A stretch of DNA of 64,000 nucleotides from Acidobacteriota bacterium (GTDB taxonomy: Bacteria > Acidobacteriota > UBA6911 > RPQK01 > JAJDTT01). Location: contig OZ253580.1 of NCBI GenBank assembly GCA_965263035.1, positions 1,792,001 to 1,856,000 on the forward strand, read 5' to 3'. The position numbers and the translations under genes were made by a program. How positions within the stretch are numbered: position 1 is the first letter of the stretch; every line of letters begins with the position of its first letter. A model generated the notes under the pieces. It did no database searches. It saw only the letters and a program-made list of their open reading frames with translations, and was not told where the DNA came from. Shown one piece after another: positions 1 to 64,000 of this stretch.

Positions 1-500
1 TCCGGATGCGCTTCCACAAACACCTCCAGCAGCAGCTCGTCCATCCCCGCCGGGTCGGCCACGATCTTCTTGTACGCGCCCTCCGGTCCCTCCAACGGAG
101 TCCGCTCCAGTCGGTTCAGGGTGCTCTTGCCTGCCAGCGGCTTGCCTCGATCCGACTCCACGCGCCGGAACTCCCCCGTCAGATCATCTCGATCACACAA
201 CAGCGCCAAGAGCCGGTCCCGGCACAACTCGTCGTGGTCGTTGAGGTCCTCGTAGCCCAGGCACAGCCCCAGCACCCGCTGTTTGATCAACGCCTCCACC
301 GGGTGTTCGACTCGATCCGAGTCTCGATAGTCGGTGAAGCATTCGCTCAGACGACCCAGAATCCGGGTCCGCTGCTCCACTTCGCGCAGGAGCACGCCAC
401 CGGCGTCGGAGGTGATCTCGCCGCCGTCGAACCGGCCCACGACATCCCGTCCGTCCAGGCCCTGAAATCTGAGCTTTATTCTGGTACACTCTGCGGTCAT
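1..500 (-). CDS. IS1380-family transposase, N-terminal part (runs off the left window edge)
   Basis: Manual translation from the ATG at 500 gives MTAECTRIKLRFQGLDGRDVVGRFDGGEITSDAGG...LGYEDLNDHD...LAGKSTLNRLE. These are typical IS1380 motifs. The ORF is absent from the track because it has no stop in the window. Confidence 0.9.
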   Translation of the reverse strand, partial: MTAECTRIKLRFQGLDGRDVVGRFDGGEITSDAGGVLLREVEQRTRILGRLSECFTDYRDSDRVEHPVEALIKQRVLGLCLGYEDLNDHDELCRDRLLALLCDRDDLTGEFRRVESDRGKPLAGKSTLNRLERTPLEGPEGAYKKIVADPAGMDELLLEVFVEAHP

Positions 501-595
501 AAGGTCGCGTCCCTTCTGCTTTGTAAGTTATTGATTACACAACACTTATAGCAGAAAACGCGGCCTTTATCAATCTTTCTGATGAGATATCCGGG
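1..595 (-). mobile_element. IS1380-family insertion sequence, transposase-proximal end
   Basis: On the minus strand the end reads CCCGGATATCTCATC from 595, directly next to CTAG (596-599). It lies ~95 bp upstream of the transposase start. Confidence 0.75.
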
Positions 596-857
596 CTAGT
601 TGGTCCGGCGTGAAAGGATCTCCAAGCTCGGTGCTAAATCGCTCAACGCCCATTCTCACGAATCCATTTTGGTATGTGGCGCTCTCGGGGGGACCCATCA
701 ACTTGTACATGCTCTTGAACATCCTGACTCGTGGAGGAGTGGCCGGTCCACCTAACAGCGGTGCCCGCTCGACGATCCGCCTTTCCTTTTCTTCCGTGCT
801 CAGGTTAGCTCGTAGCGGCTTTCGTTTCTCTGTAGTATTGTAGCGGTGAGATGTCAT
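570..857 (-). pseudogene. Small hypothetical protein, probably truncated by IS1380
   Basis: ATG at 857 has a GGGAGAG RBS. The last ~8 codons and the stop lie inside the IS1380 end. Confidence 0.45.
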
Positions 858-926
858 GTTCTTCTCTCCCTTTGTTTTCGCCCCTGGTCCATGGTCTCTA
901 AACACTGGATCGGGGGTGTATCTGTT

Positions 927-1226
927 TTACTTGCCAGCCGGGAGCAGCGGGAAGGTGAACCCGATCTTGCGTAGCAGGCGCAATTTCTTAACGGCCTTTT
1001 CGGGGAAGTGCGGACCCACGTCTCCCGCCTCGTGACTCAGCACGAATTCAGACAAGAGGGACCGAAAGGCGTCACTTATGGACAGTCTGCCATGAAACCG
1101 TCTGATCCACTCCAAAGCCTCCATTTCCTCCGGGGACAGTAGAACTCCGATATGGCGGTCCCGCGTCGGTAGGTCCATACGGTGGACCTCACCCTTTGGA
1201 CTCATGATAAACAGTTGTTTAGACAT
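927..1226 (-). CDS. Small protein, possible ribbon-helix-helix (CopG-like) DNA-binding protein
   Basis: Strong RBS (GGGAGGA). The pattern HIGVLLSPEEMEALEWIRR...SISDAFRSLL resembles a beta-strand-helix-helix fold. Confidence 0.5.
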   Translation of the reverse strand: MSKQLFIMSPKGEVHRMDLPTRDRHIGVLLSPEEMEALEWIRRFHGRLSISDAFRSLLSEFVLSHEAGDVGPHFPEKAVKKLRLLRKIGFTFPLLPAGK

Positions 1227-1330
1227 TGTGTTTCCTCCCTTTCAAAGAGAATGTATTTAATATTCGATTCAATACTACAGCACAGATAGATACAAAGCAA
1301 CTAGGAGGGTGTTGTCGAGAAGGGTGGACA

Positions 1331-1367
1331 CACCTCTTCCCGTGGTAAGTGGCCACGGGAAGAGGTG
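1331..1367. repeat. Perfect 15-bp inverted repeat with 7-nt spacer (terminator or recombination site)
   Basis: CACCTCTTCCCGTGG-taagtgg-CCACGGGAAGAGGTG, located between the recombinase and the small RHH-like gene. Confidence 0.85.
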
Positions 1368-1480
1368 GAGTTTCACCGGCGACTATAACAGGAAGTCAGC
1401 CACCGGCCCGCCCTGGATGTCGTGTTACCAGCGGCAGCTATGTTTAGTACCCAATCAGTCTAGCATAGACGCATAGGCAC

Positions 1481-2458
1481 TTACCATTCCATCATCTTCG
1501 CCACCCGTGACTGTGTGGCCTTCTGATTCCTCAGATAGACGCTGACCATGGCAGGAGTCTTCCAGCGTCCGGCGGTTTGGATCTCACTATCCCTCATTCC
1601 CATTGAGGCCAAGTGCTGGGCGAATCCACGGCGTAAGCCATGGGAACTCGTAGTCACCCCAGCGACGCTGGCCCGCTTCGGGACCAGCCTACCAACGTGT
1701 AAAGTTGTCATCCTTCGGTCGGTCACAACCGGGTTAATATCAAACCCGCATTTTTGGATAGCGGGAAACAGCACACCCGAGACGATGCCGGCCATTCCGA
1801 CCCACTTCATCACCATGGAGACGACTTTTTGGGGAACTGGTAAAACGGTCCCAGCCCCATACGCATCTGTTTTTGATCTTCTGATTGTCAGAAGCCCGGA
1901 CCCTTCCTTTTGAACTTCCAAGTCCTCAACATCCAGATGGGTCACTTCCGACACCCTCAATCCGGAAACGAACATGAGGGAGATGAGTGAAGCATCTCTG
2001 GCACCCCACAAGCTGCCTCTCGCGGTTGCCGTCCGACAAATCTTCTGTACCTGTTCCATGGTGACGGGCGCGGCACTTCCTCGCCCTCTTCCTGCTCCCT
2101 TCCGCCGTGCCATGCTCAGCATTGCCTCCGTCTCCATTCCATAGGGGGAAGGGTGCCTGAGTGCCTTCGCGCGAAACTTCGCCGCTGACACGGTGATACA
2201 GATACTGGGAGGGGCCAAGCCCCGTTCGTGCTCGGCGGTGATGAAATCCGCGAGCAATTCATCGGTGAGAGTACGTCCGCACAACCACGCATCCAGTTTC
2301 TTATTTGCTCTGCGGTAGACGCTTGCGGTGCCGTCCGATTTCCCCAAATAGGCACGGGTCAATTTTGGATCCTCTTTGATACTCCCGCTTCTCAGTTCAT
2401 TCAACTGCTCCGGTGAGAATAAAGACCCTCTACGACGAAAAGCTACAACGTTGCTCAT
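1481..2458 (-). CDS. Tyrosine recombinase/integrase, Cre-like
   Basis: Catalytic set R (GLRVSE), K (IRRSKTD), HxxR (SHGLRR), W (GRW) and Y (VSVY). Start placed at ATG 2458 with a GAGGA RBS. Confidence 0.92.
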   Translation of the reverse strand: MSNVVAFRRRGSLFSPEQLNELRSGSIKEDPKLTRAYLGKSDGTASVYRRANKKLDAWLCGRTLTDELLADFITAEHERGLAPPSICITVSAAKFRAKALRHPSPYGMETEAMLSMARRKGAGRGRGSAAPVTMEQVQKICRTATARGSLWGARDASLISLMFVSGLRVSEVTHLDVEDLEVQKEGSGLLTIRRSKTDAYGAGTVLPVPQKVVSMVMKWVGMAGIVSGVLFPAIQKCGFDINPVVTDRRMTTLHVGRLVPKRASVAGVTTSSHGLRRGFAQHLASMGMRDSEIQTAGRWKTPAMVSVYLRNQKATQSRVAKMMEW

Positions 2459-2671
2459 GCTGGATTCCTCCAAAGATATGATACGTCCCGTTAACCCAAA
2501 TGCCGGTTTTGATGGGTCGTGCGGTGGCTGTCGTGTCACCTGTCATGCGCCGCTGTCTCCCTTCGCCAACGGTTTCTCGGCGGGATGGATTTGTGTTTGA
2601 AGGATGTTGCAGCCGGATTTTGGAGTCAACCTCGATACGAGTTGCCGCATTCGACGAACGTTATGCCCCCG

Positions 2672-4345
2672 TTACACCCGTGTGGGCAGCGTCCGGTATT
2701 CGATGCTCAGCTCCAGGCTGTGGAGGATCATTTCGATCAGGACCTGAGGGTTCCGCTTCTTGAGGGTGGCTTCCAACCGGTTCGCTCCCTGCCGGATCCA
2801 GTCTCCGTGCGTGAGATCGTAGGACATGATGTAGTTGCCCTGGTACTCGATGGGTCCCGGCCCGACGCGGTTCATGGGAATTTCCAGACTTGGGTTCTCA
2901 GGCAACGGACGCCCGTTCCACTTCAGCTCCAGCACGTCTTCCGACGTCAGACCCACCACCGTCAGACTCAACTTGATCTCCTGGAGCATGCCTCTTCGAC
3001 GCGCCATGTCCAGGTCGTCCGCCACCAGGACCTCCACCTTTTTGGCCTTCCCCTCGGCCAACGCCTCCGGCAGCTGATGCACGAAGGCCTGGAAGACGTC
3101 GCTGCTGCGAGGATACTTCTTGAGGCAGTCGAAACAGCCGACCTCGGTATAGAGCTTGTCCTTGTGCTCCAGCGTCTTGGGATCTCCCAGTTCCTGGAAC
3201 ACCACCTCGGCTTCCTTCAGGTTGTGGCCGATATGGTGGTGGAAGTTGAACATGTAGATCCCGTCGACCCCCTGCCGCCAGGCGTTGGCGGCTCCGGCCC
3301 GGAGTGTCGCCGCGGGCGGACGCCGATGGTAGCCCGGCCCCACTTGTTCGGAAGTGCAGGCATAGACCCGGCATGAGGTCCCCTGAGCCAGAGCGACGAA
3401 CCTATCGAAGGGAATTCCCGTCGCCGTATCCCAATGGACTCCGGGCGATACGTAGTCGACCAATCCCTCCTGGATCCAGGTTTTCACATCCAGTCCGGTC
3501 TGACGGCACTTTCCCAGAGTTGCCGGCACCCGGACCCCGAATCCCAGGGGCCGGCCCCGATCGGCTCCGATGCGGTTGAACAAGGCCCTGGCTTCACGCA
3601 GATACCCGGTCAGGATCGGCCTCCCCTTCTCGATGTCGGGGAAATAGTGCCCGGGCTCGCGCAGGAAATCCCACTCGAAGCCGTCGGCGTCATAGCGGGT
3701 GCACGCGTCCTCTACCAGTTGCAGACGGTGCGCCCGGACCTCCGGTATTGCGAAGTTGAGGCCGACGCATTTCTCGGCGTAGACGCTTTCAGGACTATGG
3801 ACGCCCGAACCACAGTTGTCTCCCAACTCGTATTCTCGATGGGCAACCCGAAAGTGGCTCGGCCATTGAAAGCGGGGACCGTGTAGATCATTGAAGCGCA
3901 TGCCGATCCAGTACTGCAGGCCGGCTTCGTGAGCCAGCTCCAGAGACAGCTGCCAGGGATCGATGCCCTGGTCCAGAAGCCCTTGGATACAAGTCTGCTG
4001 TTTCCACTCGCTGACGTGAAGAAAGCTGTCCCGATCGATGCCCCGGGCATCGGCCACCCGGGTGGGAAACAGGGGAACCGCGTCGCCGAAGCCGAACATG
4101 TGGCAGACGACGGCGCCGATCTTGGTCCCGATGAACCGCCCCACGGCCTCGTAGACGAAATCCTCGGGCGCCCAGGGAGGGGAGGGATAGAAGAGGAAGC
4201 TGCCGTCGTTGTTGTAGAACAAAGGCGGCAGCGAAAGGCGCTCCGTCTTGGCCTCAAGAGGCCGGGCCGACGCGACTCCGGCCCCCGCCAAGGTCAGCGC
4301 GCCCACGTTTCGCTGAAACTCCCTCCGGTTCAGCTTCTTCGTCAT
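2672..4345 (-). CDS. Tat-exported glycoside hydrolase-like (GHL10/DUF187-type TIM barrel) protein
   Basis: Twin-arginine signal LNRREF. Motifs YNNDG, RFNDLH, DGFEWDF and GVDGIYMFNF are shared with the paralog at 50989. Confidence 0.65.
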   Translation of the reverse strand: MTKKLNRREFQRNVGALTLAGAGVASARPLEAKTERLSLPPLFYNNDGSFLFYPSPPWAPEDFVYEAVGRFIGTKIGAVVCHMFGFGDAVPLFPTRVADARGIDRDSFLHVSEWKQQTCIQGLLDQGIDPWQLSLELAHEAGLQYWIGMRFNDLHGPRFQWPSHFRVAHREYELGDNCGSGVHSPESVYAEKCVGLNFAIPEVRAHRLQLVEDACTRYDADGFEWDFLREPGHYFPDIEKGRPILTGYLREARALFNRIGADRGRPLGFGVRVPATLGKCRQTGLDVKTWIQEGLVDYVSPGVHWDTATGIPFDRFVALAQGTSCRVYACTSEQVGPGYHRRPPAATLRAGAANAWRQGVDGIYMFNFHHHIGHNLKEAEVVFQELGDPKTLEHKDKLYTEVGCFDCLKKYPRSSDVFQAFVHQLPEALAEGKAKKVEVLVADDLDMARRRGMLQEIKLSLTVVGLTSEDVLELKWNGRPLPENPSLEIPMNRVGPGPIEYQGNYIMSYDLTHGDWIRQGANRLEATLKKRNPQVLIEMILHSLELSIEYRTLPTRV

Positions 4346-4408
4346 GATGGTCCTCCCGTGAGCCCTGTCCCTGCGGACTCTCGGACCTCGATTCCCGCCC
4401 TGAAATCC

Positions 4409-5641
4409 TCAGGCCGGAATCCGCACGGCCCGGCGGCCGGCCGATGATTCCTTGGCCGCCTCGATGATCTCCAGCATGTGGACGTTGTCCCGAATCGGCG
4501 AGGGGGCCGGGGCCCCGGTCCGGGACGCCTCCAGAAAGTCGCGGAACAACTCTTCGGCCATAATGCCGCCGTAACCCGGCGTCTGCGGAATCTCGTAGGT
4601 CTTCCGGTGACGGCGGCCGCTGACCCAATGCCGTGCCTCACTGTAGAGAGTGTAGGTTCCGCCCGCAACGGCGGCATTCGTCGTCCCGTGTTCCACCGGC
4701 TCCACCAGCGGCAGGATGGAATAGCCTTCCGTTCCGCGCATGCCGACGTAGAAGTCGTAGACGGCCCGGCTCCCCTTCATGTGATATCCGGCCTGGAACG
4801 TCCCCAGCTTGCCGCTCTCGAAGCTCAACAACAGCAACCCGGTGTCCTCGACGGGGACCTTCTCGGGGTTCAGGTTGCCCACCATGGCCATGACCTCCAC
4901 CACCCGCTCCTGCATCAGGCCCAACACCAGGTCCATGCAATGGCACCCCAACCAGGACAGGATGCCGCTGCCCGAGGTCTTGGGGTCGAAGAGGTAGGTG
5001 GAGGTGTCCCGATACTCCAGCAGGCCGTTCAAGAGCTTGGCCTCGATCGTCATGATGCGGCCCAGGGCTCCGTCGGCCAGCGCCCGCTTCAAGTCCAGTA
5101 CCATGGGGTTGTAGCGCCACTGGAGCATGGCGCCGGCCGTCACGCCCTTCTTCTCCGCCAGTTCCGCCACCCGGCGGAGGTGCGACGAGTGGGTCGCCGC
5201 CGGCTTGTCGTACAGGACCGGCAGGCCGGCGGAGACGACCTGCTCCAGAATGGCGGGGGCCTGGTCGGGACGGGCGCAGACCGTCACCGCATCCAGGTCG
5301 TCCCTTGCCAGAAATCGGCCAAGGTTGGTGGACTTCGAGGCCACCTTGGAGGACCCGGCGGCGAGTTTCTCGACGTCGGCAAGTTCCGTGGCGGCGCAGA
5401 CGTGGATCTTGCCCACCTCCGAAAGCTGGTCCAGGACGCGCACATGTCCCCCGGCATGACCGTGGCCGGAGATGGCTCCCACCACCATCGATCCATCCCG
5501 GCCCGGGCTTGGCCCAAGCCTCGTTGGAAGGACGCCGCCGCTCGATCCCAACGGCTCGACGCCCCCCAGAACTTCCCGCCCCAAGGATCCCATCGCCGCC
5601 ACTGAGGGCAGCGCACAGCCGAGAAAGTTGCGTCTCTGCAT
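4409..5641 (-). CDS. Gfo/Idh/MocA family oxidoreductase with Tat signal
   Basis: QRRNFL signal, a DKP motif (EKP variant), GSGILSWLGCH and VEDT. Confidence 0.85.
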   Translation of the reverse strand: MQRRNFLGCALPSVAAMGSLGREVLGGVEPLGSSGGVLPTRLGPSPGRDGSMVVGAISGHGHAGGHVRVLDQLSEVGKIHVCAATELADVEKLAAGSSKVASKSTNLGRFLARDDLDAVTVCARPDQAPAILEQVVSAGLPVLYDKPAATHSSHLRRVAELAEKKGVTAGAMLQWRYNPMVLDLKRALADGALGRIMTIEAKLLNGLLEYRDTSTYLFDPKTSGSGILSWLGCHCMDLVLGLMQERVVEVMAMVGNLNPEKVPVEDTGLLLLSFESGKLGTFQAGYHMKGSRAVYDFYVGMRGTEGYSILPLVEPVEHGTTNAAVAGGTYTLYSEARHWVSGRRHRKTYEIPQTPGYGGIMAEELFRDFLEASRTGAPAPSPIRDNVHMLEIIEAAKESSAGRRAVRIPA

Positions 5642-5758
5642 TCTCTATTCCTCCATTTTCACGCCCGGTCTACAACGGATGCCGAAGGCCGCTCCGGGTT
5701 TCGCGGGGCGCCAGCGGCACGGGGATTGTAGTAGCCATGCGTCCTGAGACGCTACCCG

Positions 5759-5792
5759 CTTCGGTGAGCCATATCCGGCGAAGAAATCACAT
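5759..5792 (+). promoter_or_regulatory. Conserved upstream motif, copy 1
   Basis: 29/34 identical to 6658-6691. Both copies begin 176 nt before the ATG of paralogous genes. Confidence 0.55.
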
Positions 5793-5934
5793 TCGTTGTT
5801 ATGAGAGCGTTTCCTGGTACGGACGTCTCCACCAACAGCAAGAACGGGAGCCCGATGATCCGACGCCGGCCGGTCACGTCGGCGTTTGGGAGCCGCGCCC
5901 AGGCGGCGGGCTTATTTCTAAGGAGGTATAGGCA

Positions 5935-6510
5935 ATGAGGTATTGCACTTGCCGGAACACCGGTTGGTTCAGAAAAACCACGGCGACGGGGCTGGTCCCG
6001 TTGCTGCTGGCGCAGTTCTTGATCGCACTGCTGTGCGTTCCCGACACGTTGAAGGCCGGTGCGGAGATTCGCCGCGAGATGACCTCGGAGGAACTTCGCG
6101 ATTTTCTGAGCGGCCAGGAAAAGTTCACGATTCTACTCTCGGAGGGGGGCGCCGTCCGGGGTAATGGGATCACAGTTCTGGCCGACAACATACATCTCGG
6201 TCGCATTACGAGAGCCACGGATGAGAAAAGGCACCCTAACGGTTCCGAAACCTCGATCGCCATAGGTTCAGTCAAAGAAATCCGCGTGGAGAAAATGCGG
6301 GGTAGCTTGCGGCGGTCGGGAGCCGTGGGTTTCGGACTTCTAGGATGTTGGATGGGGGCAGGTTTCGCGCTTGGTGATCCCCCTGCTATCAGAAACTCGG
6401 CGGCGGGTTTAACGGTCTGGCTTGGTTCGATTGTGGGTGGAGCATTTCTCGGCCACAAGTTGGGCAAACGCAAGGATCGTGAGACTACAATCATCAAGAT
6501 CGTCGACTAA
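5935..6510 (+). CDS. Exported/membrane hypothetical protein with C-terminal glycine-zipper helices (paralog 1)
   Basis: GGAGG RBS and a hydrophobic signal. Shares KAG.EIRRE, LSEGGAVRG, SVKEIRVEK, GG.FLGH.LG and TTII with 6834..7394. Confidence 0.75.
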   Translation: MRYCTCRNTGWFRKTTATGLVPLLLAQFLIALLCVPDTLKAGAEIRREMTSEELRDFLSGQEKFTILLSEGGAVRGNGITVLADNIHLGRITRATDEKRHPNGSETSIAIGSVKEIRVEKMRGSLRRSGAVGFGLLGCWMGAGFALGDPPAIRNSAAGLTVWLGSIVGGAFLGHKLGKRKDRETTIIKIVD

Positions 6511-6657
6511 GCGGCTCGATTCCTTCCGGCGTATCCGCCAGGGCCCCAAGAAAAGTCCCCGGCGACGGCAGACATTCCACCTCATTCCCATGTGAGAAAT
6601 CGGACCTTGATCCGGAATCTGCAGCGCAGCACGCTGCACGCGGGTTAATTTCCTCCA

Positions 6658-6691
6658 CTTCGGTGAGCCCATTCCGGCAAAAAAATCACAT
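6658..6691 (+). promoter_or_regulatory. Conserved upstream motif, copy 2
   Basis: See 5759-5792. Confidence 0.55.
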
Positions 6692-6833
6692 CTATCGACG
6701 CGGAGATCCTCTCGTGGGTACGGAGGGTGCAAAAAACGAGGAGGACAGGAAAGCGATTATCCGCCGGTGACCATTGCCGCCGGTGCTTGAACGTTGAATC
6801 CCAGCGACTGAGCGATTTCGAGGAGGTGGCGCC

Positions 6834-7394
6834 ATGGCAAGTCTCACACTCAAGAACAGCAGATGGATCAGGATAACCACGGCGGCGGGGCTGGCTCCTT
6901 TGACGCTGGCGCGAATCTCCATCGTCCTGTTGTGTCTTCCCCAGACCGTGAAGGCCGGTTCGGAGATTCGCCGTGAGTTGGCCTGGGAGGACCTTCCCGC
7001 CGTTCTTCACGGAGAGAAGGTCACCGTCACGCTGTCGGAGGGGGGCGCCGTCCGTGGTGGCGTGGTCGTGGTTCAGGAAGACGGCGTCTACCTGCCCAAG
7101 GTGACCATGGCCACCGACGGAATCCGCTATCCCGGTGGGTTCGACGCCTCGGTCCCCAGAGACTCGGTCAAGGAAATCCGAGTGGAGAAAGTGCTGGAGG
7201 ACGCAGCGATCGGGGGTGCGGTTGTGGGAGCCATTGCGGCCTTTGGCCTGACCGGCCTCACGCTCCTCAGTGCTCCTTGGGACCCAAGTCTGGAGTGGAC
7301 GACCCTACTGGTTTCGCCTGTGGGAGGCGGTTTTCTCGGACACCGGTTGGGCAGACGCCTGGGTCGCAAAACCACCATCATTACGGTTCGTTGA
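6834..7394 (+). CDS. Exported/membrane hypothetical protein (paralog 2)
   Basis: GAGGAGG RBS and clear similarity to 5935..6510. Confidence 0.75.
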   Translation: MASLTLKNSRWIRITTAAGLAPLTLARISIVLLCLPQTVKAGSEIRRELAWEDLPAVLHGEKVTVTLSEGGAVRGGVVVVQEDGVYLPKVTMATDGIRYPGGFDASVPRDSVKEIRVEKVLEDAAIGGAVVGAIAAFGLTGLTLLSAPWDPSLEWTTLLVSPVGGGFLGHRLGRRLGRKTTIITVR

Positions 7395-9075
7395 TCGGCA
7401 GCCCCCCCGGAAGTCCGCTCCCGAATTGCAGGCGATTCGAGCCGTTCACGGCCTTGGGCGCCGGCCGCAAGGCCAACTTCACCCTGCCTTGGGGTATTCG
7501 ATTTCTGCAAATGCGAAACGCGTAGACACTGCCTCGACGCAGCCACAGGCGCAATTTCACGACTCGTCCCCGCAATCGGCTCAGGTCCCGCCGATTCTTC
7601 CAGCGCACCGGCACTCGCAGGCCGTCGACCTGCCGCAGCACGAGGGCCTCTGCTCGGGAAAAGCCCGGGATCGGCTCACCGTCGGCATTCAGCACCTCGA
7701 CGGTGAGTTCGCCGTTCGGGACCTCCAGGTTGACCTCGACTTCCTCGCCCTCGACCCGAAACGGCCGGGTGGTGGCCCAGCCCAATCGATCGGATGCAGT
7801 CAACGAAACGAAACGATCCAGCGGAACCGTGGCCAGGCCGATGCCGGTGGGCGCTCCAGCGCCTCCCCGGCCGCTGTGAGAGATGGGACGCCCGACGTAG
7901 TAGATCCAGTGCTTGTCCTTCCAGGTGACGATGTTGGGAGCCGGCTGGATCCATTTGGCGTCGAAGCTTCCGGTAGGGCCACGGGTCAGGAACGGCTGGT
8001 TCCGGTACACCCACTCCAGATTCCAGGGGCGATCCCCGCGAGTCGTGGCCAGAAAGAAGTCCATCTCCTCGCTGTCCCCCGGCCGTTCCAGCGACCAGAG
8101 CAGCCCGAACTGGACACTCTCGTAGATCCATCCGTTCAAGCTGTAGATCTGGCGGGCCCACTCGTAATCCTTCCTGCCACTCTCCCGCCCCAGACACCAC
8201 TCGCGCACGGTCGTCCAATCTCCAGGGTGACTCCGGAGCTCCGTCCATGGGTTGACCATGTCCCGCGTTCCCCGAATCTCTCCCTTGCCTCCTCCCGTTC
8301 CATAGTCGGTCCGGGTGTAGAGGCGGTAGACCCCCGCATACGGATCCCAGAGCACCTGGTTGATGGTGTCCGCGGCCCGGCCGGTGATGGGCCGGCCCTG
8401 GTCGTAGTAGCTCCAGCGAAGACCGTCGGGGGAATAGGCCAGGGCGGTGGTGGTGCCGTGTCCCTTCTCGGCTCCGACGGCTGCCTTGTACTTGTGGCGC
8501 GGGTCCTTTTCGTTGGGATCGACAAAGGGGCAGTACACCTGCGGACGGCCGATCTGATAGATGTTGTTGGCCCGGCTGCCGTCGAATTCCACGAGTCCGA
8601 GCTGGGGCTTGACCCAGCGGACGCCATCCCGGGATTCGGCGTAGCAGAAGGTCGCCGAATCCCCGCCGGAGCCGGCGGCCCGGTACCAGATGCGGAACCG
8701 GCCGTCCTCCCGGAGCACGGCACCGACGATCGGCACACCGAAGTCTTCCCAGGGAGTGTCGTCGACGATCACCGGCCGGCCGTCATTCACTTTCAGGGGA
8801 CGCCCGAGCCGGCGCGCCAGCTGGTGCTTCTCGGCAATGACGTGGTCGTCGACCAACAACTGCTTCTGTTCTCCGAATTGAAGAATGGGGCCGTCATCCG
8901 TCTCGCCGGCGCGGACAGAGGCGAAGAGCGGGGTCAAAAGGAGCGCGAAGAGTGGTTGGCGGCACCGACGGAAAAGGATCTCCCGTACCGTCGGCCCGGC
9001 CTGCGGAGAGATGGTCTCCGGCGTACGGCCAAAGAACGAAGGGACGGTCGTGGCGGCAGGGTTGATCAGGCTCAT
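7381..9075 (-). CDS. Secreted GH32/GH43-like beta-propeller protein (start uncertain)
   Basis: QLLVDD, YAESRDGVRWVKPQLGLVEFDG, YSPDGLRW and C-terminal LDRFVSL...YAF. Same family as the genes at 31516 and 61184. Confidence 0.65.
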   Translation of the reverse strand: MSLINPAATTVPSFFGRTPETISPQAGPTVREILFRRCRQPLFALLLTPLFASVRAGETDDGPILQFGEQKQLLVDDHVIAEKHQLARRLGRPLKVNDGRPVIVDDTPWEDFGVPIVGAVLREDGRFRIWYRAAGSGGDSATFCYAESRDGVRWVKPQLGLVEFDGSRANNIYQIGRPQVYCPFVDPNEKDPRHKYKAAVGAEKGHGTTTALAYSPDGLRWSYYDQGRPITGRAADTINQVLWDPYAGVYRLYTRTDYGTGGGKGEIRGTRDMVNPWTELRSHPGDWTTVREWCLGRESGRKDYEWARQIYSLNGWIYESVQFGLLWSLERPGDSEEMDFFLATTRGDRPWNLEWVYRNQPFLTRGPTGSFDAKWIQPAPNIVTWKDKHWIYYVGRPISHSGRGGAGAPTGIGLATVPLDRFVSLTASDRLGWATTRPFRVEGEEVEVNLEVPNGELTVEVLNADGEPIPGFSRAEALVLRQVDGLRVPVRWKNRRDLSRLRGRVVKLRLWLRRGSVYAFRICRNRIPQGRVKLALRPAPKAVNGSNRLQFGSGLPGGLPINEP

Positions 9076-9124
9076 TGCGGAAAGGCGCAATGCTCGCAGA
9101 TCCTCGGCGAACTTGTCAGGCCCC

Positions 9125-10555
9125 TCAGGGGCCCGGCGATTGAATTCCGAACAGCACCTTGGTGCGCGCCTCCAGGCTCTCAGCCAGGGCTTCGACCAAT
9201 CTGAGACCATTCAGGGCTTCGGTCCGACTGTAGTAGGTGAGGGCGGCCCGTGCCAGCTCCGGCTCGCCCGCCTGGAACAGCGCCAGCGCGATTCCCTCCA
9301 CCGTCGCCTGCTGGGCAATCAGCCCCGACTCGAAGGCGGTCAAGGCCTCCATGACCTCCGGCAGGAATTTCGCCTCGTGGGATTTCGCCAGGTAGAACAA
9401 CCGCTTGCAGGCGCGGAAAGCATACCGCGTCGATTCCAGCCCCATGTCCCCTTCCCGGATGTGGCGGGAATCCTCGCCCGCGGTGAGGTAGCGATGCCTC
9501 TTGAACTCGGGCGGCACATCCTGAACGCCGATGCGGTAGGGGACGAACGGCGCCGCCACCGGAGGGGCCGGCGCCACCCACAAGGTACCCAACTCCCGAT
9601 GGACGCCATGGCGCAAGTGGGCCACCTGGCCATAACCGGCCGAATCGCGAGTGAGTTCCGGCGTCCGAACCACCTCGATCATGTCCTGCAGGCCGATTCG
9701 GCCGGCCCTGGCCTGCAGCCGATCCTCGATCAGCTGGACCGCCGCGGCCTTGCCGGCCGACCGTCCATACACCTTTCCCACATGAAAGGGCTCCCCTGAC
9801 TGGGGGTCGTACCAGCCCTGGTCCACGGCGAAGGGAATCAGATTCCCGGATCCCATGAAATCAGGATGCTCCCGGTAGTTGAGCGGAACCTCATGGATAT
9901 AGCCGGGACGAGACACCCGGACGTCGTCCGGCCCCAGTCGCTCGGCAACCCAGAGGCCTTGGCCGCCGGCGAAGTTGATCAGGATCCATCCCTCTTCGGC
10001 GTCGGCAAATAAGTGTGAGTTGCCTCCATAGGTGGAAAATCCGTATTCGTCAATCAGCGCGCCCACGATCTCCGCGGCCTCGCGGGCGCTTCGGGCCCGT
10101 TCCATCACGATCCTGGACAGGTCGCTGTATTGCGGCCCGCGCTGCGGATTGGGCGTCATCTCCCGCAGCTCGATCCGTGAGGAGGACGACACATCCCGGG
10201 CCGCCACACCCTGCTCGTTCAGTCCGCCGTTCGTCAGGGGCGCCGGGAAACCCGCAAAATAGGAATAGTTCATGGTCAGGTAGCGAAACGTGGTGGGCAC
10301 CTGCGGAATCTCCATGAGCTCTCCGGGATAACGGGATTCCGGAGTCGCTCCCACCGTCAGGGTGGAACCGGGAGCATGCTGCCGAAGGGGCACGATCTCC
10401 AACCAATGGCTGGAAGGCTCGTCGCCGTAACCGGCCAGAAACACACTGCCGTCCCGGGTCAGGTTCTTCCCCACGTAGATTGCATAGCTGGCCTCGGCTC
10501 CGGCGCCGCCGGCGAGGCTGATCATCAAACTGGTCAGCGCGATACGACCTTTCAT
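9125..10555 (-). CDS. C69-family dipeptidase-like Ntn hydrolase with signal peptide
   Basis: SYAIYVGKNLTRDGS N-terminus, NGGLNEQGV, MERARSAREA, ADAEEGW and WVAERL. Confidence 0.8.
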   Translation of the reverse strand: MKGRIALTSLMISLAGGAGAEASYAIYVGKNLTRDGSVFLAGYGDEPSSHWLEIVPLRQHAPGSTLTVGATPESRYPGELMEIPQVPTTFRYLTMNYSYFAGFPAPLTNGGLNEQGVAARDVSSSSRIELREMTPNPQRGPQYSDLSRIVMERARSAREAAEIVGALIDEYGFSTYGGNSHLFADAEEGWILINFAGGQGLWVAERLGPDDVRVSRPGYIHEVPLNYREHPDFMGSGNLIPFAVDQGWYDPQSGEPFHVGKVYGRSAGKAAAVQLIEDRLQARAGRIGLQDMIEVVRTPELTRDSAGYGQVAHLRHGVHRELGTLWVAPAPPVAAPFVPYRIGVQDVPPEFKRHRYLTAGEDSRHIREGDMGLESTRYAFRACKRLFYLAKSHEAKFLPEVMEALTAFESGLIAQQATVEGIALALFQAGEPELARAALTYYSRTEALNGLRLVEALAESLEARTKVLFGIQSPGP

Positions 10556-10612
10556 GGTAGTGTCCTCATTTTCTTGGCGGCCAGCTCAATCCTGGCAGAA
10601 AGAGGGGAGAAT

Positions 10613-10679
10613 GCGGGGGTTTGTAACCCCCGATTCCGGGTCGCCGATGAAGAGGGGGACAGGAATGTCCCCCCTCCTG
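10613..10679. repeat. REP-like hairpin doublet
   Basis: GGGGGACA-ggaa-TGTCCCCC and CGGGGGTT-tgt-AACCCCCG hairpins. The reverse complement matches 48635-48659. Confidence 0.65.
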
Positions 10680-10761
10680 GAGTGCCCCATGTTTCTCTCC
10701 GGACTCTGCCGGGGTGCCAGCCGGTGGGGAAACGTCTATCTGATACGAGCGTCGTCCAAGA

Positions 10762-11136
10762 CTACACGTCCACCCGGACGTGCTTCATGGCCTCGTAGGC
10801 CGGAGACGGCTTGCCCTGTACGTGGAGGAAGGGGTATCGGTAGTCCTCCTCTCCCACCCAGCGGGAGTCGCCGGTCATGAAAATCACGGTGTAGGCGCGC
10901 CGGGAATGCGGGCTCCGGTTGGGCTCGCTCCGGTGGTAGGTCAGCCAATGGTGGAATCTCACGCTTCCTTTGCTCAGCTCCACCGGAATCTCACCTCCCA
11001 AATTGCTCAGAGCCTCCTGGGTCAGCTTCCACGTATTCCCGGGCACTTTCGAATGCTCGTGATCGAGCAGGCCCAACTTGTGGCTCTCGGGGATCACGGT
11101 GAGGCTTCCGTTCTCGCGGGTCGCATCCTCCAACGC
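10762..11136 (-). pseudogene. Displaced 3' fragment of the PhyH-family dioxygenase gene
   Basis: ALEDATRENG...YEAMKHVRVDV is nearly identical at protein level to the C-terminus of 29551..30312. The N-terminal half with the HxD motif is missing. Confidence 0.85.
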
Positions 11137-11213
11137 GCAGCTGATGGTGACTGTCACCTGCTTGCTGGTGGTTACCCGGTCGCCTTCTATCATGATCACC
11201 CGCTCCCTTCTTT

Positions 11214-12383
11214 TCATGCGTTCTGAAGCAACATCGCCAGCTCGGAGACGCTGATCGCCTCAACGCCTTCGGTGACCGGGAAGCGCTCGTCGCCGGAATG
11301 CGCGACGAACGCATGGGCCGGCCTCAGGTCCGCGCGGGCGTTGTGGAAGCCGCGGTCCAGTCTCGGGGCGCGGCCCCGCTTGATCTCTATCGCCCACAGT
11401 TCGCCGTTCGGCAACTGAAGCGCGAGATCGACCTCGGCGCCAGCGGAAGTGCGGTAAAAACTGGCTGTCGTCCGTTCCGGGGCGGCCGCGAGCAGATTCT
11501 CTATCACATATCCTTCCCAACTGGCGCCGGCCACAGGATGGCCGGCCAGCGCATTGAAATCGCCAATGCCGAGCAGAGCGTGCAGCAGGCCGCTGTCGCG
11601 TATGTAGATCTTCGGCGATTTCACAAGCCTTTTCCCGACATTGGCGTGAAAAGGAGCCAGGCGCCGCACCAGCAGCAGATCGGTCAAGAGTCCGATATAG
11701 CGATTCACGGTTTGCACGCTCACACCCAATGACGAAGCCAGCCGGGAGGCATTCAACAGGCCTCCCTGGCTGTGGGCCAGCATGATCCAAAGGCGTTCCA
11801 GCGTTTCCGCGGGGAGGCGGGGCCCGAACAAGGCGACGTCGCGCTCCAGGTAAGTCCGGATAAAGTCCTTGCGAAGAAGAAAGCTACGCCTTCCGTCAAC
11901 GGCCAGAAAGCTGTCCGGGAAGCCGCCCCGCACCCAGAGCCGGGTGGGCGTGTCACTACCGCCCGCCACCTCGAGGAGGTGGAACGGCTGCATGTCAATA
12001 TAGGCGATCCGGCCGGCAAGGCTCTCGCTGGACTGGCGCAACAGATCCATCGACGCGGAGCCGAGGATCAGGAATCGTCCGGTCCGTTTTCCTCGCCGCC
12101 GGCCGCTGTCGATGACCCCTCGAAGATCCTGAAACAGGCCGGGAACTCTGTGGATTTCATCGAGAATCACGAGGCGTTTTTCGTAATGGCTCAGGAACAG
12201 CGCCGGGTCGCTCAGCTTCTGCCGATCGGTTCGGTCTTCGAGGTCGAGATATAGGGCTCCGCGCTCTTCGCCGATATCCAGCGCGAGCGTCGTCTTGCCA
12301 GCTTGGCGCGGGCCGATAATGGCCACCGCTGCCTGGTAACCAAGCGCCTCAAGAACGCGGGGCTTGATGTGCCGCTCTATCAT
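11214..12383 (-). CDS. AAA+ ATPase with DUF4143 domain (AAA_14 type)
   Basis: GPRQAGKTT, ILDEIH, GGFP, KSPKIYIRDSG and C-terminal EVD...AIEIK nuclease-like motif. Confidence 0.9.
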   Translation of the reverse strand: MIERHIKPRVLEALGYQAAVAIIGPRQAGKTTLALDIGEERGALYLDLEDRTDRQKLSDPALFLSHYEKRLVILDEIHRVPGLFQDLRGVIDSGRRRGKRTGRFLILGSASMDLLRQSSESLAGRIAYIDMQPFHLLEVAGGSDTPTRLWVRGGFPDSFLAVDGRRSFLLRKDFIRTYLERDVALFGPRLPAETLERLWIMLAHSQGGLLNASRLASSLGVSVQTVNRYIGLLTDLLLVRRLAPFHANVGKRLVKSPKIYIRDSGLLHALLGIGDFNALAGHPVAGASWEGYVIENLLAAAPERTTASFYRTSAGAEVDLALQLPNGELWAIEIKRGRAPRLDRGFHNARADLRPAHAFVAHSGDERFPVTEGVEAISVSELAMLLQNA

Positions 12384-12520
12384 CCTTGTATATTATCCAT
12401 AGAATGGACAATTAACAAGGATAGAATCCACTCCGAGGAAAGAAGCCGTCTATGTATTCCACAGGAACAAGAATACCTCCGCTCGTGGGCGCGTGGGCGG
12501 GTCCGGCACGCGTTCCCGAC

Positions 12521-12631
12521 TTACCCGTCCACCTGGACGTGCTTCATGGCCTCGTGGGCCGGAGACGGCTTCCCCTGAACGTGCAGGAAGGGGTACCGGT
12601 AGTCCTCCTCCCCCACCCAGCAGAACTCGCC
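12521..12631 (-). pseudogene. Second, shorter displaced 3' fragment of the PhyH gene
   Basis: ~110 bp that match 29551-29661 and 10762-10872 with scattered substitutions. Confidence 0.8.
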
Positions 12632-12779
12632 ATTTTATCAGCGGGGCGCTCGAAGAACCCAACGTCTTCGGGACCCTGGGCCAACTGACCAGGTCGTTTT
12701 GGCGCGCCGTCACTGACAAGTGGGTAGCCAGACCGATTGTCTGGCTCCGAAACCCCGTGCTTGGGGGAAGGTTCATGCT

Positions 12780-15700
12780 TCAACCCAAGATCATTCCGTC
12801 GATGACCGATGCGATCACCGCTGCATCCAACCCCCCGCCCGGCTCGTCCCGAGTTTCGATCAGCGTTCCTTCCAGGCCTCCGCCGTCCTCGTGAGGCCGA
12901 ATTCCGCAGTCCAGGTACTCGGCACGCTTCCGCTCCCATCGGGCTCTGTACCCTTGGTCGTCGAGCATGCCGAGATGCTCCCAATAGAAGGTCACGCCCC
13001 GCGCGTGATCCGCGATCGTGAAATCCGGGTAGCGGGTGCGACCATTGGCCAGCACGAGAGGCTGCTCGTAGGCGTAGTCGATCCCGCGCGCGTAAAGCTT
13101 GTCGGCAATCACCAGCTCGGACTTTGAGCGCACGAGATCACCGCGCTCGGTTCGATGAATGAGCCCTTCCTCGAGGAAGCGCTGCTGGGCGTTGACGGTT
13201 ACTTCGCGCGGCCGCGGATCCGCGAAGAGGTTCGTCATGCGCCGGGCGATCTCCGAGTGCTCGTCGCCTGCATAGCGGCGATACTCGACAAGTGGGCCTT
13301 CGTGCAGGATGACCAGCCGGTCCTGGTGGCGGGTCAGCGCCGTGTACAAGAGCTCGCGGGAGAGCAGCCAGCAGGGGTTGGTGAGTACGACGAAGGTGAC
13401 GCCGAACTCGCTGCCCTGGGTCTTGTGCACCGTCAGGCAGTAGGCCAGCTCGAGCGGGTTGCGGCCTTCGTCTCCGAACTCGCCGGGGTAGAACCGGTAC
13501 TTGGGGCCTAGTTGCCCGGCGAACTCGACCTCGAGCTTCCACGGCATGCCCCTGAACTTCTTCGTCTTGTACTCCCCGACGATGATGCCGATGTCGCCGT
13601 TGGCGAGGTAGGCCTCCCCAGCGGGCTTCGGCCAGACGTCGCGCCCGCGCTGGTTGATGACATTGATGACCTTGTCGCCGTAGAGGAGCATCTGCGGGCC
13701 GACGGGACGCGGCACCTTGCGACCCCAGCCCTCCGCCTCGGCAAGCTCCCGCGCCTCCGCCCGGAACCGCCTTTGGAGCATGCGGTTCAGCGCGTCCACC
13801 CCCACGAGGCCGGCGCGCAGAGGCGAGAGCATCTGCCACGCTTCCGCCCGCGCGGCGGCTCCCGGGTTGTCGCCGAAGCGGTTCCAGAAGAAGGCCCACG
13901 GGATACCCCCGTGACGGGCGCCGCCCAGCGATTCCTCGAAGCCCAGTTCGTCGTCCGGCCCGGCGAGACCGAGCGCCTCGACGAGTTCCGCGACGAGCTT
14001 CTCCTGAAGCTCCTGCGGGTGGTTCCACCGCACGAGCCGGAGGCGTCCGTCTTTTCCTTCCTGTCCCTCGTCCAACACGGCGTCTGCGCCAGGATCGAGC
14101 GGCCGTCCGCTGAAGTGCGATGCCAGGAGCACGTCGGCCCGGGACTCGCCCTGCTGGCGTCGCGGGATCGTGAGCCCGGCATAGCTCGGCCCGTAGCGCG
14201 GAAAGAGCGTCTCGACATTCTCGGGCTCGAGCTCTCGAACGATGTCCACGAACGGGCGACCGGCCCCAATCGGCGGGAGCTGGCGCGGGTCCCCGACGAG
14301 CACAAGCCGCTCGACGTTGCTGAGCGAGTCGATCAGCGCCGCGAGCTGCTCTTCGGTGAGCATCGAGCACTCGTCCACGATCACGGTCCGGTAGTCGCCA
14401 CAGCGAGGCGCCCTGAGCTTGGGAAAGTAGGCGCCGGTCTCCCCGTCGTAACGTTGCTGCCGGATCAGAAACTGCGCCAGCGTCCGGCCGGCACCCCGCC
14501 TGCCGGTCTGCTCTTCCAGGCGCACACGGGCCTTGCCCGTGGGTGCCAGGAGCAGCAACCCCTTCTCGGCGAGACCGGGAAGCGAGCAGAGCATCCGCAG
14601 CAGCGTCGTCTTGCCCGTCCCGGCCGGGCCGATCAGCACGGAGAGCCGCGAGCGGAAGAGCTGCTCGAGCGCCGCCGCCTTCTCGCGCCGCGCGCGCTCC
14701 TCCAGCTCGCGCTCTTCCGGATCCGTAGGCAGCGCCTCATCGATCCCTGCGTCCACGAGCCCACGCCAGTCGAGTTCGGCCACGTGCGGCTTCCCCTTCT
14801 TCCGGCCGAGCACTTCGCGGCGGATGATCGTACGGCACTCGATGAGCCGGTCCACCTGGTAGGCAGGCTCGTCCTGACGGGTTGCCGCGCACGCGACGAC
14901 CGGCGCGAAGCTCTCCTCGCAGGCGTCGAGCACGTTCTCGCCGAGCGGGCACGGCGGCTGGAGCGCTCGCTCCCGCGCCCTGCGGATGACCCAGCTCCGA
15001 GGGAGCAGCGTGTGGCCCTCGGCCGCTGCGTGCTCCAGGAGGTCCGCGACCAGTGCACGTACACGCCGTTCGTCGGCCGGGTCTTCGATGCGGCTCGGCT
15101 CCAACACTGGGAACTGCTCCCGCACTGCCTCGTCCGGGAACAGGCCCCGGTCCACCGCGCCAAAGGCAATCGGGTCGGCGGCGCGCCGGTCGTGCTCAAA
15201 GAGGAGGTAGGGATTGCGCAGCAGCTCGGCGTCGCTAGCCTCGATGCCGGCCTGCGCCCGTGCTGTGGTGTCGTAGAAGCGTAGCGCCTGATCCTCCGAG
15301 ATGGCGCAGCGGCCGAGGAGTTGGAGCAGGGCCCGCCGCTCGTCGGTTAGGCGCTTCCAGCCCTTGCGCAGCCCGTCCGTGAGGAGCTTTGCCACGGGAC
15401 CACCAAGCTTCGCGGGATCATCCATCACGGCGTCCACGAGCGCCCACGGATCGCCGCCGCCCTCGCGCTCGCGCTCGCGCAGCAGTTCGATCTCGTACGC
15501 GAGCAGGCTCCCGTGCTGGAAGCCCCACTCGTAGCCGAACGCCGAAAGCGCCGAGCCGAGGCCGGGGAACGCACCGCGCGCCCTCCACAGGCGGTTGAGC
15601 TGCGTATCGATCCAGGCGAGCACCTCAACCCACGGTCCCTCGATCCGGCCGCGCACCCGGTGCAACGTCGCGGCGCAGGCCACGAGGGAGGCCACGGCGC

Positions 15701-16601
15701 CATCGTGGGTCAGGAGTTCCGAGCCGTAGGAGTAGGCGTCGAAGTGCTCGTCCGGGGCGAAGGCCACGAACTCCTCGGGGTCGACCCCCTCGCGTTCGGC
15801 GAGCGCCAGCGCTTCCTGGTAGGGAAAGAGGAAGCCGTCCGCGAAGCCGGGCCGGACCGAATGGCCCACGTTGCACTCCCAGAGCACGCACCGAAGCGGC
15901 GGGTTCTTGACCTTGTATGCGTATTCGGTGGCCTCGCCGACGGAGAGCACCCGGCCCACGCCGACGATCACGCGCCGGGACTGCTCGGAGAGCGGGGTGC
16001 GCTTGGCATAGAAAAAGCAGAGCGACTCCTCTGGCCGGAGCGCGCCGAAGAAGGTGTCGAGCAGAGCGAGCTGGTTCTCGCGCTCCTGGACCCAGGCCGT
16101 CTCGACCTGCTTTCCGCCGCGGCTGCGGATGTCGGGCTCGCCGTCTGGCACCCAGCGGATCTTCAGGCGCTCGGCGATCCCGATCTCACCGTTCTTTGCG
16201 TTCCCCTCGACCTTCTCGCGAAGCATCCAGCGGAACGGAACGCAGGCAGCAGAGTAGGGCGATTGCACAAAGCGGGTGGGTGCGAAGTGGCCGTGGGTCT
16301 TGGGGTAGAACTCCGTGTACGGGTGGGTCATCGTCCGGGTGAGCGAGAAGGGCGCCATGAACGAGACGCGCTCGCCCACGCAGGGTGGCAGGTCGGCGTG
16401 GTCGAGCTCGTCGAGCCGCTGACCCGCGCAACGCGCCTCCACGTCGTCGCGCCGGCCTTCGCCGATGCGGGGAAGGACGAGGCAACTCGAGTTGTCCAGC
16501 GGCCGGGCACACACCGTCCCGGACCAGCCCCCGTCGTGCCACGGGACGCGGATGGTGACATGGTGGGGCGGAAGGCGGCGGGCGCCGGCGAAGCTTGTCA
16601 T
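12780..16601 (-). CDS. RecD2-like SF1B helicase with long N-terminal region and C-terminal PD-(D/E)XK-like nuclease domain
   Basis: GPAGTGKTT, IVDECSM, LVGDPRQLPPIGAG, AYCLTVHKTQGSEF and RELLYTALTR. The tail reads RSKSE...YPDFTI...WEHLGM. ATG 16601 has a GGAGG RBS and overlaps the RT stop (ATGA). Confidence 0.88.
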   Translation of the reverse strand: MTSFAGARRLPPHHVTIRVPWHDGGWSGTVCARPLDNSSCLVLPRIGEGRRDDVEARCAGQRLDELDHADLPPCVGERVSFMAPFSLTRTMTHPYTEFYPKTHGHFAPTRFVQSPYSAACVPFRWMLREKVEGNAKNGEIGIAERLKIRWVPDGEPDIRSRGGKQVETAWVQERENQLALLDTFFGALRPEESLCFFYAKRTPLSEQSRRVIVGVGRVLSVGEATEYAYKVKNPPLRCVLWECNVGHSVRPGFADGFLFPYQEALALAEREGVDPEEFVAFAPDEHFDAYSYGSELLTHDGAVASLVACAATLHRVRGRIEGPWVEVLAWIDTQLNRLWRARGAFPGLGSALSAFGYEWGFQHGSLLAYEIELLREREREGGGDPWALVDAVMDDPAKLGGPVAKLLTDGLRKGWKRLTDERRALLQLLGRCAISEDQALRFYDTTARAQAGIEASDAELLRNPYLLFEHDRRAADPIAFGAVDRGLFPDEAVREQFPVLEPSRIEDPADERRVRALVADLLEHAAAEGHTLLPRSWVIRRARERALQPPCPLGENVLDACEESFAPVVACAATRQDEPAYQVDRLIECRTIIRREVLGRKKGKPHVAELDWRGLVDAGIDEALPTDPEERELEERARREKAAALEQLFRSRLSVLIGPAGTGKTTLLRMLCSLPGLAEKGLLLLAPTGKARVRLEEQTGRRGAGRTLAQFLIRQQRYDGETGAYFPKLRAPRCGDYRTVIVDECSMLTEEQLAALIDSLSNVERLVLVGDPRQLPPIGAGRPFVDIVRELEPENVETLFPRYGPSYAGLTIPRRQQGESRADVLLASHFSGRPLDPGADAVLDEGQEGKDGRLRLVRWNHPQELQEKLVAELVEALGLAGPDDELGFEESLGGARHGGIPWAFFWNRFGDNPGAAARAEAWQMLSPLRAGLVGVDALNRMLQRRFRAEARELAEAEGWGRKVPRPVGPQMLLYGDKVINVINQRGRDVWPKPAGEAYLANGDIGIIVGEYKTKKFRGMPWKLEVEFAGQLGPKYRFYPGEFGDEGRNPLELAYCLTVHKTQGSEFGVTFVVLTNPCWLLSRELLYTALTRHQDRLVILHEGPLVEYRRYAGDEHSEIARRMTNLFADPRPREVTVNAQQRFLEEGLIHRTERGDLVRSKSELVIADKLYARGIDYAYEQPLVLANGRTRYPDFTIADHARGVTFYWEHLGMLDDQGYRARWERKRAEYLDCGIRPHEDGGGLEGTLIETRDEPGGGLDAAVIASVIDGMILG

Positions 16602-19600
16602 AACCAACCTCCCTGCGCTGCCGTTTTCAGACCTGCGGGGGGATGCTTCCAGCCGTCGGCATTGGCTCCCGAGATGTCGTGGCGCTCCAGGAACCCGCCG
16701 ATGTCGTCGATTTCGAGGAACGTGATCGAGGCCTGCTGTCCGTGGGTGTGGAAGATCTGCCTAATGTGAGCATCGCTCCTCGGCCAGTAGGCGTTGCTGC
16801 CGCCGTACTGCCCGTTGTTGGCGACGACCACGAGTTGGAACATGTGATAGTGCAGCGCCAACGCCATCTGGTCGAACGTCTTAACGTCTTTGTTGAGCGC
16901 CGGGATCGCCAAGATATCTGACTCATCCCTGAGATCCGCAGCGAGGCCGAGATCCGTCGCATCATAGCAGACGGTCGCAGTCAGCCATAAGGGGCGGTCA
17001 CCGTCCGCGTCAGACCACGGATAGCCGATCAACCACTGGCAGGGCCGGAATCCCTGAAGAACGTGCGCCCCACCACCGTTGAACGCTTGCTCATTCGGGG
17101 CGAGGTGAGCCTTACCTTGACGGCGAGTCTTGATCTGCAGCCCGTAGGCGTCCGACCACTCCGGCATGACCCACAGGGCTGAGTTGACGAGCGGTTGCCC
17201 CGCTAGAATCTCTTCGTAGGTCAGCCCGGCGAGGATCATCGCCCTGTGAGCCCGTGCGAAAGGGACCAGATGAGTACGAACGTCCTTCGGATGGACGGCA
17301 AGCTCGGGCAGAATCAGCCAATCGAGCCGCCCTTCGCTCCCCTTGTGCGTCTCTCTCAACGCCAGCATGCGTTCCACGGCTGCGAGCGCTGCCGACAGGT
17401 GATTGCGGTGTCTTCGCCGAATTGCGGACTCGTTGAGTGCTAGGTCTGTGTGCTGCAAGTCACCGGTCGCCGGGATCGCTGTCTGGACCACGCAGGCACG
17501 CAGCGGCCTCGGCGTGTTCGTCGCTGTCGGTCGCCGGACCAGCAGCGGCAGGATCAGTGCGCGGGTAGCGCTACCTCGGCGCTGCTCGAGATCGGCGATC
17601 CTCTGGCCAATCTGCGTCCTCGCCTCTTGGATGCCCTGCTCGACCCAGCCGAACCCATCCGGAGCACGGCACCCCGGCCAGCGCAGGAGGCCCAGGAGGA
17701 GTCCTTCTACCCAGTCCGTGATCGGAAGCCAGTCGTCTCCGAAGGCCGGCTGCCCGCTATACAGGCCGTACAGGCGCTGGTACCAGTGGCTCTCGGCAGG
17801 GCGATAGAAAGACTCAGTCTCTTTCCAATGTCTCCTGCGGACGGGACGCGTGAAATCCGGCTGCCCCGACAGGATGAACCGGAGCAGAAAACCGAGTTGG
17901 AAGCGCCACCCCTCGCCGGCTTCACACCACGCGGGCACCTCGTATGGGGAGCCCGATGCGTCGGCCCGACTCCCCAGGATCCGCAGCGTTTCTACGTCAG
18001 CGACCGCCCGGTCCTCGCCGAGCTTCAGCGTGACCTGGCCTGGGGTGATCACCTCGGGCGGAAGCTTCTGCTGCTCCCACTGTTCGAGGAAAGCCCTCGC
18101 GAAGCGCAGAAGGGAGAGCTCGTTGCGAAGAGAACCGCTCGGGTGCGTATTCAGGACCGCCTTGGCCAGCGTGTCGTGGCCGCCGTCAGCCCCCTCCGGA
18201 GCCCGGCAAAGGTCCTCGCGGATGCGCGCCGGAAGGTCGTTGAAGAGAAGAGTATCCGTCGCGGTGTCGATGATCTCGAGAAGAAACGACGGGTCCCTCT
18301 GAGCGAGCTGCCGCCTCCTTGACGGACTGAGGCCGGGCCGCGTCAACTCAACCGCCCGCGCTCGATCCAAGAACGCACGTCTGGCGAGAACCGCGAGCGT
18401 CGCAAAATCCGAACTCCGGAGGCGGTCTCCGTCACCGCGCAGGAATCGGATCAGCTCCCGGTAATGCCGGGTCTCCGGTACCGTTCCCGTGCGCACGACG
18501 GGCGCCCCGACGGGATCGCAGACGGCGAGGAACAACAGCGCCTGCTGTCGTAGGTACCAAGGAATCGTCGGCCCGGGCAGGGCCACCAGGCGAGCGGCCT
18601 CCCCGCGAAGCTCCTCGCGGTAGGATTCGAGGTCGATCCCCAAGGGGAGCGATTCGGTGTCCGCCACGAGCGCCGTTTCCGTGGCTCCCGCGCGCAAGAC
18701 TTCAGCGAGGCAGTACCAAGCGACTCGCCTCGGCGCCTTTCGCCGCCCCCCCTTTTCCGTGAAAGGGCGGAGCAGTGAGAGAACTTCCCGCAACAACTCC
18801 ACATCCGGCCAGAGATCGAGGCCAATCCGAAGCAGGCGAACGTTCGATGGGTCGTCGATCCACCGTTGAATCAGACCCAGCGCAAACGCCCTCGCATCCT
18901 CGTCCAGCTCGCGCCGTGTACGCGCCACGCGCGGTCGCCCACCGGGCGGGGTATCGCCTCTACCAACCTCAGACTCGTCCGGCGTGTCGTCGTCTTGGAG
19001 CAGCGGCCTGATGGAACGGAACGTGGTTCGATATCGGGCAGCGCCGAATCTGGCGACCGTCTCGTCCCGAACGTCCGGGACCGGGGAAAACCGCCAGCCA
19101 CTGTCGTCCCCCACGCTCAGGGCTTCCTGCGCGCGCATCAGGCCCTGGATGGCATCGAGGATCTCCTCGCCGCCGAGCGCGTCGAATCCCCCCGACACCG
19201 CCGACTGGATGCGGTTCATCTTCGCGCTCTGCCGCACCAACGGTCGTTCGTCGCCCCCTAGCGCTGCGACTTGGCTCTTCTCGGGGGACAGCACGAGGCC
19301 GGTCGCATTCTCTTCCAGAACCTGACTTAGCCATCTCGAGACGGTCTTCTCAAGGTCATTCGACGAGCCATCCGACTTCGGGGCAACCGCAACCAGGATC
19401 CGCAAGTCGTCGACGTACCGGCACGAGTCCGCCACCCGGATTCCGGGGGCGATCTCCGTCCCGATCGCCACGCGCAGCACCTCGTCGAACGAAAGGAGCA
19501 CGACGTTCGCGAAGAAGCCGGAGGCGACGAGTCCCTGTGGCAATGCCACCCGCGTGAAGTCGTCCAACTCCGCCTGCTCTGCGTACATCTTGACATTTTT

Positions 19601-20356
19601 TTCGTCACGCGGATGCCAGCCCCAATTGAGCACGGACGCCGCCAGAGAAAAAAACGCCGGGTCATCGCCGTCGCGGCGGATCCGGTCGAGCGCTCCGGCA
19701 AGCAGATCCGGGCGCACGCGGTCGTAGAATTGCCGAATGTCCGCATGGACGACGTAGACGCGCTTTCCATCGGCTGCCGGAATCGACTCGGCCGCGACTT
19801 CCGGCCGGGAGAGGAACGCGCGGTAGTCCTGGTAGTAGGCGCGGTAGAGCTTGGCGGATCCCCACCGATGGCGCAGTTCGCCATATATCGCGTCGCAGAA
19901 CAGCCGGTTGCCATAGGAGACCACCTGCCTTCGCGACTCCTGATCACGTACCGGCTGTCGCGGATCCCCTTGCAGCGTCTCGACACGGTCGGCGAGACAG
20001 AGCATCAGCGCCGTCGCCACCACCTGGTCGGCCAAGCTGACGTGAGCGAGCGGTCGAAGCCGTGCCGAGCGCGCCCCCTTGACGGGCTCCCACACGCCTT
20101 CCTGCACTCGCCAGCGCTGGCTCTTGGGCGCCGGAACGATGCGTAGAGGATCGTTCTGCCAGCTCTCCAAAGACTGCAGGCGTTCGCCGAGTTCGCTGAG
20201 AAACGCCGGCAGGTTCACGGCCGCGCGGTCGAGAGCAAGCGTGTCGGAGAACCAGTTGTGGTAGCGGATGTAGGACGCGGTCTTCTTCCAGGCCTGAACG
20301 AGGACGTACTCCTCGCGGAGCAACTCCAAGCGCGGTTTGAGCTGCTCCTGAACCAT
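16598..20356 (-). CDS. Reverse transcriptase-nitrilase fusion (DRT1/UG1-like defence-associated RT)
   Basis: RT motifs RLRPL, HADIRQFYD, LPQGLVASGFFAN and RYVDD. C-terminal carbon-nitrogen hydrolase triad E (LPELAV), K (QGKAH) and C (VCYD). 1252 aa. Confidence 0.9.
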   Translation of the reverse strand: MVQEQLKPRLELLREEYVLVQAWKKTASYIRYHNWFSDTLALDRAAVNLPAFLSELGERLQSLESWQNDPLRIVPAPKSQRWRVQEGVWEPVKGARSARLRPLAHVSLADQVVATALMLCLADRVETLQGDPRQPVRDQESRRQVVSYGNRLFCDAIYGELRHRWGSAKLYRAYYQDYRAFLSRPEVAAESIPAADGKRVYVVHADIRQFYDRVRPDLLAGALDRIRRDGDDPAFFSLAASVLNWGWHPRDEKNVKMYAEQAELDDFTRVALPQGLVASGFFANVVLLSFDEVLRVAIGTEIAPGIRVADSCRYVDDLRILVAVAPKSDGSSNDLEKTVSRWLSQVLEENATGLVLSPEKSQVAALGGDERPLVRQSAKMNRIQSAVSGGFDALGGEEILDAIQGLMRAQEALSVGDDSGWRFSPVPDVRDETVARFGAARYRTTFRSIRPLLQDDDTPDESEVGRGDTPPGGRPRVARTRRELDEDARAFALGLIQRWIDDPSNVRLLRIGLDLWPDVELLREVLSLLRPFTEKGGRRKAPRRVAWYCLAEVLRAGATETALVADTESLPLGIDLESYREELRGEAARLVALPGPTIPWYLRQQALLFLAVCDPVGAPVVRTGTVPETRHYRELIRFLRGDGDRLRSSDFATLAVLARRAFLDRARAVELTRPGLSPSRRRQLAQRDPSFLLEIIDTATDTLLFNDLPARIREDLCRAPEGADGGHDTLAKAVLNTHPSGSLRNELSLLRFARAFLEQWEQQKLPPEVITPGQVTLKLGEDRAVADVETLRILGSRADASGSPYEVPAWCEAGEGWRFQLGFLLRFILSGQPDFTRPVRRRHWKETESFYRPAESHWYQRLYGLYSGQPAFGDDWLPITDWVEGLLLGLLRWPGCRAPDGFGWVEQGIQEARTQIGQRIADLEQRRGSATRALILPLLVRRPTATNTPRPLRACVVQTAIPATGDLQHTDLALNESAIRRRHRNHLSAALAAVERMLALRETHKGSEGRLDWLILPELAVHPKDVRTHLVPFARAHRAMILAGLTYEEILAGQPLVNSALWVMPEWSDAYGLQIKTRRQGKAHLAPNEQAFNGGGAHVLQGFRPCQWLIGYPWSDADGDRPLWLTATVCYDATDLGLAADLRDESDILAIPALNKDVKTFDQMALALHYHMFQLVVVANNGQYGGSNAYWPRSDAHIRQIFHTHGQQASITFLEIDDIGGFLERHDISGANADGWKHPPAGLKTAAQGGWL

Positions 20357-21675
20357 ACCTCAGCCCCCCAGCACCTCGACCAGTTCCGCGATCACCTGCA
20401 ACTGGCCTTCGTCCGCGCTGGTGAGCACGATCGGCTCGAAGTCCGGGTTGACGGGGTTGAGGGTGATCTCGACGTGACGCCAGGAGTCTCCCTCCTTCGC
20501 CTTCTTGCTCTTGTAGCGCTTGACCGTGTAGCGCTGTCCGGTCTCCGGGTCGGTGGCTTCACGAAGCTGGACGAGGACGATCTTGCCCTGGCGCGTACCC
20601 TCGACAGGACCTCGAAAGAGGCACCAGGCACCGTCGCGAATCGCGGGCTCCATGGACTTGCCGACGACCTGGGCGACGAACATGCCCTTTCGCAGACGAT
20701 GGCGGGACTTGAGAGCGACCCACTCGAAGTCGTCGTCTTCGATGTGCTGCGGATCGCTGAAGGTGCCGGCGGCCACCCTAAGCGGGATGAGCGGCACGCA
20801 GGTGACGTAACGGTCCTCGGGTGCGGGCCCGACCGTAGGCGGCCGAAACGGGACCACCTTCGCCGTCCCCTCTGATGCCGCATCCGCCTCCGACACGCCC
20901 TGGAACGCGTCGGGCCAGCCGCCATGGGCTTCGATGACCTCGTCGATCTCGGACATGATGCGGACGGTCTCATTCAGGGCGACGACGATCTTCTGGTAGT
21001 GGGCGATGTCTTCATCCGAGAGCGTGCGGCCCTTCCGGTCCTTGAGCCACTTGTGGCAGACCTGGTAGCCGCCGATTTGGAAATCCCAGACCTCCCCGGG
21101 CACACCCCTGAAACCCATCGTGCCGGGCTTCGTCGCGTGGTGCCCCTCGCGCGCAATGGTCTTGCCCGCGTCGATCCACACGGTGCCGTCCGACCAGCCC
21201 GCGCGTCCGACTTCTGGGAGCTTTGGGCCGGTGTATGTCGTGATGGGCTTACCGAGTTCCGGAGACTCGAGCAGGTGGAGGGCCAGCACGTCATGGCCGA
21301 TCTCTGCCAGCCCTCGGAAAAGGTCGACGCTTCCGGGCAGAGGTACGCGGGGGAAGTCGAACTTGAGCTGGGCCTCATAGCGGCTCCGATAGCCGGGGCT
21401 GTGGAACACCGTGTAGATGTAGGCGAAGACGTCCTCGGGGCCGAAGGTCTTCCAGAGATCGCCCCGGCCGTCGCTGACGAATCGCAGTTCGGTGGCGGCC
21501 GCAATCTGCTCGACGAACCCCGAGTCCAGATTCGGAGTGCGGCCGTCCTTGCCCTTTGTCCAGCGGTTGAATAGCGAATCGTCGGCCCTGCCGACTCCGG
21601 GATAGAGGTAGAGCGGAAAGAGTGAGTTGACGTCGTAGGCCGAGCAGGTCTTGTGCGCAATAATGCTCGATGTCG

Positions 21676-22764
21676 CTAGTGTGGTGTCCTGGAAATACGA
21701 GTAGATAATCGTGCTAGCTTGTCCAGGATGGATTGGGCTGTGGCGGCCCACACGAAGGGTTTCGCCTCTTGGTTGTATCGATGGGTGAATTCCTCAATCG
21801 TCTTCACCAAGTGTCTCACGTTGCGGAACGAGGTGCGCTTGATCGCTCGCTGTGTGATCAAACCGAACCAGCGCTCCACTTGGTTGAGCCAGGAGGCGTA
21901 GGTGGGGGTGAAGTGTAAGTGGTAGCGTGGCCGCTTGGCAATCCAGGCCCGGACCCGTGGATGCTTGTGCGTGGCATAGTTGTCGACGACCAAGTGGAGG
22001 TCCAGATCGGGCGGCACTTCCCGGTCGATCAACCTCAGAAAGGCCAGGAAGTCCTGGTGGCGGTGGCGCTTCTTGCATTGAGCGATCACGCGACCCGTGG
22101 CGGCATCCAGGGCCGCGAAAAGGGTGGTGGTGCCGTGGCGGATGTAATCGTGCGTATATCCTTGAACGTACCCGAGACCCAGGGGCAGGGCCCGTTGGGT
22201 CCGGTCCAGGGCCTGGATTTGAGACTTCTCGTCGACGCACAGCACCATGGCGTGGTCGGGGGGATGGAGGTAAAGTCCCACGATATCTCGGACCTTCTCG
22301 ATGAAGAAGGGGTCGTTGGAGAGCTTGAAGGTCTGGGCCAGATGAGGCTTGATGCCAAAAAGCGAGAACCAGCGCTGCACGGTGGTCTTGGAGACGCCCT
22401 CGGCGGCGCCCATCAAGCGCACGCTCCAGTTCTCGGCGTTGGCCGGCTTCTGCTGCAGAGCGCGGCTGATCACCTGGGCGACCTTCTCGTCGTCGTAGCT
22501 GCGGGGACGACCGGGACGAAGCTCGTCATGCAAGCCCTGAACGCCGAGTTCGAGGAAGCGTCGACGCCACTTGCCGACGGCTTGGGGCGAAGCCCCGACC
22601 CGTTCGGCCACTGCCCGGTTGGTGAGGCCCTCGGCACTGGCCAGGATCATGCGGGCTCGCAGGACCAAGCCGTGAGGCAGACTGGTGGAACGGGCGACTC
22701 CCTGGAGTTGATGTCGCTGCTCGTCGCTGAGTACCAAGGGGGGAAGTTTGCGTCCGCGGGGCAT
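21676..22764 (-). CDS. IS630-family transposase
   Basis: HTH region with RPGRP, then DDE motifs [19 protein letters not shown] and WLNQVERWF. The stop codon TAG uses the target TA. Confidence 0.95.
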
Positions 22765-22828
22765 AGGCAGTCTCCTTTCTGAATGAGGAACCGCCTATTA
22801 TTATACACGAACTAACGGGACACTACAC
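21679..22828 (-). mobile_element. IS630-family insertion sequence (1150 bp)
   Basis: Terminal IRs GTGTGGTGTCC / GGACACTACAC. TA is duplicated at 21677-78 and 22829-30 within a CTAG target. Confidence 0.93.
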
Positions 22829-25511
22829 TAGCGCGCCCCACTTATCTCTCGTCTGCCTCGTTGTGATTAGGCCGACGTTCTCCCCCGCGAGCATGTGCCG
22901 CATAATCTGCTTTACAGTTCGCCACACCAGCGAATCGTGATAGAAAATCAAGCGTTGGTCGAAGGGGCGATAGAGAACCGGCTTGATGTGTTCTCCCAAC
23001 TCCCTTTCACCTCCAATCAGTTTTCTCGCGTTGGGTATGTTCCACCCCTTCTTCAGCGGAATCCCCAGTCGGCGGCACAGTTCCTCATCAGAGTCTTTCG
23101 AATCGCGAAACTCACGTGCCCGCTCGAGCAATGGTGCTTCAGCGAAGTCAATCACTACATGGTCCCGTGCCGTCGTCATTCCAACACCATTCACCGGCAT
23201 CACTTCGGTGATTATCCAGCCCTGTTCGTATTCGGCTTTCAGTTCGGTGTCTTGCGGCACGAACAGGTAGAATGGCCGCTGTGGTCGCAGCACCATCCAT
23301 TCCGTGCTACCAGCATCGGTCGAGAGGAGCGTTTCGTACTTGCTCTCCCGCAGCTCCCACAGGTCGGCATGATGTAACTTGGCTGTGCTCCTCTTCCCCG
23401 CCTTATTTATAAAGAGTCCGAGCGCCACCCCCTGCTGGATGTCGAAGACGTTTTCATCTTTGCCTCCGTCCGGCGCGCGTTCCTGCTTCTTCGAGTTTCC
23501 GTGAAGGTCGAGCAGGAAGAGCTGATCGAACGTCGCAAGCAGTGCCCGCCGCACTCCTCGGAAAGTCGGGCTGTCAACATAGCTGTGGTTCGTGATGAAG
23601 CCATGAATGCCGGCACCAGCCCGCTCAAGTAGCCATTGTGAAAATCGCGTGAAGCGGACGTAGAGATCGTTCAGCCACTTCGGGTTGCGCTCATTCAGCG
23701 GCTCACCGTCTACCTCGAAGTAGCTCAACGTGCTTCGGCCACTCTGGAGTTCCTGACCGCGCATGAGCGCTGCGATCCAGTCCCCACCGCGACCTGCTTC
23801 GCCAAGGTACGGCGGATTCCCGATCACCACCGTGAACCGTTGATTCCGCTTGATCTCGTTGACCGCTTGGGCCTCGTGCGCCAGGGCCGGCAGGAAATCC
23901 AGGGTGAGCTGCCTACTTCCCGCCGGCTCCAGCGCGTTCGTCAGGTACACACGCGCCCGCTCGTCGCTCCCGAAGCGGTAGCCGGTCTCGTAGAGCTTGA
24001 GGCCGATCTTGAGGTGCGCGATGGCGTAGGGCGCCATTAAGAACTCGTATCCGTGCAGGCGCAACAGGAGGTGTTCCGGGACGTAGTGGTTCCAGAGCGC
24101 CTCGATCTTTTTCTCGCCGTGGCCCTGAGCCTTCCACTCCTCGACCATCGTCTTGTGGATAAGGTCGATTACCTCGACGAGGAACGTGCCGGTGCCGGTG
24201 GCGGGGTCGAGGATCTGGACGAAAGCCTGGTCGGGCGGCGTGCCGTTGGGGATCTCGAGATCTTCGTGCCGTTTCGCCATCTCGCCCCAGGTCGTTGTGT
24301 CGGCGAGGCCGTCAGTGAGGCCGAAATCGCTCCGCAAGAGCTGGTCCACCGAGCGCACGATGTAGGAGACCACCGGGCGTGGAGTGTAGAAGACGCCCCG
24401 GCTCACCTTCTGCTTCTTGTCGTAGGCGGCGAGGAAGTGCTCGTAGAAGTGGATGACCGGGTCTTCCCGGGGGTTCCGGTCGCCGAAGTCGAGGACGACG
24501 GCCTCCATATTAGCCTGGTCGAGTAGCTCCACCACCTCGGAGACGCCCAGCTCGTCGAAGTCGATGCCTAGCCCACCGGCCTTCCCGCGGCGCCCTCCCG
24601 CGTGAAGGAAGGTCTCCATCAACTCCTTCAGAAACGGGTTCGTCCGCATGTAGGCGGCGAGGTCGTCGGCTGTGCGCCGCGCCGGGTCGGTGATGCGCGC
24701 GGACAGCAGCCCGTATGCGAGGGTCTGGGCGTACATATCGGCGAAACCGTCCTCGTCCAGGTCGTGGACGAGCGCGGTCTGGAAAGCCTTCATAAGCTTG
24801 GTGAGCGGCCCGGACTCGGTCTCGATGGGGAGCGCCGTCCGGATGCGGTCGCGGATGGCGCGGGCGAGCTTCGCCAAGCGCTCCGAGAGCTGCTTTGAGG
24901 TGCTGATGACCTCGCGGTGGCGCAGTGTGAAGGCGGCGCGCCAGCGCTCGCGCCAAGCGTCGGGGTCGCCCTCGTCGTCGGGCCAGGCGAGGTGCGTGGT
25001 CAGCTCGCTAGCGACGGCGTCAAGGTGGAGCGGCGTGTCGAAGTTGTCCCAGCCGAGCACCTTGAGGGTGGGCAGGTCGTGGCCGTCCCGGGGCTTCGAG
25101 AAGTGCGCGAAGACAATGCGCCGCTCCTCGCCCTCACCGTAGTTGGAGACGAAGAGCAGGTCGTCGGCGGCCCAGGCCTGGCGCTCGGACTTGTTGGCCG
25201 AGGCGCGCTCCTTGAGCGCCACCTGGCCGAGGATGCGGCGCAGCGCCACCACGGGCAGGCGCTTCGGCTCGAACTTGACGAAGAAGATGCCCCAGGGCTG
25301 GCCCGTCGCGAGTGGGCGCAGGCGCTTGATCTCCTGGATCTTGGCCGCGTTCTTCGCGTCGATCCCGAGCTCCTCGGGGGTATAGTCGAAGGTCATTTCT
25401 TCGAAGTCGTCCGAGTCGATCGGCCAGCCGAGCTCGTCGCGGAGGTAGGCGACGAGTTGGTCGAAACGGCGGATGCATGCGAGGCGCTCCCGGTGGTTGG
25501 TCGGCATCGGT

Positions 25512-28500
25512 TCAGCCCTCGTTCAGCTCCATCCAGCAGCGAAGCCGCGGCTTGACGCCGACGGGGGCGTCCACGCGCTTCAGGTAGCTGTTCTTGATGT
25601 GCTTCTCGATCCGCTTGCGGATGTCGAGGAGCGTCTTCTCCTCCATGGTGCAGCGCCGGGGCGTCTCGGGCTTCGAGCGGATGCTCGCGACGATCTCGCC
25701 CGGCTCCTCGAGGATGGTTTCGCGGTCGAGGTCGTAGAAGTACCAGCGGGTGGTGCCGGCCTCCTCGGTGAACTCGTTCTTCTCCTTGTCGAGGGCGGGG
25801 AGCGCGTAGCAGAAGAAGACACCGCGCATGCCCTTCGCCGGGCGCTTGCGGCCGCTGAAGATCGCGCCGGGGAAGCGAGCGAGGCGCGCCTCCAGCTCGG
25901 GGTCGGCCTGGAGCAGCGCCTGGTACTCGAGATGCATGTCCTCCACGGCCGTGCGCGTGCCCTCGTAGGCGTGGTGAAACTCCTTCAGCGCCTCGTAATC
26001 GTCCTCCGGGGTGAGGAGCTTCTTGCCCTCGATGCCGAGGGTCTTGGAGATCAGGAGCGTCTTCTGCGTGACCTTCGTGTAGAGCGAGAGGATCTCGTTC
26101 AGCTCCTGAGGCGGGAGAAAGTTCCAGAACCAGACCCTGCCGCGCGAGGCGGCCGCCTCGGGATGGTCGGCGACGAGCCGCTTCTCGATTGCGGGATTCA
26201 TGCGGCGGTCCACCCGGCCGATGCGCTGCATGAGGCGCACCGGGTTCCAGTGGATGTCGTAATTGATCATCCGCGAGGCGTCCTGGAGGTTGAGACCCTC
26301 GGAGAGGACATCGGTGGAGATCAGGACGCGGGTCTCCTCGCTGCCCCGCTCGGCGAGCTCCGGGGACGAGCGGCCATTGTAGTAGGGCGCGAAGCGCTGG
26401 ATGACCTCTGAACGGTTCTTCTTCGTGGCACTGTCCACCTGCTCGACGCCCTCGATACCGGCCTCGTCCAGTTGACGCTTGAGGTAGCGGGCAGTGTCGG
26501 CGAACTCGGTGAAGATCAGAATCTTCTGGTCGGCCAGCGCCTTTGACTTGAGCAGGCGGATGAGCTTCTGGAGCTTGTCGTCGTGCTTCGGCTCGAACTT
26601 CCGGGCCTCGGCCAGGAACCGAACGATCTGGTCGAGGTCGAGGAAGGTCTCGGCCATCATCTCCTTGACGTCGTACGCGGCACGGTCGAGGCGCTCGACC
26701 GCCTCGAGCATCTCCTGGGGGACGACGTCATCATCGTCTGCCTCCTTGCCTTCCTCGCCCCAGAGCTCGAACTGGCGCTGGACGGCGCAGCCCAGGATGT
26801 CGGCGTTCTGCGCTTTCCACCTCTTGAGGCGCTTCTTCTCGGCGTCGCTCTCGCTGTGGACCTCGATGAAGGCCAGCAGCTTCTTGAGCAGGCGGTCGCA
26901 AGAGAGTTCGAAGGCGGCGACGGAACTCTCGAAGCGCTTGAGAAAGTTGGTCCGGATGAGGCCGATCACCTGTCTCTGGCGGTTCTCCTCGAACGGGTCG
27001 ATGTCCTTGTCCGGCCCCCTGTACCAAAACAGGGGGTAGTACATCGGGAGCGTGAAGAGCGGGCTCTGCTTGGCGAAAGCATTCTCGAACAGCTCGAGCA
27101 TCCGCCCGTAGGTCTTGCGGATCGAGTACGCTGCTACCTGAGGGTCCCTCCGGTCGGGAAAGGCAGCTGCTTTGCCGTACTCCCGAATCTGGCTCTCGCG
27201 GGCGTAAGCGCGGCTCCGCTGGACGACGAGCTCGCGGAAGAATGCGTCGGTGAAGAGGATCTCCTGGGCTTCGATCATGTGCTCCGCAGCATCCGCCACG
27301 TCCTGTCCCAAACGGCTGCGAAGCATCCTTTCCATCTGGCTGAAGTGCGCCCTCAGGTTGTTCACGCCGATCGTGCGCGCGAAGTAGGACTCGTCACGAC
27401 GCGTGAAGAGCTCGGTCATGTGGCGGAAGTCGCTCAGACGGTTGTTGATGGGGGTGGCCGTCAGCATGAACACGGTCTTGGGGCGTTCCGCGTTGTCGAG
27501 TAGCTCGAACAGGCGGTAGTAGCGCGACGGTTCGATTCCCCTGTCGGGATCACGCCGGCGGCCCGGATTGCGGAAGTGGTGTGCCTCGTCGATGACAACG
27601 ATGTCGGCGAGTTCCGCAATGCGCTGGAAACGCTGCGGGAAGTCCCCCTTTCGTCCGAGGTCGGTGTGGCTGAAGACGGCCAGGTTGCTGAAGTCCCCGC
27701 CACCGCCGACGCCGCCGATGTGCGGAAGCCACTGACGCAGGTGGGGCTCCCATACCCCCTCCTTGGCCCCCTTCGGTGCGAACAGCGCAACACGCTTGCC
27801 CTCGTGAAGGATGAGCCGCTCGATCAGCATCAGACCGACGAAGGTCTTGCCAAGACCCACGCCGTCACAGAGGAACGCACCGCGGTGCTGCCGGGCGATC
27901 TTCATGAGCGCCCAATACGCCTCCTTCTGATATCGATCGAGGTGCGGGAACATGCGCGACCGTGTCTCGTCCCACTCGGTCGCGGTCAGCTCGTGCCCCC
28001 GGAAGAACTGCTGCAGGGCCTTCGCGTAGACGTCGAATGGCGAATACGGGTGCGTATGGCGCGAGATCGTCTCGATGACGGCCTCGGTAACCCCGCTCGC
28101 TTCGTTCCAGTGCGTCTCGAACCACTCCTGGAGCTGCGCGACTTCGCGTGAGCTCTGGATCTGGACGTTCAACTCGATGTTCTTCGTGAGACCCGGACGC
28201 GTGAAGTTGCTGGAGCCCACCAGCGCCTGGGAACCCACTACCTCAAGCTTTGCGTGGGTGATGTAGGCCTTGGCGTGGAATTTGGCCTTGTCGTAGACAC
28301 GGCATTCGATCTTCCCGGAGCGGAGCGCGTCGAGGATCGCAGAGACCCCGTGCAGGAAGGGGTTCGGCTCCTTGTCCTCCTCGATGCTTTCGTCGAGCCT
28401 ATCGAGCGCTTGCGCCCGAACCGCTTCGAGAATGGCCTTTCGAGTCCGATGGGTGGTCTCCGCCCCCATCAGGATCCGGATCTTGTCGAGCCCCTGCCAT

Positions 28501-28661
28501 CTGCCGTCGAGGGTGAGCAGAGCGCCGATCTCGAAGTATCCGGTCGCGATGTCGAACGCCTTCGCGATGCTGGACCACTCCTCCAAGTACCGGAGCCCGG
28601 TCCAGCCGGAGACACTGTTGTCGACGATAAAGAGCTCGTGGCCCTTGGAGTCAGCGGTCAT
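25512..28661 (-). CDS. PLD-nuclease domain plus SNF2-type (SF2) helicase
   Basis: PLD motif FHAKAYI...VGSSNFT...NIELN. Helicase motifs DGVGLGKT, DEAH, LTATP, SEGLNLQ and QRIGRVDR. Start set at ATG 28661 with a GGGAG RBS. Confidence 0.9.
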   Translation of the reverse strand: MTADSKGHELFIVDNSVSGWTGLRYLEEWSSIAKAFDIATGYFEIGALLTLDGRWQGLDKIRILMGAETTHRTRKAILEAVRAQALDRLDESIEEDKEPNPFLHGVSAILDALRSGKIECRVYDKAKFHAKAYITHAKLEVVGSQALVGSSNFTRPGLTKNIELNVQIQSSREVAQLQEWFETHWNEASGVTEAVIETISRHTHPYSPFDVYAKALQQFFRGHELTATEWDETRSRMFPHLDRYQKEAYWALMKIARQHRGAFLCDGVGLGKTFVGLMLIERLILHEGKRVALFAPKGAKEGVWEPHLRQWLPHIGGVGGGGDFSNLAVFSHTDLGRKGDFPQRFQRIAELADIVVIDEAHHFRNPGRRRDPDRGIEPSRYYRLFELLDNAERPKTVFMLTATPINNRLSDFRHMTELFTRRDESYFARTIGVNNLRAHFSQMERMLRSRLGQDVADAAEHMIEAQEILFTDAFFRELVVQRSRAYARESQIREYGKAAAFPDRRDPQVAAYSIRKTYGRMLELFENAFAKQSPLFTLPMYYPLFWYRGPDKDIDPFEENRQRQVIGLIRTNFLKRFESSVAAFELSCDRLLKKLLAFIEVHSESDAEKKRLKRWKAQNADILGCAVQRQFELWGEEGKEADDDDVVPQEMLEAVERLDRAAYDVKEMMAETFLDLDQIVRFLAEARKFEPKHDDKLQKLIRLLKSKALADQKILIFTEFADTARYLKRQLDEAGIEGVEQVDSATKKNRSEVIQRFAPYYNGRSSPELAERGSEETRVLISTDVLSEGLNLQDASRMINYDIHWNPVRLMQRIGRVDRRMNPAIEKRLVADHPEAAASRGRVWFWNFLPPQELNEILSLYTKVTQKTLLISKTLGIEGKKLLTPEDDYEALKEFHHAYEGTRTAVEDMHLEYQALLQADPELEARLARFPGAIFSGRKRPAKGMRGVFFCYALPALDKEKNEFTEEAGTTRWYFYDLDRETILEEPGEIVASIRSKPETPRRCTMEEKTLLDIRKRIEKHIKNSYLKRVDAPVGVKPRLRCWMELNEG

Positions 28662-29033
28662 GATGCTCCCTGCCGGTCCGCAAAGCGCATTGCGACCATC
28701 TGCGTGCCAGCAGCGTCCTTCTTGCCCTTCAGACCCACACCGGCACGTTCGGGATCTTGCTTGATACGGACACAATTACCGGGATCGACAATCACGGCGA
28801 CATTCCGAATCAAGGTCAGTCGGTCCTCCAACGGGTTAAAGTCTCTCGTCGTTTTGTCGCCCATAAAGCAGAGTACTGTGGCTTGAAAGTTTTCACCCAG
28901 AAATTCGCAAGCAGTTGTTAAATAGGGACTTAGGAGGTATTCTCAAGCCCCGATTTTATCATAGTCATTAGGTAGTCTATCGGTACCATACAATAGATAA
29001 CAAAAGACTTACACAAAACCGAGGGCCTGAACA

Positions 29034-29366
29034 ATGGGCCGAAAACGCGAACATCAGCTTCCGCTCTCCGGGCTCTGACCCGATCACCAACTCGCCCAGG
29101 AGCTGAAAGTCGTTTCCAGGATCTTGGAGGAATATCCCTCGGTCCTGGATCCGGTCTTACACGATCTGTGTGACTCCGTTCGCTCTGGCCAGGGCGCTCC
29201 GGGTCTGTCCGCGGAGCAGGTGCCGCACTCAGCCATCCTCAAGAACTGGCATCAGCTTTCCTACACCAAAGTGGCTTTCCACTCGAGCGACTCCCAGAGT
29301 TTTCGTTGCTTCGCCCGCCTAGCCTTCGGCTGCTCCCCAAGTGCTTCCTGTCTGTCGGAGAACATC
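29034..29366 (+). pseudogene. Degenerate IS transposase N-terminus (ISNCY/IS5-like)
   Basis: MGRKREHQLPLSGL*PDHQLAQEL...GAPGLSAEQV...LSY...DSQSFRCFAR, with an internal TGA and truncation. An AT-rich IS-end-like leader lies at ~28876-29030. Confidence 0.6.
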
Positions 29367-29379
29367 CCCTACGATCGGG

Positions 29380-29509
29380 GGGGGCTGTAGGCGAGGCGCA
29401 TCTCTTGTATGGAGGGCTCGTCGGCGGGGCGGTCGGGGGCGGAATTATCGGCTATCAGTTGGGAAAGAGCCGGGACCGGGAAACCACCATCATCACGATT
29501 GTCGACTGA
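29380..29509 (+). pseudogene. 3' remnant of a third glycine-zipper membrane-protein paralog
   Basis: GGAVGGGIIGYQLGKSRDRETTIITIVD* matches the C-terminus of 5935..6510 (GHKLGKRKDRETTIIKIVD*). Confidence 0.75.
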
Positions 29510-29550
29510 CTCACCGGAATTTTTTCCGGCGCAAAGCGTGGACTCGAGGA

Positions 29551-30312
29551 CTACACGTCCACCCGGACATGTTTCATGGCCTCGTAGGCCGGAGACGCCT
29601 TTCCCTGAAGGTGCAGGAAGGGGTACCGGTAGTCCTCCTCCCCCACCCAACGGGATTCGCCGGTCATGAAGATCACGGTGTAGGCGCGCCGAGAGCGCGG
29701 GCTCCGGTTGGGCTCGCTCCGGTGATAGGTCAGGCAATGGTGGAACCCCACGCTTCCCTTGGTCAGCTCCACCGGAATCTCACCCCCCAGACGGCTCAGA
29801 GCCTCCTGGGTCAGCTTCCAGGTATTCCCGGGCACATCCGTATGCTCGTGATCGAGCAGGCCCACCTTGTGGCTCCCGGGGATCACCGTCAGACATCCGT
29901 TCTCGCGGGTCGCGTCTTCCAACGCGATCCAGGCCGTCAGCATCCGGTAGGGCTCGAAACTCCAGTAGTACATGTCCTGGTGGGGCGGGACCACGCCCCC
30001 TTCCAGCGCCGGCTTGGCAAAGAGTCCGTCCGCGTAGATGTCCAGGTCGGGCCCGAGGATCTGCTCGACGACGGCAGACAATTTGGGATGGGTGGCCACG
30101 GCGCGAAAAACCGGGTCGCGGTGGAGCAGCCCGAAGGCGTTCCGGAGCGCGGAATGATTGGTGGGCTCCCACTTGAGGTCTCCTTGGGGGTAAGGGATAT
30201 CCCGCCTTTCCAGGGCGTCCACCCGGGCCATGAGTTCGTCCATCTCCGCAGGAGTGAAGACGTCCTCCACGATGATATATCCGTTCTCGTCAAAGCAGCG
30301 CTTGAGGTCCAT
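29551..30312 (-). CDS. Phytanoyl-CoA dioxygenase (PhyH) family Fe(II)/2OG dioxygenase
   Basis: FDENGYII, HQD facial motif, WIALEDATRENGCL.VIPGSH, distal H in TYHRS and R in RRAY. Confidence 0.9.
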   Translation of the reverse strand: MDLKRCFDENGYIIVEDVFTPAEMDELMARVDALERRDIPYPQGDLKWEPTNHSALRNAFGLLHRDPVFRAVATHPKLSAVVEQILGPDLDIYADGLFAKPALEGGVVPPHQDMYYWSFEPYRMLTAWIALEDATRENGCLTVIPGSHKVGLLDHEHTDVPGNTWKLTQEALSRLGGEIPVELTKGSVGFHHCLTYHRSEPNRSPRSRRAYTVIFMTGESRWVGEEDYRYPFLHLQGKASPAYEAMKHVRVDV

Positions 30313-30436
30313 GGTTTCTCCCTTTCTCGACCCTCTCGCCCGGTGAGGCACAACAATATAGACGCAGCTCTCATGCGGAGCAAAGCCGCGCTTGAACCTC
30401 GCGGGAAATTCGGCGCCGCCGGAAACGGCGCCGCGG

Positions 30437-31213
30437 TCAAGTGGAGCCCTTGCCGACAGCCGTGAGTCCGTACAGATTCAGAAGCTCGATGAATTCCTGG
30501 CTCTCGCGAATACCGTCGAAGACCCCGTCCGCCGCCAGCCGCTCCTGGTCCGCGAATCCAGCCGCCAACGCCTTCCCCAGATACTTCAGACACTGGGCCT
30601 GGTTCCCCATTTCGGCAAAGAGGCGGGCCAGATTGTAGTTCGTTTCCGAGTCCATTCCCATGGGGTCCGGATAGGTCAAGCGGGATACACTCGTTGTTTT
30701 GAAGATCTCCGGGTCCAGAAGCGCGGCCTGGAGATAAGCTCCGCGAGCTTCCTCGTACCGGCCCCGCATCATCTGGCTGTAACCCAGGTTGACGTGATAG
30801 GACGCCTTCGGATCAAGGGCGATGGCCTTTTCGAAGTAGCCGACCGCCTGCTTGTACTTTCGATTCGAAAGGGCGACGATTCCCAACGTGTTGTAGTCGG
30901 AGGCGTATCCCGGCTGGAGCCGGATGGAGCGCTCCGCCGCCTTCCGTCCCTGCCAATACCTCCCGGTCCGGCAATAGGCGATGGCCAACCGGTTGAAGAT
31001 GGCCTCGTGATACGGATTCAGCGTCGTCGCCTCGACGTATTTCAAGACCGCCAGATGATCCTTGCCCTCATTCATCATCTCGTCGGCCTCACCCATTAGA
31101 CGATAGGCCTCGATCACTTTCTCTTGTGGAACCGGTAACTTCTTGATGCGAGAAAGGCCACAACCGAGGAGCGAACCGGTCAAGACGATGATGGCGGCTC
31201 CCCGAAATCTCAT
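30437..31213 (-). CDS. TPR-repeat lipoprotein
   Basis: Lipobox LLGC, several TPR-like repeats (YNTLG, HVNLG, NYNLA) and a C-terminal cap DGVFDGIR. Confidence 0.8.
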   Translation of the reverse strand: MRFRGAAIIVLTGSLLGCGLSRIKKLPVPQEKVIEAYRLMGEADEMMNEGKDHLAVLKYVEATTLNPYHEAIFNRLAIAYCRTGRYWQGRKAAERSIRLQPGYASDYNTLGIVALSNRKYKQAVGYFEKAIALDPKASYHVNLGYSQMMRGRYEEARGAYLQAALLDPEIFKTTSVSRLTYPDPMGMDSETNYNLARLFAEMGNQAQCLKYLGKALAAGFADQERLAADGVFDGIRESQEFIELLNLYGLTAVGKGST

Positions 31214-31515
31214 GGCACCGACCCCAAAATAGCGGTCCCCATCAAAGAGTAATCGAGTGGCCCGCCTCTCACTCTCGGAAACAACAGCCGCAGAGGCCGA
31301 GCGGGGCCGCCCCGGACCAGACCGCGGCAGGATCAGATTCGATCCCGGGATCGTCGGGGCATTGCTCACTTGCGTCCGAAACCTCCCGGTGCCTCGGAGC
31401 GCGAAATTCGGCGACGGAAACCGTATCCTTGTATGCTTCCGATTATATCGGGAAAGTTCGTTTTCGGGCGCCTGGCCCGAATCCATGGAGCTGCAGGATC
31501 AGGGAGGTCCCAAGT

Positions 31516-33015
31516 ATGACTCTTCGTACGATGTCGGTTGTTCTCATCGGTTTCGTCCTGTCTCTGCAGCCGAGCGCCGGCGCCGGGAAAGAGACGGTCC
31601 TATTCCCGTTCGACGACTACAGCCTGCCCTTCAGCAAGGGCTTGGTGCTAGAACTCGTGCCGGGCCGAAAGAGCACGGTCAATCGGGGCACCGGAGCCGA
31701 TCCCCTGCACCCGAACAAGCCGGTTGTTCCTCCCGGCAAGCCGGGAGATCCGGACCATCCGCGGGTCTACTACTACGGGACCGTCCTGAAAATCGATGGC
31801 GAGTACCGCATGTGGTACACCGGTTGGGACAAGGAAAAGAAGAGACAGGTCCTCTATGCCGTTTCCCAGGACGGGGTCCGCTGGGACAAGCCCAACCTGG
31901 GACTCGTCGAGTACAACGGGAACCGGCGGAACAACCTGGTTCTGTTGGACGGCAAGGGGCCCATGAAGGGAGCCTTCTGCCTGGTCCTCCACGAGCCGGA
32001 CGATCCGGACCCCGGACGGCGCTTCAAGATGGTCCGGGAGGAACACCCCCGGGCCATCATGGCGGCCTACAGTCCCGACGGGCTGCACTGGACCGACTCC
32101 TCCAACAACCCCATCATCAAGAGTAGCGGCCTGGAGACCGGCGGCCTGATTCGATTCAACGGCTTCTACTACCTGAATGGTCAGGGAGGGCCGATCCCCC
32201 ACCCCGTCCCCAAGGCCCGGAACCGAATCATGGTCACATTCGTCTCCCACGACTTCGACCACTGGAGCGACGCGGCCCATCTCAGCTTCCGGAGGGATCC
32301 CATCCCGCCGCGTCCTCTCAACGATTTCGAGATCCATCGCGGCGAACAGGTCCACATGGGGGCCAGCCTCTGGAACCGGGGCAACGTGATCCTTGGTTTC
32401 TACGGCCAGTACCACAATCAGACCAATGACCGGCGCTACTCCACCTGCGACCTGGGCCTGGTGGTGAGCCACGACGCCATCCATTTCAAGGAGCCGATCC
32501 CCGACTTCAAGATCCTGCCCTCCTACGAGGAGCCGGATGGGGCCGAACCGCGGCTGATCCAGGGTCAGGGCTTCGAGAACATCGGCGACCGGACCTTCTT
32601 CTGGTACAGCATCTGGGTCGCGTTCAATCCGGAGGGGCCCACCGGCGTCCGTCTGGCCACTTGGGACCGGGACCGGCTGGGATACTTCAAGGCGGCACCC
32701 CGGACGGAGGGCGCCCATTTCTTCTCCGCGCCGATCCGGTTGGATTCCCGGCGAGCGGAGATCTACGTCAACGCCGGAGGACTGTCCGAGAAGAGCCAAC
32801 TCCGGGTCGAGGTCCTGGACGACCGATTCCAGCCGTTGCCGGGCTACTCCGGCGAGGATTCGATGCCACTCCTGGAATCGGGCCTGCGCCAGCGCGTGAC
32901 CTGGCGCGGCAAGGACCAGCTCGAAGGGGTGGACCGTCCGGTCCGTGTCCGTGTGAACTGGGAAGGGATTTACCCGGAAGATGCTCGCTTGTATGCCGTC
33001 TACGTGGTGGAGTAG
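31516..33015 (+). CDS. Secreted GH32/GH43-like beta-propeller protein
   Basis: GGGAGG RBS, signal peptide, YAVSQDGVRWDKPNLGLVEYNG, YSPDGLHW and terminal RLYAVY. Confidence 0.7.
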   Translation: MTLRTMSVVLIGFVLSLQPSAGAGKETVLFPFDDYSLPFSKGLVLELVPGRKSTVNRGTGADPLHPNKPVVPPGKPGDPDHPRVYYYGTVLKIDGEYRMWYTGWDKEKKRQVLYAVSQDGVRWDKPNLGLVEYNGNRRNNLVLLDGKGPMKGAFCLVLHEPDDPDPGRRFKMVREEHPRAIMAAYSPDGLHWTDSSNNPIIKSSGLETGGLIRFNGFYYLNGQGGPIPHPVPKARNRIMVTFVSHDFDHWSDAAHLSFRRDPIPPRPLNDFEIHRGEQVHMGASLWNRGNVILGFYGQYHNQTNDRRYSTCDLGLVVSHDAIHFKEPIPDFKILPSYEEPDGAEPRLIQGQGFENIGDRTFFWYSIWVAFNPEGPTGVRLATWDRDRLGYFKAAPRTEGAHFFSAPIRLDSRRAEIYVNAGGLSEKSQLRVEVLDDRFQPLPGYSGEDSMPLLESGLRQRVTWRGKDQLEGVDRPVRVRVNWEGIYPEDARLYAVYVVE

Positions 33016-33221
33016 CCAGCGTTTTTCCGGGCGCGGGTTCGATGTCCAGCTACTCTCTCGGGTTGGACCGCCAAGACTCGACTTACATGATCGTTTCAGG
33101 CATTGTGGCGAAGGTTCATCCGCGTTTCCCATTTGGCTGTAGGGGCGCCAAGCCTCCAAATGGAAAAGGACGGACAAACCCTACTGCTGAATAGAGTTAG
33201 AATCTGCCAGGAAGGTCGCCC

Positions 33222-34835
33222 ATGCCCGGAATGATCGTCGCTCCCCAGCCCGTGGCGGTGGAAGAGGGGGCCAAGGTCCTGATGTCGGGCGGCAACGCGA
33301 TCGATGCCGCCGTCACCTGCGCCCTGGTGCAGTCGGTCCTGAGCCTCCACATGTGCGGGATCGGCGGCTACATCATCCCGACCCTCCACCTCGCCGGCGA
33401 TTCCAAGCGGAAGGGACGGGTCCTGGATGCTCCCGCTCTGGCCGGTTCGAAAGCCTCCCCAGCCATGTGGGAAGAGGCGGTCCTGGGACCCAACCCCGAC
33501 GGCTGGGGCTTCTTCCTGAAGGACAAGGTCAACGACCTCGGGTATCAGTCCATCTGCGTCCCCGGAGCGGTCAAGGGATTCGCCGCCATGCTGGAGCGCT
33601 GGGGAACCCTTTCCTGGCGGACGGTCCTGGAGCCCGCGGCCAGAATCGCCCGGGAGGGGTTCGTGGTGGACAAGACACTGGCGGACGGATGGAGGGCGAG
33701 GCCGGCCTATCCTGAAGCCTCCTGTCTGCTGGACTACGTCCAGGGCAACGCCGAGGCGAGCCGGATCTATCTCAACCCGGACGGACTTCCCCGCGAGGTC
33801 GGGGATCGGCTGACCAACCCCGACTACGCCGCAACCCTCGAACACCTGGCCGAACATGGCCCCGAAGATTTCTACCGGGGGGAATTGGCGGAAATCATGG
33901 CCGCCGACCTTGCGGCAAACGGCAGCTTCGTGACCGCAGGAGACCTGGCCGGTTACCGGCTCCGGGATCCTGAGCCGGTCGTGGGCAGCTATCGAGGATA
34001 TCGCGTGGTGAGTTCCCAGCCTCCGCACGGGGGTCCGACCCTGGTGGCCATCCTCAACATCCTGGAGGGCTGGGATCTTCCCAGCCTGGGACACAACTCC
34101 CCGGCCTATATCGAGCGCGTGGCCATGGCCATGAAGGCCGCCTTCGCCGACCGGAGTCTGCACCTGGCCGATCCGGATTTCGTGGAGGTTCCCCTGGACT
34201 GGATGATCTCCAAGGAACGGGCATCCCATTGGCGCCGCACCATCGAGGAGGGCGGAAGCATCAGCGTGGAGCCCATGGCGCCGGAACCTCCCGACACGAC
34301 CCAGGTCAACGTGGTGGACTCTGAGGGAAACTGCGTCTCGCTGACCCACTCCCTGGGAGTCTCGTCCGGAGTGATCACTCCGGGCCTGGGCTTCATGTAC
34401 AACAACTCCATGATCAACTTTCACCCCCTGGCCGGGCATCCCAACTCCATCGCTCCGGGCAAGGGGCGAACCACGGGAATGACTCCGACCCTGGTCTACC
34501 AGGGAGATCGGCCGGTGGTGGTGATCGGCGCGCCCGGGGCGACTCGAATCATCACCTCCGTCCTCCAGGTCCTGGTCAACATCCTGGATTTCGGGATGAG
34601 CGCCAGCGACGCGGTGCTGGCTCCCCGTTTCGACTGCCAGGGTGGCCTGATCCGTTGCCAGGCTCGTATCCCCGAATTCGTTTGCGCCCAGGTCCGCAAG
34701 GATCACCCCATCGAGCGGCTGCCCCTGAGTCACGGGGGGATGGGGCTGGTTCACGCCATTGTCATCGATCCCGAGACCGGACAACTCTCGGGAGGCGCCG
34801 ACGCCGGCAGCGGTGGCATGGCGCTGCTAACATGA
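33222..34835 (+). CDS. ggt: Gamma-glutamyltransferase family protein
   Basis: GGNAIDAAV, VPGAVKG, nucleophile DTTQ, PGKGR and IGAPG. Confidence 0.9.
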   Translation: MPGMIVAPQPVAVEEGAKVLMSGGNAIDAAVTCALVQSVLSLHMCGIGGYIIPTLHLAGDSKRKGRVLDAPALAGSKASPAMWEEAVLGPNPDGWGFFLKDKVNDLGYQSICVPGAVKGFAAMLERWGTLSWRTVLEPAARIAREGFVVDKTLADGWRARPAYPEASCLLDYVQGNAEASRIYLNPDGLPREVGDRLTNPDYAATLEHLAEHGPEDFYRGELAEIMAADLAANGSFVTAGDLAGYRLRDPEPVVGSYRGYRVVSSQPPHGGPTLVAILNILEGWDLPSLGHNSPAYIERVAMAMKAAFADRSLHLADPDFVEVPLDWMISKERASHWRRTIEEGGSISVEPMAPEPPDTTQVNVVDSEGNCVSLTHSLGVSSGVITPGLGFMYNNSMINFHPLAGHPNSIAPGKGRTTGMTPTLVYQGDRPVVVIGAPGATRIITSVLQVLVNILDFGMSASDAVLAPRFDCQGGLIRCQARIPEFVCAQVRKDHPIERLPLSHGGMGLVHAIVIDPETGQLSGGADAGSGGMALLT

Positions 34836-34854
34836 ATTCAGAAGGGATCGACCC

Positions 34855-36651
34855 ATGAGCCAGAACCTGATCGCCCTGCAGAACAAGTTTCTGGGTCACG
34901 GACAGACCGTCTACGACGAGCTCTCGAAGCTCCACGAACGGCAGGGCTACATCGGCGACCAGGACATCGACCGTCTGGCCCGCCAGCACCACCTCCCTCC
35001 CCAGCAGATCCGGGCGACGGCCAAGTTCTATGAGGAACTCTCGCACGACCGGCCGGCCGAAAGGGTCATCAAGGTCTGCAACGGCGAGGCCTGCCGGGTC
35101 GCCGGCTTCGTTTCCTGCGAGGAACAGCTTCTTGAAGCGTGCGCCCTCGACGCTCCCGGGGGCGTCGGCGCCAACGGGGTGCGGCTCGAGCACGTCACCT
35201 GTCTCGGCTATTGCGGCCTGGGTCCCAATGTCATGCTCGACAACGAGCCGGTCAGTCTCGCCGGCGAAGGCGCACTGGAGTCAGTGCTGGAGTACGCCCG
35301 GGCCGGGGCTCCCCATGGACTGACCGAACCCAACAATCCGATCCACATGCCGGATGCCGGTGAACCCTGCATTCTGCTCAGGCGGTTCGATCGGAATGTG
35401 GTGTCTCTGCAAGGCGCCCGTGAGGCCGGAGTCTACAACTCGCTGGAAAAGGCACTCACGGAAATGACCCCCGGGGAGGTGATCGACCAGACCAAAGCGA
35501 GTCGGCTTCGAGGGCGCGGAGGCGCCGGTTTCCCCTCTGGCATCAAGCTGGAAACGGTTTCGCGCGCCCAGTCGGCCGACGGCCGCAAGTTCGTGGTGGT
35601 CAACTGCGACGAAGGGGACGCCGGCTCCTACATCGACAAGGAACTGATGGAGCGAGACCCCCATACTCAATTGGAAGGAGCTCTGCTGGCCGCCTATTCC
35701 TGCGGCGCCCAGGAGGTCATCCTCTACATCCGCTTCGAGTACCCCCGCCTGCTCCGAGTGATGCGCCAAGCCATCGCAGACGCCGAGGGAGCGGGCCTCA
35801 TCGGTTCGAATATTCTGGGAAGCGATTTCTCCTGCCGGGTACGGATCGTCAAGGGTCAGGGGGCGTACATCTGCGGCGAGGAGACCTCACTGCTCAGGTC
35901 CATCGAAGGGGTCCCGGCCATCGTCAGCTTCAAGCCGCCCTTCCCCGCCGAGAAGGGGCTCTACGGCTGCCCCACGGCGGTGAACAACGTCGAGACCCTG
36001 CACAACCTGCCCTGGATCATTGAACACGGCGGTAAAGCCTTTGCCGCCTACGGGCATGGCAACTCCCGAGGCACCAAGCTGGTCAGCCTCAACACCCGGG
36101 TCCGGCGGCCGGGGGTCTACGAGATCGAGTTGGGCGTCACCTTGCGGGAGCTGGTTTTCGATCGGGCCGGCGGGATGGTTCCCGGGGAGGTCTTCAAGGC
36201 GGTCCAGGTGGGAGGGCCCTTGGGAGGCATCCTGCCCGAGAGCAAGCTGGACACGCCCTTGGCGTTCGAGACCATGGCCGAAGCCGGCGGCATTCTGGGG
36301 CACGCCGGAGTGGTCGTCTATTCCCAACGGGACGATCTGGTGGAGATCGGACGGGCCCTGATGGCCTTCTGCGCCGTCGAAAGCTGCGGAAAGTGCTTCC
36401 CCTGCCGCATCGGCGCCGTGCGGGGCACCGAACTGTTCGACCAGTTCCTGGACCCGAACGGCATCGGCGTGACCGACGACAAGCTGCAGTTGCTCTCAGA
36501 ACTGTGCGAGACCATGAAGTACGGCAGCCTCTGCGCCTTGGGCGGGATGATCCCCATTCCCATCGAGAACCTGATGGAGTTCTTTCCCGAAGAGATCGAC
36601 AGGTACCGGAGAGGAAAGAGGAAAGAGGAGAGAGAAAAGAGTCAAGAGTGA
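34855..36651 (+). CDS. NAD-linked formate dehydrogenase diaphorase subunit (NuoE+NuoF / FdsG-FdsB fusion)
   Basis: 2Fe-2S motifs CNGEAC and CLGYC, then LRGRGGAGFP, NCDEGD, GAYICGEETSL and SCGKCFPC...C. Confidence 0.9.
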   Translation: MSQNLIALQNKFLGHGQTVYDELSKLHERQGYIGDQDIDRLARQHHLPPQQIRATAKFYEELSHDRPAERVIKVCNGEACRVAGFVSCEEQLLEACALDAPGGVGANGVRLEHVTCLGYCGLGPNVMLDNEPVSLAGEGALESVLEYARAGAPHGLTEPNNPIHMPDAGEPCILLRRFDRNVVSLQGAREAGVYNSLEKALTEMTPGEVIDQTKASRLRGRGGAGFPSGIKLETVSRAQSADGRKFVVVNCDEGDAGSYIDKELMERDPHTQLEGALLAAYSCGAQEVILYIRFEYPRLLRVMRQAIADAEGAGLIGSNILGSDFSCRVRIVKGQGAYICGEETSLLRSIEGVPAIVSFKPPFPAEKGLYGCPTAVNNVETLHNLPWIIEHGGKAFAAYGHGNSRGTKLVSLNTRVRRPGVYEIELGVTLRELVFDRAGGMVPGEVFKAVQVGGPLGGILPESKLDTPLAFETMAEAGGILGHAGVVVYSQRDDLVEIGRALMAFCAVESCGKCFPCRIGAVRGTELFDQFLDPNGIGVTDDKLQLLSELCETMKYGSLCALGGMIPIPIENLMEFFPEEIDRYRRGKRKEEREKSQE

Positions 36652-36813
36652 AGAAAGGCGCGTAGTTTACGCGTAGCGGGCACCTCAACCGAAAATGATC
36701 TCGTCAGGAATACTGGAGCCAGATTGGTTCGAAGCCCTGTTTCTCCCCTGAATCCGCCGGGGCCCAGCCGGTGAGGGAGCTTTTCTCTTTCCTCATTTTC
36801 TCTTTCCTCCGGT
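36605..36813. repeat. ~210-bp element with purine-rich heptamer (GAGGAAA-type) imperfect inverted arms
   Basis: ACCGGAGAGGAAAGAGGAAAGAGGAGAGAGAAAAG on the left versus CTTTTCTCTTTCCTCATTTTCTCTTTCCTCCGGT on the right. Confidence 0.55.
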
Positions 36814-36895
36814 GGAATTTGGTGTCCCTCAGGTCCGGTCAGGCTTAATTTCATGAAACATAGTAGACTGGCAGGTATCGCATAGGAATTCGCTT

Positions 36896-39715
36896 ATGAG
36901 CCAACAGAACGGGCATGTATCCGCGACCATCGATGGACGATCCGTTAACGTCCCTCGCGGAGCGACCATTCTGGAGGCCATGAAGCCCATTGGGCGCACC
37001 GTTCCCACGCTCTGCTACTCCGATCGAATGGAACCGTTCGGCGCCTGCCGGACCTGCCTGGTGGAGCAGGTGGGAGGCAAACCGGTCGCTTCGTGCCACA
37101 CCCAGGTGCGGGAGGGCGGCGCCTACACCACCCGGTCCCCCCTGCTCACCCGCCTGCGGCGCAACATCACCGAGCTGATCGTTTCGGACCATCCTCTCGA
37201 ATGCCTGGACTGCACCGCCAACGGGCGCTGCGAGCTCCAGTCGCTGGCCCAGGACGTGGGTCTGCGAACCCCTCGCTACGAGAATCCTCGCATCCACACC
37301 CCGTCCATGGACAACACCCATCCCTTCATCAAGCTGGAGATGGACAAGTGCATCGGCTGTGCCCGATGCGTGCGGGCGTGCGACGAGATCCAGGGTTCCT
37401 TCATCCTGGGAATGTCCGGCCGCGGCTATGACGTCCAGGTTATCGCCGGCAACGACACCGGGTTCGAAGAGGCCGACTGCGTCAGCTGCGGCCAGTGCGT
37501 GTTCGAGTGTCCTGTGGCCGCCCTGGAGGAAACCCAGACCCGAGCCCATGGCTTGCCTGACGAGACCGTCACCACGACCTGCAGTTACTGCGGGGTCGGG
37601 TGCTCCCTGAACGTGAACATGAAGGACGGGGAGATCGTCAACATCGAGCCGAATCCCGAAGGGAGCGCGAATCTGGGCCACACCTGCGTCAAAGGCCGGT
37701 TCGCCCACCAGTTCGGCAAAAGCAAGGACCGGCTGCGAGTTCCCCTGATCAAGGACGGCGAGGGCAACTTCCGCGAGGCGTCCTGGGACGAGGCCTTCGG
37801 CCTGATCGCCCGCAACCTGTTGGAGGTCCGGGAACGGTACGGACCGGAAGGCTTCGCCTTCATCAGTTCCTCCCGCTGCACCAACGAAGAGAATTTCCTG
37901 ACCCAGAAGTTTACCCGCACCATCATGCGGACCAACTCCGTGGATAATTGTTCGCGAGTCTGCCACTCCCCGTCGGCCTTCGCTCTGGGGGCCGCGTTGG
38001 GGACGGGGGCGGGAACCAACAGCTTCCAGGACGTGGAGAAGTCGAAGCTGCTCATGATCGTGGGCGCCAACCCCACCGAGGCTCATCCGGTCTTCGGCGC
38101 CCGCATGAAACAGGCCGTCCTCAAGGGCTGCCAGCTCATCGTGCTGGATCCCCGGAACACGGAACTGGCCCGGTGGGCGGACCTCCACCTGCCTCTGACA
38201 CCTGGTTCAAACGTCGCCGTCATCAATGCCATGCAGCATGTCCTCCTGACGGAGAGGCTCATCGACCAGGACTTCATCGACCGGTACAGCGAAGGCTTCG
38301 AGGAACTCAAGGCCGAGTTGGGGTCCTGTACGCCCGAGTGGGCCGGTGAGATCAGTGGAGTGGAACCCGATCTGATCCGGCAAGCGGCCCGGATGTATGC
38401 GGGCAGCGGCGCCAGCCAGATCCTCTGGGGTCTGGGAGTGACCGAAGCCGGACACGGGTCCAATGCCGTATTCGGCATGATCAACATGGCCGTCATGACC
38501 GGAAACATCGGCCGGCCGGGCACCGGAACCTGTCCCATCCGGGGACAGAACAACGTTCAGGGCGCGTCCGACATGGGTGCGCTGCCCAACGTCTTCAGCG
38601 ACTACCGCAAGACCACGGATCCCCAGGCCCGGGCCGAGCACGAGGAGGTCTGGGGATGTCCTGTACCGGACAACACGGGTCTGCGCATTCCCGACATGTT
38701 CGACGCGGCGCACGCGGGGACTCTCAAGGCCATGTACGTGCTGGCCGAAGACATCGCCCAGTCGGACCCGGATACGGCCCATGTGGTGGGGGCTCTGGAA
38801 AAGCTGGACTTCCTGGTGGTCCAGGACATCTTCATGTGTGAGACGGCGAAGTACGCCGACGTCGTGCTGCCCGGCTCCACCTTCCTGGAAAAGAACGGCA
38901 CCTTCACCAACTCCGATCGCCGTATCCAGCCCGTCCGCGAAGTGGCGGCGCCTCCCGGCGAACTCATGGCCGACGGAGACGTGGTCAACACGGTGGCCCG
39001 CCGCATGGGTTTCGACCTCGGTTTCGACGACGGCCCGGGGACCCCCATCGATCCCAGCCGGATCATGGACGAGATCGCCCGGCTCACTCCCAAATGGGGC
39101 GGCGTCCGTTACGACCGGCTCGAGAAGGAGGGGTTCCTCCAGTGGCCCTGCTACGACGAGAACCACCCGGGCACGGAAATCGTCCACGAGGGAGGCGACT
39201 TCCTGCGCGGCAAGGCGAAGTTGACGGTCACGCCGTGGCAGGAGCCAGGCGAGCTGCCCAGCGACGAATTCCCCTTCTATCTGACCACCGGCCGAATGCT
39301 GTTCCACTACAACGTGGGCACGCAGACCCGCCGCACCGCCGTGAGCAAGCTGGACAAGGCCCGGGAAGAGAAGGTCCGGATCCATCCTCGCGACGCCCGC
39401 TCCCTGGGCATCAAAGCGGAAGAAATGGTGGACGTCATTTCCCGGCGGGGACGAGTCCGGGTCAAGGCCGAGATCACCAAGGCCAGCAACGTGGGCACCG
39501 TCTTCATGACCTTCCACTATCCCGAGACCCGCACCAACATCCTGGTGGGAGACGCCAAGGACGAGTTCACCGGTTGTCCCGAGTACAAGGTCAGCGCGGT
39601 TCGGCTGGAGAAGGTGGTCACCGGGATCGAAGAGAGCTTTACCCTGCCCGGCGTGACCATCGAAGGTGAGCCGGTGCCGGTGGATCACCGGGAACTGGCC
39701 CTGGCCAAGGCCTAG
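36896..39715 (+). CDS. fdhF: Formate dehydrogenase alpha subunit (Mo/W-bisPGD, Cys-ligated)
   Basis: N-terminal Fe-S motifs (CRTC, HxxxCxxC, CIGCARC, CVSCGQC, CSYCGVGC), active site CSRVCH, RGQNNVQG and C-terminal LTTGR / PEYK. Confidence 0.93.
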   Translation: MSQQNGHVSATIDGRSVNVPRGATILEAMKPIGRTVPTLCYSDRMEPFGACRTCLVEQVGGKPVASCHTQVREGGAYTTRSPLLTRLRRNITELIVSDHPLECLDCTANGRCELQSLAQDVGLRTPRYENPRIHTPSMDNTHPFIKLEMDKCIGCARCVRACDEIQGSFILGMSGRGYDVQVIAGNDTGFEEADCVSCGQCVFECPVAALEETQTRAHGLPDETVTTTCSYCGVGCSLNVNMKDGEIVNIEPNPEGSANLGHTCVKGRFAHQFGKSKDRLRVPLIKDGEGNFREASWDEAFGLIARNLLEVRERYGPEGFAFISSSRCTNEENFLTQKFTRTIMRTNSVDNCSRVCHSPSAFALGAALGTGAGTNSFQDVEKSKLLMIVGANPTEAHPVFGARMKQAVLKGCQLIVLDPRNTELARWADLHLPLTPGSNVAVINAMQHVLLTERLIDQDFIDRYSEGFEELKAELGSCTPEWAGEISGVEPDLIRQAARMYAGSGASQILWGLGVTEAGHGSNAVFGMINMAVMTGNIGRPGTGTCPIRGQNNVQGASDMGALPNVFSDYRKTTDPQARAEHEEVWGCPVPDNTGLRIPDMFDAAHAGTLKAMYVLAEDIAQSDPDTAHVVGALEKLDFLVVQDIFMCETAKYADVVLPGSTFLEKNGTFTNSDRRIQPVREVAAPPGELMADGDVVNTVARRMGFDLGFDDGPGTPIDPSRIMDEIARLTPKWGGVRYDRLEKEGFLQWPCYDENHPGTEIVHEGGDFLRGKAKLTVTPWQEPGELPSDEFPFYLTTGRMLFHYNVGTQTRRTAVSKLDKAREEKVRIHPRDARSLGIKAEEMVDVISRRGRVRVKAEITKASNVGTVFMTFHYPETRTNILVGDAKDEFTGCPEYKVSAVRLEKVVTGIEESFTLPGVTIEGEPVPVDHRELALAKA

Positions 39716-39734
39716 TTCAAGCTCGGTCCCCGTT

Positions 39735-39954
39735 TCAGTTCGCGGAATCCAGCCCGAAGTGTTTCATCTGCCGGCAGATCTGGTCCCAGGTCTCGCCGTC
39801 CACCTCAATGCCTTCCGTCTCCCGTCTCCGAGCGGTCCGGAATTCCGGCTCGCCGGGGAGCAGGATCTCCTGGAAACCGGGAGCCAGACGGCTGGTTCGG
39901 ATGTGGGCAATCATGGCATCCAGTTCGTCGTAGTAGGTCTCCAGTTCGGTGAAG
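39735..39954 (-). pseudogene. Displaced 3' fragment of the Ldh_2 oxidoreductase gene at 41472
   Basis: 39753-39954 matches 41484-41685 (202 bp, about 9 mismatches by eye). It ends HFGLDSAN* instead of HFGISS*. Confidence 0.85.
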
Positions 39955-39987
39955 GGTGCAGCCCTCCCCGGAAAAGCGGTAAACAAG

Positions 39988-41312
39988 AAGGGGACAGTCT
40001 GTTTTTCCGCGCTGGGTCGAGTTTCCCCGGTTGCTTCCGGAAACCCGAGGTTTGCTGATTTTCTTGAGTTTCCTTCGTCTGTCTCAATTCTGAATCGTTG
40101 TTGTCATCAGAGGGACGAACCGATCCCCGCCGAGTCCGAGTCCGGTGAACCGAGGACCGTGGCCATGGCCCGAACCGCACGACACAAGAGCTCAGAAGCC
40201 GCCTTCTATCACCTCACCAATCGAGTCACCGGCTGGACCGATTGGTTCCCCTTTGAAAACCGCCAAGCCCGTCGCAAACTCCTGAACATGATGTTGTTCT
40301 ATGTGGCTGTCTACCGGTGTCGTTTGGCCGCGTTCCAGATCATGGGCAATCACTTCCACTTCATCGTCCATTTTGAGAAACCTCGCCCCTTGTCCCGCGA
40401 GGAGTTGTGGGAGAGCGCCCACAAACTTTATGGACGAAAAGCAGAGGTGACAACCGCCCGTTGGACCGACGCCCAATGGGAGGCTTTCAACCAGCGTCTA
40501 TTTGACGTGTCCAAACTGATGGCGAACTTGGACGGGCAATATGCCACGTGGTTCAACCACGAGTTTGCACGGCGAGGCCATTTTTGGGGTGATCGTTTCA
40601 AGAACCCGGAGCTCCTGGGACGCCAAGCCGTCCAGGATGCCATCCTCTACGTGGAACTCAATGCCGTCCGGGCCGGACTGGTCAAAAGGCCCGAGCAGTG
40701 GAAGTGGGGCTCGGCCCGCTGGAGACTCACCGGCAAGGACCAAGACCTGATTCCACTGGAGGAACTGTTCCCCTCGGATCCCGGAACGGACCTGTACAGC
40801 AGTTACCGGGCTCGCTTGTACTATCGAGGAGCCGTCCCCACCCGGGAGGACCAGGCCGCGATCCCCCGGTGGATCCTCCATCAGGAGCAGCGACGTGGAT
40901 TTACCCGTCCCGGAGCTTTTCGCCGGCGTTTGCGATTTCTGACGGACGGATTGGCCGTCGGGCCGGCAGAGAAGGTGGCGCAGCTGCTGGAGACTTATCG
41001 GCAGCAAGGTCGATATCGACGTCGCCGACACCCCATCCCCCAACTGGGCGGAGTGTTGTTTTCCTTGCGGGAGCAGCGCTCGAACGCCTTCGTCACGTAG
41101 ACCCGCCTGATCGCCGACCGTCGATTCTGCCACCGCGGCACCCAACGACCCAGATCACGGGAACCACCCAATAGACTGAATTGTCCTCTTAGTCCGAAGT
41201 TCCAGACTCAGAGACAAGATAACTCCTCGATTATAAAAGGATAACTGACGAATCGGACTAGTTGTCCACTGGGAACACCTTGACCAACGCCCGGGAATCG
41301 AGACCGTCCCTT
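39988..41312 (+). mobile_element. RAYT module bounded by short inverted ends
   Basis: AAGGGACAGTCT (39988-39999) and AGACCGTCCCTT (41301-41312) form an 11/12 inverted match around the transposase. Confidence 0.6.
40165..41100 (+). CDS. REP-associated tyrosine transposase (RAYT, HUH/Y1 family)
   Basis: MARTAR...FYHLTNR, HUH motif MGNHFHFI, GHFWGDRF, catalytic Y in YVELNAVRAG and WKWGS. Confidence 0.88.
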   Translation: MARTARHKSSEAAFYHLTNRVTGWTDWFPFENRQARRKLLNMMLFYVAVYRCRLAAFQIMGNHFHFIVHFEKPRPLSREELWESAHKLYGRKAEVTTARWTDAQWEAFNQRLFDVSKLMANLDGQYATWFNHEFARRGHFWGDRFKNPELLGRQAVQDAILYVELNAVRAGLVKRPEQWKWGSARWRLTGKDQDLIPLEELFPSDPGTDLYSSYRARLYYRGAVPTREDQAAIPRWILHQEQRRGFTRPGAFRRRLRFLTDGLAVGPAEKVAQLLETYRQQGRYRRRRHPIPQLGGVLFSLREQRSNAFVT

Positions 41313-41321
41313 TCCTTCGCG

Positions 41322-41480
41322 CTACGAACTGTCCCTACGAACTCTACGCGAACTGCGAACTGTCCCTACGAACTCTACGCGAACTGTCCCTACGAACTCC
41401 TCCCCTAATTCGCGCTACGAACTGCGATCCTCTCTACGAACTGCTCCCCTACGAACTGCTACGAACTGTCCCTACGAACT
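41322..41480. repeat. Irregular tandem micro-array of CTACGAACT
   Basis: 9 exact CTACGAACT copies (12 CGAACT cores) with short variable linkers, most often GTCC. Confidence 0.9.
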
Positions 41481-42515
41481 GATCCCGAAGTGTTTCATCT
41501 GCCGGCAGATCTGGTCCCAGGTCTCGCCGTCCACCTCGATGCCTTCCGCCTCCCGTCTCCGAGCGGTCCGGAATTCCGGCTCGCCGGGGAGCAGGATCTC
41601 CTGGAAACCGGGTGCCAGACGGCTGGTTCGGATGTGGGAGATCATGGCGTCCAACTCGTCGTAATAGGTCTCCAGTTCGGTGAAGTGTTCGATGTGGTAG
41701 ACCGTCAGGAGCACTCCGTTGCTGACGAACTTGGGGGCGCCGGCCGCGCAGCCCTCGCCGCCCACGGCTCCTCCCATGACCTCCACCATCATGGACAGTC
41801 CGTAGCCCTTGTGAGCCACCACCCCACCCAGAGGAAGGAGGGCCCCGGGTGGATCGGATTTCACCTTCCGCGGGTCGGTGGTGGGCCTTCCCTGGGAGTC
41901 GACGGCCCAACCTTCGGGGATGGATTCGCCGCGGTTGATGGCCACGCGGACCTTCCCCTCGGCCACCACCGAGGTGGTCATGTCCAGAAGCAGCGGTTCG
42001 TGCCCGCGGCGGGGCGCGGCAAAGGCCAGTGGATTCGTGGACAGCCGCCCTTCCCGGCCCCCGAAGGGGATCACCTGCGCGCCCAGATGTCCTGCGTTGG
42101 CGAAGAGTTGGGCCATGAATCCGGCCCGGGCGGCCATCAACGGATAGGCCCCCACCCGACCGATATGGCTGGTGTTGCGCAGGGTCACGGTCGCCACACC
42201 GTGGACTCGCGCCTTCTCCATGGCCAGACGATTCGCGAAGGCGGCTCCCACCTGCCCCAGGGCGCCTCCTCCGTCCACCACCGCCGAGCTGGGACGTTCC
42301 TGGACGATCCAGGGCCGGGCGCCGGGGTTGAAGCGGCCGTCACGAATGCCTTGGGCATACTCGTAGAACCGGATGGCTCCATGGGAATCGTGGCCGAAGA
42401 GGCTCGACTCCACCAGGTGGTCCACGACGGCCTGGGCATCCTCCGGACGGCAACCCGCGGCCTGGAAGAGTTGATAGCCGAGTTCCCTCAGGGCTTGGGG
42501 GGAGAACCTGGGCAA
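41472..42515 (-). CDS. Ldh_2 family (malate/L-lactate/sulfolactate-type) oxidoreductase, paralog 1
   Basis: GHDSHG, NTSHIGR, STNPLAFA, LDMTTS and HKGYGLS. TTG start. Confidence 0.9.
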   Translation of the reverse strand: MPRFSPQALRELGYQLFQAAGCRPEDAQAVVDHLVESSLFGHDSHGAIRFYEYAQGIRDGRFNPGARPWIVQERPSSAVVDGGGALGQVGAAFANRLAMEKARVHGVATVTLRNTSHIGRVGAYPLMAARAGFMAQLFANAGHLGAQVIPFGGREGRLSTNPLAFAAPRRGHEPLLLDMTTSVVAEGKVRVAINRGESIPEGWAVDSQGRPTTDPRKVKSDPPGALLPLGGVVAHKGYGLSMMVEVMGGAVGGEGCAAGAPKFVSNGVLLTVYHIEHFTELETYYDELDAMISHIRTSRLAPGFQEILLPGEPEFRTARRREAEGIEVDGETWDQICRQMKHFGISS

Positions 42516-42551
42516 GAGCGTACTCCTTTCCTGTGCCGTATCCGCCGTTCT

Positions 42552-43607
42552 CTAACCGGCCGGCGGCAGGGGCAAGCCGATGCGTTCCATGTCCGCGCCG
42601 ATGAGAAACCAGGTCTTGGCGTCGATGTCGATTCCATCCTCTTCCCTCCGGCGGGCCGACCGAAGCTCGGGCTCCCCCGGAAGCAGGATTTCATTGAATC
42701 CGGGGGCCGACGGGCTGGACCGGACGTACCGGATCAGCGCCTCCACCTCCTGATAGTAGTCCTCCTGGTCGATGAAGTGATCGATCCGATGGACCACCAG
42801 GAGCATGCCGTTGCTGACCATCTCGGCTTCACCGACACAACATCCCTGGCCGCTCAGGGTCCCGGCCAGCAGCTCCACCATGAGGCTCATCCCGTAGCCT
42901 TTGTGGGAGGCGATTCCCCCCAAGGGCAAGATGGCTCCTCTCGGCTCGGTGCGGAAACTGTCGGGATCGGTGGTGGGGCGTCCCTGGTGATCGATGAGCC
43001 ATCCTTCCGGCACCCGCTTCCCGGCGTAGGAGGCGACCCGGACCTTGCCCTCGGCGGCCACCGAAGTGGTCATGTCCAGGAAGATGGGCTCAGTGTCCCG
43101 CCGGGGCGCCGCAAAGGCCAGGGGATCGGTGGTGAGACGCGCGTCGATGCCGCCGAAAGGCGCAATCTGGTTCCCGAACCGGCCGCCGTTGACGAAGGCC
43201 TGGCCGATCATTCCGCCCCGGGCCACCATCAGCGGGTAAGCCCCGACCCTCCCGACGTGACTCGTGTTGCGGAGCGAAACCGCGGCCACTCCATGCTGGG
43301 AGGCCTTTTCCATGGCCAGGCGGGTGGCGAACGCGGCGCCCACCTGACCCAGTGCGCCGGCGGCGTCCACCACCGCGCAGGAGGGATGGTCCCGGACCAC
43401 TCTGGGCTGGGCCTTGGCCTGGAAACGCCCCTTCCGGATGGCGTCCATGTACTCCGGGTACCGGATGACCCCGTGGGAATCGTGTCCGAAGAGATTCGAC
43501 TCCACCAGATGATGGGTGACGACCCGGGCGTCCGCCGGGTCGCATCCGGCGGCCTCGAACAACCGGTAGCCGATCCGGCGCAAGGTTTCGGCTTGGACTA
43601 CGGGCAT
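42552..43607 (-). CDS. Ldh_2 family oxidoreductase, paralog 2
   Basis: GHDSHG, NTSHVGR, LDMTTS and HKGYGMS. Confidence 0.9.
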   Translation of the reverse strand: MPVVQAETLRRIGYRLFEAAGCDPADARVVTHHLVESNLFGHDSHGVIRYPEYMDAIRKGRFQAKAQPRVVRDHPSCAVVDAAGALGQVGAAFATRLAMEKASQHGVAAVSLRNTSHVGRVGAYPLMVARGGMIGQAFVNGGRFGNQIAPFGGIDARLTTDPLAFAAPRRDTEPIFLDMTTSVAAEGKVRVASYAGKRVPEGWLIDHQGRPTTDPDSFRTEPRGAILPLGGIASHKGYGMSLMVELLAGTLSGQGCCVGEAEMVSNGMLLVVHRIDHFIDQEDYYQEVEALIRYVRSSPSAPGFNEILLPGEPELRSARRREEDGIDIDAKTWFLIGADMERIGLPLPPAG

Positions 43608-43763
43608 GACGGCAGTTTCTCCAGCGGCGGATTGTAAAGGATGGGGTCCCTGCTGTCAGCCGCGGATCCCGCGAGAATCGGCGGGAGATTGCCAGACCCG
43701 GCTTCACGTTGGCAAAATGGAGTCCGCCAACGTCTTTGAGACGTTCATGGAAAGGCTAGAGCA

Positions 43764-44636
43764 ATGGACACCTCTTTCACCAACAGTCGAGAAAGCCTGG
43801 AGCGGGCGAACCGCGTCACTGACGGCCATTGGACCAGTCTGACCCGGCCCCAGCAGTTTCGTTCCCTCGAGTTGGAGGGTTTCGTCGTCATTCCCGATCT
43901 GCTGAGCGAGGAACTGGTGGAGGAGATCCGCGAGGAGACTTCCAGGCTCCCCACCACGGCGGTTGACTACAGCGAGCATCAGCGGTACTTGTCCGATGTG
44001 CAGTGGACCGACTCGCCCCACGCCACCTCGGTCATTGCTCTGCCGGCCACGGTGGAGTTCCTGGAAGAGCTCTTGGGCGACGAGCTGATCTGCACCTCGT
44101 GCACGTACGCCGAATCCAGGCCGGGCCATCCGGGAATCTCCTTTCACACCGATGCCCAGCCCTACGGGAACAAGACGTCCGGAGTCCTGACCAGCTCGCC
44201 CTGTCTGGTCCGAGTCCTCTACTACCTGGACGACCTGACTCCGGAGTGCTCCCCCTTCAAGGTGATTCCGCGCTCCCACGTGTCGCTGCACAGCGACGCC
44301 AACCCGTACAACCGCTACCTTTCCCACGACGATGAGTTGATGGTGACCTGCCGCGCCGGCTCGGCGGTGATCATCAACCAGAAGGTGTTTCACGCCAATT
44401 TTCCCAACTACAGCGACCGGATACGCCGCATGCTGGCCATCGCCTACCGGCCCACTTGGGCGGGTCCCATAGACGACGTTCCGGAGCGCGACCCGGAGAA
44501 GGTGGCCGGTCTACCTCCGGCCGTCCGAAAATATTTCAGGAGTCTCAACACGCGGAACATCGATTTCGATCTGCCGAACCGCCCGGACAACATGGCGAGG
44601 CATGCCGCTGGCATTTCGCCTGGGCGCTGGGGCTGA
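43764..44636 (+). CDS. PhyH-family dioxygenase, tandem copy 1
   Basis: [17 protein letters not shown]...VIPRSH and distal H in VFHAN. Confidence 0.85.
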   Translation: MDTSFTNSRESLERANRVTDGHWTSLTRPQQFRSLELEGFVVIPDLLSEELVEEIREETSRLPTTAVDYSEHQRYLSDVQWTDSPHATSVIALPATVEFLEELLGDELICTSCTYAESRPGHPGISFHTDAQPYGNKTSGVLTSSPCLVRVLYYLDDLTPECSPFKVIPRSHVSLHSDANPYNRYLSHDDELMVTCRAGSAVIINQKVFHANFPNYSDRIRRMLAIAYRPTWAGPIDDVPERDPEKVAGLPPAVRKYFRSLNTRNIDFDLPNRPDNMARHAAGISPGRWG

Positions 44637-44748
44637 TCCGGGTGATGAGGGAATGGGACGCCACGATTCATCCCCTGAATCGAAACGGACCCTTTCCCAG
44701 ACGAGAAAGACTCAAACCGGGAAGAACGAAGAGAGGATATTTAGAGAA

Positions 44749-45621
44749 ATGGATACTTCTTTCACCAACAGTCGAGAAAATCTGGAGCGGGCGAACCGGG
44801 TCCCGGAAAGCCATTGGGGCGGTCTGACCCGCGCCCAGCAGTTTCGTTCCCTCGAGTTGGAGGGTTTCGTCGTCATTCCCGACCTGCTGAGCGAGAATCT
44901 CATGGAGGAGATCCGAGAGGAAACCTCCAGAGTCCCCACCAGGTCGGTCGATTACAGCGAGCATCAGCGGGGTTGTCCCGATCTGCAGTGGACCGACTCT
45001 CCCCGAGCCACCTCGGTGATCGCCCTGCCGGCCATGGTGGAGTTCCTGGAAGAACTCTTCGGCGACGAGCTGATCTGCACCTCGTGCCAGTACGCCGAGT
45101 CCCGGCCGGGCCACCCCGGAATCGTCATTCACACCGATTCCCAGCCCTACGGCTCCAAGATATTCGGAGTCCAGGCCAGCTCGCCCTGCCTGGTCCGTGT
45201 CCTCTACTACCTGGACGATCTCACTGCGGAGTGCTCCCCTTTCAAGGTGATCCCGCGCTCCCACCTGTCGCTGCACCGCGACGCCAACCCGTACAGCCGC
45301 TACCTTGCCCACGACGACGAGTTGATGGTGACCTGCCGCGCCGGCTCGGCGGCGATCATCAACCAGAAGGTGTTTCACGGCAACTTTCCCAACTACAGCA
45401 ACCGGATACGCCGCATGCTGGCCATCGCCTACCGGCCCACCTGGGCCGGTCCCATAGACGACGTTCCGGAGCGCGACCCGGAGAAGGTGGCCGGTCTCCC
45501 TCCGGCCGCCCAAAAATATTTCAGGAGCCTCAACACGAGGACCATCGATTTCGATCTGCCGAACCGCCCGGACAACATGCCGACGCATGCCGCGGGCATT
45601 TCGCCCGGCCGTTGGAGCTGA
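44749..45621 (+). CDS. PhyH-family dioxygenase, tandem copy 2
   Basis: Same length (290 aa) and same [10 protein letters not shown] start as copy 1, with HTD and VFHGN. Confidence 0.85.
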
Positions 45622-45704
45622 TTCGGGATACCCAGGGGTCGGACCGCCGCCCTTCGCCACCCGGATGGGAGCGGGCCCTTCCCCGAACAAGAAGGACTCA
45701 GACC

Positions 45705-46463
45705 ATGAAGAACAAAGGGAAGATCGCCATCGTCACGGGGGCTGGATCGGGAATCGGCCGTCACACCACCTGGGCCCTGCTGCGTTCCGGGTTCAGTGTC
45801 GCTCTGGCGGGAAGGCGTCTGGAAGCACTGGAAGAGACGGTTCGCCTGGCAGGACCCGACGGCGCCCGGACCCTGGCGGTCTCGACCGACGTGAGCGACC
45901 CGGCATCGGTCTCGAACCTCTTCTCCCGAACCCGGGCAACCTTCGGCCGGCTCGATCTCCTCTTCAACAACGCCGGGATCTCGGCTCCCGCGGTTCTGCT
46001 GGAAGATCTGACCTTCGAACAGTGGCAGTCGGTGGTCGGCGTCAACCTGACCGGCTCCTTCCTCTGTACCCGGGAAGCGTTCCGCATGATGAAGAGTCAG
46101 GAACCCATGGGGGGACGAATCATCAACAACGGCTCCGTTTCGGCCCAGGTGCCCCGGGTCAATTCGGCACCCTATACCTCCACCAAGCACGCCATCACCG
46201 GCCTGACCCGTTCCACCTCTCTGGACGGCCGCAAGTACAACATCGCCTGCGGCCAGATCGACATCGGAAACGCGCTGACCGAAATGACCCGGAGAATGCA
46301 GACGGGAGTCCCGCAGGCCAACGGAACCGTCATGGTCGAACCCAACATGGACGTGGACGACATTGCCGACGCGGTGGCCTACATGGCCAGCCTGCCGCTG
46401 GAGGCCAACGTTCAGTTCATGACCGTGATGGCGACCAAGATGCCCCTTGTCGGCCGCGGCTGA
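45705..46463 (+). CDS. SDR family oxidoreductase
   Basis: [12 protein letters not shown] and YTSTK. ATG 45705 follows an AAGGA RBS. Confidence 0.92.
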
Positions 46464-46494
46464 CGAGCAGGCATTCCTTGGCCGGCAATCGGCG

Positions 46495-47643
46495 TCAGAT
46501 TTCTGCGTCGATGCCTTGACGCGTTTCGGCAATCACCAGATCGACCACTGATCGCAAGGCTTCCATCCTGGTGACCCCGTCCAGACGGACGAGGCGGTAG
46601 TGGTCGAGTTGCCGGTCGGCGCTGCTCCCTTGCCGGATGATGGAGGACACGCGGCTCAGCTCCTTCTGGCAGCCGAGTGCCTGGGCGTCGCCATCCAGTT
46701 CCTCCAACAGCCCCAGGGCGTAGTCGTTGATATCCATGCGCCCGCCGTGGCGAGTGTCGCCGAGGAACGCGAACGCTCCGTAGCGCTGCGCCAGCCAGCG
46801 ATTCTCGGCGATGATCTCGGTGCGCGGCTCCGGGGGCAGGGCGCCGGCTCGATCCTGCCGCAGCAGCCATCGAACCAGGGATGAGTAGAGCGCCGCGATG
46901 CAGACCGCATCATCGATGAGCGGGCAGACGTCGCAGATGCGCATCTCCACCGTGGGATGGAGGTCGGCGGGCCGAATGTCCCACCACAGCTCATTGCCGC
47001 CCTCGATGAACTGCATACGCTTGTAGTCCTCCACGAGCCGGTCGTATTCCGCCCGGGAATACAGGGGGCCGGGCAAGCTCGTGCGCGGGAGCACTCCGAA
47101 AAGACTGAGCCGATACGACTTGAAACCAGTGAGGTGTCCCGCGTTGAACGGGGATGAGGTGGACAGGGCGTGGAGCAGAGGCAGGTACTGGCGGAGGGCG
47201 GTCATGACGCGGATCCGTTCATCCGGGTCGCCAAAACCGGCGTGGATGTGCATGCCGCCGATGAGCAGCCGCCGTACGGCCTCCTGGAACGTGACCACGA
47301 ACCGCTCGTACCGTTTTTTGGGCGTGGGCATCTGCGCGGTCCATGACGCGTAGGGATGGGTGGACGCGGCCAGCACCGCCGCACCGTGCTGCGCCGCCGC
47401 CTCGATCACCAGCCGCCGGGTCTCCACCAACGCCTCCCGAACGTCGGCCACTGAAGCGCAGACCCGGGTATTGGTCTCGATCTGGGAGCGGAGAAACTCG
47501 GTCACCACCTTGTGCGGTCCTTGATTCTGCTCGCAGGCGTCGTAGATGCCCGGGTCGGGATCGGAAACCAGGTCGCGGGTCTCGGGGTCGACGAGAAAGA
47601 ACTCCTCTTCGATGCCGAGTGTGATTTCTAGGTCCTGGCTCAT
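46495..47643 (-). CDS. ybdK: Carboxylate-amine ligase / glutamate-cysteine ligase 2 (YbdK family)
   Basis: TLGIEEEF, GMHIH, SSPF, LWWDIRP, TVEMRICD and ENRWLAQRYG. Confidence 0.9.
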   Translation of the reverse strand: MSQDLEITLGIEEEFFLVDPETRDLVSDPDPGIYDACEQNQGPHKVVTEFLRSQIETNTRVCASVADVREALVETRRLVIEAAAQHGAAVLAASTHPYASWTAQMPTPKKRYERFVVTFQEAVRRLLIGGMHIHAGFGDPDERIRVMTALRQYLPLLHALSTSSPFNAGHLTGFKSYRLSLFGVLPRTSLPGPLYSRAEYDRLVEDYKRMQFIEGGNELWWDIRPADLHPTVEMRICDVCPLIDDAVCIAALYSSLVRWLLRQDRAGALPPEPRTEIIAENRWLAQRYGAFAFLGDTRHGGRMDINDYALGLLEELDGDAQALGCQKELSRVSSIIRQGSSADRQLDHYRLVRLDGVTRMEALRSVVDLVIAETRQGIDAEI

Positions 47644-47868
47644 GGCGATCAATTTGGAACTATGACGATCGAAAGCGAGGGTGGGAACGTCGGGGTCGTC
47701 CGGTAGATTTCACTTGGATTCACCACGTGTCTTACGATCCTGGAATGGGAGTCGTTCCGGCAAGTCGAATTATAAGCATGTCACGATGAAGGCCAATCCG
47801 GCGATTTTCAATCTGGAACGTCAATTGAGGTCATCGACCAACGGCATCTGCTCCAGCACGAAAAGAGA

Positions 47869-48636
47869 ATGGTAGCACAGCACATCCGAAGCCGATCCTC
47901 GCTGGGAGCAGGATTTTCCCGACGTTCACCGGCGACTCCGACCGTCCGGTTTTGCGCTCTGCTGGTGGCCATTCTGGCCCTCACCGCGTGCGGCGGCCGC
48001 AAGAAAATCAAGCTTCCGCCACCCGTCGAAGCCAAGAGGGGGTGGTCCGAGGTCGGCATCGCCAGTTGGTACGGGCATCCCTACCACGGGCGTAAGACCA
48101 GCAACAGTGAGACCTACGACATGAACAAGATGACGGCCGCCCATACGCGGCTGCCGTTCGGCACCTGGGTCAACGTCGAGAATCTCCAGAACAGAAGGTC
48201 CACACAGGTCCGGATCAACGATCGGGGGCCGTTTACCGCCCGGTACATCATCGATCTTTCCAGGGCCGCCGCTTCGGAGATCCAGATGATCGGGGCCGGC
48301 ACAGTCCGGGTCCGTCTCACGGTGATCAGCGGTCCCAATACAAATCGCAGAAGCTCGAAGCGCAGTACACGCTCCGTAACCTCGCGGCCGGCGTCTCCCA
48401 GAGGCGGGTACGAAATTCAGATTGGTGTCTTCAAAAGTCAAGCGAATGCCAAGACGCTGGCCTGGGCGGCCAACCAGAAAGGCCACAGTGCGGAGATCAA
48501 ACCATTCCGGCGAGGCGGCCCGAGACTCTACCGCGTCGTGGTTGCGGGAGGAACCCGGGAGGCGGCGAACAAGCGCCTTCGGAAGCTCAAGAGCCAGGGT
48601 TTCAAGGGGTTCGTGAGACAACGTCGAGGCGACTAG
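47869..48636 (+). CDS. rlpA: Septal ring lytic transglycosylase RlpA with SPOR domain (start uncertain)
   Basis: Lipobox LTAC, GIASWYG, TAAHTRLPFG, RINDRGPF, IIDLS and a C-terminal SPOR domain (IQIGVF). Confidence 0.9.
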   Translation: MVAQHIRSRSSLGAGFSRRSPATPTVRFCALLVAILALTACGGRKKIKLPPPVEAKRGWSEVGIASWYGHPYHGRKTSNSETYDMNKMTAAHTRLPFGTWVNVENLQNRRSTQVRINDRGPFTARYIIDLSRAAASEIQMIGAGTVRVRLTVISGPNTNRRSSKRSTRSVTSRPASPRGGYEIQIGVFKSQANAKTLAWAANQKGHSAEIKPFRRGGPRLYRVVVAGGTREAANKRLRKLKSQGFKGFVRQRRGD

Positions 48637-48659
48637 GAGGGGGGACATTCTTGTCCCCC
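48635..48659. repeat. REP-like hairpin
   Basis: AGGAGGGGGGACATTCTTGTCCCCC lies between convergent genes and matches the reverse complement of 10654-10678. Confidence 0.65.
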
Positions 48660-48697
48660 AATCTTCCTCCGCCGGACCCCGGCGGGTGAGGTGTTCC

Positions 48698-50836
48698 TTA
48701 CCGGCTCGTCCCCGCCTCGGGCAGGGCGAAGGCCACGTAGGTGTCTCCCGACGGAGTACCCATTTTTCCTCCCCCGGCGGCGATGACGACGAACTGCCGG
48801 CCCTCGACCGCGAAGGTGGCTGGAGTGGCGTAGCCCCCCCAAGGCAACCGGGTCTCCCAGAGAATCCTTCCCGTATCCGTATCGAACGCCCGGAATCGCT
48901 CGTCCATGGTCGCGCCGATGAAGAGCAAGCCGCCGGCGGTGACGACGGGTCCGCCGTAGTTCGTGGTTCCAGTGGGTGGAATTCCGCGCTCGGTCAGCTC
49001 GTCCAGACGACCCAGCGGCACCTGCCAGACGAGGGTCCCTGCATTGAGATCGAGAGCCGTCAACTGGCCCCATGGGGGCTTGATGGCCGGGTACCCGTCC
49101 GGGTCCAGGAAGTGATTGTATCCCGTGAACGTGTAGGGGATCCGGCCTTCGGTGACGGCCCATGGCGGGACGTTGTCGGCGTCGGCGCCGGCGAGAAAAT
49201 CGACCACCGCGTCCAATTCCAGGTCCGAGAGTCGGGGCATGGGCGCCATCCGGCCCACACCCAGCCGGATCAGATCCCGGGTTTCCTTGCGAGGATAGAC
49301 CTGCTCCAAGGGGAGCGGAGGATTGTTGTGGCGCGGACTGCCTTGCCGCCGGTCCCCGTGGCAGCCGGCGCAGTGGAGCTGATAGACGCGGGCTCCGGGT
49401 GACGGCTCCGGAAGTTGCCGATCCTGCGTAGAGACCATGGTCAGGATCCACGGCATCTCGGTGGAGTTGACGTACAACCTGCCGTTGGAAGCGTCGAAGG
49501 CCGCGCCGCCCCATTCGCCGCCGCCGTTGAAACCGGGAAAGACGAGAGTTCCCTGAGTGCTGGGCGGTTCATACATGTTGCCCCGGCGAACCTGGCGAAA
49601 GCGTTCGTCGACGGCGGCGCGAGCGCGTGGCGAGAGGTCTGTGACGTCCGCTTCGGTGAAGGACTGACGGGAGAAGGGGGGCGGTTTGAGGGGAAACGGC
49701 TGCGTGGGCCAAGCCTGCTCCCCGGCCAGGTCCGAGGGGGGCACCGGCCTCTCCTCCACCGGAAACAGCGGTTCACCCGTATCCCGGTCCAAGACGAAGA
49801 CGTCTCCCCACTTGGTGATCTGGGCGACGGCATCGATCCTCCTGCCCTCCCGGTTCAACGTGACCAGATTGGGGGGCGCGGGCAGGTCCCGGTCCCAAAG
49901 ATCGTGGTGCACGGCTTGGAAATGCCACTGGAGCTCTCCGCTGTCGGCGGCGAGGGCCAGGACGCAATTGCCGTACAGGTTCTTTCCCTTCCGGTCCCCG
50001 CCCCAGAAGTCGAAGGACGGCGATCCGGTGGAGGCGAAGACGATCCCACGCTTTTCATCCACCGTCATCCCGGCCCAGGCGTTGGCGCCGCCCGCGTAGG
50101 TCCAGGCATCCGCCGGCCAGGTCTCGTGTCCCTTCTCACCCGGCCGCGGCACCGTGTGGAAGGTCCATCGGAGTCGGCCCGTCCGGACGTCGAAGGCTCG
50201 AATGTGTCCGGGCATGGCGGGTCCGGGTCCCTCTCCAACCCGACTGCCCACAATCAGGAGGTCCTGGTATAGGGCGGGCGGGGTAGTCAACACGACCCAG
50301 GCCTTTTCCAAGTCTTCGGATCCCAAGCCGGCCCTCAGGTCGATTCGGCCGTTGTCCCCGAAGGACGGGGCCGGCAGCCCGGTTGCAGCGTCCAACCCCA
50401 AGAGGAGATGCCCCGCAGGGTAGAAGATCCTCTGTTCGGATCCGCCTTCCCAGTAGACAAGGCCACGATTCACGCTCGTCGAGCTGAGTCCGGCCTCCTC
50501 GACCGGATCGTAGACCCAGATCTCCTGCCCTGTCGCTGCATCCAGACAGAAGGCCTTCAGCATTGGCGACGTGCCGAACAGACGGCCCCCGACGACGAGG
50601 GGATTGCACTGGATCTGACTGGATTCGGTATTGTCCCCGGTGCCGTAGGACCAGGCGATCTGCAGCCGGTGCACGTTTTTCCGGTTGATCTGGTCCAAGG
50701 AGGAATAGTGGGAGGCCGCGGCGTCCCCCAGGTAGACCGGCCAGTCCGACGGATCCGCGTCGCTCACCGGCCGGCAACCGGCCTGAGTCGTCAGACAGAC
50801 GAAGACCAGGACCGGGAGAGCAAGGAGTATTCTCAT
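48698..50836 (-). CDS. PQQ-dependent glucose/quinate-type dehydrogenase with inserted cytochrome c domain
   Basis: YSSLDQIN, GGANAW, HHDLWDRD, PPWG and TGRILWE repeats, plus one CxxCH (CAGCH) inserted in the propeller. Confidence 0.88.
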   Translation of the reverse strand: MRILLALPVLVFVCLTTQAGCRPVSDADPSDWPVYLGDAAASHYSSLDQINRKNVHRLQIAWSYGTGDNTESSQIQCNPLVVGGRLFGTSPMLKAFCLDAATGQEIWVYDPVEEAGLSSTSVNRGLVYWEGGSEQRIFYPAGHLLLGLDAATGLPAPSFGDNGRIDLRAGLGSEDLEKAWVVLTTPPALYQDLLIVGSRVGEGPGPAMPGHIRAFDVRTGRLRWTFHTVPRPGEKGHETWPADAWTYAGGANAWAGMTVDEKRGIVFASTGSPSFDFWGGDRKGKNLYGNCVLALAADSGELQWHFQAVHHDLWDRDLPAPPNLVTLNREGRRIDAVAQITKWGDVFVLDRDTGEPLFPVEERPVPPSDLAGEQAWPTQPFPLKPPPFSRQSFTEADVTDLSPRARAAVDERFRQVRRGNMYEPPSTQGTLVFPGFNGGGEWGGAAFDASNGRLYVNSTEMPWILTMVSTQDRQLPEPSPGARVYQLHCAGCHGDRRQGSPRHNNPPLPLEQVYPRKETRDLIRLGVGRMAPMPRLSDLELDAVVDFLAGADADNVPPWAVTEGRIPYTFTGYNHFLDPDGYPAIKPPWGQLTALDLNAGTLVWQVPLGRLDELTERGIPPTGTTNYGGPVVTAGGLLFIGATMDERFRAFDTDTGRILWETRLPWGGYATPATFAVEGRQFVVIAAGGGKMGTPSGDTYVAFALPEAGTSR

Positions 50837-50988
50837 TTCGAACCGAACACGGGGACCGTGCCCCTCGCGTTCAGTCTACTACCAACTGCGGGGACGAAGC
50901 TCTTTCCAGTGGTCCGGGGGCGCACGAGGAAGGAACCGTTTCCGCCGTGGCTCACCCACGGTTTCAAAACCACCGATAGCAGACCCTA

Positions 50989-52626
50989 ATGAGAGAATTC
51001 ACAGCTGATCTCATGCGATTACTTCATTTTGGGCGTCGCGTCATCGCGACGGCGCTACTACTGGTCCCGCTCCTCGGCTGCTCTCCGGCGGCTTCGTCTC
51101 CCGGTATGGAGCAACCCACGGAGCAAGAAACGGTTTCCGCCGGTGTCGAGATCGAAGAGCTGAGGCACAAAGCCCGGTGGCGCAAGCGGCGCCTCATCTT
51201 CAACAACGACGGCGACGACGCTCTCTTCTTTCCGTCCGACCTACCCGTCACGCCGCGGAACCTTCTGGAACGCCGGACCATCCCCGTCATCGGGACCCAG
51301 GTGGACACGGTTTTCTATTGCACCACCCAGAGCATCGGCGCCTACACCCATCGCAGTGAGGTCGCCGAACTCCTGGTGCGGGACCTGCCCAGAGAGGGAT
51401 TTCGGAACTCGGTCGGCGAATTCGCCAAACAGGATACGGACCCGTTGGAGATCGTAACGGAGCACTGCAGGAAAGAGGGGATCGAGATCTTCGCCACCCT
51501 GCGCATGAACGATGTCCACGACAGCTCCGACCGGTTCTCGGTCCTGGGTTCCAAGTTCAAGCGGAAACACCGCCTGGCTCTTTTCGGGACCTCCCGAAAG
51601 CCGCCTCCATACGGGTACTGGTCGGGTGCCGATTTCAGTTGGAAAGTGATTCGGAACATGACCTTCCAGGTGTTGGAGGAGATGGCCTCCAACTACGATC
51701 TGGACGGCCTGGAACTCGATTTTTGGCGCCACCCTCCGTATTTCAAGACCTATGCCTGGGGAGAACCGGTCACTCGCGAAGAAACGGAATCCATCACCCG
51801 GCTGATGCGTCGAGTCCGCAGGATGGCCGATGCCCGGGGCCGGGAGCGGGGACGGCCACTGCTGATCGCGGTCCGGGTCATGGACTCGCCCGAGTTGAGT
51901 CAGGACATGGGGTTGGACCTGGTGACCTGGCTCCGGGAAGACCTGGTGGATCTGGTGATCGTCGGCGAGGTGGCGTTGGCGCCCTGGGAGGAGACCATCC
52001 GGCTGGCTCATCGTTACGGCGTGCCCGTCTATCCCTGCATCCGAAGGTCCATCATCGGGGAAGAACGGGGATCACTGGAGTCGTTCCGGGCTCAGGCCCT
52101 GACGGCCTGGAAGCAGGGGGCCGACGGGATCTATCTCTTCAATCTATTTCCCGAAGAGGACCACGACCGGAAGTATCGCGAGCTGGGAGACCCGAATGGC
52201 CTGGAGCGGCTGGACAAGCTCTACAGCCTGGACCCGGTGGGCCGGGAATCCTTCAAGCGGTACATCCACGACTTTGAGAAATACAAGGCGCAAGAGCCTG
52301 TTTCTCCTCTCTCTCCGGTGGAGTTGGAACCGGACACGAACTACACCATCCCCATGTACCTGGCCGACCGGTCCCTGAGCCAGGCCATCGTCGGCAAGCG
52401 TCCCCTGGTGCGGGCCCGCCTGCAGTTGGAAAACCTGGACCCGGAGGCAGCGGTTCGGTTTTCGGTCAACGGTCATCGGCTGGAAGCCGAAGAGAGGGTC
52501 CAGGACGAACTCCGCTTTTCGATCTCGCCCACGCGGCTGCACACGGGATACAATCACTTCCGCATTTCCGTCCCGGCCGGCCCGGCGCCGCGCTTGAAGG
52601 ACATCCTGGTGAGCGTTCTCTACTGA
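50989..52626 (+). CDS. GHL10-like glycoside hydrolase lipoprotein
   Basis: Lipobox LLGC, FNNDG, RMNDVH, DGLELDF and GADGIYLFN. Paralog of 2672..4345. Confidence 0.65.
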   Translation: MREFTADLMRLLHFGRRVIATALLLVPLLGCSPAASSPGMEQPTEQETVSAGVEIEELRHKARWRKRRLIFNNDGDDALFFPSDLPVTPRNLLERRTIPVIGTQVDTVFYCTTQSIGAYTHRSEVAELLVRDLPREGFRNSVGEFAKQDTDPLEIVTEHCRKEGIEIFATLRMNDVHDSSDRFSVLGSKFKRKHRLALFGTSRKPPPYGYWSGADFSWKVIRNMTFQVLEEMASNYDLDGLELDFWRHPPYFKTYAWGEPVTREETESITRLMRRVRRMADARGRERGRPLLIAVRVMDSPELSQDMGLDLVTWLREDLVDLVIVGEVALAPWEETIRLAHRYGVPVYPCIRRSIIGEERGSLESFRAQALTAWKQGADGIYLFNLFPEEDHDRKYRELGDPNGLERLDKLYSLDPVGRESFKRYIHDFEKYKAQEPVSPLSPVELEPDTNYTIPMYLADRSLSQAIVGKRPLVRARLQLENLDPEAAVRFSVNGHRLEAEERVQDELRFSISPTRLHTGYNHFRISVPAGPAPRLKDILVSVLY

Positions 52627-52686
52627 TCGGACGCCGCCTTGCCGGCGCAGGCAATAAGTTCAAATCCGGACCGAGAGGAGGTCGAC

Positions 52687-53244
52687 ATGGTTTCAGTCGT
52701 TTCACTTTGGCTTCCGGTGCTGCTTTCGGCGGTGCTGGTCTTCATCGTCAGCTCCATCATTCACATGGTGCTCCGGTACCACAGGGCGGACGTGGGACCG
52801 GTTCCCGAAGAGGCCGAGGTGATGGCCGCACTCCGGCCGTTCAAGATCCCGCCGGGGAACTACTGCATTCCGCACGCCGCGGACCCCAAGGAAATGGGCT
52901 CGCCGGAGTTCATCGAGAAGACCAACAAAGGCCCGGTGGCCATCATCACGGTGCTCCCCAACGGGCCGACGAAAATGGGGCCGAGTCTCGCCATGTGGTT
53001 CGGATACTGCGTGATCGTCGGAGCCGTGGCCGGCTACGCGGCCGGACTGACCATCGGACCGGGCGCCGACTACATGGCCGTCTTCAAAATGGTCAGCGTG
53101 GTCGCCTTCGCCGGTTACTCGCTGGCGATCCTGCAGAACGCCATCTGGTGGCATCGAGGCTGGGGTTTCACGCTGCGCACCATGTTCGACGGTCTGATCT
53201 ATGCTCTTCTCACCGGCGGAACTTTCGGCTGGCTCTGGCCCTGA
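52687..53244 (+). CDS. Membrane hypothetical protein (about 4 TM helices)
   Basis: GAGGAGG RBS, hydrophobic segments and a GWLWP terminus. Confidence 0.75.
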   Translation: MVSVVSLWLPVLLSAVLVFIVSSIIHMVLRYHRADVGPVPEEAEVMAALRPFKIPPGNYCIPHAADPKEMGSPEFIEKTNKGPVAIITVLPNGPTKMGPSLAMWFGYCVIVGAVAGYAAGLTIGPGADYMAVFKMVSVVAFAGYSLAILQNAIWWHRGWGFTLRTMFDGLIYALLTGGTFGWLWP

Positions 53245-53272
53245 CCGGCGGTGGCAACGGAGGCAATTCGGA

Positions 53273-53851
53273 ATGGCCATAAGTGACAACCGCGACCGTC
53301 CGATGCGCAACAGCTACTGGATCAAGCCGGGCTGTTTTGCGGCAGGCGAGTACCCTGGCCATTGGGACCCCGTCCGGGCCCCCGAAAAGGTTCGCAAGTT
53401 GCTCGCCGCGGGAATCGACCACTTCATCGACCTGACGGAGTCGGGCGAGTTGGAGCCCTATGCTGGAATCGTCGCGAAGGAGGCCCGTCGACTCGGCCTG
53501 GACATCGGGTGGGAGCGACATCCAATTGTCGACCTGAGCATCCCGTCCTCCCCCGGACAGATGGTCAGGATTCTCGATGCCGTCGACGCCGCTCTCGGCG
53601 ATGGCAAGACTCTTTACGTTCACTGCTGGGGCGGTGTGGGAAGAACCGGCACCACCGTGGGCTGTTGGTTGGTCCGGCATGGATCCTCGGGTGACGAAGC
53701 CCTGCGACAGATCGCCGAGTGGTGGCAGGGAATGGGAAAAATCTTCTTCCACCCCCGATCGCCGGAAACCCGGGAACAGAGAGAGTACGTCCGGTCCTGG
53801 ACCGAACCCTCGGCCGGCTCCGTGACTGGCAACCTGGGCGAGGCCCGATAG
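53273..53851 (+). CDS. Dual-specificity/tyrosine phosphatase family protein
   Basis: HCWGGVGRTG P-loop, a PIVD acid loop and SPETREQ. Confidence 0.88.
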   Translation: MAISDNRDRPMRNSYWIKPGCFAAGEYPGHWDPVRAPEKVRKLLAAGIDHFIDLTESGELEPYAGIVAKEARRLGLDIGWERHPIVDLSIPSSPGQMVRILDAVDAALGDGKTLYVHCWGGVGRTGTTVGCWLVRHGSSGDEALRQIAEWWQGMGKIFFHPRSPETREQREYVRSWTEPSAGSVTGNLGEAR

Positions 53852-53897
53852 TCAACGCCGGCCGGCATGCCGCCGCGGCCCAGAGTCCACTTCTCGT

Positions 53898-54329
53898 CTA
53901 TCTGTCAGGCGGGTACGAAATCAGCCGGAAACCCTGCTGAGCAAAGTGCCGGTCGAAAGCAAACGCCGTGGAAATTCCGCGCTGGCGCATCATTGCGAAG
54001 CTCGAACAGTCCACCAGGCTGAGGTCCCTTCTATTGACTCCGAGCAGGGTTGCGACGGCGTTCGTGTGGTGCGCGTCATCGATCACCACAACAGTCACCA
54101 CCGGCAGGAGATCGTTGTACAAAGCGCGCACCGCGTCCATCCCGAGCCGTGCTTGGACGAGGGATGTCGTTTCCACACAGACGTAGCTCGATGTCACCAA
54201 CAATGCTCCGGCTTGGATCAGTTCACGCCATGCCGTTCTCGCATGAGCATGCACTTCGTCGTCGGCATCCAAAACAGCGTGGAGAGCGGATGTGTCGACA
54301 AATACCCGATCACCTCTCGGATGCTTCAT
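53898..54329 (-). CDS. vapC: PIN-domain toxin (VapC family)
   Basis: VFVDTSA, VETT, LSLVDCSSF and FAFDRHF acidic PIN motifs. Confidence 0.88.
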   Translation of the reverse strand: MKHPRGDRVFVDTSALHAVLDADDEVHAHARTAWRELIQAGALLVTSSYVCVETTSLVQARLGMDAVRALYNDLLPVVTVVVIDDAHHTNAVATLLGVNRRDLSLVDCSSFAMMRQRGISTAFAFDRHFAQQGFRLISYPPDR

Positions 54330-54576
54330 AGGCAGAGACCAGAAAGTCGTCGTGGCGGCGGGCGACATCGCTACGCCCGGAGTGAAACCGTCCGGCTGCG
54401 GAGATTGCACGCTGCGCACGAGTCGTGTGGGCCCCCTGCCCCATCTGAGCCAGGACATTGTCCACGCCGTTGCGTACCAACTCGGAAATCGACAACCCGC
54501 GTTCCGCGGCAAGCGCTCGCAACCGGTGAAGCTGCCGTTCCTTCAACTGAACTTGAGTCCGAATCATAGGCATCAT
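54310..54576 (-). CDS. RHH antitoxin (VapB/CopG-like)
   Basis: MIRTQVQL...SISELVR and D.ARRHDDFL. Overlaps the toxin start. Confidence 0.8.
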   Translation of the reverse strand: MMPMIRTQVQLKERQLHRLRALAAERGLSISELVRNGVDNVLAQMGQGAHTTRAQRAISAAGRFHSGRSDVARRHDDFLVSAYEASER

Positions 54577-54662
54577 GATGTTATTTCATCGCTGGCATCA
54601 CAACATGCTGTTTCGGTATCCAGAATTGGATCCGGAAATGGCGACTGCCTGATCGCAGTGCC

Positions 54663-56186
54663 TCACTCGTTTCCCTCCCGGAGCCGGTTTACGGTGTAGG
54701 CGGCCAGTTTGGTCACCAACGGTTCACCATCTCGGGAACTGATCCTCCGGCTTGGACGCAGTTCGTAGACCCGTCCCGTCAACATTGGATCCGAAAGGCG
54801 GAGCGACACTCGGTGTCCATCTTCGGAAATGGACACCTTCTCGATCCGGACCGGAGTGACGTCCGTCTTGGGAGACCCGTATTCCCCGTGGTAGCGGTAG
54901 TAGTAGTGGATCAGGGAATAGTCTTCGGCTAGTGCCGCGGTGGCCGGATCCACGGGCTTGGTGAAGATGAGGTCGAACCCCGATTCGGTCAGCCGCATCT
55001 CCTGAATGTCCAGGGGAGTCTTTCCCGTCCAGGCCACCCGCTGCAATCCCTCTCCGACTCCCCAAATCCGTGAGGTCTGCGCCACATAGAGATCTCCATT
55101 CGGGGAGAACGCCAGCCGAATGTTTCCCTTGCGAAGCCCGCGCCCCTCGATGAACGGGAAGCAGGCCCCCTGATAGGTCCCCGCGACCTTCTCCAGATAG
55201 ACCCTGTGAATCCGGGGATAGGTCCAGTCGGCGATGAACATCTGGCCCGGGTAGGGGCCGAACCGTCCTCCGGTGCGGTCTTCCAGAGGCTGTCCCAGGG
55301 AACCGGCCATGTCGTTCTGAGGAAACTGGATCGCCGGCATCTTGCGCCAGCGCGCCAACGTCTCCACCTCGATGTCCACGGGGTTGATGCCCTCGAAGTC
55401 CGGATGCCAATTCAGAGAGGAGGGATGTCCATAAAACGATCCGGGCGTGACATGATGCAGAGGAGAGGTCCCGACCCAGCCCCCCTGGTTGTCGGTGGCG
55501 AACAGTGCGCCTTCCCGATTGAACCCCAGGCCGTTGGGCTGCCGGAAACCGGAGGCAACGGGCACGAAGTCGCCGGCAGGAGTGATCTTGATCACCCAGC
55601 CGCGGTAGGACACGGGTGAATTGTGCCCGAACCGGCCCACCGTTCCGGGCTTGGGGTTTTCGGCGACCCGGCTCCGAGTCGTCGCCGGTCCCCGGCCCAA
55701 GAACCTGTGACGGGCCGAACCCGAGGCCAATCCCAAACCCATGTAGAAATTCCCCTCCCCATCCCGGGCCAGACCGTACACGAACTCGTGGTAGTTGCCC
55801 GACATTCCCCATTGGTCGCTGAGGGTCTGGTAGTGATCGGCCCGTTCGTCTCCATCGGTGTCGACGATCCGCGTCAATTCGGACAGCTGTGCCACGAAGT
55901 ATTCCCCCGGCTTCCCGGCGACGATACCCAGTGGGACCTGGAGTCCGGTGGCGAACCGGCTCCAGCGGCCCGAGTCCGGATCCCGCCGATAGAGGCCCCC
56001 GCGGCGAAAGCAGGCCACCAGCCGGCCACGCGGATCGAAATCGATCCCGCCCACCTCGGGTGCCACTCCCGGGGGCGTCTCCACGGTCTCGACCCGGTAG
56101 CTCTCCCTGGGGACCTGGGCCAAGGCAGGAGACAGTCCGACCCACGCCGCCAACCAGAACAGGAGCAGGACTCCGATACGTCTCAT
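54663..56186 (-). CDS. Secreted beta-propeller protein (membrane-bound dehydrogenase/sugar-dehydrogenase-like domain)
   Basis: Signal peptide, DTDGDERAD, GNYHEF, SGFRQPNG, TDNQG and YQGACFPF. ATGA overlap with the upstream cytochrome. Confidence 0.7.
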   Translation of the reverse strand: MRRIGVLLLFWLAAWVGLSPALAQVPRESYRVETVETPPGVAPEVGGIDFDPRGRLVACFRRGGLYRRDPDSGRWSRFATGLQVPLGIVAGKPGEYFVAQLSELTRIVDTDGDERADHYQTLSDQWGMSGNYHEFVYGLARDGEGNFYMGLGLASGSARHRFLGRGPATTRSRVAENPKPGTVGRFGHNSPVSYRGWVIKITPAGDFVPVASGFRQPNGLGFNREGALFATDNQGGWVGTSPLHHVTPGSFYGHPSSLNWHPDFEGINPVDIEVETLARWRKMPAIQFPQNDMAGSLGQPLEDRTGGRFGPYPGQMFIADWTYPRIHRVYLEKVAGTYQGACFPFIEGRGLRKGNIRLAFSPNGDLYVAQTSRIWGVGEGLQRVAWTGKTPLDIQEMRLTESGFDLIFTKPVDPATAALAEDYSLIHYYYRYHGEYGSPKTDVTPVRIEKVSISEDGHRVSLRLSDPMLTGRVYELRPSRRISSRDGEPLVTKLAAYTVNRLREGNE

Positions 56187-58693
56187 TCTCTTGCGCTCAG
56201 GACCAGGATCTCGAATCGGATGTCTCCGTCGATGGGAATCCGAATGCTCTCCTTCTCTACGGTTCCCCGGCTCGCGGTCACCCGAACCGGACCTTCGACA
56301 CCCGCGTCGAACCGGAGCGGAACCTGGACCCGCTCGATCCGGAACTCCCACCGAAACCCGTCCGCTGCTCCGGTGGGGCGGATTCGTTCGTAGACCTCCG
56401 CTCCGGCCACCGAGTAATGGAATTCCGGGACGTCGTCCCGCATGCGGTAGCCTTCGAAGCGAGTTTCCGGAAGGCTTTCGGAATCGGCCAGCCGGAACGG
56501 GAAACGGGTCGACCGGAAAAAACGCCTCCCCGGGATCTGCGGGGTCAGAGTGTAACCGTCGTCTCCGGTCTTCCGGCGCAGGGTTTCCTCAAGGTCCAGA
56601 AACCTCCCCCGCCAGGCGTACAGAAGACGGTGGGAGCCGGCATCGAAGCAGTAGGAGAGGCCGCCGGGCAGGCCCACCGCGATCGCCGCCGGAGTCGCCT
56701 CCTGCATGATGGTCCGGACCACGACGCTCCCATCGGACGGAACCGGGCGGCTTTCGGCCGTCCAGGGATCGCGCGGCGGATCCATCCCGACGGGAAAAGG
56801 ACCGGCCCTGCCGACGCCGAGCGCCCCCCAGATCCTCTGAAGGCTTTCTTCCCTCTCCTCCGGTGCGATGTCCGTGAAGTGCTCCGGCATCGAGGTCCCG
56901 GAGAGGATCCGGGCAGGATTCAACATGAATCGCCGGTACCACGGGTACCGGAGACGATGCGCGGCCTCGGCCAACTGGGGCGCCTTCTCCCCCTGGGCGC
57001 GGTAGTCCGCCCAGTCATGACAACTGATACAGCCCAGGCTCTTTCCTTCCGTGTCCCGCCCCAAAAGCGTCAGTCCTCGATGCGTATCTTGCTGGGAGGT
57101 CACCGACTCCACGGCAGGAGCCGAAGGGTCGAGACCCGAAGCCTGGGCGAACCCGTGGATCAGCGGCTCCACCTGGTTTCGAGGAAACCTGGGCATGCGC
57201 AGTGAGATCCAACTTCGAAGCCGGACCTTTCCCAGCAGCGCCTCTTCCAGGAACTCGAGCCGGAGCTTCTCTCCGGCCGCAGTCAGAACCGGCGCTCCGG
57301 CCGCCTGCCCGCCGCCGAAGTGGTCCATGACATGACAGGCCGTGCAGCGAAGCCGGCGGACCCGCCGGTAGAAGTCGTAGACGGGCGCGGGACTGATGTC
57401 GGGGAACCGTTCTTGAAGGCGGAGAAAGTCTCGAATCGCCGCCCGCTGTTCCCCGTCCAGGCGATACCGGGGAAGAGTGGGTCCGGGGTCTTCCGCCAGA
57501 CACCCTGCATCGAGGGAAAGCGAAGCGACCGAGTGAGGAAGAACGGGGACAGTGGCCGGTTCCCGGGCCTCCAGCCGGTGGCAGGAGAGACATCCCCGGG
57601 ACCGGATCAGCTCCTCTCCGCGGGCCGAATTGCCGTCCGGTATCGACTGCTCCGGAGATCGCGGTGCGGAACCGGCCAAGTAGGCGGCAATCTGCAGCGC
57701 CTCCGCGTCGTCCAGGTGCAGCGAGGGCATGCGGTTTCCAGGATGGTGGCGGAAGGGGTCCTTCAGATAATGGGCCAAACCGGCTACGGTCAGCTTCGAC
57801 CCGACGCCGTCCAAGGAGTAACTTTCCGCCGTATGGCATGCCGTGCAACCCAACGAGAGGTAGAGATCGCGGCCGCGGTCGGCGTCCACACCCGACCGGT
57901 CCGTTTCTCGATTCGGCAGGGCGGTGATCGGCCGCGACGTGAGAAACGCCGTCACGTCTCTGGCCGCCTCCGCGTCGAGCAATGCCGGCATGGTGGCGTC
58001 GGAGCGGACCGCGGCCGGATCGACGAGCCATTCGTGGAGCCAAGCCGGGTTCAACCCAGCGGCGGCGCTCAAGTCGGGTCCGCGGCGGCGATCCAGGGAT
58101 TCAGACCCACTCTCGTGGCAGTTGACACATCCCAGGTTCTCTACCAGGTCTCGACCCCGTTCGACCCGGTTCTGGTCCGCACCGGGCGCGCTCTCCGGTT
58201 CATGGAACAGGACCCGGGAAGGGACCGGCTCCAGAGAAAAATGCTCCGATTCCCAGCGCAGCCGGAGCTGGGCCGGCCCCGGAAGCCGCCGATATCTCAG
58301 CCGAATGCGATGTCGGCCGGCGCCCAGGGTCACGGCTTCGCTGCCGACCTTCTTACCGCCGACCTCCAACTGGCCGCCGCCCTCGAATCGATAGCGGCCC
58401 GTCTCCAGAATCGACAGGAACCCCTCCCACTCGGCTTGGAAACCGGGATCCAGGGAAGGATGCAGGGACTCTCCTTCCTCCAGGTAGAAATTGGGCGTCG
58501 GAGTCACCAAGTGGACCCGATGCCGTCCGTCTTCGTAGCGGGCGGCCAATCCGGGCCGAAGCTCCCTCTTCCCGAGGCCCGGCGGTCCCGGAGGCGGACC
58601 CGTCTCACCTCCCGGACGGCAGGCACCCATGACGGTCAAGACGAAAAGTATGAGAAGGCCGTCAAACCGGAATCGCCTCGATTTCGCGTTCAC
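56183..58693 (-). CDS. Multiheme c-type cytochrome lipoprotein with PA14-like domain
   Basis: Five CxxCH motifs (CVNCH, CTACH, CLSCH, CTACH, CISCH), lipobox-like MGAC and PA14-like FQAEWEG...LRLRWES. The GTG start is estimated. Confidence 0.82.
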   Translation of the reverse strand: MNAKSRRFRFDGLLILFVLTVMGACRPGGETGPPPGPPGLGKRELRPGLAARYEDGRHRVHLVTPTPNFYLEEGESLHPSLDPGFQAEWEGFLSILETGRYRFEGGGQLEVGGKKVGSEAVTLGAGRHRIRLRYRRLPGPAQLRLRWESEHFSLEPVPSRVLFHEPESAPGADQNRVERGRDLVENLGCVNCHESGSESLDRRRGPDLSAAAGLNPAWLHEWLVDPAAVRSDATMPALLDAEAARDVTAFLTSRPITALPNRETDRSGVDADRGRDLYLSLGCTACHTAESYSLDGVGSKLTVAGLAHYLKDPFRHHPGNRMPSLHLDDAEALQIAAYLAGSAPRSPEQSIPDGNSARGEELIRSRGCLSCHRLEAREPATVPVLPHSVASLSLDAGCLAEDPGPTLPRYRLDGEQRAAIRDFLRLQERFPDISPAPVYDFYRRVRRLRCTACHVMDHFGGGQAAGAPVLTAAGEKLRLEFLEEALLGKVRLRSWISLRMPRFPRNQVEPLIHGFAQASGLDPSAPAVESVTSQQDTHRGLTLLGRDTEGKSLGCISCHDWADYRAQGEKAPQLAEAAHRLRYPWYRRFMLNPARILSGTSMPEHFTDIAPEEREESLQRIWGALGVGRAGPFPVGMDPPRDPWTAESRPVPSDGSVVVRTIMQEATPAAIAVGLPGGLSYCFDAGSHRLLYAWRGRFLDLEETLRRKTGDDGYTLTPQIPGRRFFRSTRFPFRLADSESLPETRFEGYRMRDDVPEFHYSVAGAEVYERIRPTGAADGFRWEFRIERVQVPLRFDAGVEGPVRVTASRGTVEKESIRIPIDGDIRFEILVLSARE

Positions 58694-58764
58694 GGATGAA
58701 CCGGCCCCTCTCCCCCATGCCCGAATCGGACCGACGGGAATGGGTCCTGGCGATCCGGCAAGCT

Positions 58765-60117
58765 TCACTCCGGATGGTTGGTGCGCTTCACAAGTTCGTC
58801 CACTTTTTCCACGATGATCTCTTCCACCGGCGCCCGGAAGGGGCCTGATTGCCCGTAGCCGACCATGGCGCCCGCACCTTCGTAGCCGCCCTCCTTGAGC
58901 ACCCTCAGGGAGGGAATATAGGCGAAGACCTCGTTGGAATAGCCGGCGACCCAGACCGTGTCCCATCCGTGGGCCTCCCTGAGCCGCAGGGAGTAGTCGA
59001 CAACCACCTCGCCCGCCAGGTGAATCAGGGTGAGGTCCTCCCCGAACTGCCAGACCTGAATCGGGTACGGATAGCTGTCCGGCAGCCTCCCCTCCCTCTC
59101 GATTCTCTCCAGGAGGAACCGCGCGTGACGCTGGCGGCTTCCCGTCTCCCGCCGGGCCCGGGCTTCCAGCTCTTGGCGCGAAGGAGGCTTGCTGAAGGGG
59201 ATCGCCACCCGCTCGAAGGCGGTGGTGAGAGGACCCCGGACCGCAGCCATCTCCCCGTCCAGCACCAGGTCCACGGCAAACGCCAGAATCTGGCCGTAAC
59301 TCCTGGCCAGATCCACCGATCTTCGGGGGAGGGGGTTGGCGTCGGCTCCGCAGCCGGTGACGAACAGGGCGGTGGTGCCCGGATGCTTTTCCTGCACGGA
59401 TTCCTGAGCGAACCCGGGCCAGTCTCCGTTGATCCGGTAGTCGGACAGGACCGTGGCGTGGCAGGCGTATCCAAAGACCACGGCCCGCAACTCACCATCG
59501 ACACCACGCACGGCGAGGACGGGGACATCGTGGTCCACCGGGCCGGGCAGATGGCGTTTCCCGGTCCGGACACGGCGGCGATTGACGGCAAACCCCGCCG
59601 ACCCCTGTCCGAAAGTGAGCCGAGCCGGCGAGAGCTGCTCCATGGACTGGCCGATCACCTTCACGATCTCGTCCAGGACCCAACTGGTGTAACGGCCGAC
59701 GACCCGGAGATGCTCCGGTTCCATGGGGTATGCCGGCCGAAGCACGTCCCCGGCGACGGGACCGCTGTGAGTGTGGGAGAAGTTGAGGCCGAGACGATCC
59801 CGGCTCAAGCCGAATTCCTGCCAGGCCCGGTCCGCGATCTGGTCCGAGAGGCGGCGGCTGAGTCCCAGCAGATCGATGGTCACCAGGACGGTCACCGCCC
59901 CCGTCTCATCCTCCAGGGCCAGAGCCTTGGCGTGGAGGTCCTGCAGGACCTCCCCCGAAGGACGTTCCCGGGATCCGTAGCCCGCCAGCCAGATGGGTTC
60001 CTTGGGCGTGATGGGCACACTGGCCACTCCCGCTCTCCACCCCGATTGCCCCTGACCGGCTGCGGTCTCTACGACGAACAGCAGCAATACAATCGTCCAA
60101 GGCGAGACTCTTTTCAT
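58765..60117 (-). CDS. Neutral/alkaline ceramidase N-terminal domain family protein
   Basis: ITP...LAGYG, SHTHSGP, YACHAT, GCGADANP and GGYEG. Confidence 0.82.
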   Translation of the reverse strand: MKRVSPWTIVLLLFVVETAAGQGQSGWRAGVASVPITPKEPIWLAGYGSRERPSGEVLQDLHAKALALEDETGAVTVLVTIDLLGLSRRLSDQIADRAWQEFGLSRDRLGLNFSHTHSGPVAGDVLRPAYPMEPEHLRVVGRYTSWVLDEIVKVIGQSMEQLSPARLTFGQGSAGFAVNRRRVRTGKRHLPGPVDHDVPVLAVRGVDGELRAVVFGYACHATVLSDYRINGDWPGFAQESVQEKHPGTTALFVTGCGADANPLPRRSVDLARSYGQILAFAVDLVLDGEMAAVRGPLTTAFERVAIPFSKPPSRQELEARARRETGSRQRHARFLLERIEREGRLPDSYPYPIQVWQFGEDLTLIHLAGEVVVDYSLRLREAHGWDTVWVAGYSNEVFAYIPSLRVLKEGGYEGAGAMVGYGQSGPFRAPVEEIIVEKVDELVKRTNHPE

Positions 60118-60124
60118 GACCTCC

Positions 60125-61072
60125 TCACTCCTGTTCTTCGGTCAGCATTTCGTCCGCGAACCGCCGGACCGAGTCCAGCGTCTCCTGGGTACTCGGGGCG
60201 TCTACCGAGAGGACCAGGTAGTCGAGTCCCGCTTCCCGATAGCGGCGGACGTCGTCGCGGACCTGCGCCGCGGTTCCGGTCAGGTGGAGCCGGTGCCCGT
60301 TGCCGTCGAATCGGGCTTCTCCCAGAACCAGCGTGTGTCTCAGCGTGACGCCCACCGTCCGCGGGTCCCGTCCCTCCGCGCGGCAGATTCGAGCCAGATC
60401 CTCCCGGGCTTTCCCGATCTGGCGGGGAGAGAGCCGAATGCCGTGCCAGGCGTCGCCCAGCCGGACGCTCCGGCGCAGGGCGAAGCGGGAATTCCCTCCC
60501 ACCCAGATGGGAGGATGCGGCTGTTGCACCGGCCGCGGGAAGAAGACCATGCCCGAGGTGCGGAAGTGCTTCCCCCGGTACTCCGGGACGTCCTGGGCGC
60601 AGGCGGCCTTGAGAATCTCGATGTGCTCGTCGGTGAGTGCTCCCCGCTTCCGGTAGGGCGCACCCATGGCGGCGAATTCTTCCGGCATCCAACCCACGCC
60701 GACGCCGTAGATCACCCGCCCTCCCGAGAGAACGTCCAGCGTGGTGATCATCTTGGCGTTCAAGAGGGGATTCCGGAAAGGAAGGACCAGAACGCTGATC
60801 CCCAGCCGCACGCGCCTGGTAGCTCCTCCCACAAAACTGAGAGTGGCGAGGGCTTCCAGGACGTTCTGAGCCTCGGGACTGGCCTTGCCGGGCCCGAACA
60901 TTGCCGGGTAGCGCCGGACCAGATCCGCGGGAAAGAGGGTCCGGTCACTGACCCAGACCGAGTCGTACCCGGCTTCTTCGATGGCCGCGGTCATTCTCCG
61001 GACGTAATCGGCCTGGGCTCCAGCGGTGACTGCCGGCGTGACCGAAGTGGTCGCGGCGACTCCGAACTTCAT
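60125..61072 (-). CDS. LLM-class (probably F420-dependent) oxidoreductase
   Basis: MKFGV, GYDSVWVSD, LDVLSGGR..GVGVGW..EF and PPIWVGG. Confidence 0.88.
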   Translation of the reverse strand: MKFGVAATTSVTPAVTAGAQADYVRRMTAAIEEAGYDSVWVSDRTLFPADLVRRYPAMFGPGKASPEAQNVLEALATLSFVGGATRRVRLGISVLVLPFRNPLLNAKMITTLDVLSGGRVIYGVGVGWMPEEFAAMGAPYRKRGALTDEHIEILKAACAQDVPEYRGKHFRTSGMVFFPRPVQQPHPPIWVGGNSRFALRRSVRLGDAWHGIRLSPRQIGKAREDLARICRAEGRDPRTVGVTLRHTLVLGEARFDGNGHRLHLTGTAAQVRDDVRRYREAGLDYLVLSVDAPSTQETLDSVRRFADEMLTEEQE

Positions 61073-61183
61073 GCGATTCGCGCCCTCCGTCCGGGAATCT
61101 TATCACCCCGGTGGAGGAGCGGTGGTAGACTTCGGTGGAACCGCAACGGGCATTTCGTGGGTTACTCGAACATGTGTTCTCGA

Positions 61184-62635
61184 ATGAGATTCCTGCTGAC
61201 GGTGGCGAACCTCGCCGCTGCCGGCGCCGCCATCCTCGGAAGCTCGCAGGCGGCCGGTGTGGAGATCGGCCACCGGACGCAGCTCTTCATCGACGACCAC
61301 GTGGTGGAGTCCACCCAGGGCGTGACCCGGCGGTTGAACCGATTGGAACGACATCCGGGCAATCCGATTCTGGAGGGTGACCGTCCCTGGGAACGATGGA
61401 TGATCTCGCCCAATGGGAGGGCCGCTCTCTTCGATCGGGAGACCGGCGAGTTCAAGATGTGGTACATGGCCTCCCACCCGGAAGAGGGGGCACCGGGCGG
61501 GTTCCGGTACAAGGTGGGTTACGCCGTGTCCAAGGATGGCACCAACTGGAGCAAACCGAATCTGGGGCTGGTGGACTGGGAGGGTTCGCGCGAAAACAAT
61601 CTCATTCCCCGGGGCGTCAACTGGATGCGGCGGGCCAACGTCATCAAGGACCTCCGCGATCCGGATCCCCAACGGCGGTTCAAGATGACCTACGTGGACG
61701 TCTTCGACGGAGAGGCGGCCATCACCAAGGGCTATTCGGCCGACGGAGTCCACTGGAGGCTCAACGGCGACGGGAAGCCCTGGTTCCGGCGGCCCCACAA
61801 CGGGAACCTGTTGGGTTGGGATCCGCGCATCCAACGCTACGTCTTCTACGTTCGGATGCGCGCAGCACAGAATACGGTGGGGCGGGCCGTCAGTCCCGAC
61901 TTCGTCACCTGGTCGGACCCCGAAACAGTGATGGCTCCCGGACCGGAAGAACCCGATCTCCACTTCAAGGGACTGGCCGCGTTCCTTTACGAGGACCTCT
62001 ACCTGGGCTGGCTCTGGGTCTTCGAAAGAGGGGCGAAGGAGTTCGTCGCGGCGGCGGCCGAGTTGGCCGTGAGCCGGGACGGGATCCACTGGAATCGGCC
62101 CTTTCCCGGGTCTTTCGTTCTGGAGCGGGGAGAAGATCCGGCCTGGGACAGCCAGCTCAGCATCCCGGTGGCTCCCGTGGTGCACGACCAGCGGATCTGG
62201 TGCTATTACTGGGGCGAGAACATGCCCTACACCATGGAAGCCATCTGGAAGGTGAAAGACGGCTGGGTCCAGGACGGCCGGCGCATGCAGCGGGCCACCG
62301 GTCTGGCCACCTTGCGGCTGGACGGATTCGTGGCGCTCTCGGCGAAGGGCGACGGATCGGTCACCACGAAGCTGCTCGAGACGCCCGGCGGACGACTGAC
62401 GATCAACGCCCAGGTCCGGGGCGAACTTCGAGCGGAGGTCCTCGACGAGAACGGCAAGGTCATGCCCGGATACGGGTTTCAGCAATGCAGCCCAATCCGG
62501 GGGGACTCGTTGCGCCACGACGTCACCTGGGGGAGCGGAGCGGATCTCGTGCCTCGCCGGAAGGCGGGACTTCGCATTCGATTCCACTTGCAGGATACGG
62601 ACCTGTACGCCTTTCAGGTTAACAGTCCGTGGTGA
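61184..62635 (+). CDS. Secreted GH32/GH43-like beta-propeller protein
   Basis: QLFIDD, YAVSKDGTNWSKPNLGLVDWEG, SRDGIHW and GLATLRLDGF. The real start lies at ATG 61184 inside the 60116 ORF. Confidence 0.72.
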   Translation: MRFLLTVANLAAAGAAILGSSQAAGVEIGHRTQLFIDDHVVESTQGVTRRLNRLERHPGNPILEGDRPWERWMISPNGRAALFDRETGEFKMWYMASHPEEGAPGGFRYKVGYAVSKDGTNWSKPNLGLVDWEGSRENNLIPRGVNWMRRANVIKDLRDPDPQRRFKMTYVDVFDGEAAITKGYSADGVHWRLNGDGKPWFRRPHNGNLLGWDPRIQRYVFYVRMRAAQNTVGRAVSPDFVTWSDPETVMAPGPEEPDLHFKGLAAFLYEDLYLGWLWVFERGAKEFVAAAAELAVSRDGIHWNRPFPGSFVLERGEDPAWDSQLSIPVAPVVHDQRIWCYYWGENMPYTMEAIWKVKDGWVQDGRRMQRATGLATLRLDGFVALSAKGDGSVTTKLLETPGGRLTINAQVRGELRAEVLDENGKVMPGYGFQQCSPIRGDSLRHDVTWGSGADLVPRRKAGLRIRFHLQDTDLYAFQVNSPW

Positions 62636-62782
62636 AAGTCCCGCGAGCACCGAGACCGGTCCTGCGCCCACCGGACAAGGCGCAACGGAGGGAGCAGACC
62701 GGGAGTATGTGAGCCGATAGCAACGCAGTCCGCGCACGATGCAGGGACGGTCGAATGCCGTGACGACTTTCGCCACGGGCGG
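62623..62782. mobile_element. MITE-like element flanked by TTAA
   Basis: Imperfect terminal IR (62621-62640 versus 62765-62784, 17/20), with TTAA at 62619-22 and 62783-86. Confidence 0.65.
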
Positions 62783-62854
62783 TTAAGGCCGATTGAACAT
62801 ATCGACGGACATTCAAAAGGGTCCAATTAGAATTCAGAATCTTCCGACACTCCC

Positions 62855-64000
62855 ATGCTCTGGCTTCCCTTCGCTCTGCTCGCGCTCCTGACCCCTCCCC
62901 AGGAGAAAGAACCGCCCACCGAGGAGACGCCGAAGGGTTCTCACGAGACCGTCGTCGTCACGGCCAGCCGCCAGGAGCAGCCTCTTCTCGAGAGCACGTC
63001 ACTGGTCACCGTCCTGTCCCGGGACGACCTCCGCCGGTCTCCGGCCCTGGTCCTGGACGACGCGTTGCGCCAGATCCCCGGGTTCAGCCTCTTTCGACGC
63101 AGCAGCAGCATGATCTCCCATCCCACCACTCAGGGCGTTTCTCTACGGGGCATCGGGCCCTCCGGAACCAGCCGCACGCTGGTCCTGTTCGACGGCATTC
63201 CCTGGAACGATCCCTTCGGCGGCTGGGTCTACTGGAACCGGATCCCCCGCATGGCTCTGGAGAGCGTGGAGGTGGTCCGGGGCGCCACCAGTCCTCTGTA
63301 CGGGAGCACCGCGCTGGGGGGAACCATTCAGCTCCGTCCGAGCCGCAACCAGCGCCGGCTGGAGGTCCGGGGCGTGTTGGGGGATCACAAGTACGCCGAC
63401 CTGGATCTGGCCGCCTCGGACAGAATCGGAAACTGGGGATATCTGGCCGCCGCACGGGTACTGGACACCGACGGCTACTTCATCATCGACGAGGCGCTCC
63501 GGGGAGAGGTGGACACGCCGGCCAACAGCCGGTTCGAGACCTTCTTCGGCCGGGTTTCCTACAAGGGATTCCATGTCGGCGTCAACACGTTTCGGGAACG
63601 GCGCAGCAACGGGACGCAACTCCAACAGAACGACTCCCGGATCGCTCTCCTGGAGACGGGCCTCGAGGGCGATTCCTGGCAGGGACGCTTCTACGTCCAG
63701 TCCGGGCTTTTCAAAAACACCTTCTCCCGGGTCCTGAGTGGCCGTTCCCGGGAATTCGTGACTGCCCGGCAGGAATTCCCCACGCTGGGAACGGGAGGGT
63801 CGCTGACCTGGAATCCGCGGGGGCAACTGTTGCTGGGCACCGATTGGAGACGAGTCACCTGGCAGGACCGGGTGCAGAATCTGGCCGGACTGTTCGTCCA
63901 ACAGACCCTGCCCCTCCACACCCGGCTGGATTTGCAGCTCGGAGCCCGGACGGACTGGTGGCAGGGCCGCACCACCGAAACCTCGCTGAATCCCCGCCTG
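62855..64000 (+). CDS. TonB-dependent receptor (runs off the right edge)
   Basis: Manual translation: MLWLPFALLALL...ETVVVTASR (TonB box), LDDALRQIPG, SLRGIG...RTLVLFDGIP.ND plug motifs. Confidence 0.9.
   Translation, partial: MLWLPFALLALLTPPQEKEPPTEETPKGSHETVVVTASRQEQPLLESTSLVTVLSRDDLRRSPALVLDDALRQIPGFSLFRRSSSMISHPTTQGVSLRGIGPSGTSRTLVLFDGIPWNDPFGGWVYWNRIPRMALESVEVVRGATSPLYGSTALGGTIQLRPSRNQRRLEVRGVLGDHKYADLDLAASDRIGNWGYLAAARVLDTDGYFIIDEALRGEVDTPANSRFETFFGRVSYKGFHVGVNTFRERRSNGTQLQQNDSRIALLETGLEGDSWQGRFYVQSGLFKNTFSRVLSGRSREFVTARQEFPTLGTGGSLTWNPRGQLLLGTDWRRVTWQDRVQNLAGLFVQQTLPLHTRLDLQLGARTDWWQGRTTETSLNPRL

Follow-up and report, generated by a model that had tools for sequence, protein, structure and literature searches.

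The four very large genes that follow one another on the minus strand of the window (the whole stretch of 64,000 nucleotides that was analysed) raise the question of whether they make up one defence system or several systems that travel together. The sequence-only reading had proposed the former, namely a single undescribed four-gene system. The evidence presented below did not sustain that proposal, and the explanation preferred here, to which we assign a probability of about 0.6, is that the block is a co-transferred and co-transcribed bundle of three autonomous modules.

The locus and its borders

The features of the locus, in the order of transcription of the four genes and followed by the neighbours of the block, are these:

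25512-28661, minus strand: HEL, a PLD-SNF2 helicase of 1049 aa, first gene of the putative operon
22823-25507, minus strand: N-terminal piece of MT, an N6-adenine methyltransferase (894-aa ORF)
21679-22828, minus strand: IS630-family element of 1150 bp, with its transposase at 21676-22764
20360-21678, minus strand: C-terminal piece of MT, the remainder of the Type ISP recognition domain plus an S24 tail
16598-20356, minus strand: RT, the RT-nitrilase (DRT1/UG1), 1252 aa, intact
12780-16601, minus strand: REC, RecD-like and of PDC-S68 type, 1273 aa, intact
12522-12633: left border repeat of 112 bp, copied with ~90% identity from the 3' end of a PhyH-family gene
29551-30351, minus strand: the PhyH-family dioxygenase gene, intact (Pfam PhyH, E 1e-44)
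11214-12383, minus strand: PDC-S01-type ATPase (AAA_14 and DUF4143; Pfam, PADLOC), outside the four-gene operon

The co-orientation and the spacing previously described for the four genes were confirmed by reading the junctions directly from the sequence: HEL and MT are separated by a 4-nt gap (TGA ACCG ATG) and MT and RT by one of 3 nt (TGA GGT ATG), while RT and REC share an ATGA overlap. This packing is operon-like, as had been claimed, and the four genes are probably co-transcribed as a single operon. A scan for promoters and terminators found none at the gene junctions, the sites being no commoner than in shuffled sequence; Rfam gave 0 matches within 10500-30500, and no tRNA was found at the locus. 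A 108-aa ORF past REC (12450-12776) was considered as a further gene and rejected, with a GC3 of 0.60 against 0.74-0.88 in real genes, no homologue at any locus, and an overlap with the target-gene repeat.

The four-gene unit spans positions 12634-29551 of the window (16.9 kb) and is bounded by repeats, the right-hand one being the 3' end of the PhyH-family gene (29552-29663), which is the target of the insertion. In 4/4 genomes of the same genus the unit is absent and the flanks are contiguous; this absence, together with the 112-bp border repeats, indicates that the four genes arrived as one insertion unit. The PDC-S01 gene, 396 bp from REC, lies in a small unit of its own between repeat copies at 10763-11137 and 12522-12633. 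The same target gene end has thus been struck at least twice, by the PDC-S01 unit and by the four-gene unit, which favours a rival explanation in which the genes are incidental neighbours, accreted as islands at a single site, neither the set nor its order being selected. However, the arrival of the four genes as one repeat-bounded unit speaks against that explanation, to which we return below.

The helicase-methyltransferase module

The domain identities assigned by the sequence-only reading were recovered with Pfam and PADLOC. HEL, whose start ATG at 28661 matches the N-termini of its homologues, contains PLDc_2 (residues 60-185), Helicase_C, ResIII and SNF2-rel domains in Pfam and matches PADLOC C3a139 'HKD+Snf2' (E 8e-58). 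From its sequence, it appears to be a PLD nuclease with a single HKD-type motif, fused to an SNF2/SF2 translocase, and H129/K131, G149-S-S-N152 and D358-E-A-H361 do not vary among 11 homologues. Its scores against NCBIfam DrmD (138.9 bits, cut-off 610) and phospholipD_antiphage (152 bits, cut-off 1100) fall below the respective cut-offs.

The N-terminal piece of MT comprises an adaptor-like domain of ~190 aa, an N6-adenine methyltransferase (DPATGTG, NPPY) and the first third of a Type ISP target-recognition domain, positions 1-124 of Type_ISP_C falling in this piece and positions 127-341 in the C-terminal one. Pfam also gives N6_Mtase and Eco57I, and the N-terminal piece matches PADLOC REase_MTase_IIG (E 4e-159). 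The adaptor-like domain is all that MT has in common with the different methyltransferases, of the Eco57I/TaqI_C or DUF7008 kind, encoded next to HEL homologues at other loci. The IS630-family element, which has terminal inverted repeats, a TA duplication (22829-22830 and 21677-21678) and a transposase with DDE_3 and HTH_23/32 domains (Pfam), splits MT within the target-recognition domain, and joining MT across the TA gives a single reading frame. The insertion is recent, since the genome holds four full copies of the element at 100% identity, in addition to one split and one partial copy. Among the contigs of the sequencing runs, which represent mixed strains, none joins across the element; the RNA-library pieces come from relatives of 90-95% identity and may be DNA. 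Judged by its sequence, the helicase-methyltransferase module is dead in this genome, because the split recognition domain would disable both methylation and targeting, and it is this joint loss that would make the break tolerable.

Type ISP enzymes carry an Mrr nuclease domain. HEL and MT share with these enzymes (of the LlaGI/LlaBIII type) a methyltransferase linked to a Type_ISP_C domain, an SF2 translocase and a nuclease, and plasmid relatives of MT are named 'type ISP restriction/modification enzyme' by NCBI. They differ from the single Type ISP polypeptide in being two genes, in the PLD-type rather than Mrr-type nuclease of HEL, and in the additional N-terminal adaptor-like domain and S24 tail of MT. 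On these domains, HEL and MT resemble a Type ISP-like restriction-modification enzyme divided between two genes; for Type ISP, cleavage by converging translocating enzymes has been described (PMC7049714). A likeness to DISARM class 1 also exists, consisting of the SNF2 helicase, the PLD nuclease and the large N6-adenine methyltransferase, with partial matches to the DrmD, DrmC and DrmMI models. The DISARM core is formed by the DrmA helicase and DrmB (DUF1998/MZB). In contrast, the unit has neither DrmA nor DrmB/DUF1998, its proteins show no MZB domain and no best match to DrmA, and the DrmD score lies far below the equivalog cut-off. At two other loci (L058, L076), RT homologues are flanked by true DISARM-like sets. 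The gene sets described for MANTIS/Gao_RL and in the BREX survey are different ones.

MT ends in a LexA-like Peptidase_S24 tail (20363-20851, Pfam E 9e-10), a feature that the sequence-only reading did not mention. Its putative self-cleavage residues (in tail numbering, the scissile Ala28-Gly29, Ser66 and Lys111) stand in the same order as in LexA/UmuD. Among 18 tails, A27, A28, S66 and K111 are invariant, G29 is Ser in 2/18, and the AAG site and the GKSMEP and TVKR motifs are kept. The tail belongs to a large family, whose members are attached to many restriction-type proteins; because the same tail is found on so many kinds of restriction enzymes, it is probably, on sequence grounds, a RecA/SOS-type regulator of restriction. 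No description of a LexA-like tail on restriction or defence enzymes was found in the literature searched.

The relation of this tail to RT was considered separately. A role as an RT-specific accessory looked promising at first. Among methyltransferases of the window type, 11 have both RT and tail, 2 have RT without the tail, 2 the tail without RT and 19 neither (Fisher 1.8e-5), a count to be read with the fact that the presence of RT changes only 3 times on the methyltransferase tree and that an independent-pair test, with 2-3 pairs, has no power. Other proteins adjoining RT homologues carry the tail as well (L017, L053, L076), and its identity follows that of RT (Spearman 0.73, n=15) more closely than that of its own protein (0.64, n=11). 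However, 34 copies of the tail were located in 26 of 401 genomes of the phylum, the window's being the sole one to adjoin Drt1a, and with 1/34 tail sites the RT-specific role was rejected. The idea that the C-terminal PPAG of RT is an S24 substrate found no support, given that this motif is present throughout UG1, whether a tail accompanies it or not, and corresponds to the published nitrilase lid.

The RT-nitrilase and the RecD-like gene

The assignment of the RT-nitrilase to DRT type 1 (UG1), made from sequence alone, was borne out by a full-length match to PADLOC Drt1a PDLC03745 (E=0, 1243 bits, profile positions 3-1176 of 1176) and by a match in two stretches to PDB 9yfd, 'Defense-associated reverse transcriptase 1' (E 7.7e-118). 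The protein contains an RVT_1 domain (Pfam), and its catalytic motif YVDD (CRYVDD), invariant at Y314-D317 in 16 sequences, is aligned with the YVDD of the reference. The nitrilase residues E1018, K1082 and C1130, also invariant in 16 sequences, align with the reference ELAVHP, QGK and CYDATD, respectively, the last being the site of C1116, for which mutant data have been published (PMC13275509). The C-terminal lid of the family (WKxPPAG) reads WKHPPAG in the window and WK[YH]PPAG in nearly all of 63 aligned RT tails; the lid residues reported for the reference are K1219 and A1223 (PMC13275509). Opposite the reference priming serine S402, HMMER places G390 of the window RT, with an invariant S388 two columns off in a gapped loop.

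The lack of a small membrane gene, pointed out before, was also verified, as the unit holds none. In this, the window RT resembles most DRT1 loci, which are without drt1b according to the DRT1 study (PMC13275509), and a small membrane gene is reported for only 33/175 UG1 members (Mestre 2022). It differs from known DRT1 in its translational coupling, upstream with a methyltransferase of restriction type and downstream with PDC-S68. As reported in that study, DRT1 is sufficient, as one gene, to protect E. coli, and a DRT1 homologue makes short, protein-primed, untemplated DNA adducts that keep the nitrilase effector in dormant filaments until it is released by phage factors, including an SF1B helicase, whereupon the infection aborts; T4 Dda (SF1B) is necessary for the activity, the activation pathway being otherwise elusive in the words of the authors (PMC13275509).

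REC matches PADLOC PDC-S68 PDLC05065 practically end to end (E=0, 1522 bits, positions 5-1218 of 1221) and consists of an N-terminal region of ~630 aa, an SF1B RecD2-like core and a C-terminal restriction-endonuclease-like domain. In Pfam it gives AAA_30 and UvrD_C_2, and its core resembles RecD2 (PDB 3e1s, E 3e-23), RecD and Dda (3upu, E 1.6e-7). The N-terminal 630 aa gave no Pfam match and only unnamed clusters in the ESM Atlas, the model of this region having a pLDDT of 45. For the C-terminal 184 aa, the model reaches pLDDT >80 over residues 60-184, and its best Foldseek matches, every one of them weak, are without exception PD-(D/E)xK nucleases, namely Bax1 (E 2e-3), R2 endonuclease, DrdV, Hjc, Vsr and TnsA. 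The motifs KSE, PDF and WEH..K are kept, and the C-terminus may, on this model, be nuclease-like. PADLOC lists PDC-S68 as a single-gene candidate, whereas here it is operonic with DRT1; the term PDC-S68 was not found in the literature searched, and the family is regarded as a candidate defence family.

Recurrence, autonomy and the meaning of the proposed bundle

Two censuses bear on the relation between the parts. One covered RT homologues, with 65 loci for the RT-then-REC order and 58 with both flanks readable for the four-gene order; the other covered 62 HEL-centred metagenome loci, 44 of them with room for a methyltransferase and 23 with at least 5 kb downstream. As the sequence-only reading had anticipated, the neighbours and their order recur: HEL-MT-RT-REC is found at 7/58 RT loci, across several phyla, with 3-5 nt between MT and RT and -14 to +83 nt between RT and REC, and it persists where RT is 64-72% and REC 48-49% identical to the window's (L020, L055). 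The arrangement is more than chance, since the same order with equally tight junctions exists in other genomes. In addition, RT remains intact where its partners have been deleted, with remnants at six loci (L001, L008, L011, L014, L033, L068), which shows that many of the RTs now found alone are derived from the cassette. The recurrent order with near-zero spacing at such divergence, and these remnants, go against the view of incidental neighbours, although at other loci the corresponding positions are occupied by other defence genes; we consider that view improbable.

Nevertheless, the parts are not bound to one another. No trace of helicase, methyltransferase, S24 tail or REC was found at 36/58 RT loci, and other RT loci adjoin DISARM-like, type III, MmeI-type or Hma/MANTIS-type genes. 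A methyltransferase with the shared N-domain lies right behind the helicase, as a separate gene, in 42 of the 44 HEL-centred loci with room for it, while RT is present in 0/23 of those with at least 5 kb downstream. Full-length REC homologues (27-52% identity) occur in 22 plasmid records; none of 25 REC-homologue accessions was among the 6 RT-bearing plasmids, and the plasmid REC was a lone gene in 3/3 contexts inspected. The modules have also been shuffled: two REC lineages follow RTs that belong to separate RT subclades, a stand-alone REC from a Rhizobium plasmid being the sister of one of these lineages, a PDC-S02-type gene stands between helicase and methyltransferase at L055 and L083, and PDC-M28 replaces RT at L085. 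With the single-gene protection by DRT1 cited above, these are the findings that the sequence-only reading had itself named as pointing to a mere defence hotspot. A tight operon, a fixed order and deep persistence nevertheless exceed a loose hotspot, and a co-selected bundle is a fair description of the block.

In the bundle so proposed, the first module would be formed by MT, whose recognition domain would read an asymmetric site where it methylates adenine and whose N-terminal ~190-aa domain would recruit the PLD-SNF2 protein; the latter would translocate on unmodified DNA and cut it, with the S24 tail as a putative LexA-like self-cleaving switch. In the second, the DRT1 nitrilase effector would be held dormant by DNA adducts and freed by phage factors, aborting the infection, and in the third PDC-S68 would unwind and degrade phage DNA. 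The modules would act in layers, without needing each other, their linkage being explained by the help it gives to joint transfer and joint expression.

Several observations count against the bundle. Its order and spacing are tighter and older than those of typical island neighbours, and, of the 33 RTs that share 60% identity or more with that of the window, 20 keep at least one partner trace. REC directly follows RT at 12/65 loci, with remnants at 5 more and a spacing of -4 to +19 nt in most relatives, and both full-length PDC-S68 genes in the sample of 401 genomes lie directly behind Drt1a. The adjacency of RT and REC has arisen with both REC lineages, a hint that the pairing is selected. 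The overlap of an SF1B helicase gene, with a core like those of Dda and RecD2, with the stop codon of RT is suggestive, by analogy, given the requirement of DRT1 for Dda. These observations support an integrated layered system, in which RT and REC would form a pair, REC either remodelling the DRT1 adducts as Dda does or loading on RT-made single-stranded DNA, and the S24-switched restriction module would feed or gate it. On the other hand, intact RT is found where REC is missing and REC where RT is missing, the S24 tail is general rather than tied to RT, and RT is also found behind unrelated restriction-type operons, so that we hold such a system to be possible but unlikely. A more specific form of it, in which RT and PDC-S68 would be a two-gene DRT1 variant whose host SF1B helicase-nuclease replaces phage Dda in cis or loads on RT-made adducts, with the upstream pair adding an SOS-gated first layer, is likewise unlikely.

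What the locus means depends on which of these readings applies. If RT and REC cooperate, they would offer a handle on what, besides an SF1B helicase, frees the dormant DRT1 filament; were the two-gene variant real, the range of DRT1 would be widened to phages lacking Dda, and with an SOS-gated restriction layer the cassette would be a truly integrated three-layer system. The LexA-like tail on many restriction and defence enzymes constitutes a separate lead, pointing to a control of restriction that responds to damage. Should the modules be independent, as preferred here, the block would be a clear example of defence genes bundled, with translational coupling, in a repeat-bounded unit that spreads across phyla and decays piecewise.

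Organization of the operon and its insertion site

The sequence-only reading had described four very closely spaced, co-oriented genes, and the junctions on which it relied (a 4-nt gap between HEL and MT, a 3-nt gap between MT and RT, and an ATGA overlap between RT and REC) were all found again when the sequence was reread.

Features of the region (window coordinates)
25512-28661, minus strand: HEL, PLD nuclease plus SNF2 translocase, 1049 aa
22823-25507 and 20360-21678, minus strand: MT in two pieces, N6-adenine methyltransferase carrying NPPY, joined to a Type ISP recognition domain and ending in a Peptidase_S24 tail
20363-20851: S24 tail, the LexA-like last 163 aa of MT
16598-20356, minus strand: RT, reverse transcriptase-nitrilase, 1252 aa
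12780-16601, minus strand: REC, RecD-like helicase-nuclease, 1273 aa
11214-12383: PDC-S01-type AAA_14/DUF4143 ATPase gene (PDC names are PADLOC models)
29551-30351: intact PhyH-family gene, repeat portion 29552-29926
12522-12633: PhyH 3'-end copy, 112 bp
10763-11137: PhyH 3'-end copy, 375 bp

MT is interrupted by a 1150-bp IS630-family element (21679-22828) flanked by a TA duplication, and restoring the frame across the TA yields a protein of about 1330 aa, intact relatives having 1305-1341 aa. The window's genome (G000) carries four full copies of this element, 100% identical, as well as a split copy and an 87% partial copy; the sites besides that in MT are on G000:C1 at 988233, 4595256 and 5192205. 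Because the four full copies are identical, the break in MT is recent, and the element is active.

In four genomes of the same genus, both flanks are contiguous and the region is absent, while the 3' end of the PhyH-family gene is present in three copies within the window (about 90% identity). Taken together, this indicates that the four genes and an 890-bp leader constitute one repeat-bounded unit, 12634-29551. The PDC-S01-type gene, which adjoins the operon, forms a repeat-bounded unit of its own at the same site, and both units entered the same gene end in succession. No integrase, tRNA or Rfam RNA was found in the region. Upstream of HEL, a stretch of about 480 bp (28888-29366) is a repeated element without an Rfam match, present elsewhere in the four same-genus genomes in 1-4 copies of 73-84% identity.

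Nature of the encoded proteins

HEL matches the PADLOC model 'HKD+Snf2'. Its score for the DISARM protein DrmD falls far under the curated cut-offs and neither DrmA nor DrmB is present, scores being under cut-off, so that HEL and MT fail the definition of DISARM. Plasmid relatives of MT bear the name 'type ISP restriction/modification enzyme', and, taken together, HEL and MT resemble a Type ISP enzyme divided over two genes, with PLD as the nuclease; the working mode of Type ISP enzymes would be similar, but their one-polypeptide definition does not fit the pair. Further information came from an HEL profile run over metagenome contigs, which yielded at least 606 relatives, the best 80 of them giving 62 loci. 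Among these best 80, a methyltransferase with a common N-terminal domain directly followed HEL in 42 of the 44 loci where HEL is complete and 600 nt or more lie beyond it, and HEL was also paired with Eco57I plus TaqI_C or DUF7008 methyltransferases. Since these otherwise unlike partners have only the N-terminal ~190 aa in common with the window's MT, we infer that this domain may couple MT to HEL.

The assignment of the RT-nitrilase to DRT1 (UG1), made earlier without database searches, is borne out by the PADLOC model Drt1a (E=0 across the whole model) and by the match to the solved DRT1 structure 9yfd (E 7.7e-118). RT keeps YVDD, the nitrilase Glu/Lys/Cys and the C-terminal WKxPPAG lid. REC, in turn, matches the PADLOC single-gene candidate PDC-S68 from end to end (E=0); RT is thus a member of DRT1 and REC of PDC-S68, a term not found in the literature searched. 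The core of REC is of the SF1B type, likened to RecD2, RecD and Dda, and its first 630 aa gave nothing explanatory in domain, cluster or model analysis. For the last 184 aa, a predicted model was obtained that is confident across residues 60-184 and weakly resembles PD-(D/E)xK nucleases (best match Bax1, E 2e-3), a fold that the conserved motifs KSE, PDF and WEH..K would fit.

The S24 tail of MT retains a LexA-like Ala-Ala-Gly site, the GKSMEP serine and the TVKR lysine in 18 aligned tails. Its end lies just upstream of RT in 14 loci of the RT-centred sample (best 80 of 141 relatives), where it is borne by the window-type MT, an Eco57I-type methyltransferase (L017), a DruE/YprA-like helicase (L053) or a short ORF (L070). 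The tail of L076 lies further downstream, as part of a 2117-aa helicase. The idea of an RT-linked accessory was discarded: among 401 genomes sampled from the phylum, 26 have the tail, at 34 places in all, and 4 have Drt1a, and only the window's tail adjoins RT. Searching with a profile of the tail gave 2304 cluster representatives with E no higher than 1e-3 (411 at 1e-30), and 114 representatives of at least 190 aa and within a size cap, from the best 150 of the 2304, were scanned for domains. Restriction- or defence-type domains were detected on 44 (Type_ISP_C 12, other methyltransferases 3, PLD 2, HsdR-type 5, HsdS 2, MZB helicases 4, Schlafen-type 9, McrBC 1, LlaJI 1, HNH 2, RE_endonuc 1, ResIII 2), HTH on 4, and only S24 or nothing on 66. 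The tail forms the C-terminus of varied restriction and defence proteins, including Eco57I and MmeI methyltransferases and MZB/YprA and Schlafen-type helicases, and this wide spread, together with the rarity of RT adjacency, shows it to be a general accessory to restriction-type enzymes. The analogy with LexA and UmuD suggests that it would most simply be a switch responsive to damage or RecA. The literature searched gave no description of S24-tailed restriction enzymes. A second match (E 4e-74) lies outside the window and far from RT, at G000:C1:483582-484061 within a 736-aa open frame.

Recurrence of the operon and exchange of its modules

A profile built from 16 RTs and scanned over one genome per species recovered 141 relatives, the best 80 of which gave 76 loci, taken with flanks of up to 10 kb; partners were counted by tblastn with the window's proteins, and genes were called by a crude ORF choice of our own. 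The three samples compared come from different collections, each was limited to its best 80 matches, and the relatives are not independent. Within the best 80 of 141 RTs, REC directly behind RT was full in 12 and a remnant in 5 of the 65 loci whose downstream flank reaches 3.9 kb or more. Of the 62 with at least 7.3 kb upstream, 9 have both HEL and MT in full, and 17 show some trace of HEL, MT or the S24 tail. All four genes were present in 7 of the 58 loci with both flanks (L005, with a truncated MT, L010, L012, L020, L055, L062 and L064); 36 showed no partner trace. L034 has all four genes as well, with a short flank and a disrupted RT. Partner traces accompanied 20 of the 33 RTs that share 60% identity or more with the window's RT and 2 of the 25 below 60% (best 80 of 141), one of the two, L058, being only a 4% fragment taken for a generic helicase motif.

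According to record titles, carriers include Binatia, Vicinamibacterales, Gamma- and Alphaproteobacteria, Nitrospira and Woeseiaceae, and gene order is kept in diverged ones (L020, RT 64% and REC 48% identity; L055, 72% and 49%). On the RT tree (66 rows), the different states of the cassette are dispersed within one clade of 41. Deletion remnants remain (for example an HEL fragment in L011 and REC fragments in L001, L014, L033 and L068), which shows that many of the clade's lone RTs derive from the cassette. Insertions break the cassettes of L014, L034 and L062; in L014, RT is likewise interrupted by an IS630-like gene.

The neighbours annotated were a chosen part, 26 upstream and 33 upstream/downstream proteins picked by size and adjacency. 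Housekeeping genes stand beside RT in L023 and L025.

Genes to which DRT1-type RTs lie directly 3', L058 to L071 being other methylation-based systems
L058: DruE-like/DpdE-DrmD/DrmMI set, DISARM-like, 4-nt overlap
L076: DrmD plus DrmMI, DISARM-like
L057: type III restriction-modification pair
L042, L072: HmaC, Gao_RL/MANTIS type
L071: MmeI-type enzyme
L045: MkoA-like helicase

The other components also occur apart. Where 5 kb or more could be read downstream of HEL (23 loci, best 80 of at least 606), RT was present in 0 of 23 and the S24 tail in 2 of 23. A PDC-S02/YhcG-type PD-(D/E)xK nuclease lies between HEL and MT at L055:4936-6066 and L083:3801-4919, and PDC-M28 A and C genes (L085:8807-12026) stand between an S24-tailed MT and REC, at the usual place of RT. 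A tblastn search with REC against 72,556 plasmids returned 25 records, all under 60% identity and 22 of them covered to 80% or more, RT being found on 6 records of the same collection with no accession in common; in each of the three contexts inspected (Rhizobium, Bacillus, Vibrio), REC stands by itself behind a spacer of its own. PDC-S68 matches occur in 45 of the 401 genomes but extend over the whole length only in the window's genome and in G381, where the gene directly follows Drt1a; one other is a fragment and the rest cover the helicase core only. In a REC tree of 17 rows, the RT-linked genes fall into two lineages, one of which has the lone Rhizobium plasmid REC as its sister; the second lineage stands behind RTs from different subclades of the RT tree. 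Modules have thus been exchanged, with the order RT then REC either retained or formed anew.

Proposed mode of action

In the DRT1 report (PMC13275509), a homologue is described as making serine-attached, protein-primed and untemplated DNA adducts and as forming tetramers and dormant filaments in which a C-terminal lid covers the nitrilase. Abortive infection depends on both RT and nitrilase, the T4 SF1B helicase Dda is a necessary but not sufficient trigger, and one gene suffices for defence. In the window, HEL and MT would form a two-protein Type ISP-like enzyme and REC would unwind and cut DNA, the three modules being layered and none requiring another. The restriction module would be inactive in this genome, and the IS may also weaken transcription of RT and REC. 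An integrated reading, the less likely one, rests on the repeated, overlapping RT-REC layout and the Dda result.

The available part of the UG/Abi survey does not mention S24, SNF2 or RecD, nor that of the DRT1 paper S24, peptidase or LexA; the supplementary tables of both may hold such neighbours. The components are of known kinds, and the novelty thus lies in their recurrent bundle.

Follow-up and report, generated by a model that had tools for sequence, protein, structure and literature searches.

A recurrent four-gene cassette joins a restriction-modification-like pair, a DRT1 reverse transcriptase-nitrilase and PDC-S68 as a putative stack of anti-phage modules

Results and discussion

The 64,000-nt window of an Acidobacteriota bacterium genome analysed here (GCA_965263035.1 OZ253580.1:1792001-1856000) carries four large genes encoding a PLD-SNF2 helicase (HEL), an N6-adenine methyltransferase (MTase), a reverse transcriptase-nitrilase (RT) of type DRT1/UG1, and PDC-S68, a RecD-like helicase-nuclease (Table 1). 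We interpret this cassette, with a probability of roughly 0.55, as a co-transcribed stack of three autonomous anti-phage modules that travel together. A preliminary description of the locus, which had proposed a single four-gene defence system, was right about the positions of the genes, their common orientation and, judged by profile matches, their domains.

The spacing described earlier was also found at all three junctions. The HEL stop and the MTase start are separated by 4 nt (25508-25511), the MTase stop and the RT start by 3 nt (20357-20359), and the RT stop is overlapped by the PDC-S68 ATG at 16601 in the form ATGA. None of the four proteins has lost its catalytic motifs. An Rfam search of positions 10000-31000 gave no match at E <= 0.1, and the matches of a promoter and terminator scan did not rise above shuffled controls. 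Public sequencing runs yielded fragmentary contigs from relatives with 90-99% similarity, including two RNA-labelled libraries that possibly hold DNA; contig cover was low over 22883-23996, an observation given no weight as evidence.

Table 1. Features of the cassette and of its insertion site (window positions)
Feature	Position	Strand	Size	Remarks
Direct repeat, left island edge	12522..12631	.	110 bp	copy of PhyH gene 3' end
Strain-specific island	12632..29551	-	16.9 kb	four-gene cassette plus 881-bp leader
PDC-S68 (RecD-like helicase-nuclease)	16607 (TTG) or 16601 (ATG) to 12780	-	~1,275 aa	intact
PDC-S68, C-terminal PD-(D/E)xK-type nuclease domain	12783-13292	-		
PDC-S68, SF1B RecD-like helicase core	~13305-14690	-		
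PDC-S68, N-terminal region			620 aa	
DRT1/UG1 RT-nitrilase	20356-16598	-	1,252 aa	intact
MTase (N6-adenine)	25507-20360	-		IS-split
MTase, 3' part	20360..21676	-		remaining Type_ISP_C target-recognition domain and C-terminal LexA-like S24 domain
MTase, S24 domain	~20381-20794	-		Peptidase_S24 9.4e-10, above Pfam cut-off
IS630-family element within MTase gene	21679-22828	-	1,150 bp	DDE_3 transposase
MTase, 5' part	22829..25507	-		N-terminal region, N6-adenine MTase domain (DPATGTG, NPPY), start of target-recognition domain
HEL (PLD-SNF2 helicase)	28661-25512	-	1,049 aa	
Leader upstream of HEL	28671..29551	-		AT-rich
Direct repeat, right island edge	29552..29661	.	110 bp	within PhyH gene 3' end
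PhyH gene	29551-30351			right island edge

HEL and the MTase resemble a split restriction-modification enzyme

In HEL, a PLD nuclease domain with a single HKD precedes an SNF2-type helicase, as indicated by its Pfam matches (PLDc_2, 8.6e-13, residues 60-185; Helicase_C, 1.2e-19; ResIII; SNF2-rel_dom), by the motifs HxK, GSxN, GxGKT and DEAH, and by the PADLOC profile C3a139 'HKD+Snf2' (7.6e-58). It stays under the NCBIfam cut-offs for DrmD (138.9 bits vs 610) and phospholipD_antiphage. The 5' part of the MTase matches N6_Mtase, Eco57I and Type_ISP_C (1.7e-16) in Pfam and REase_MTase_IIG (PDLC03610, 4.4e-159) in PADLOC, and the 3' part matches Type_ISP_C (1e-51) and the sequences of DrdV (1.9e-08) and LlaGI (4.6e-05).

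The MTase thus shares with Type ISP (LlaGI) and Type IIL/IIG (DrdV, MmeI) enzymes an N6-adenine MTase domain followed by Type_ISP_C, in a system that likewise holds a helicase and a nuclease. However, a Type ISP enzyme unites an Mrr-type nuclease, helicase, MTase and target-recognition domain in one polypeptide, whereas here two polypeptides are found and only the MTase and Type_ISP_C parts are common to both. Unlike those enzymes, the cassette has a PLD-type nuclease in place of Mrr or PD-ExK and an SNF2-like motor, and its MTase ends in a LexA-like S24 domain. The pair had also been likened to DISARM, and its SNF2 helicase, its PLD domain and the large size of its adenine MTase do recall DISARM and Hma, with partial matches to DrmD, DrmC and HmaA. 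Yet the island lacks the DISARM core genes drmA and drmB as well as HmaC, and the MTase does not match HmaB. By family resemblance, HEL and the MTase would form a two-gene restriction-modification-like unit in which the MTase would recognise a target site by means of its Type ISP-like domain and methylate adenine there, while the PLD-SNF2 protein may act as a translocating nuclease on unmethylated DNA. The target-recognition region is the sole part of the cassette without DNA homology between carriers, as expected of a working specificity determinant.

In this genome the MTase gene is interrupted by an IS630-family element with 30-nt terminal inverted repeats and TA duplications at 22830-22829 and 21678-21677, an interruption at which the preliminary description had only hinted. 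Excising the element and one TA in silico restores a single frame of ~1,330 aa. The element is active: four full-length copies, this one counted, are 100% identical, and one further copy is interrupted. The identity of the four copies points to a recent insertion and, since the MTase has been split, the restriction arm here is probably dead, to judge from the sequence, whereas the RT and PDC-S68 remain intact.

The S24 motifs GKSMEP and YTVKRY and an upstream AAG are kept in nine S24-bearing relatives; they would correspond to the catalytic Ser-Lys pair and the Ala-Gly cleavage positions of LexA-type proteins. More than 90 protein clusters were seen that combine an MTase with S24. The extension is present on 9 of 11 RT-adjacent MTase copies vs none of four RT-free copies (L185, L106, L199, L200), with one exception in L231, where an S24-bearing MTase occurs without an RT. 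A role as an RT-specific adaptor was considered and rejected, because copies of this domain that are 44-57% identical form the C-termini of HsdR subunits, of Schlafen-like helicases and of a DruE-like protein, all encoded away from any RT, and because the MTase of L231 precedes PDC-M28B/C instead of an RT.

The RT is a DRT1 protein that lacks Drt1b

The RT matches Drt1a over its full length in PADLOC (PDLC03745, 1,243 bits; RTasNitrilase, 6e-57) and the DRT1 structure 9YFD in the PDB (7.7e-118), with residues 820-1221 as the second matched stretch. An RVT_1 domain and a C-N hydrolase (nitrilase) domain are fused in one protein within the DRT1 size range of 1,200-1,300 aa. In the alignment with 9YFD, the YVDD motif (D317/D318) coincides with the catalytic YVDD. 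Across 50 aligned RTs, conservation reaches at least 90% for RYVDD and likewise for the nitrilase motifs PELxVHP, RRQGK and CYDATD, which carry the Glu, Lys and Cys. The priming serine of the studied DRT1 is S402 (PMC13275509); in the corresponding loop, Ser388 (SGGFD) is invariant in 16 displayed RTs and reaches at least 90% conservation in the full set of 50, although it lies two positions off the S402 column, in an alignment that is uncertain because the priming loop is disordered in 9YFD.

No Drt1b small membrane gene lies beside the RT, as neither junction leaves room for one, and a 108-aa ORF that follows PDC-S68 neither contains a hydrophobic segment nor matches a PADLOC profile. The assignment to DRT1/UG1 without Drt1b, made in the preliminary description, therefore holds; its view of the missing partner as a peculiarity does not, given that drt1 as a single gene is reported to give robust immunity and that only ~18% of drt1 genes have drt1b (Neville 2026, PMC13275509). 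In another RT clade, small ORFs 3' of the RT were considered as Drt1b candidates and rejected, having neither a hydrophobic segment nor a PADLOC match; they are probably not genes.

A DRT1 homologue is described as synthesising short protein-primed A-rich ssDNA adducts and assembling into dormant filaments whose nitrilase kills the infected cell in the presence of phage factors like the Dda helicase, phage Dda being required for triggering (PMC13275509). The RT of the cassette would act in the same way. Its context is what sets it apart from DRT type 1 as described: it sits in a subclade of 28 of the 50 tree rows that habitually occupies the 3' end of MTase-based operons, just upstream of PDC-S68, a context absent from the available parts of Mestre 2022 and Neville 2026.

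PDC-S68 is a candidate SF1B helicase-nuclease

The fourth gene, regarded earlier as a RecD-nuclease in an unnamed combination, already exists as the PADLOC single-gene candidate PDC-S68 (PDLC05065, 1,522 bits, residues 14-1272 on model 5-1218 of 1,221), whereas no description of the combination was found. Its helicase core matches AAA_30 (3.9e-26) and UvrD_C_2, contains the Walker motifs GPAGTGKT and DECSM, and is related to RecD2 (3e-23), RecD (2.6e-19) and Dda (1.6e-07); PDC-S68 is thus predicted to belong to the SF1B helicases, of which T4 Dda is one. The C-terminus, with a predicted restriction-endonuclease-like fold and conserved acidic residues, fits PD-(D/E)xK or Vsr-like nucleases and has no Pfam or PDB sequence match.

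The N-terminus gave no Pfam match, only unnamed clusters in the ESM Atlas and nothing at E <= 0.001 in Foldseek; its best PDB sequence match, ExoU (E 0.026), was taken as chance. As a weak lead, this region may be a PUA/YTH-like modified-base reader, which, if present, would make PDC-S68 a Type IV-like enzyme. The name 'PDC-S68' and a DRT1 gene directly 5' of it were not found in the literature covered, which did not extend to the individual-PDC tables of Payne et al. 2024.

The cassette occupies a strain-specific island with sharp boundaries

The island is missing from the same site in two genomes of the same genus (G170 and G148), in which window position 12631 abuts ~29552 and the alignment of the empty site contains the 110-bp core only once. 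The two edge repeats are 89% identical to each other. Within the leader, a 479-bp repeated element (28888-29366) has six further copies in the genome, with 77-81% identity. The leader lies outside the DNA shared with other genomes, as homology of the cassette begins only at 28670. This homology is sharply bounded, with one limit 9 nt upstream of the HEL ATG and the other 0-78 nt past the PDC-S68 stop. The cassette appears to be horizontally mobile and to move between phyla as one 14.7-kb unit. Insertion sequences and integrases are frequent around loci of this type.

The gene order recurs across phyla

Among RT loci with an RT at least 57% identical and both flanks readable, 35 could be assessed: nine have the MTase upstream and PDC-S68 downstream, two the MTase only, six PDC-S68 only, and 18 neither. 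Carriers of the four-gene order span several phyla and occupy the deepest branches of the RT clade of 28 rows, with RT identities as low as 58%. In relatives of the L010, L026 and L034 type, all four genes are whole. The MTase-RT junction is a 3-nt gap or a 4-nt overlap in 10 loci, and the RT-PDC-S68 junction measures -4 to +20 nt in 11 of 12. PDC-S68 lies directly 3' of the RT in the window and 14 other loci (15/35), and its full-length form occurs in only 2/401 genomes of the window's phylum. This contrast shows that the arrangement is far beyond chance.

The recurrence that the preliminary description had proposed to look for was observed: the same order and tight spacing reappear around RT homologues in unrelated genomes, which argues against a chance hotspot. 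A purely accidental adjacency within a hotspot of defence genes, never maintained as a linkage, could draw on the frequency of IS elements and integrases noted above, but the same order, spacing and DNA boundaries across phyla and the excess of PDC-S68 behind the RT make this extremely improbable.

The RT and PDC-S68 also move as a discrete pair, with a 5' edge 16-86 nt before the RT ATG in seven loci. In the PDC-S68 tree, the genes linked to an RT fall into two distinct clades, between which lie relatives that have no RT; a single RT-linked clade was rejected by the AU test (p = 0.00016), for a group named after the tree had been seen. The pairing hence arose, or was renewed, at least twice.

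The modules occur apart and decay independently

HEL and the MTase are found without RT or PDC-S68 in L185 (HEL 88% identical), L199 and L200, and in L231 they are followed by PDC-M28B and PDC-M28C, again with no RT. Other cargo fills the slot behind the MTase in L231, L200 and L106. Conversely, RTs of the window clade also stand behind a DrmMI-like MTase that overlaps the RT by 4 nt (L030), behind BrxC...PglX (L058) and behind HmaB...HmaC (L017), and MTase-RT occurs without PDC-S68 in L009 and L020. A metagenome search blind to the RT retrieved 18 full-length PDC-S68 relatives; among the 16 assessed, with at least 1 kb upstream, none had a UG1 RT. RT-free relatives reside within Type I R-M (L102, L103), BREX (L107, L104) and DISARM (L110) loci, or beside SNF2 helicases (L096, L099). 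Furthermore, the partners decay independently: the RT is intact with a truncated PDC-S68 in L001, L002 and L028, and PDC-S68 is intact with an RT broken by an IS (L011) or split into two ORFs (L012).

As findings against its own model, in which one obligately integrated four-gene system has the RT guard the restriction-modification-like module or feed DNA to the RecD-nuclease, the preliminary description had named beforehand RT homologues with unrelated neighbours and helicase-MTase and RecD genes usually without the RT. This is largely what we see: RT-free HEL-MTase pairs exist in four loci, none of the 16 assessed PDC-S68 relatives from the RT-blind search has the RT, and RT relatives lie beside DrmMI, PglX or Hma genes, or nothing. 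In nature every pairwise link (HEL-MTase, MTase-RT, RT-PDC-S68) is broken, and the RT also occurs alone. The nine tightly joined four-gene loci in several phyla, an island comprising exactly these genes here, and the S24 domain located at the MTase-RT junction speak for such integration. Nevertheless, with the same S24 domain on RT-free proteins and other cargo behind the MTase, we consider it very unlikely. What survives of the 'layered' system proposed earlier is the layers, as independent modules; the wiring between them does not.

A tentative alternative, possible although we would not favour it, is that the RT and PDC-S68 form a true two-gene DRT1 variant, in which PDC-S68 acts on or is loaded by the DRT1 ssDNA adducts, as a host-encoded counterpart of Dda or an extra effector, and HEL and the MTase are merely the host. 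The pair is found without HEL and MTase in L005, L021, L027 and L190, and in decayed form in L002, L012 and L028; its clustered 5' boundary, the ATGA or short gap conserved between the two genes, the two PDC-S68 lineages within one RT lineage, and the predicted SF1B class shared with the reported DRT1 trigger, Dda (PMC13275509), are in line with this alternative. However, PDC-S68 relatives inhabit many RT-free contexts (0/16 with an RT), either gene persists intact after loss of the other, and DRT1 was autonomous in the published experiments (PMC13275509). Moreover, L012 is a deletion derivative of the four-gene form, in which the first 506 nt of HEL are fused to the RT upstream region, and the pair-only loci may therefore be remnants.

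More doubtful still is a relay in which PDC-S68, no passenger, would engage the covalent ssDNA adducts that keep the DRT1 filaments dormant and, when its N-terminal sensor (possibly the PUA/YTH-like reader) detects foreign DNA, release the nitrilase. Were this so, DRT1 would be extended to phages without Dda, and the repeated pairing would reflect selection for coupling. A conserved RT-PDC-S68 interface is unlikely, because most PDC-S68 relatives occur without an RT.

We thus return to the stack of three modules: the HEL-MTase unit, DRT1 with its dormant A-rich ssDNA-adduct filaments and phage-triggered nitrilase, and PDC-S68 with an SF1B helicase and a PD-(D/E)xK-type nuclease. The latter two would be riders like those embedded in methylation-based defence operons, and the tight junctions would provide co-expression without mechanistic dependence. 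What weighs against this reading is how strong and old the association is, as seen in the deep-branching four-gene order, the tight junctions, the sharply bounded homology of the cassette, the movement of the RT and PDC-S68 as a pair, the two RT-linked PDC-S68 clades, the SF1B class shared with Dda and the distribution of S24 among MTase copies. Such embedding is described as general in Hma, BREX, DISARM and Type I R-M systems, and is the origin of the PDC candidates (Payne et al. 2024, 10.1101/2024.01.29.577857). The cassette fits the published pattern of autonomous defence genes placed inside, or attached to, methylation-based multi-gene systems in the same orientation, and PDC-S68 relatives are themselves embedded in Type I R-M, BREX and DISARM. 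It departs from that pattern in that its host, the HEL-MTase pair, falls outside the four host types screened by Payne et al. 2024, and in that the 3' end carries a fixed DRT1 and PDC-S68 pair as cargo, all four genes being apparently mobile together within sharp DNA boundaries. PDC-S68, a single-gene candidate, differs here and in the 14 other loci in standing directly behind a DRT1 gene.

Implications

The four-gene combination was not found described in the literature covered, to which the supplementary tables of Payne et al. 2024 did not belong. If the modules are independent, as we hold most likely, the locus would be a well-documented case of something already described, rather than a new system. 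It would extend the published embedding pattern to a new type of host operon, a split Type ISP-like PLD-SNF2 helicase and MTase, and would represent a natural, widely transferred cassette that couples a Dda-class helicase-nuclease translationally to DRT1.

Architecture of the HEL-MTase-RT-PDC-S68 cassette

The sequence confirmed the order and positions of the four genes reported in the preliminary description, all on the minus strand, together with their tight spacing: gaps of 4 and 3 nt followed by an ATGA overlap, in cassette order (see the table). HEL combines a single-HKD PLD domain with an SNF2-type helicase; its top PADLOC model was "HKD+Snf2" C3a139 (7.6e-58), and its scores against the NCBIfam DrmD and PLD anti-phage models lay far under the cut-offs. 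The MTase carries N6-adenine motifs and a Type_ISP_C target-recognition domain, matches a Type IIG model (4.4e-159) and, among solved structures, DrdV and LlaGI, and bears a LexA-like S24 domain at its C-terminus (Pfam, 9.4e-10). The assignment of the RT-nitrilase to DRT1 was upheld by a full-length Drt1a match (1,243 bits) and by the solved DRT1 structure 9YFD (7.7e-118). Across 50 RT relatives, conservation extends to the YVDD motif, to the Glu, Lys and Cys motifs of the nitrilase, and to the Ser of SGGFD, which sits close to Ser402, the published priming residue. The RecD-like protein is a full-length match to the PADLOC candidate PDC-S68 (1,522 bits), with an SF1B core resembling RecD2 (3e-23), RecD (2.6e-19) and T4 Dda (1.6e-07).

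Coordinates of features in the window and in other loci
Source	Feature	Coordinates	Strand	Remarks
Window	HEL	28661-25512	minus	
Window	MTase	25507-20360	minus	single gene, interrupted by IS
Window	RT-nitrilase	20356-16598	minus	
Window	RecD-like gene (PDC-S68)	16607/16601-12780	minus	
Window	IS630-family element in MTase	21679-22828		1,150 bp; 30-nt inverted ends, TA duplication, DDE_3 transposase
Window	Stop of IS630 transposase ORF	21676-21678		TAG
Window	Leader element upstream of HEL	28888-29366		479 bp
Window	3' part of PhyH dioxygenase gene, duplicated	10760-11137 and 29549-29926		378 bp, 90% identical
Window	DUF4143 AAA ATPase	11214-12383		match to PADLOC candidate PDC-S01, 1.8e-91
Window	Short repeated stretches	10613-10703 and 8560-8648		50-90 nt
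L011	DDE_Tnp_1 elements in MTase and RT	7497-8681 and 10929-12095		
L063	IS630-like element within RT	13214-14290		
L034	YhcG/DUF1016 PD-(D/E)xK nuclease gene	4936-6066		between HEL and MTase
L231 (G689)	HEL-MTase(S24) pair, same family as in the window, then PDC-M28B and PDC-M28C	6667-9785		
L232, L233, L234, L238	Type I HsdR subunits, S24 C-terminus	9962-13591, 1779-5531, 2070-5573, 2364-5477		
L236, L237, L239	Schlafen-like helicases, S24 C-terminus	2078-4507, 2057-4459, 2087-4528		
L235	DruE-like helicase, S24 C-terminus	9998-16033		2,011 aa

The two MTase halves share one frame once the IS630 element and one TA are removed. Four identical full-length copies of this element, including that in the MTase, and one interrupted copy occur in the genome, and the identity of the full-length copies indicates a recent insertion. 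Since the element splits the MTase specificity domain, methylation and targeting should both fail, and the R-M-like layer has probably been silenced in this genome. The transposase stop codon comprises the duplicated target TA and the next MTase base, and therefore lies outside the element. Insertions were also seen in L011 and L063, and about half of the four-gene copies bear damage of some kind.

At the DNA level, cassette homology starts 9 nt upstream of the HEL start codon and stops 0-78 nt past the PDC-S68 stop, its sole gap being the MTase target-recognition region. In two same-genus genomes, window position 12631 is joined directly to about 29552, which defines an inserted 16.9 kb consisting of the cassette and an 881-bp leader. 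A 110-bp repeat of the PhyH gene 3' end lies at both edges of the island, and neither PDC-S68 nor HEL was matched in the four same-genus genomes searched.

The leader contains an element around which no inverted repeats were found; it has six further copies in the genome (77-81% identity) and also occurs in same-genus genomes. Directly after the island lies the DUF4143 ATPase, a conserved backbone gene outside the cassette (93-95% identity in the same-genus genomes G170 and G148). On its far side, the PhyH duplicate forms a truncated 151-aa ORF, the gene being single-copy in same-genus genomes. Two short stretches match dozens of same-genus genome sites (75-100% identity) and resemble members of a small interspersed repeat family.

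Recurrence of the gene order

An RT search restricted to one genome per species yielded 63 loci, whose neighbours were scored by tblastn (E <= 1e-10). In 40 the RT was at least 57% identical to that of the window, and both flanks were readable in 35. A script found the RT immediately flanked by the MTase upstream and by PDC-S68 downstream in 8/35 (L001, L003, L004, L010, L011, L026, L034 and L063; PDC-S68 truncated in L001 and L063), and missed a ninth four-gene locus, L036, owing to its different MTase C-terminus. The RT adjoined only the MTase in two loci (L009, L020), only PDC-S68 in six (L002, L005, L012, L021, L027, L028) and neither in 18. Below 57% identity, neither partner was found in any of 23 loci. 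The same order recurs in 9/35 readable related loci, with carriers labelled Binatia, Acidobacteriota, Alpha- and Gammaproteobacteria, Nitrospirota and others, and the junctions remain tight across them. In a FastTree phylogeny of 50 full-length RTs, midpoint-rooted for drawing only, all linked RTs fell within one 28-row clade, whose deepest branches (L036, L026, L034) carry the four-gene order. The L034 operon also embeds a nuclease gene.

Occurrence of the modules in other contexts

Reciprocal searches indicated that the modules are not bound to each other. HEL at least 55% identical occurred in six genomes of the 401-genome phylum sample, with RT only in the window's genome; G325 holds HEL (88%) and MTase and nothing more, and two viral-collection contigs likewise hold HEL-MTase only. 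RTs of the window's clade also stand behind a DrmMI-like MTase, overlapping it by 4 nt (L030), behind BrxC-PD-T4-4-PglX (L058) or behind HmaB...HmaC (L017). Full-length PDC-S68 was found in the phylum sample only in the window's genome and in G381, again behind RT. An RT-blind metagenome scan with a PDC-S68 alignment recovered 18 full-length relatives (26-74% identity); 16 of these had 1 kb or more of upstream sequence, and not one of the 16 had a UG1 RT. These relatives reside in Type I R-M operons (hsdM-hsdS-...-S68-hsdR; L102, L103), BREX (BrxC-PglX-S68-BrxHI-PglZ in L107; BrxD-S68 in L104) and DISARM (L110), adjoin SNF2 helicases (L096, L099), or, in L106, lie 4 kb behind a HEL-MTase pair that belongs to the same family as the window's. 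The preliminary description had proposed one fully integrated four-gene system and had listed RT with unrelated neighbours, or HEL-MTase and RecD-like genes usually found without RT, as signs against it; RT with other neighbours, HEL-MTase without RT and PDC-S68 without RT were all observed, and such integration is disfavoured and appears very improbable.

A narrower functional pairing of RT with PDC-S68 is also unlikely, if less so. Three observations speak for it. RT-linked PDC-S68 genes form two clades with RT-free relatives between them, the RTs being one lineage; the AU test rejected a single RT-linked clade, a grouping picked after the tree was seen (p = 0.00016). In seven pair-only loci, the 5' boundary of the pair clusters 16-86 nt upstream of the RT start. 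T4 Dda, a 5'->3' ssDNA helicase required for DRT1 activation (Neville et al. 2026, PMC13275509), belongs to the helicase class of PDC-S68. Against it, the two genes decay independently: RT is intact with truncated PDC-S68 in L001, L002 and L028, and PDC-S68 is intact with broken RT in L011 and L012.

The consulted portions of that study further report that DRT1 alone protects, that its protein-primed A-rich ssDNA adducts keep nitrilase filaments dormant, and that drt1b accompanies about 18% of drt1 genes. In the portions consulted of Mestre et al. 2022 (PMC9226505), a membrane-protein cluster adjoins 33/175 UG1 members, and a term search returned neither "SNF2" nor "RecD". Embedding of defence genes is described as common in Hma, BREX, DISARM and Type I R-M operons, a pattern that yielded 145 untested PDC candidates (Payne et al. 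2024, 10.1101/2024.01.29.577857, main text). Literature searches, whose reach ended before the per-PDC supplementary tables of Payne et al., returned nothing on the HEL-MTase-RT-PDC-S68 combination.

The S24 domain of the MTase

S24 is present on 9/11 RT-adjacent MTases of this family, the exceptions being L036, with another extension, and the frameshifted L020; the four RT-free copies in L185, L106, L199 and L200 lack it. A role as RT adaptor was rejected, as S24 also occurs in L231 without RT and on unrelated enzymes, namely HsdR, Schlafen-like and DruE-like proteins, whose S24 domains are 44-57% identical to that of the window's MTase. Among the best 120 protein clusters matching the MTase C-terminal half, 97 carried PF00717. 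S24 might plausibly serve restriction-type enzymes as a switch that responds to damage, and could represent a general, so far undescribed accessory domain of DNA-tracking defence enzymes; our literature search found no description of one.

A proposed stack of autonomous layers

Since L231 bears PDC-M28B/C behind its MTase, this operon type accepts varied cargo in its 3' slot, where DRT1 plus PDC-S68, PDC-M28B/C or a QatC-like gene set was found, or no cargo at all. The simplest account, to which we assign a probability of roughly 55%, is that the cassette is a stack of autonomous layers moving and expressed together, and the variable target-recognition region and variable cargo agree with it. 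The R-M-like pair would act on unmodified DNA, DRT1 would provide an abortive-infection layer, and PDC-S68 would contribute a helicase-nuclease, perhaps aimed at modified DNA.
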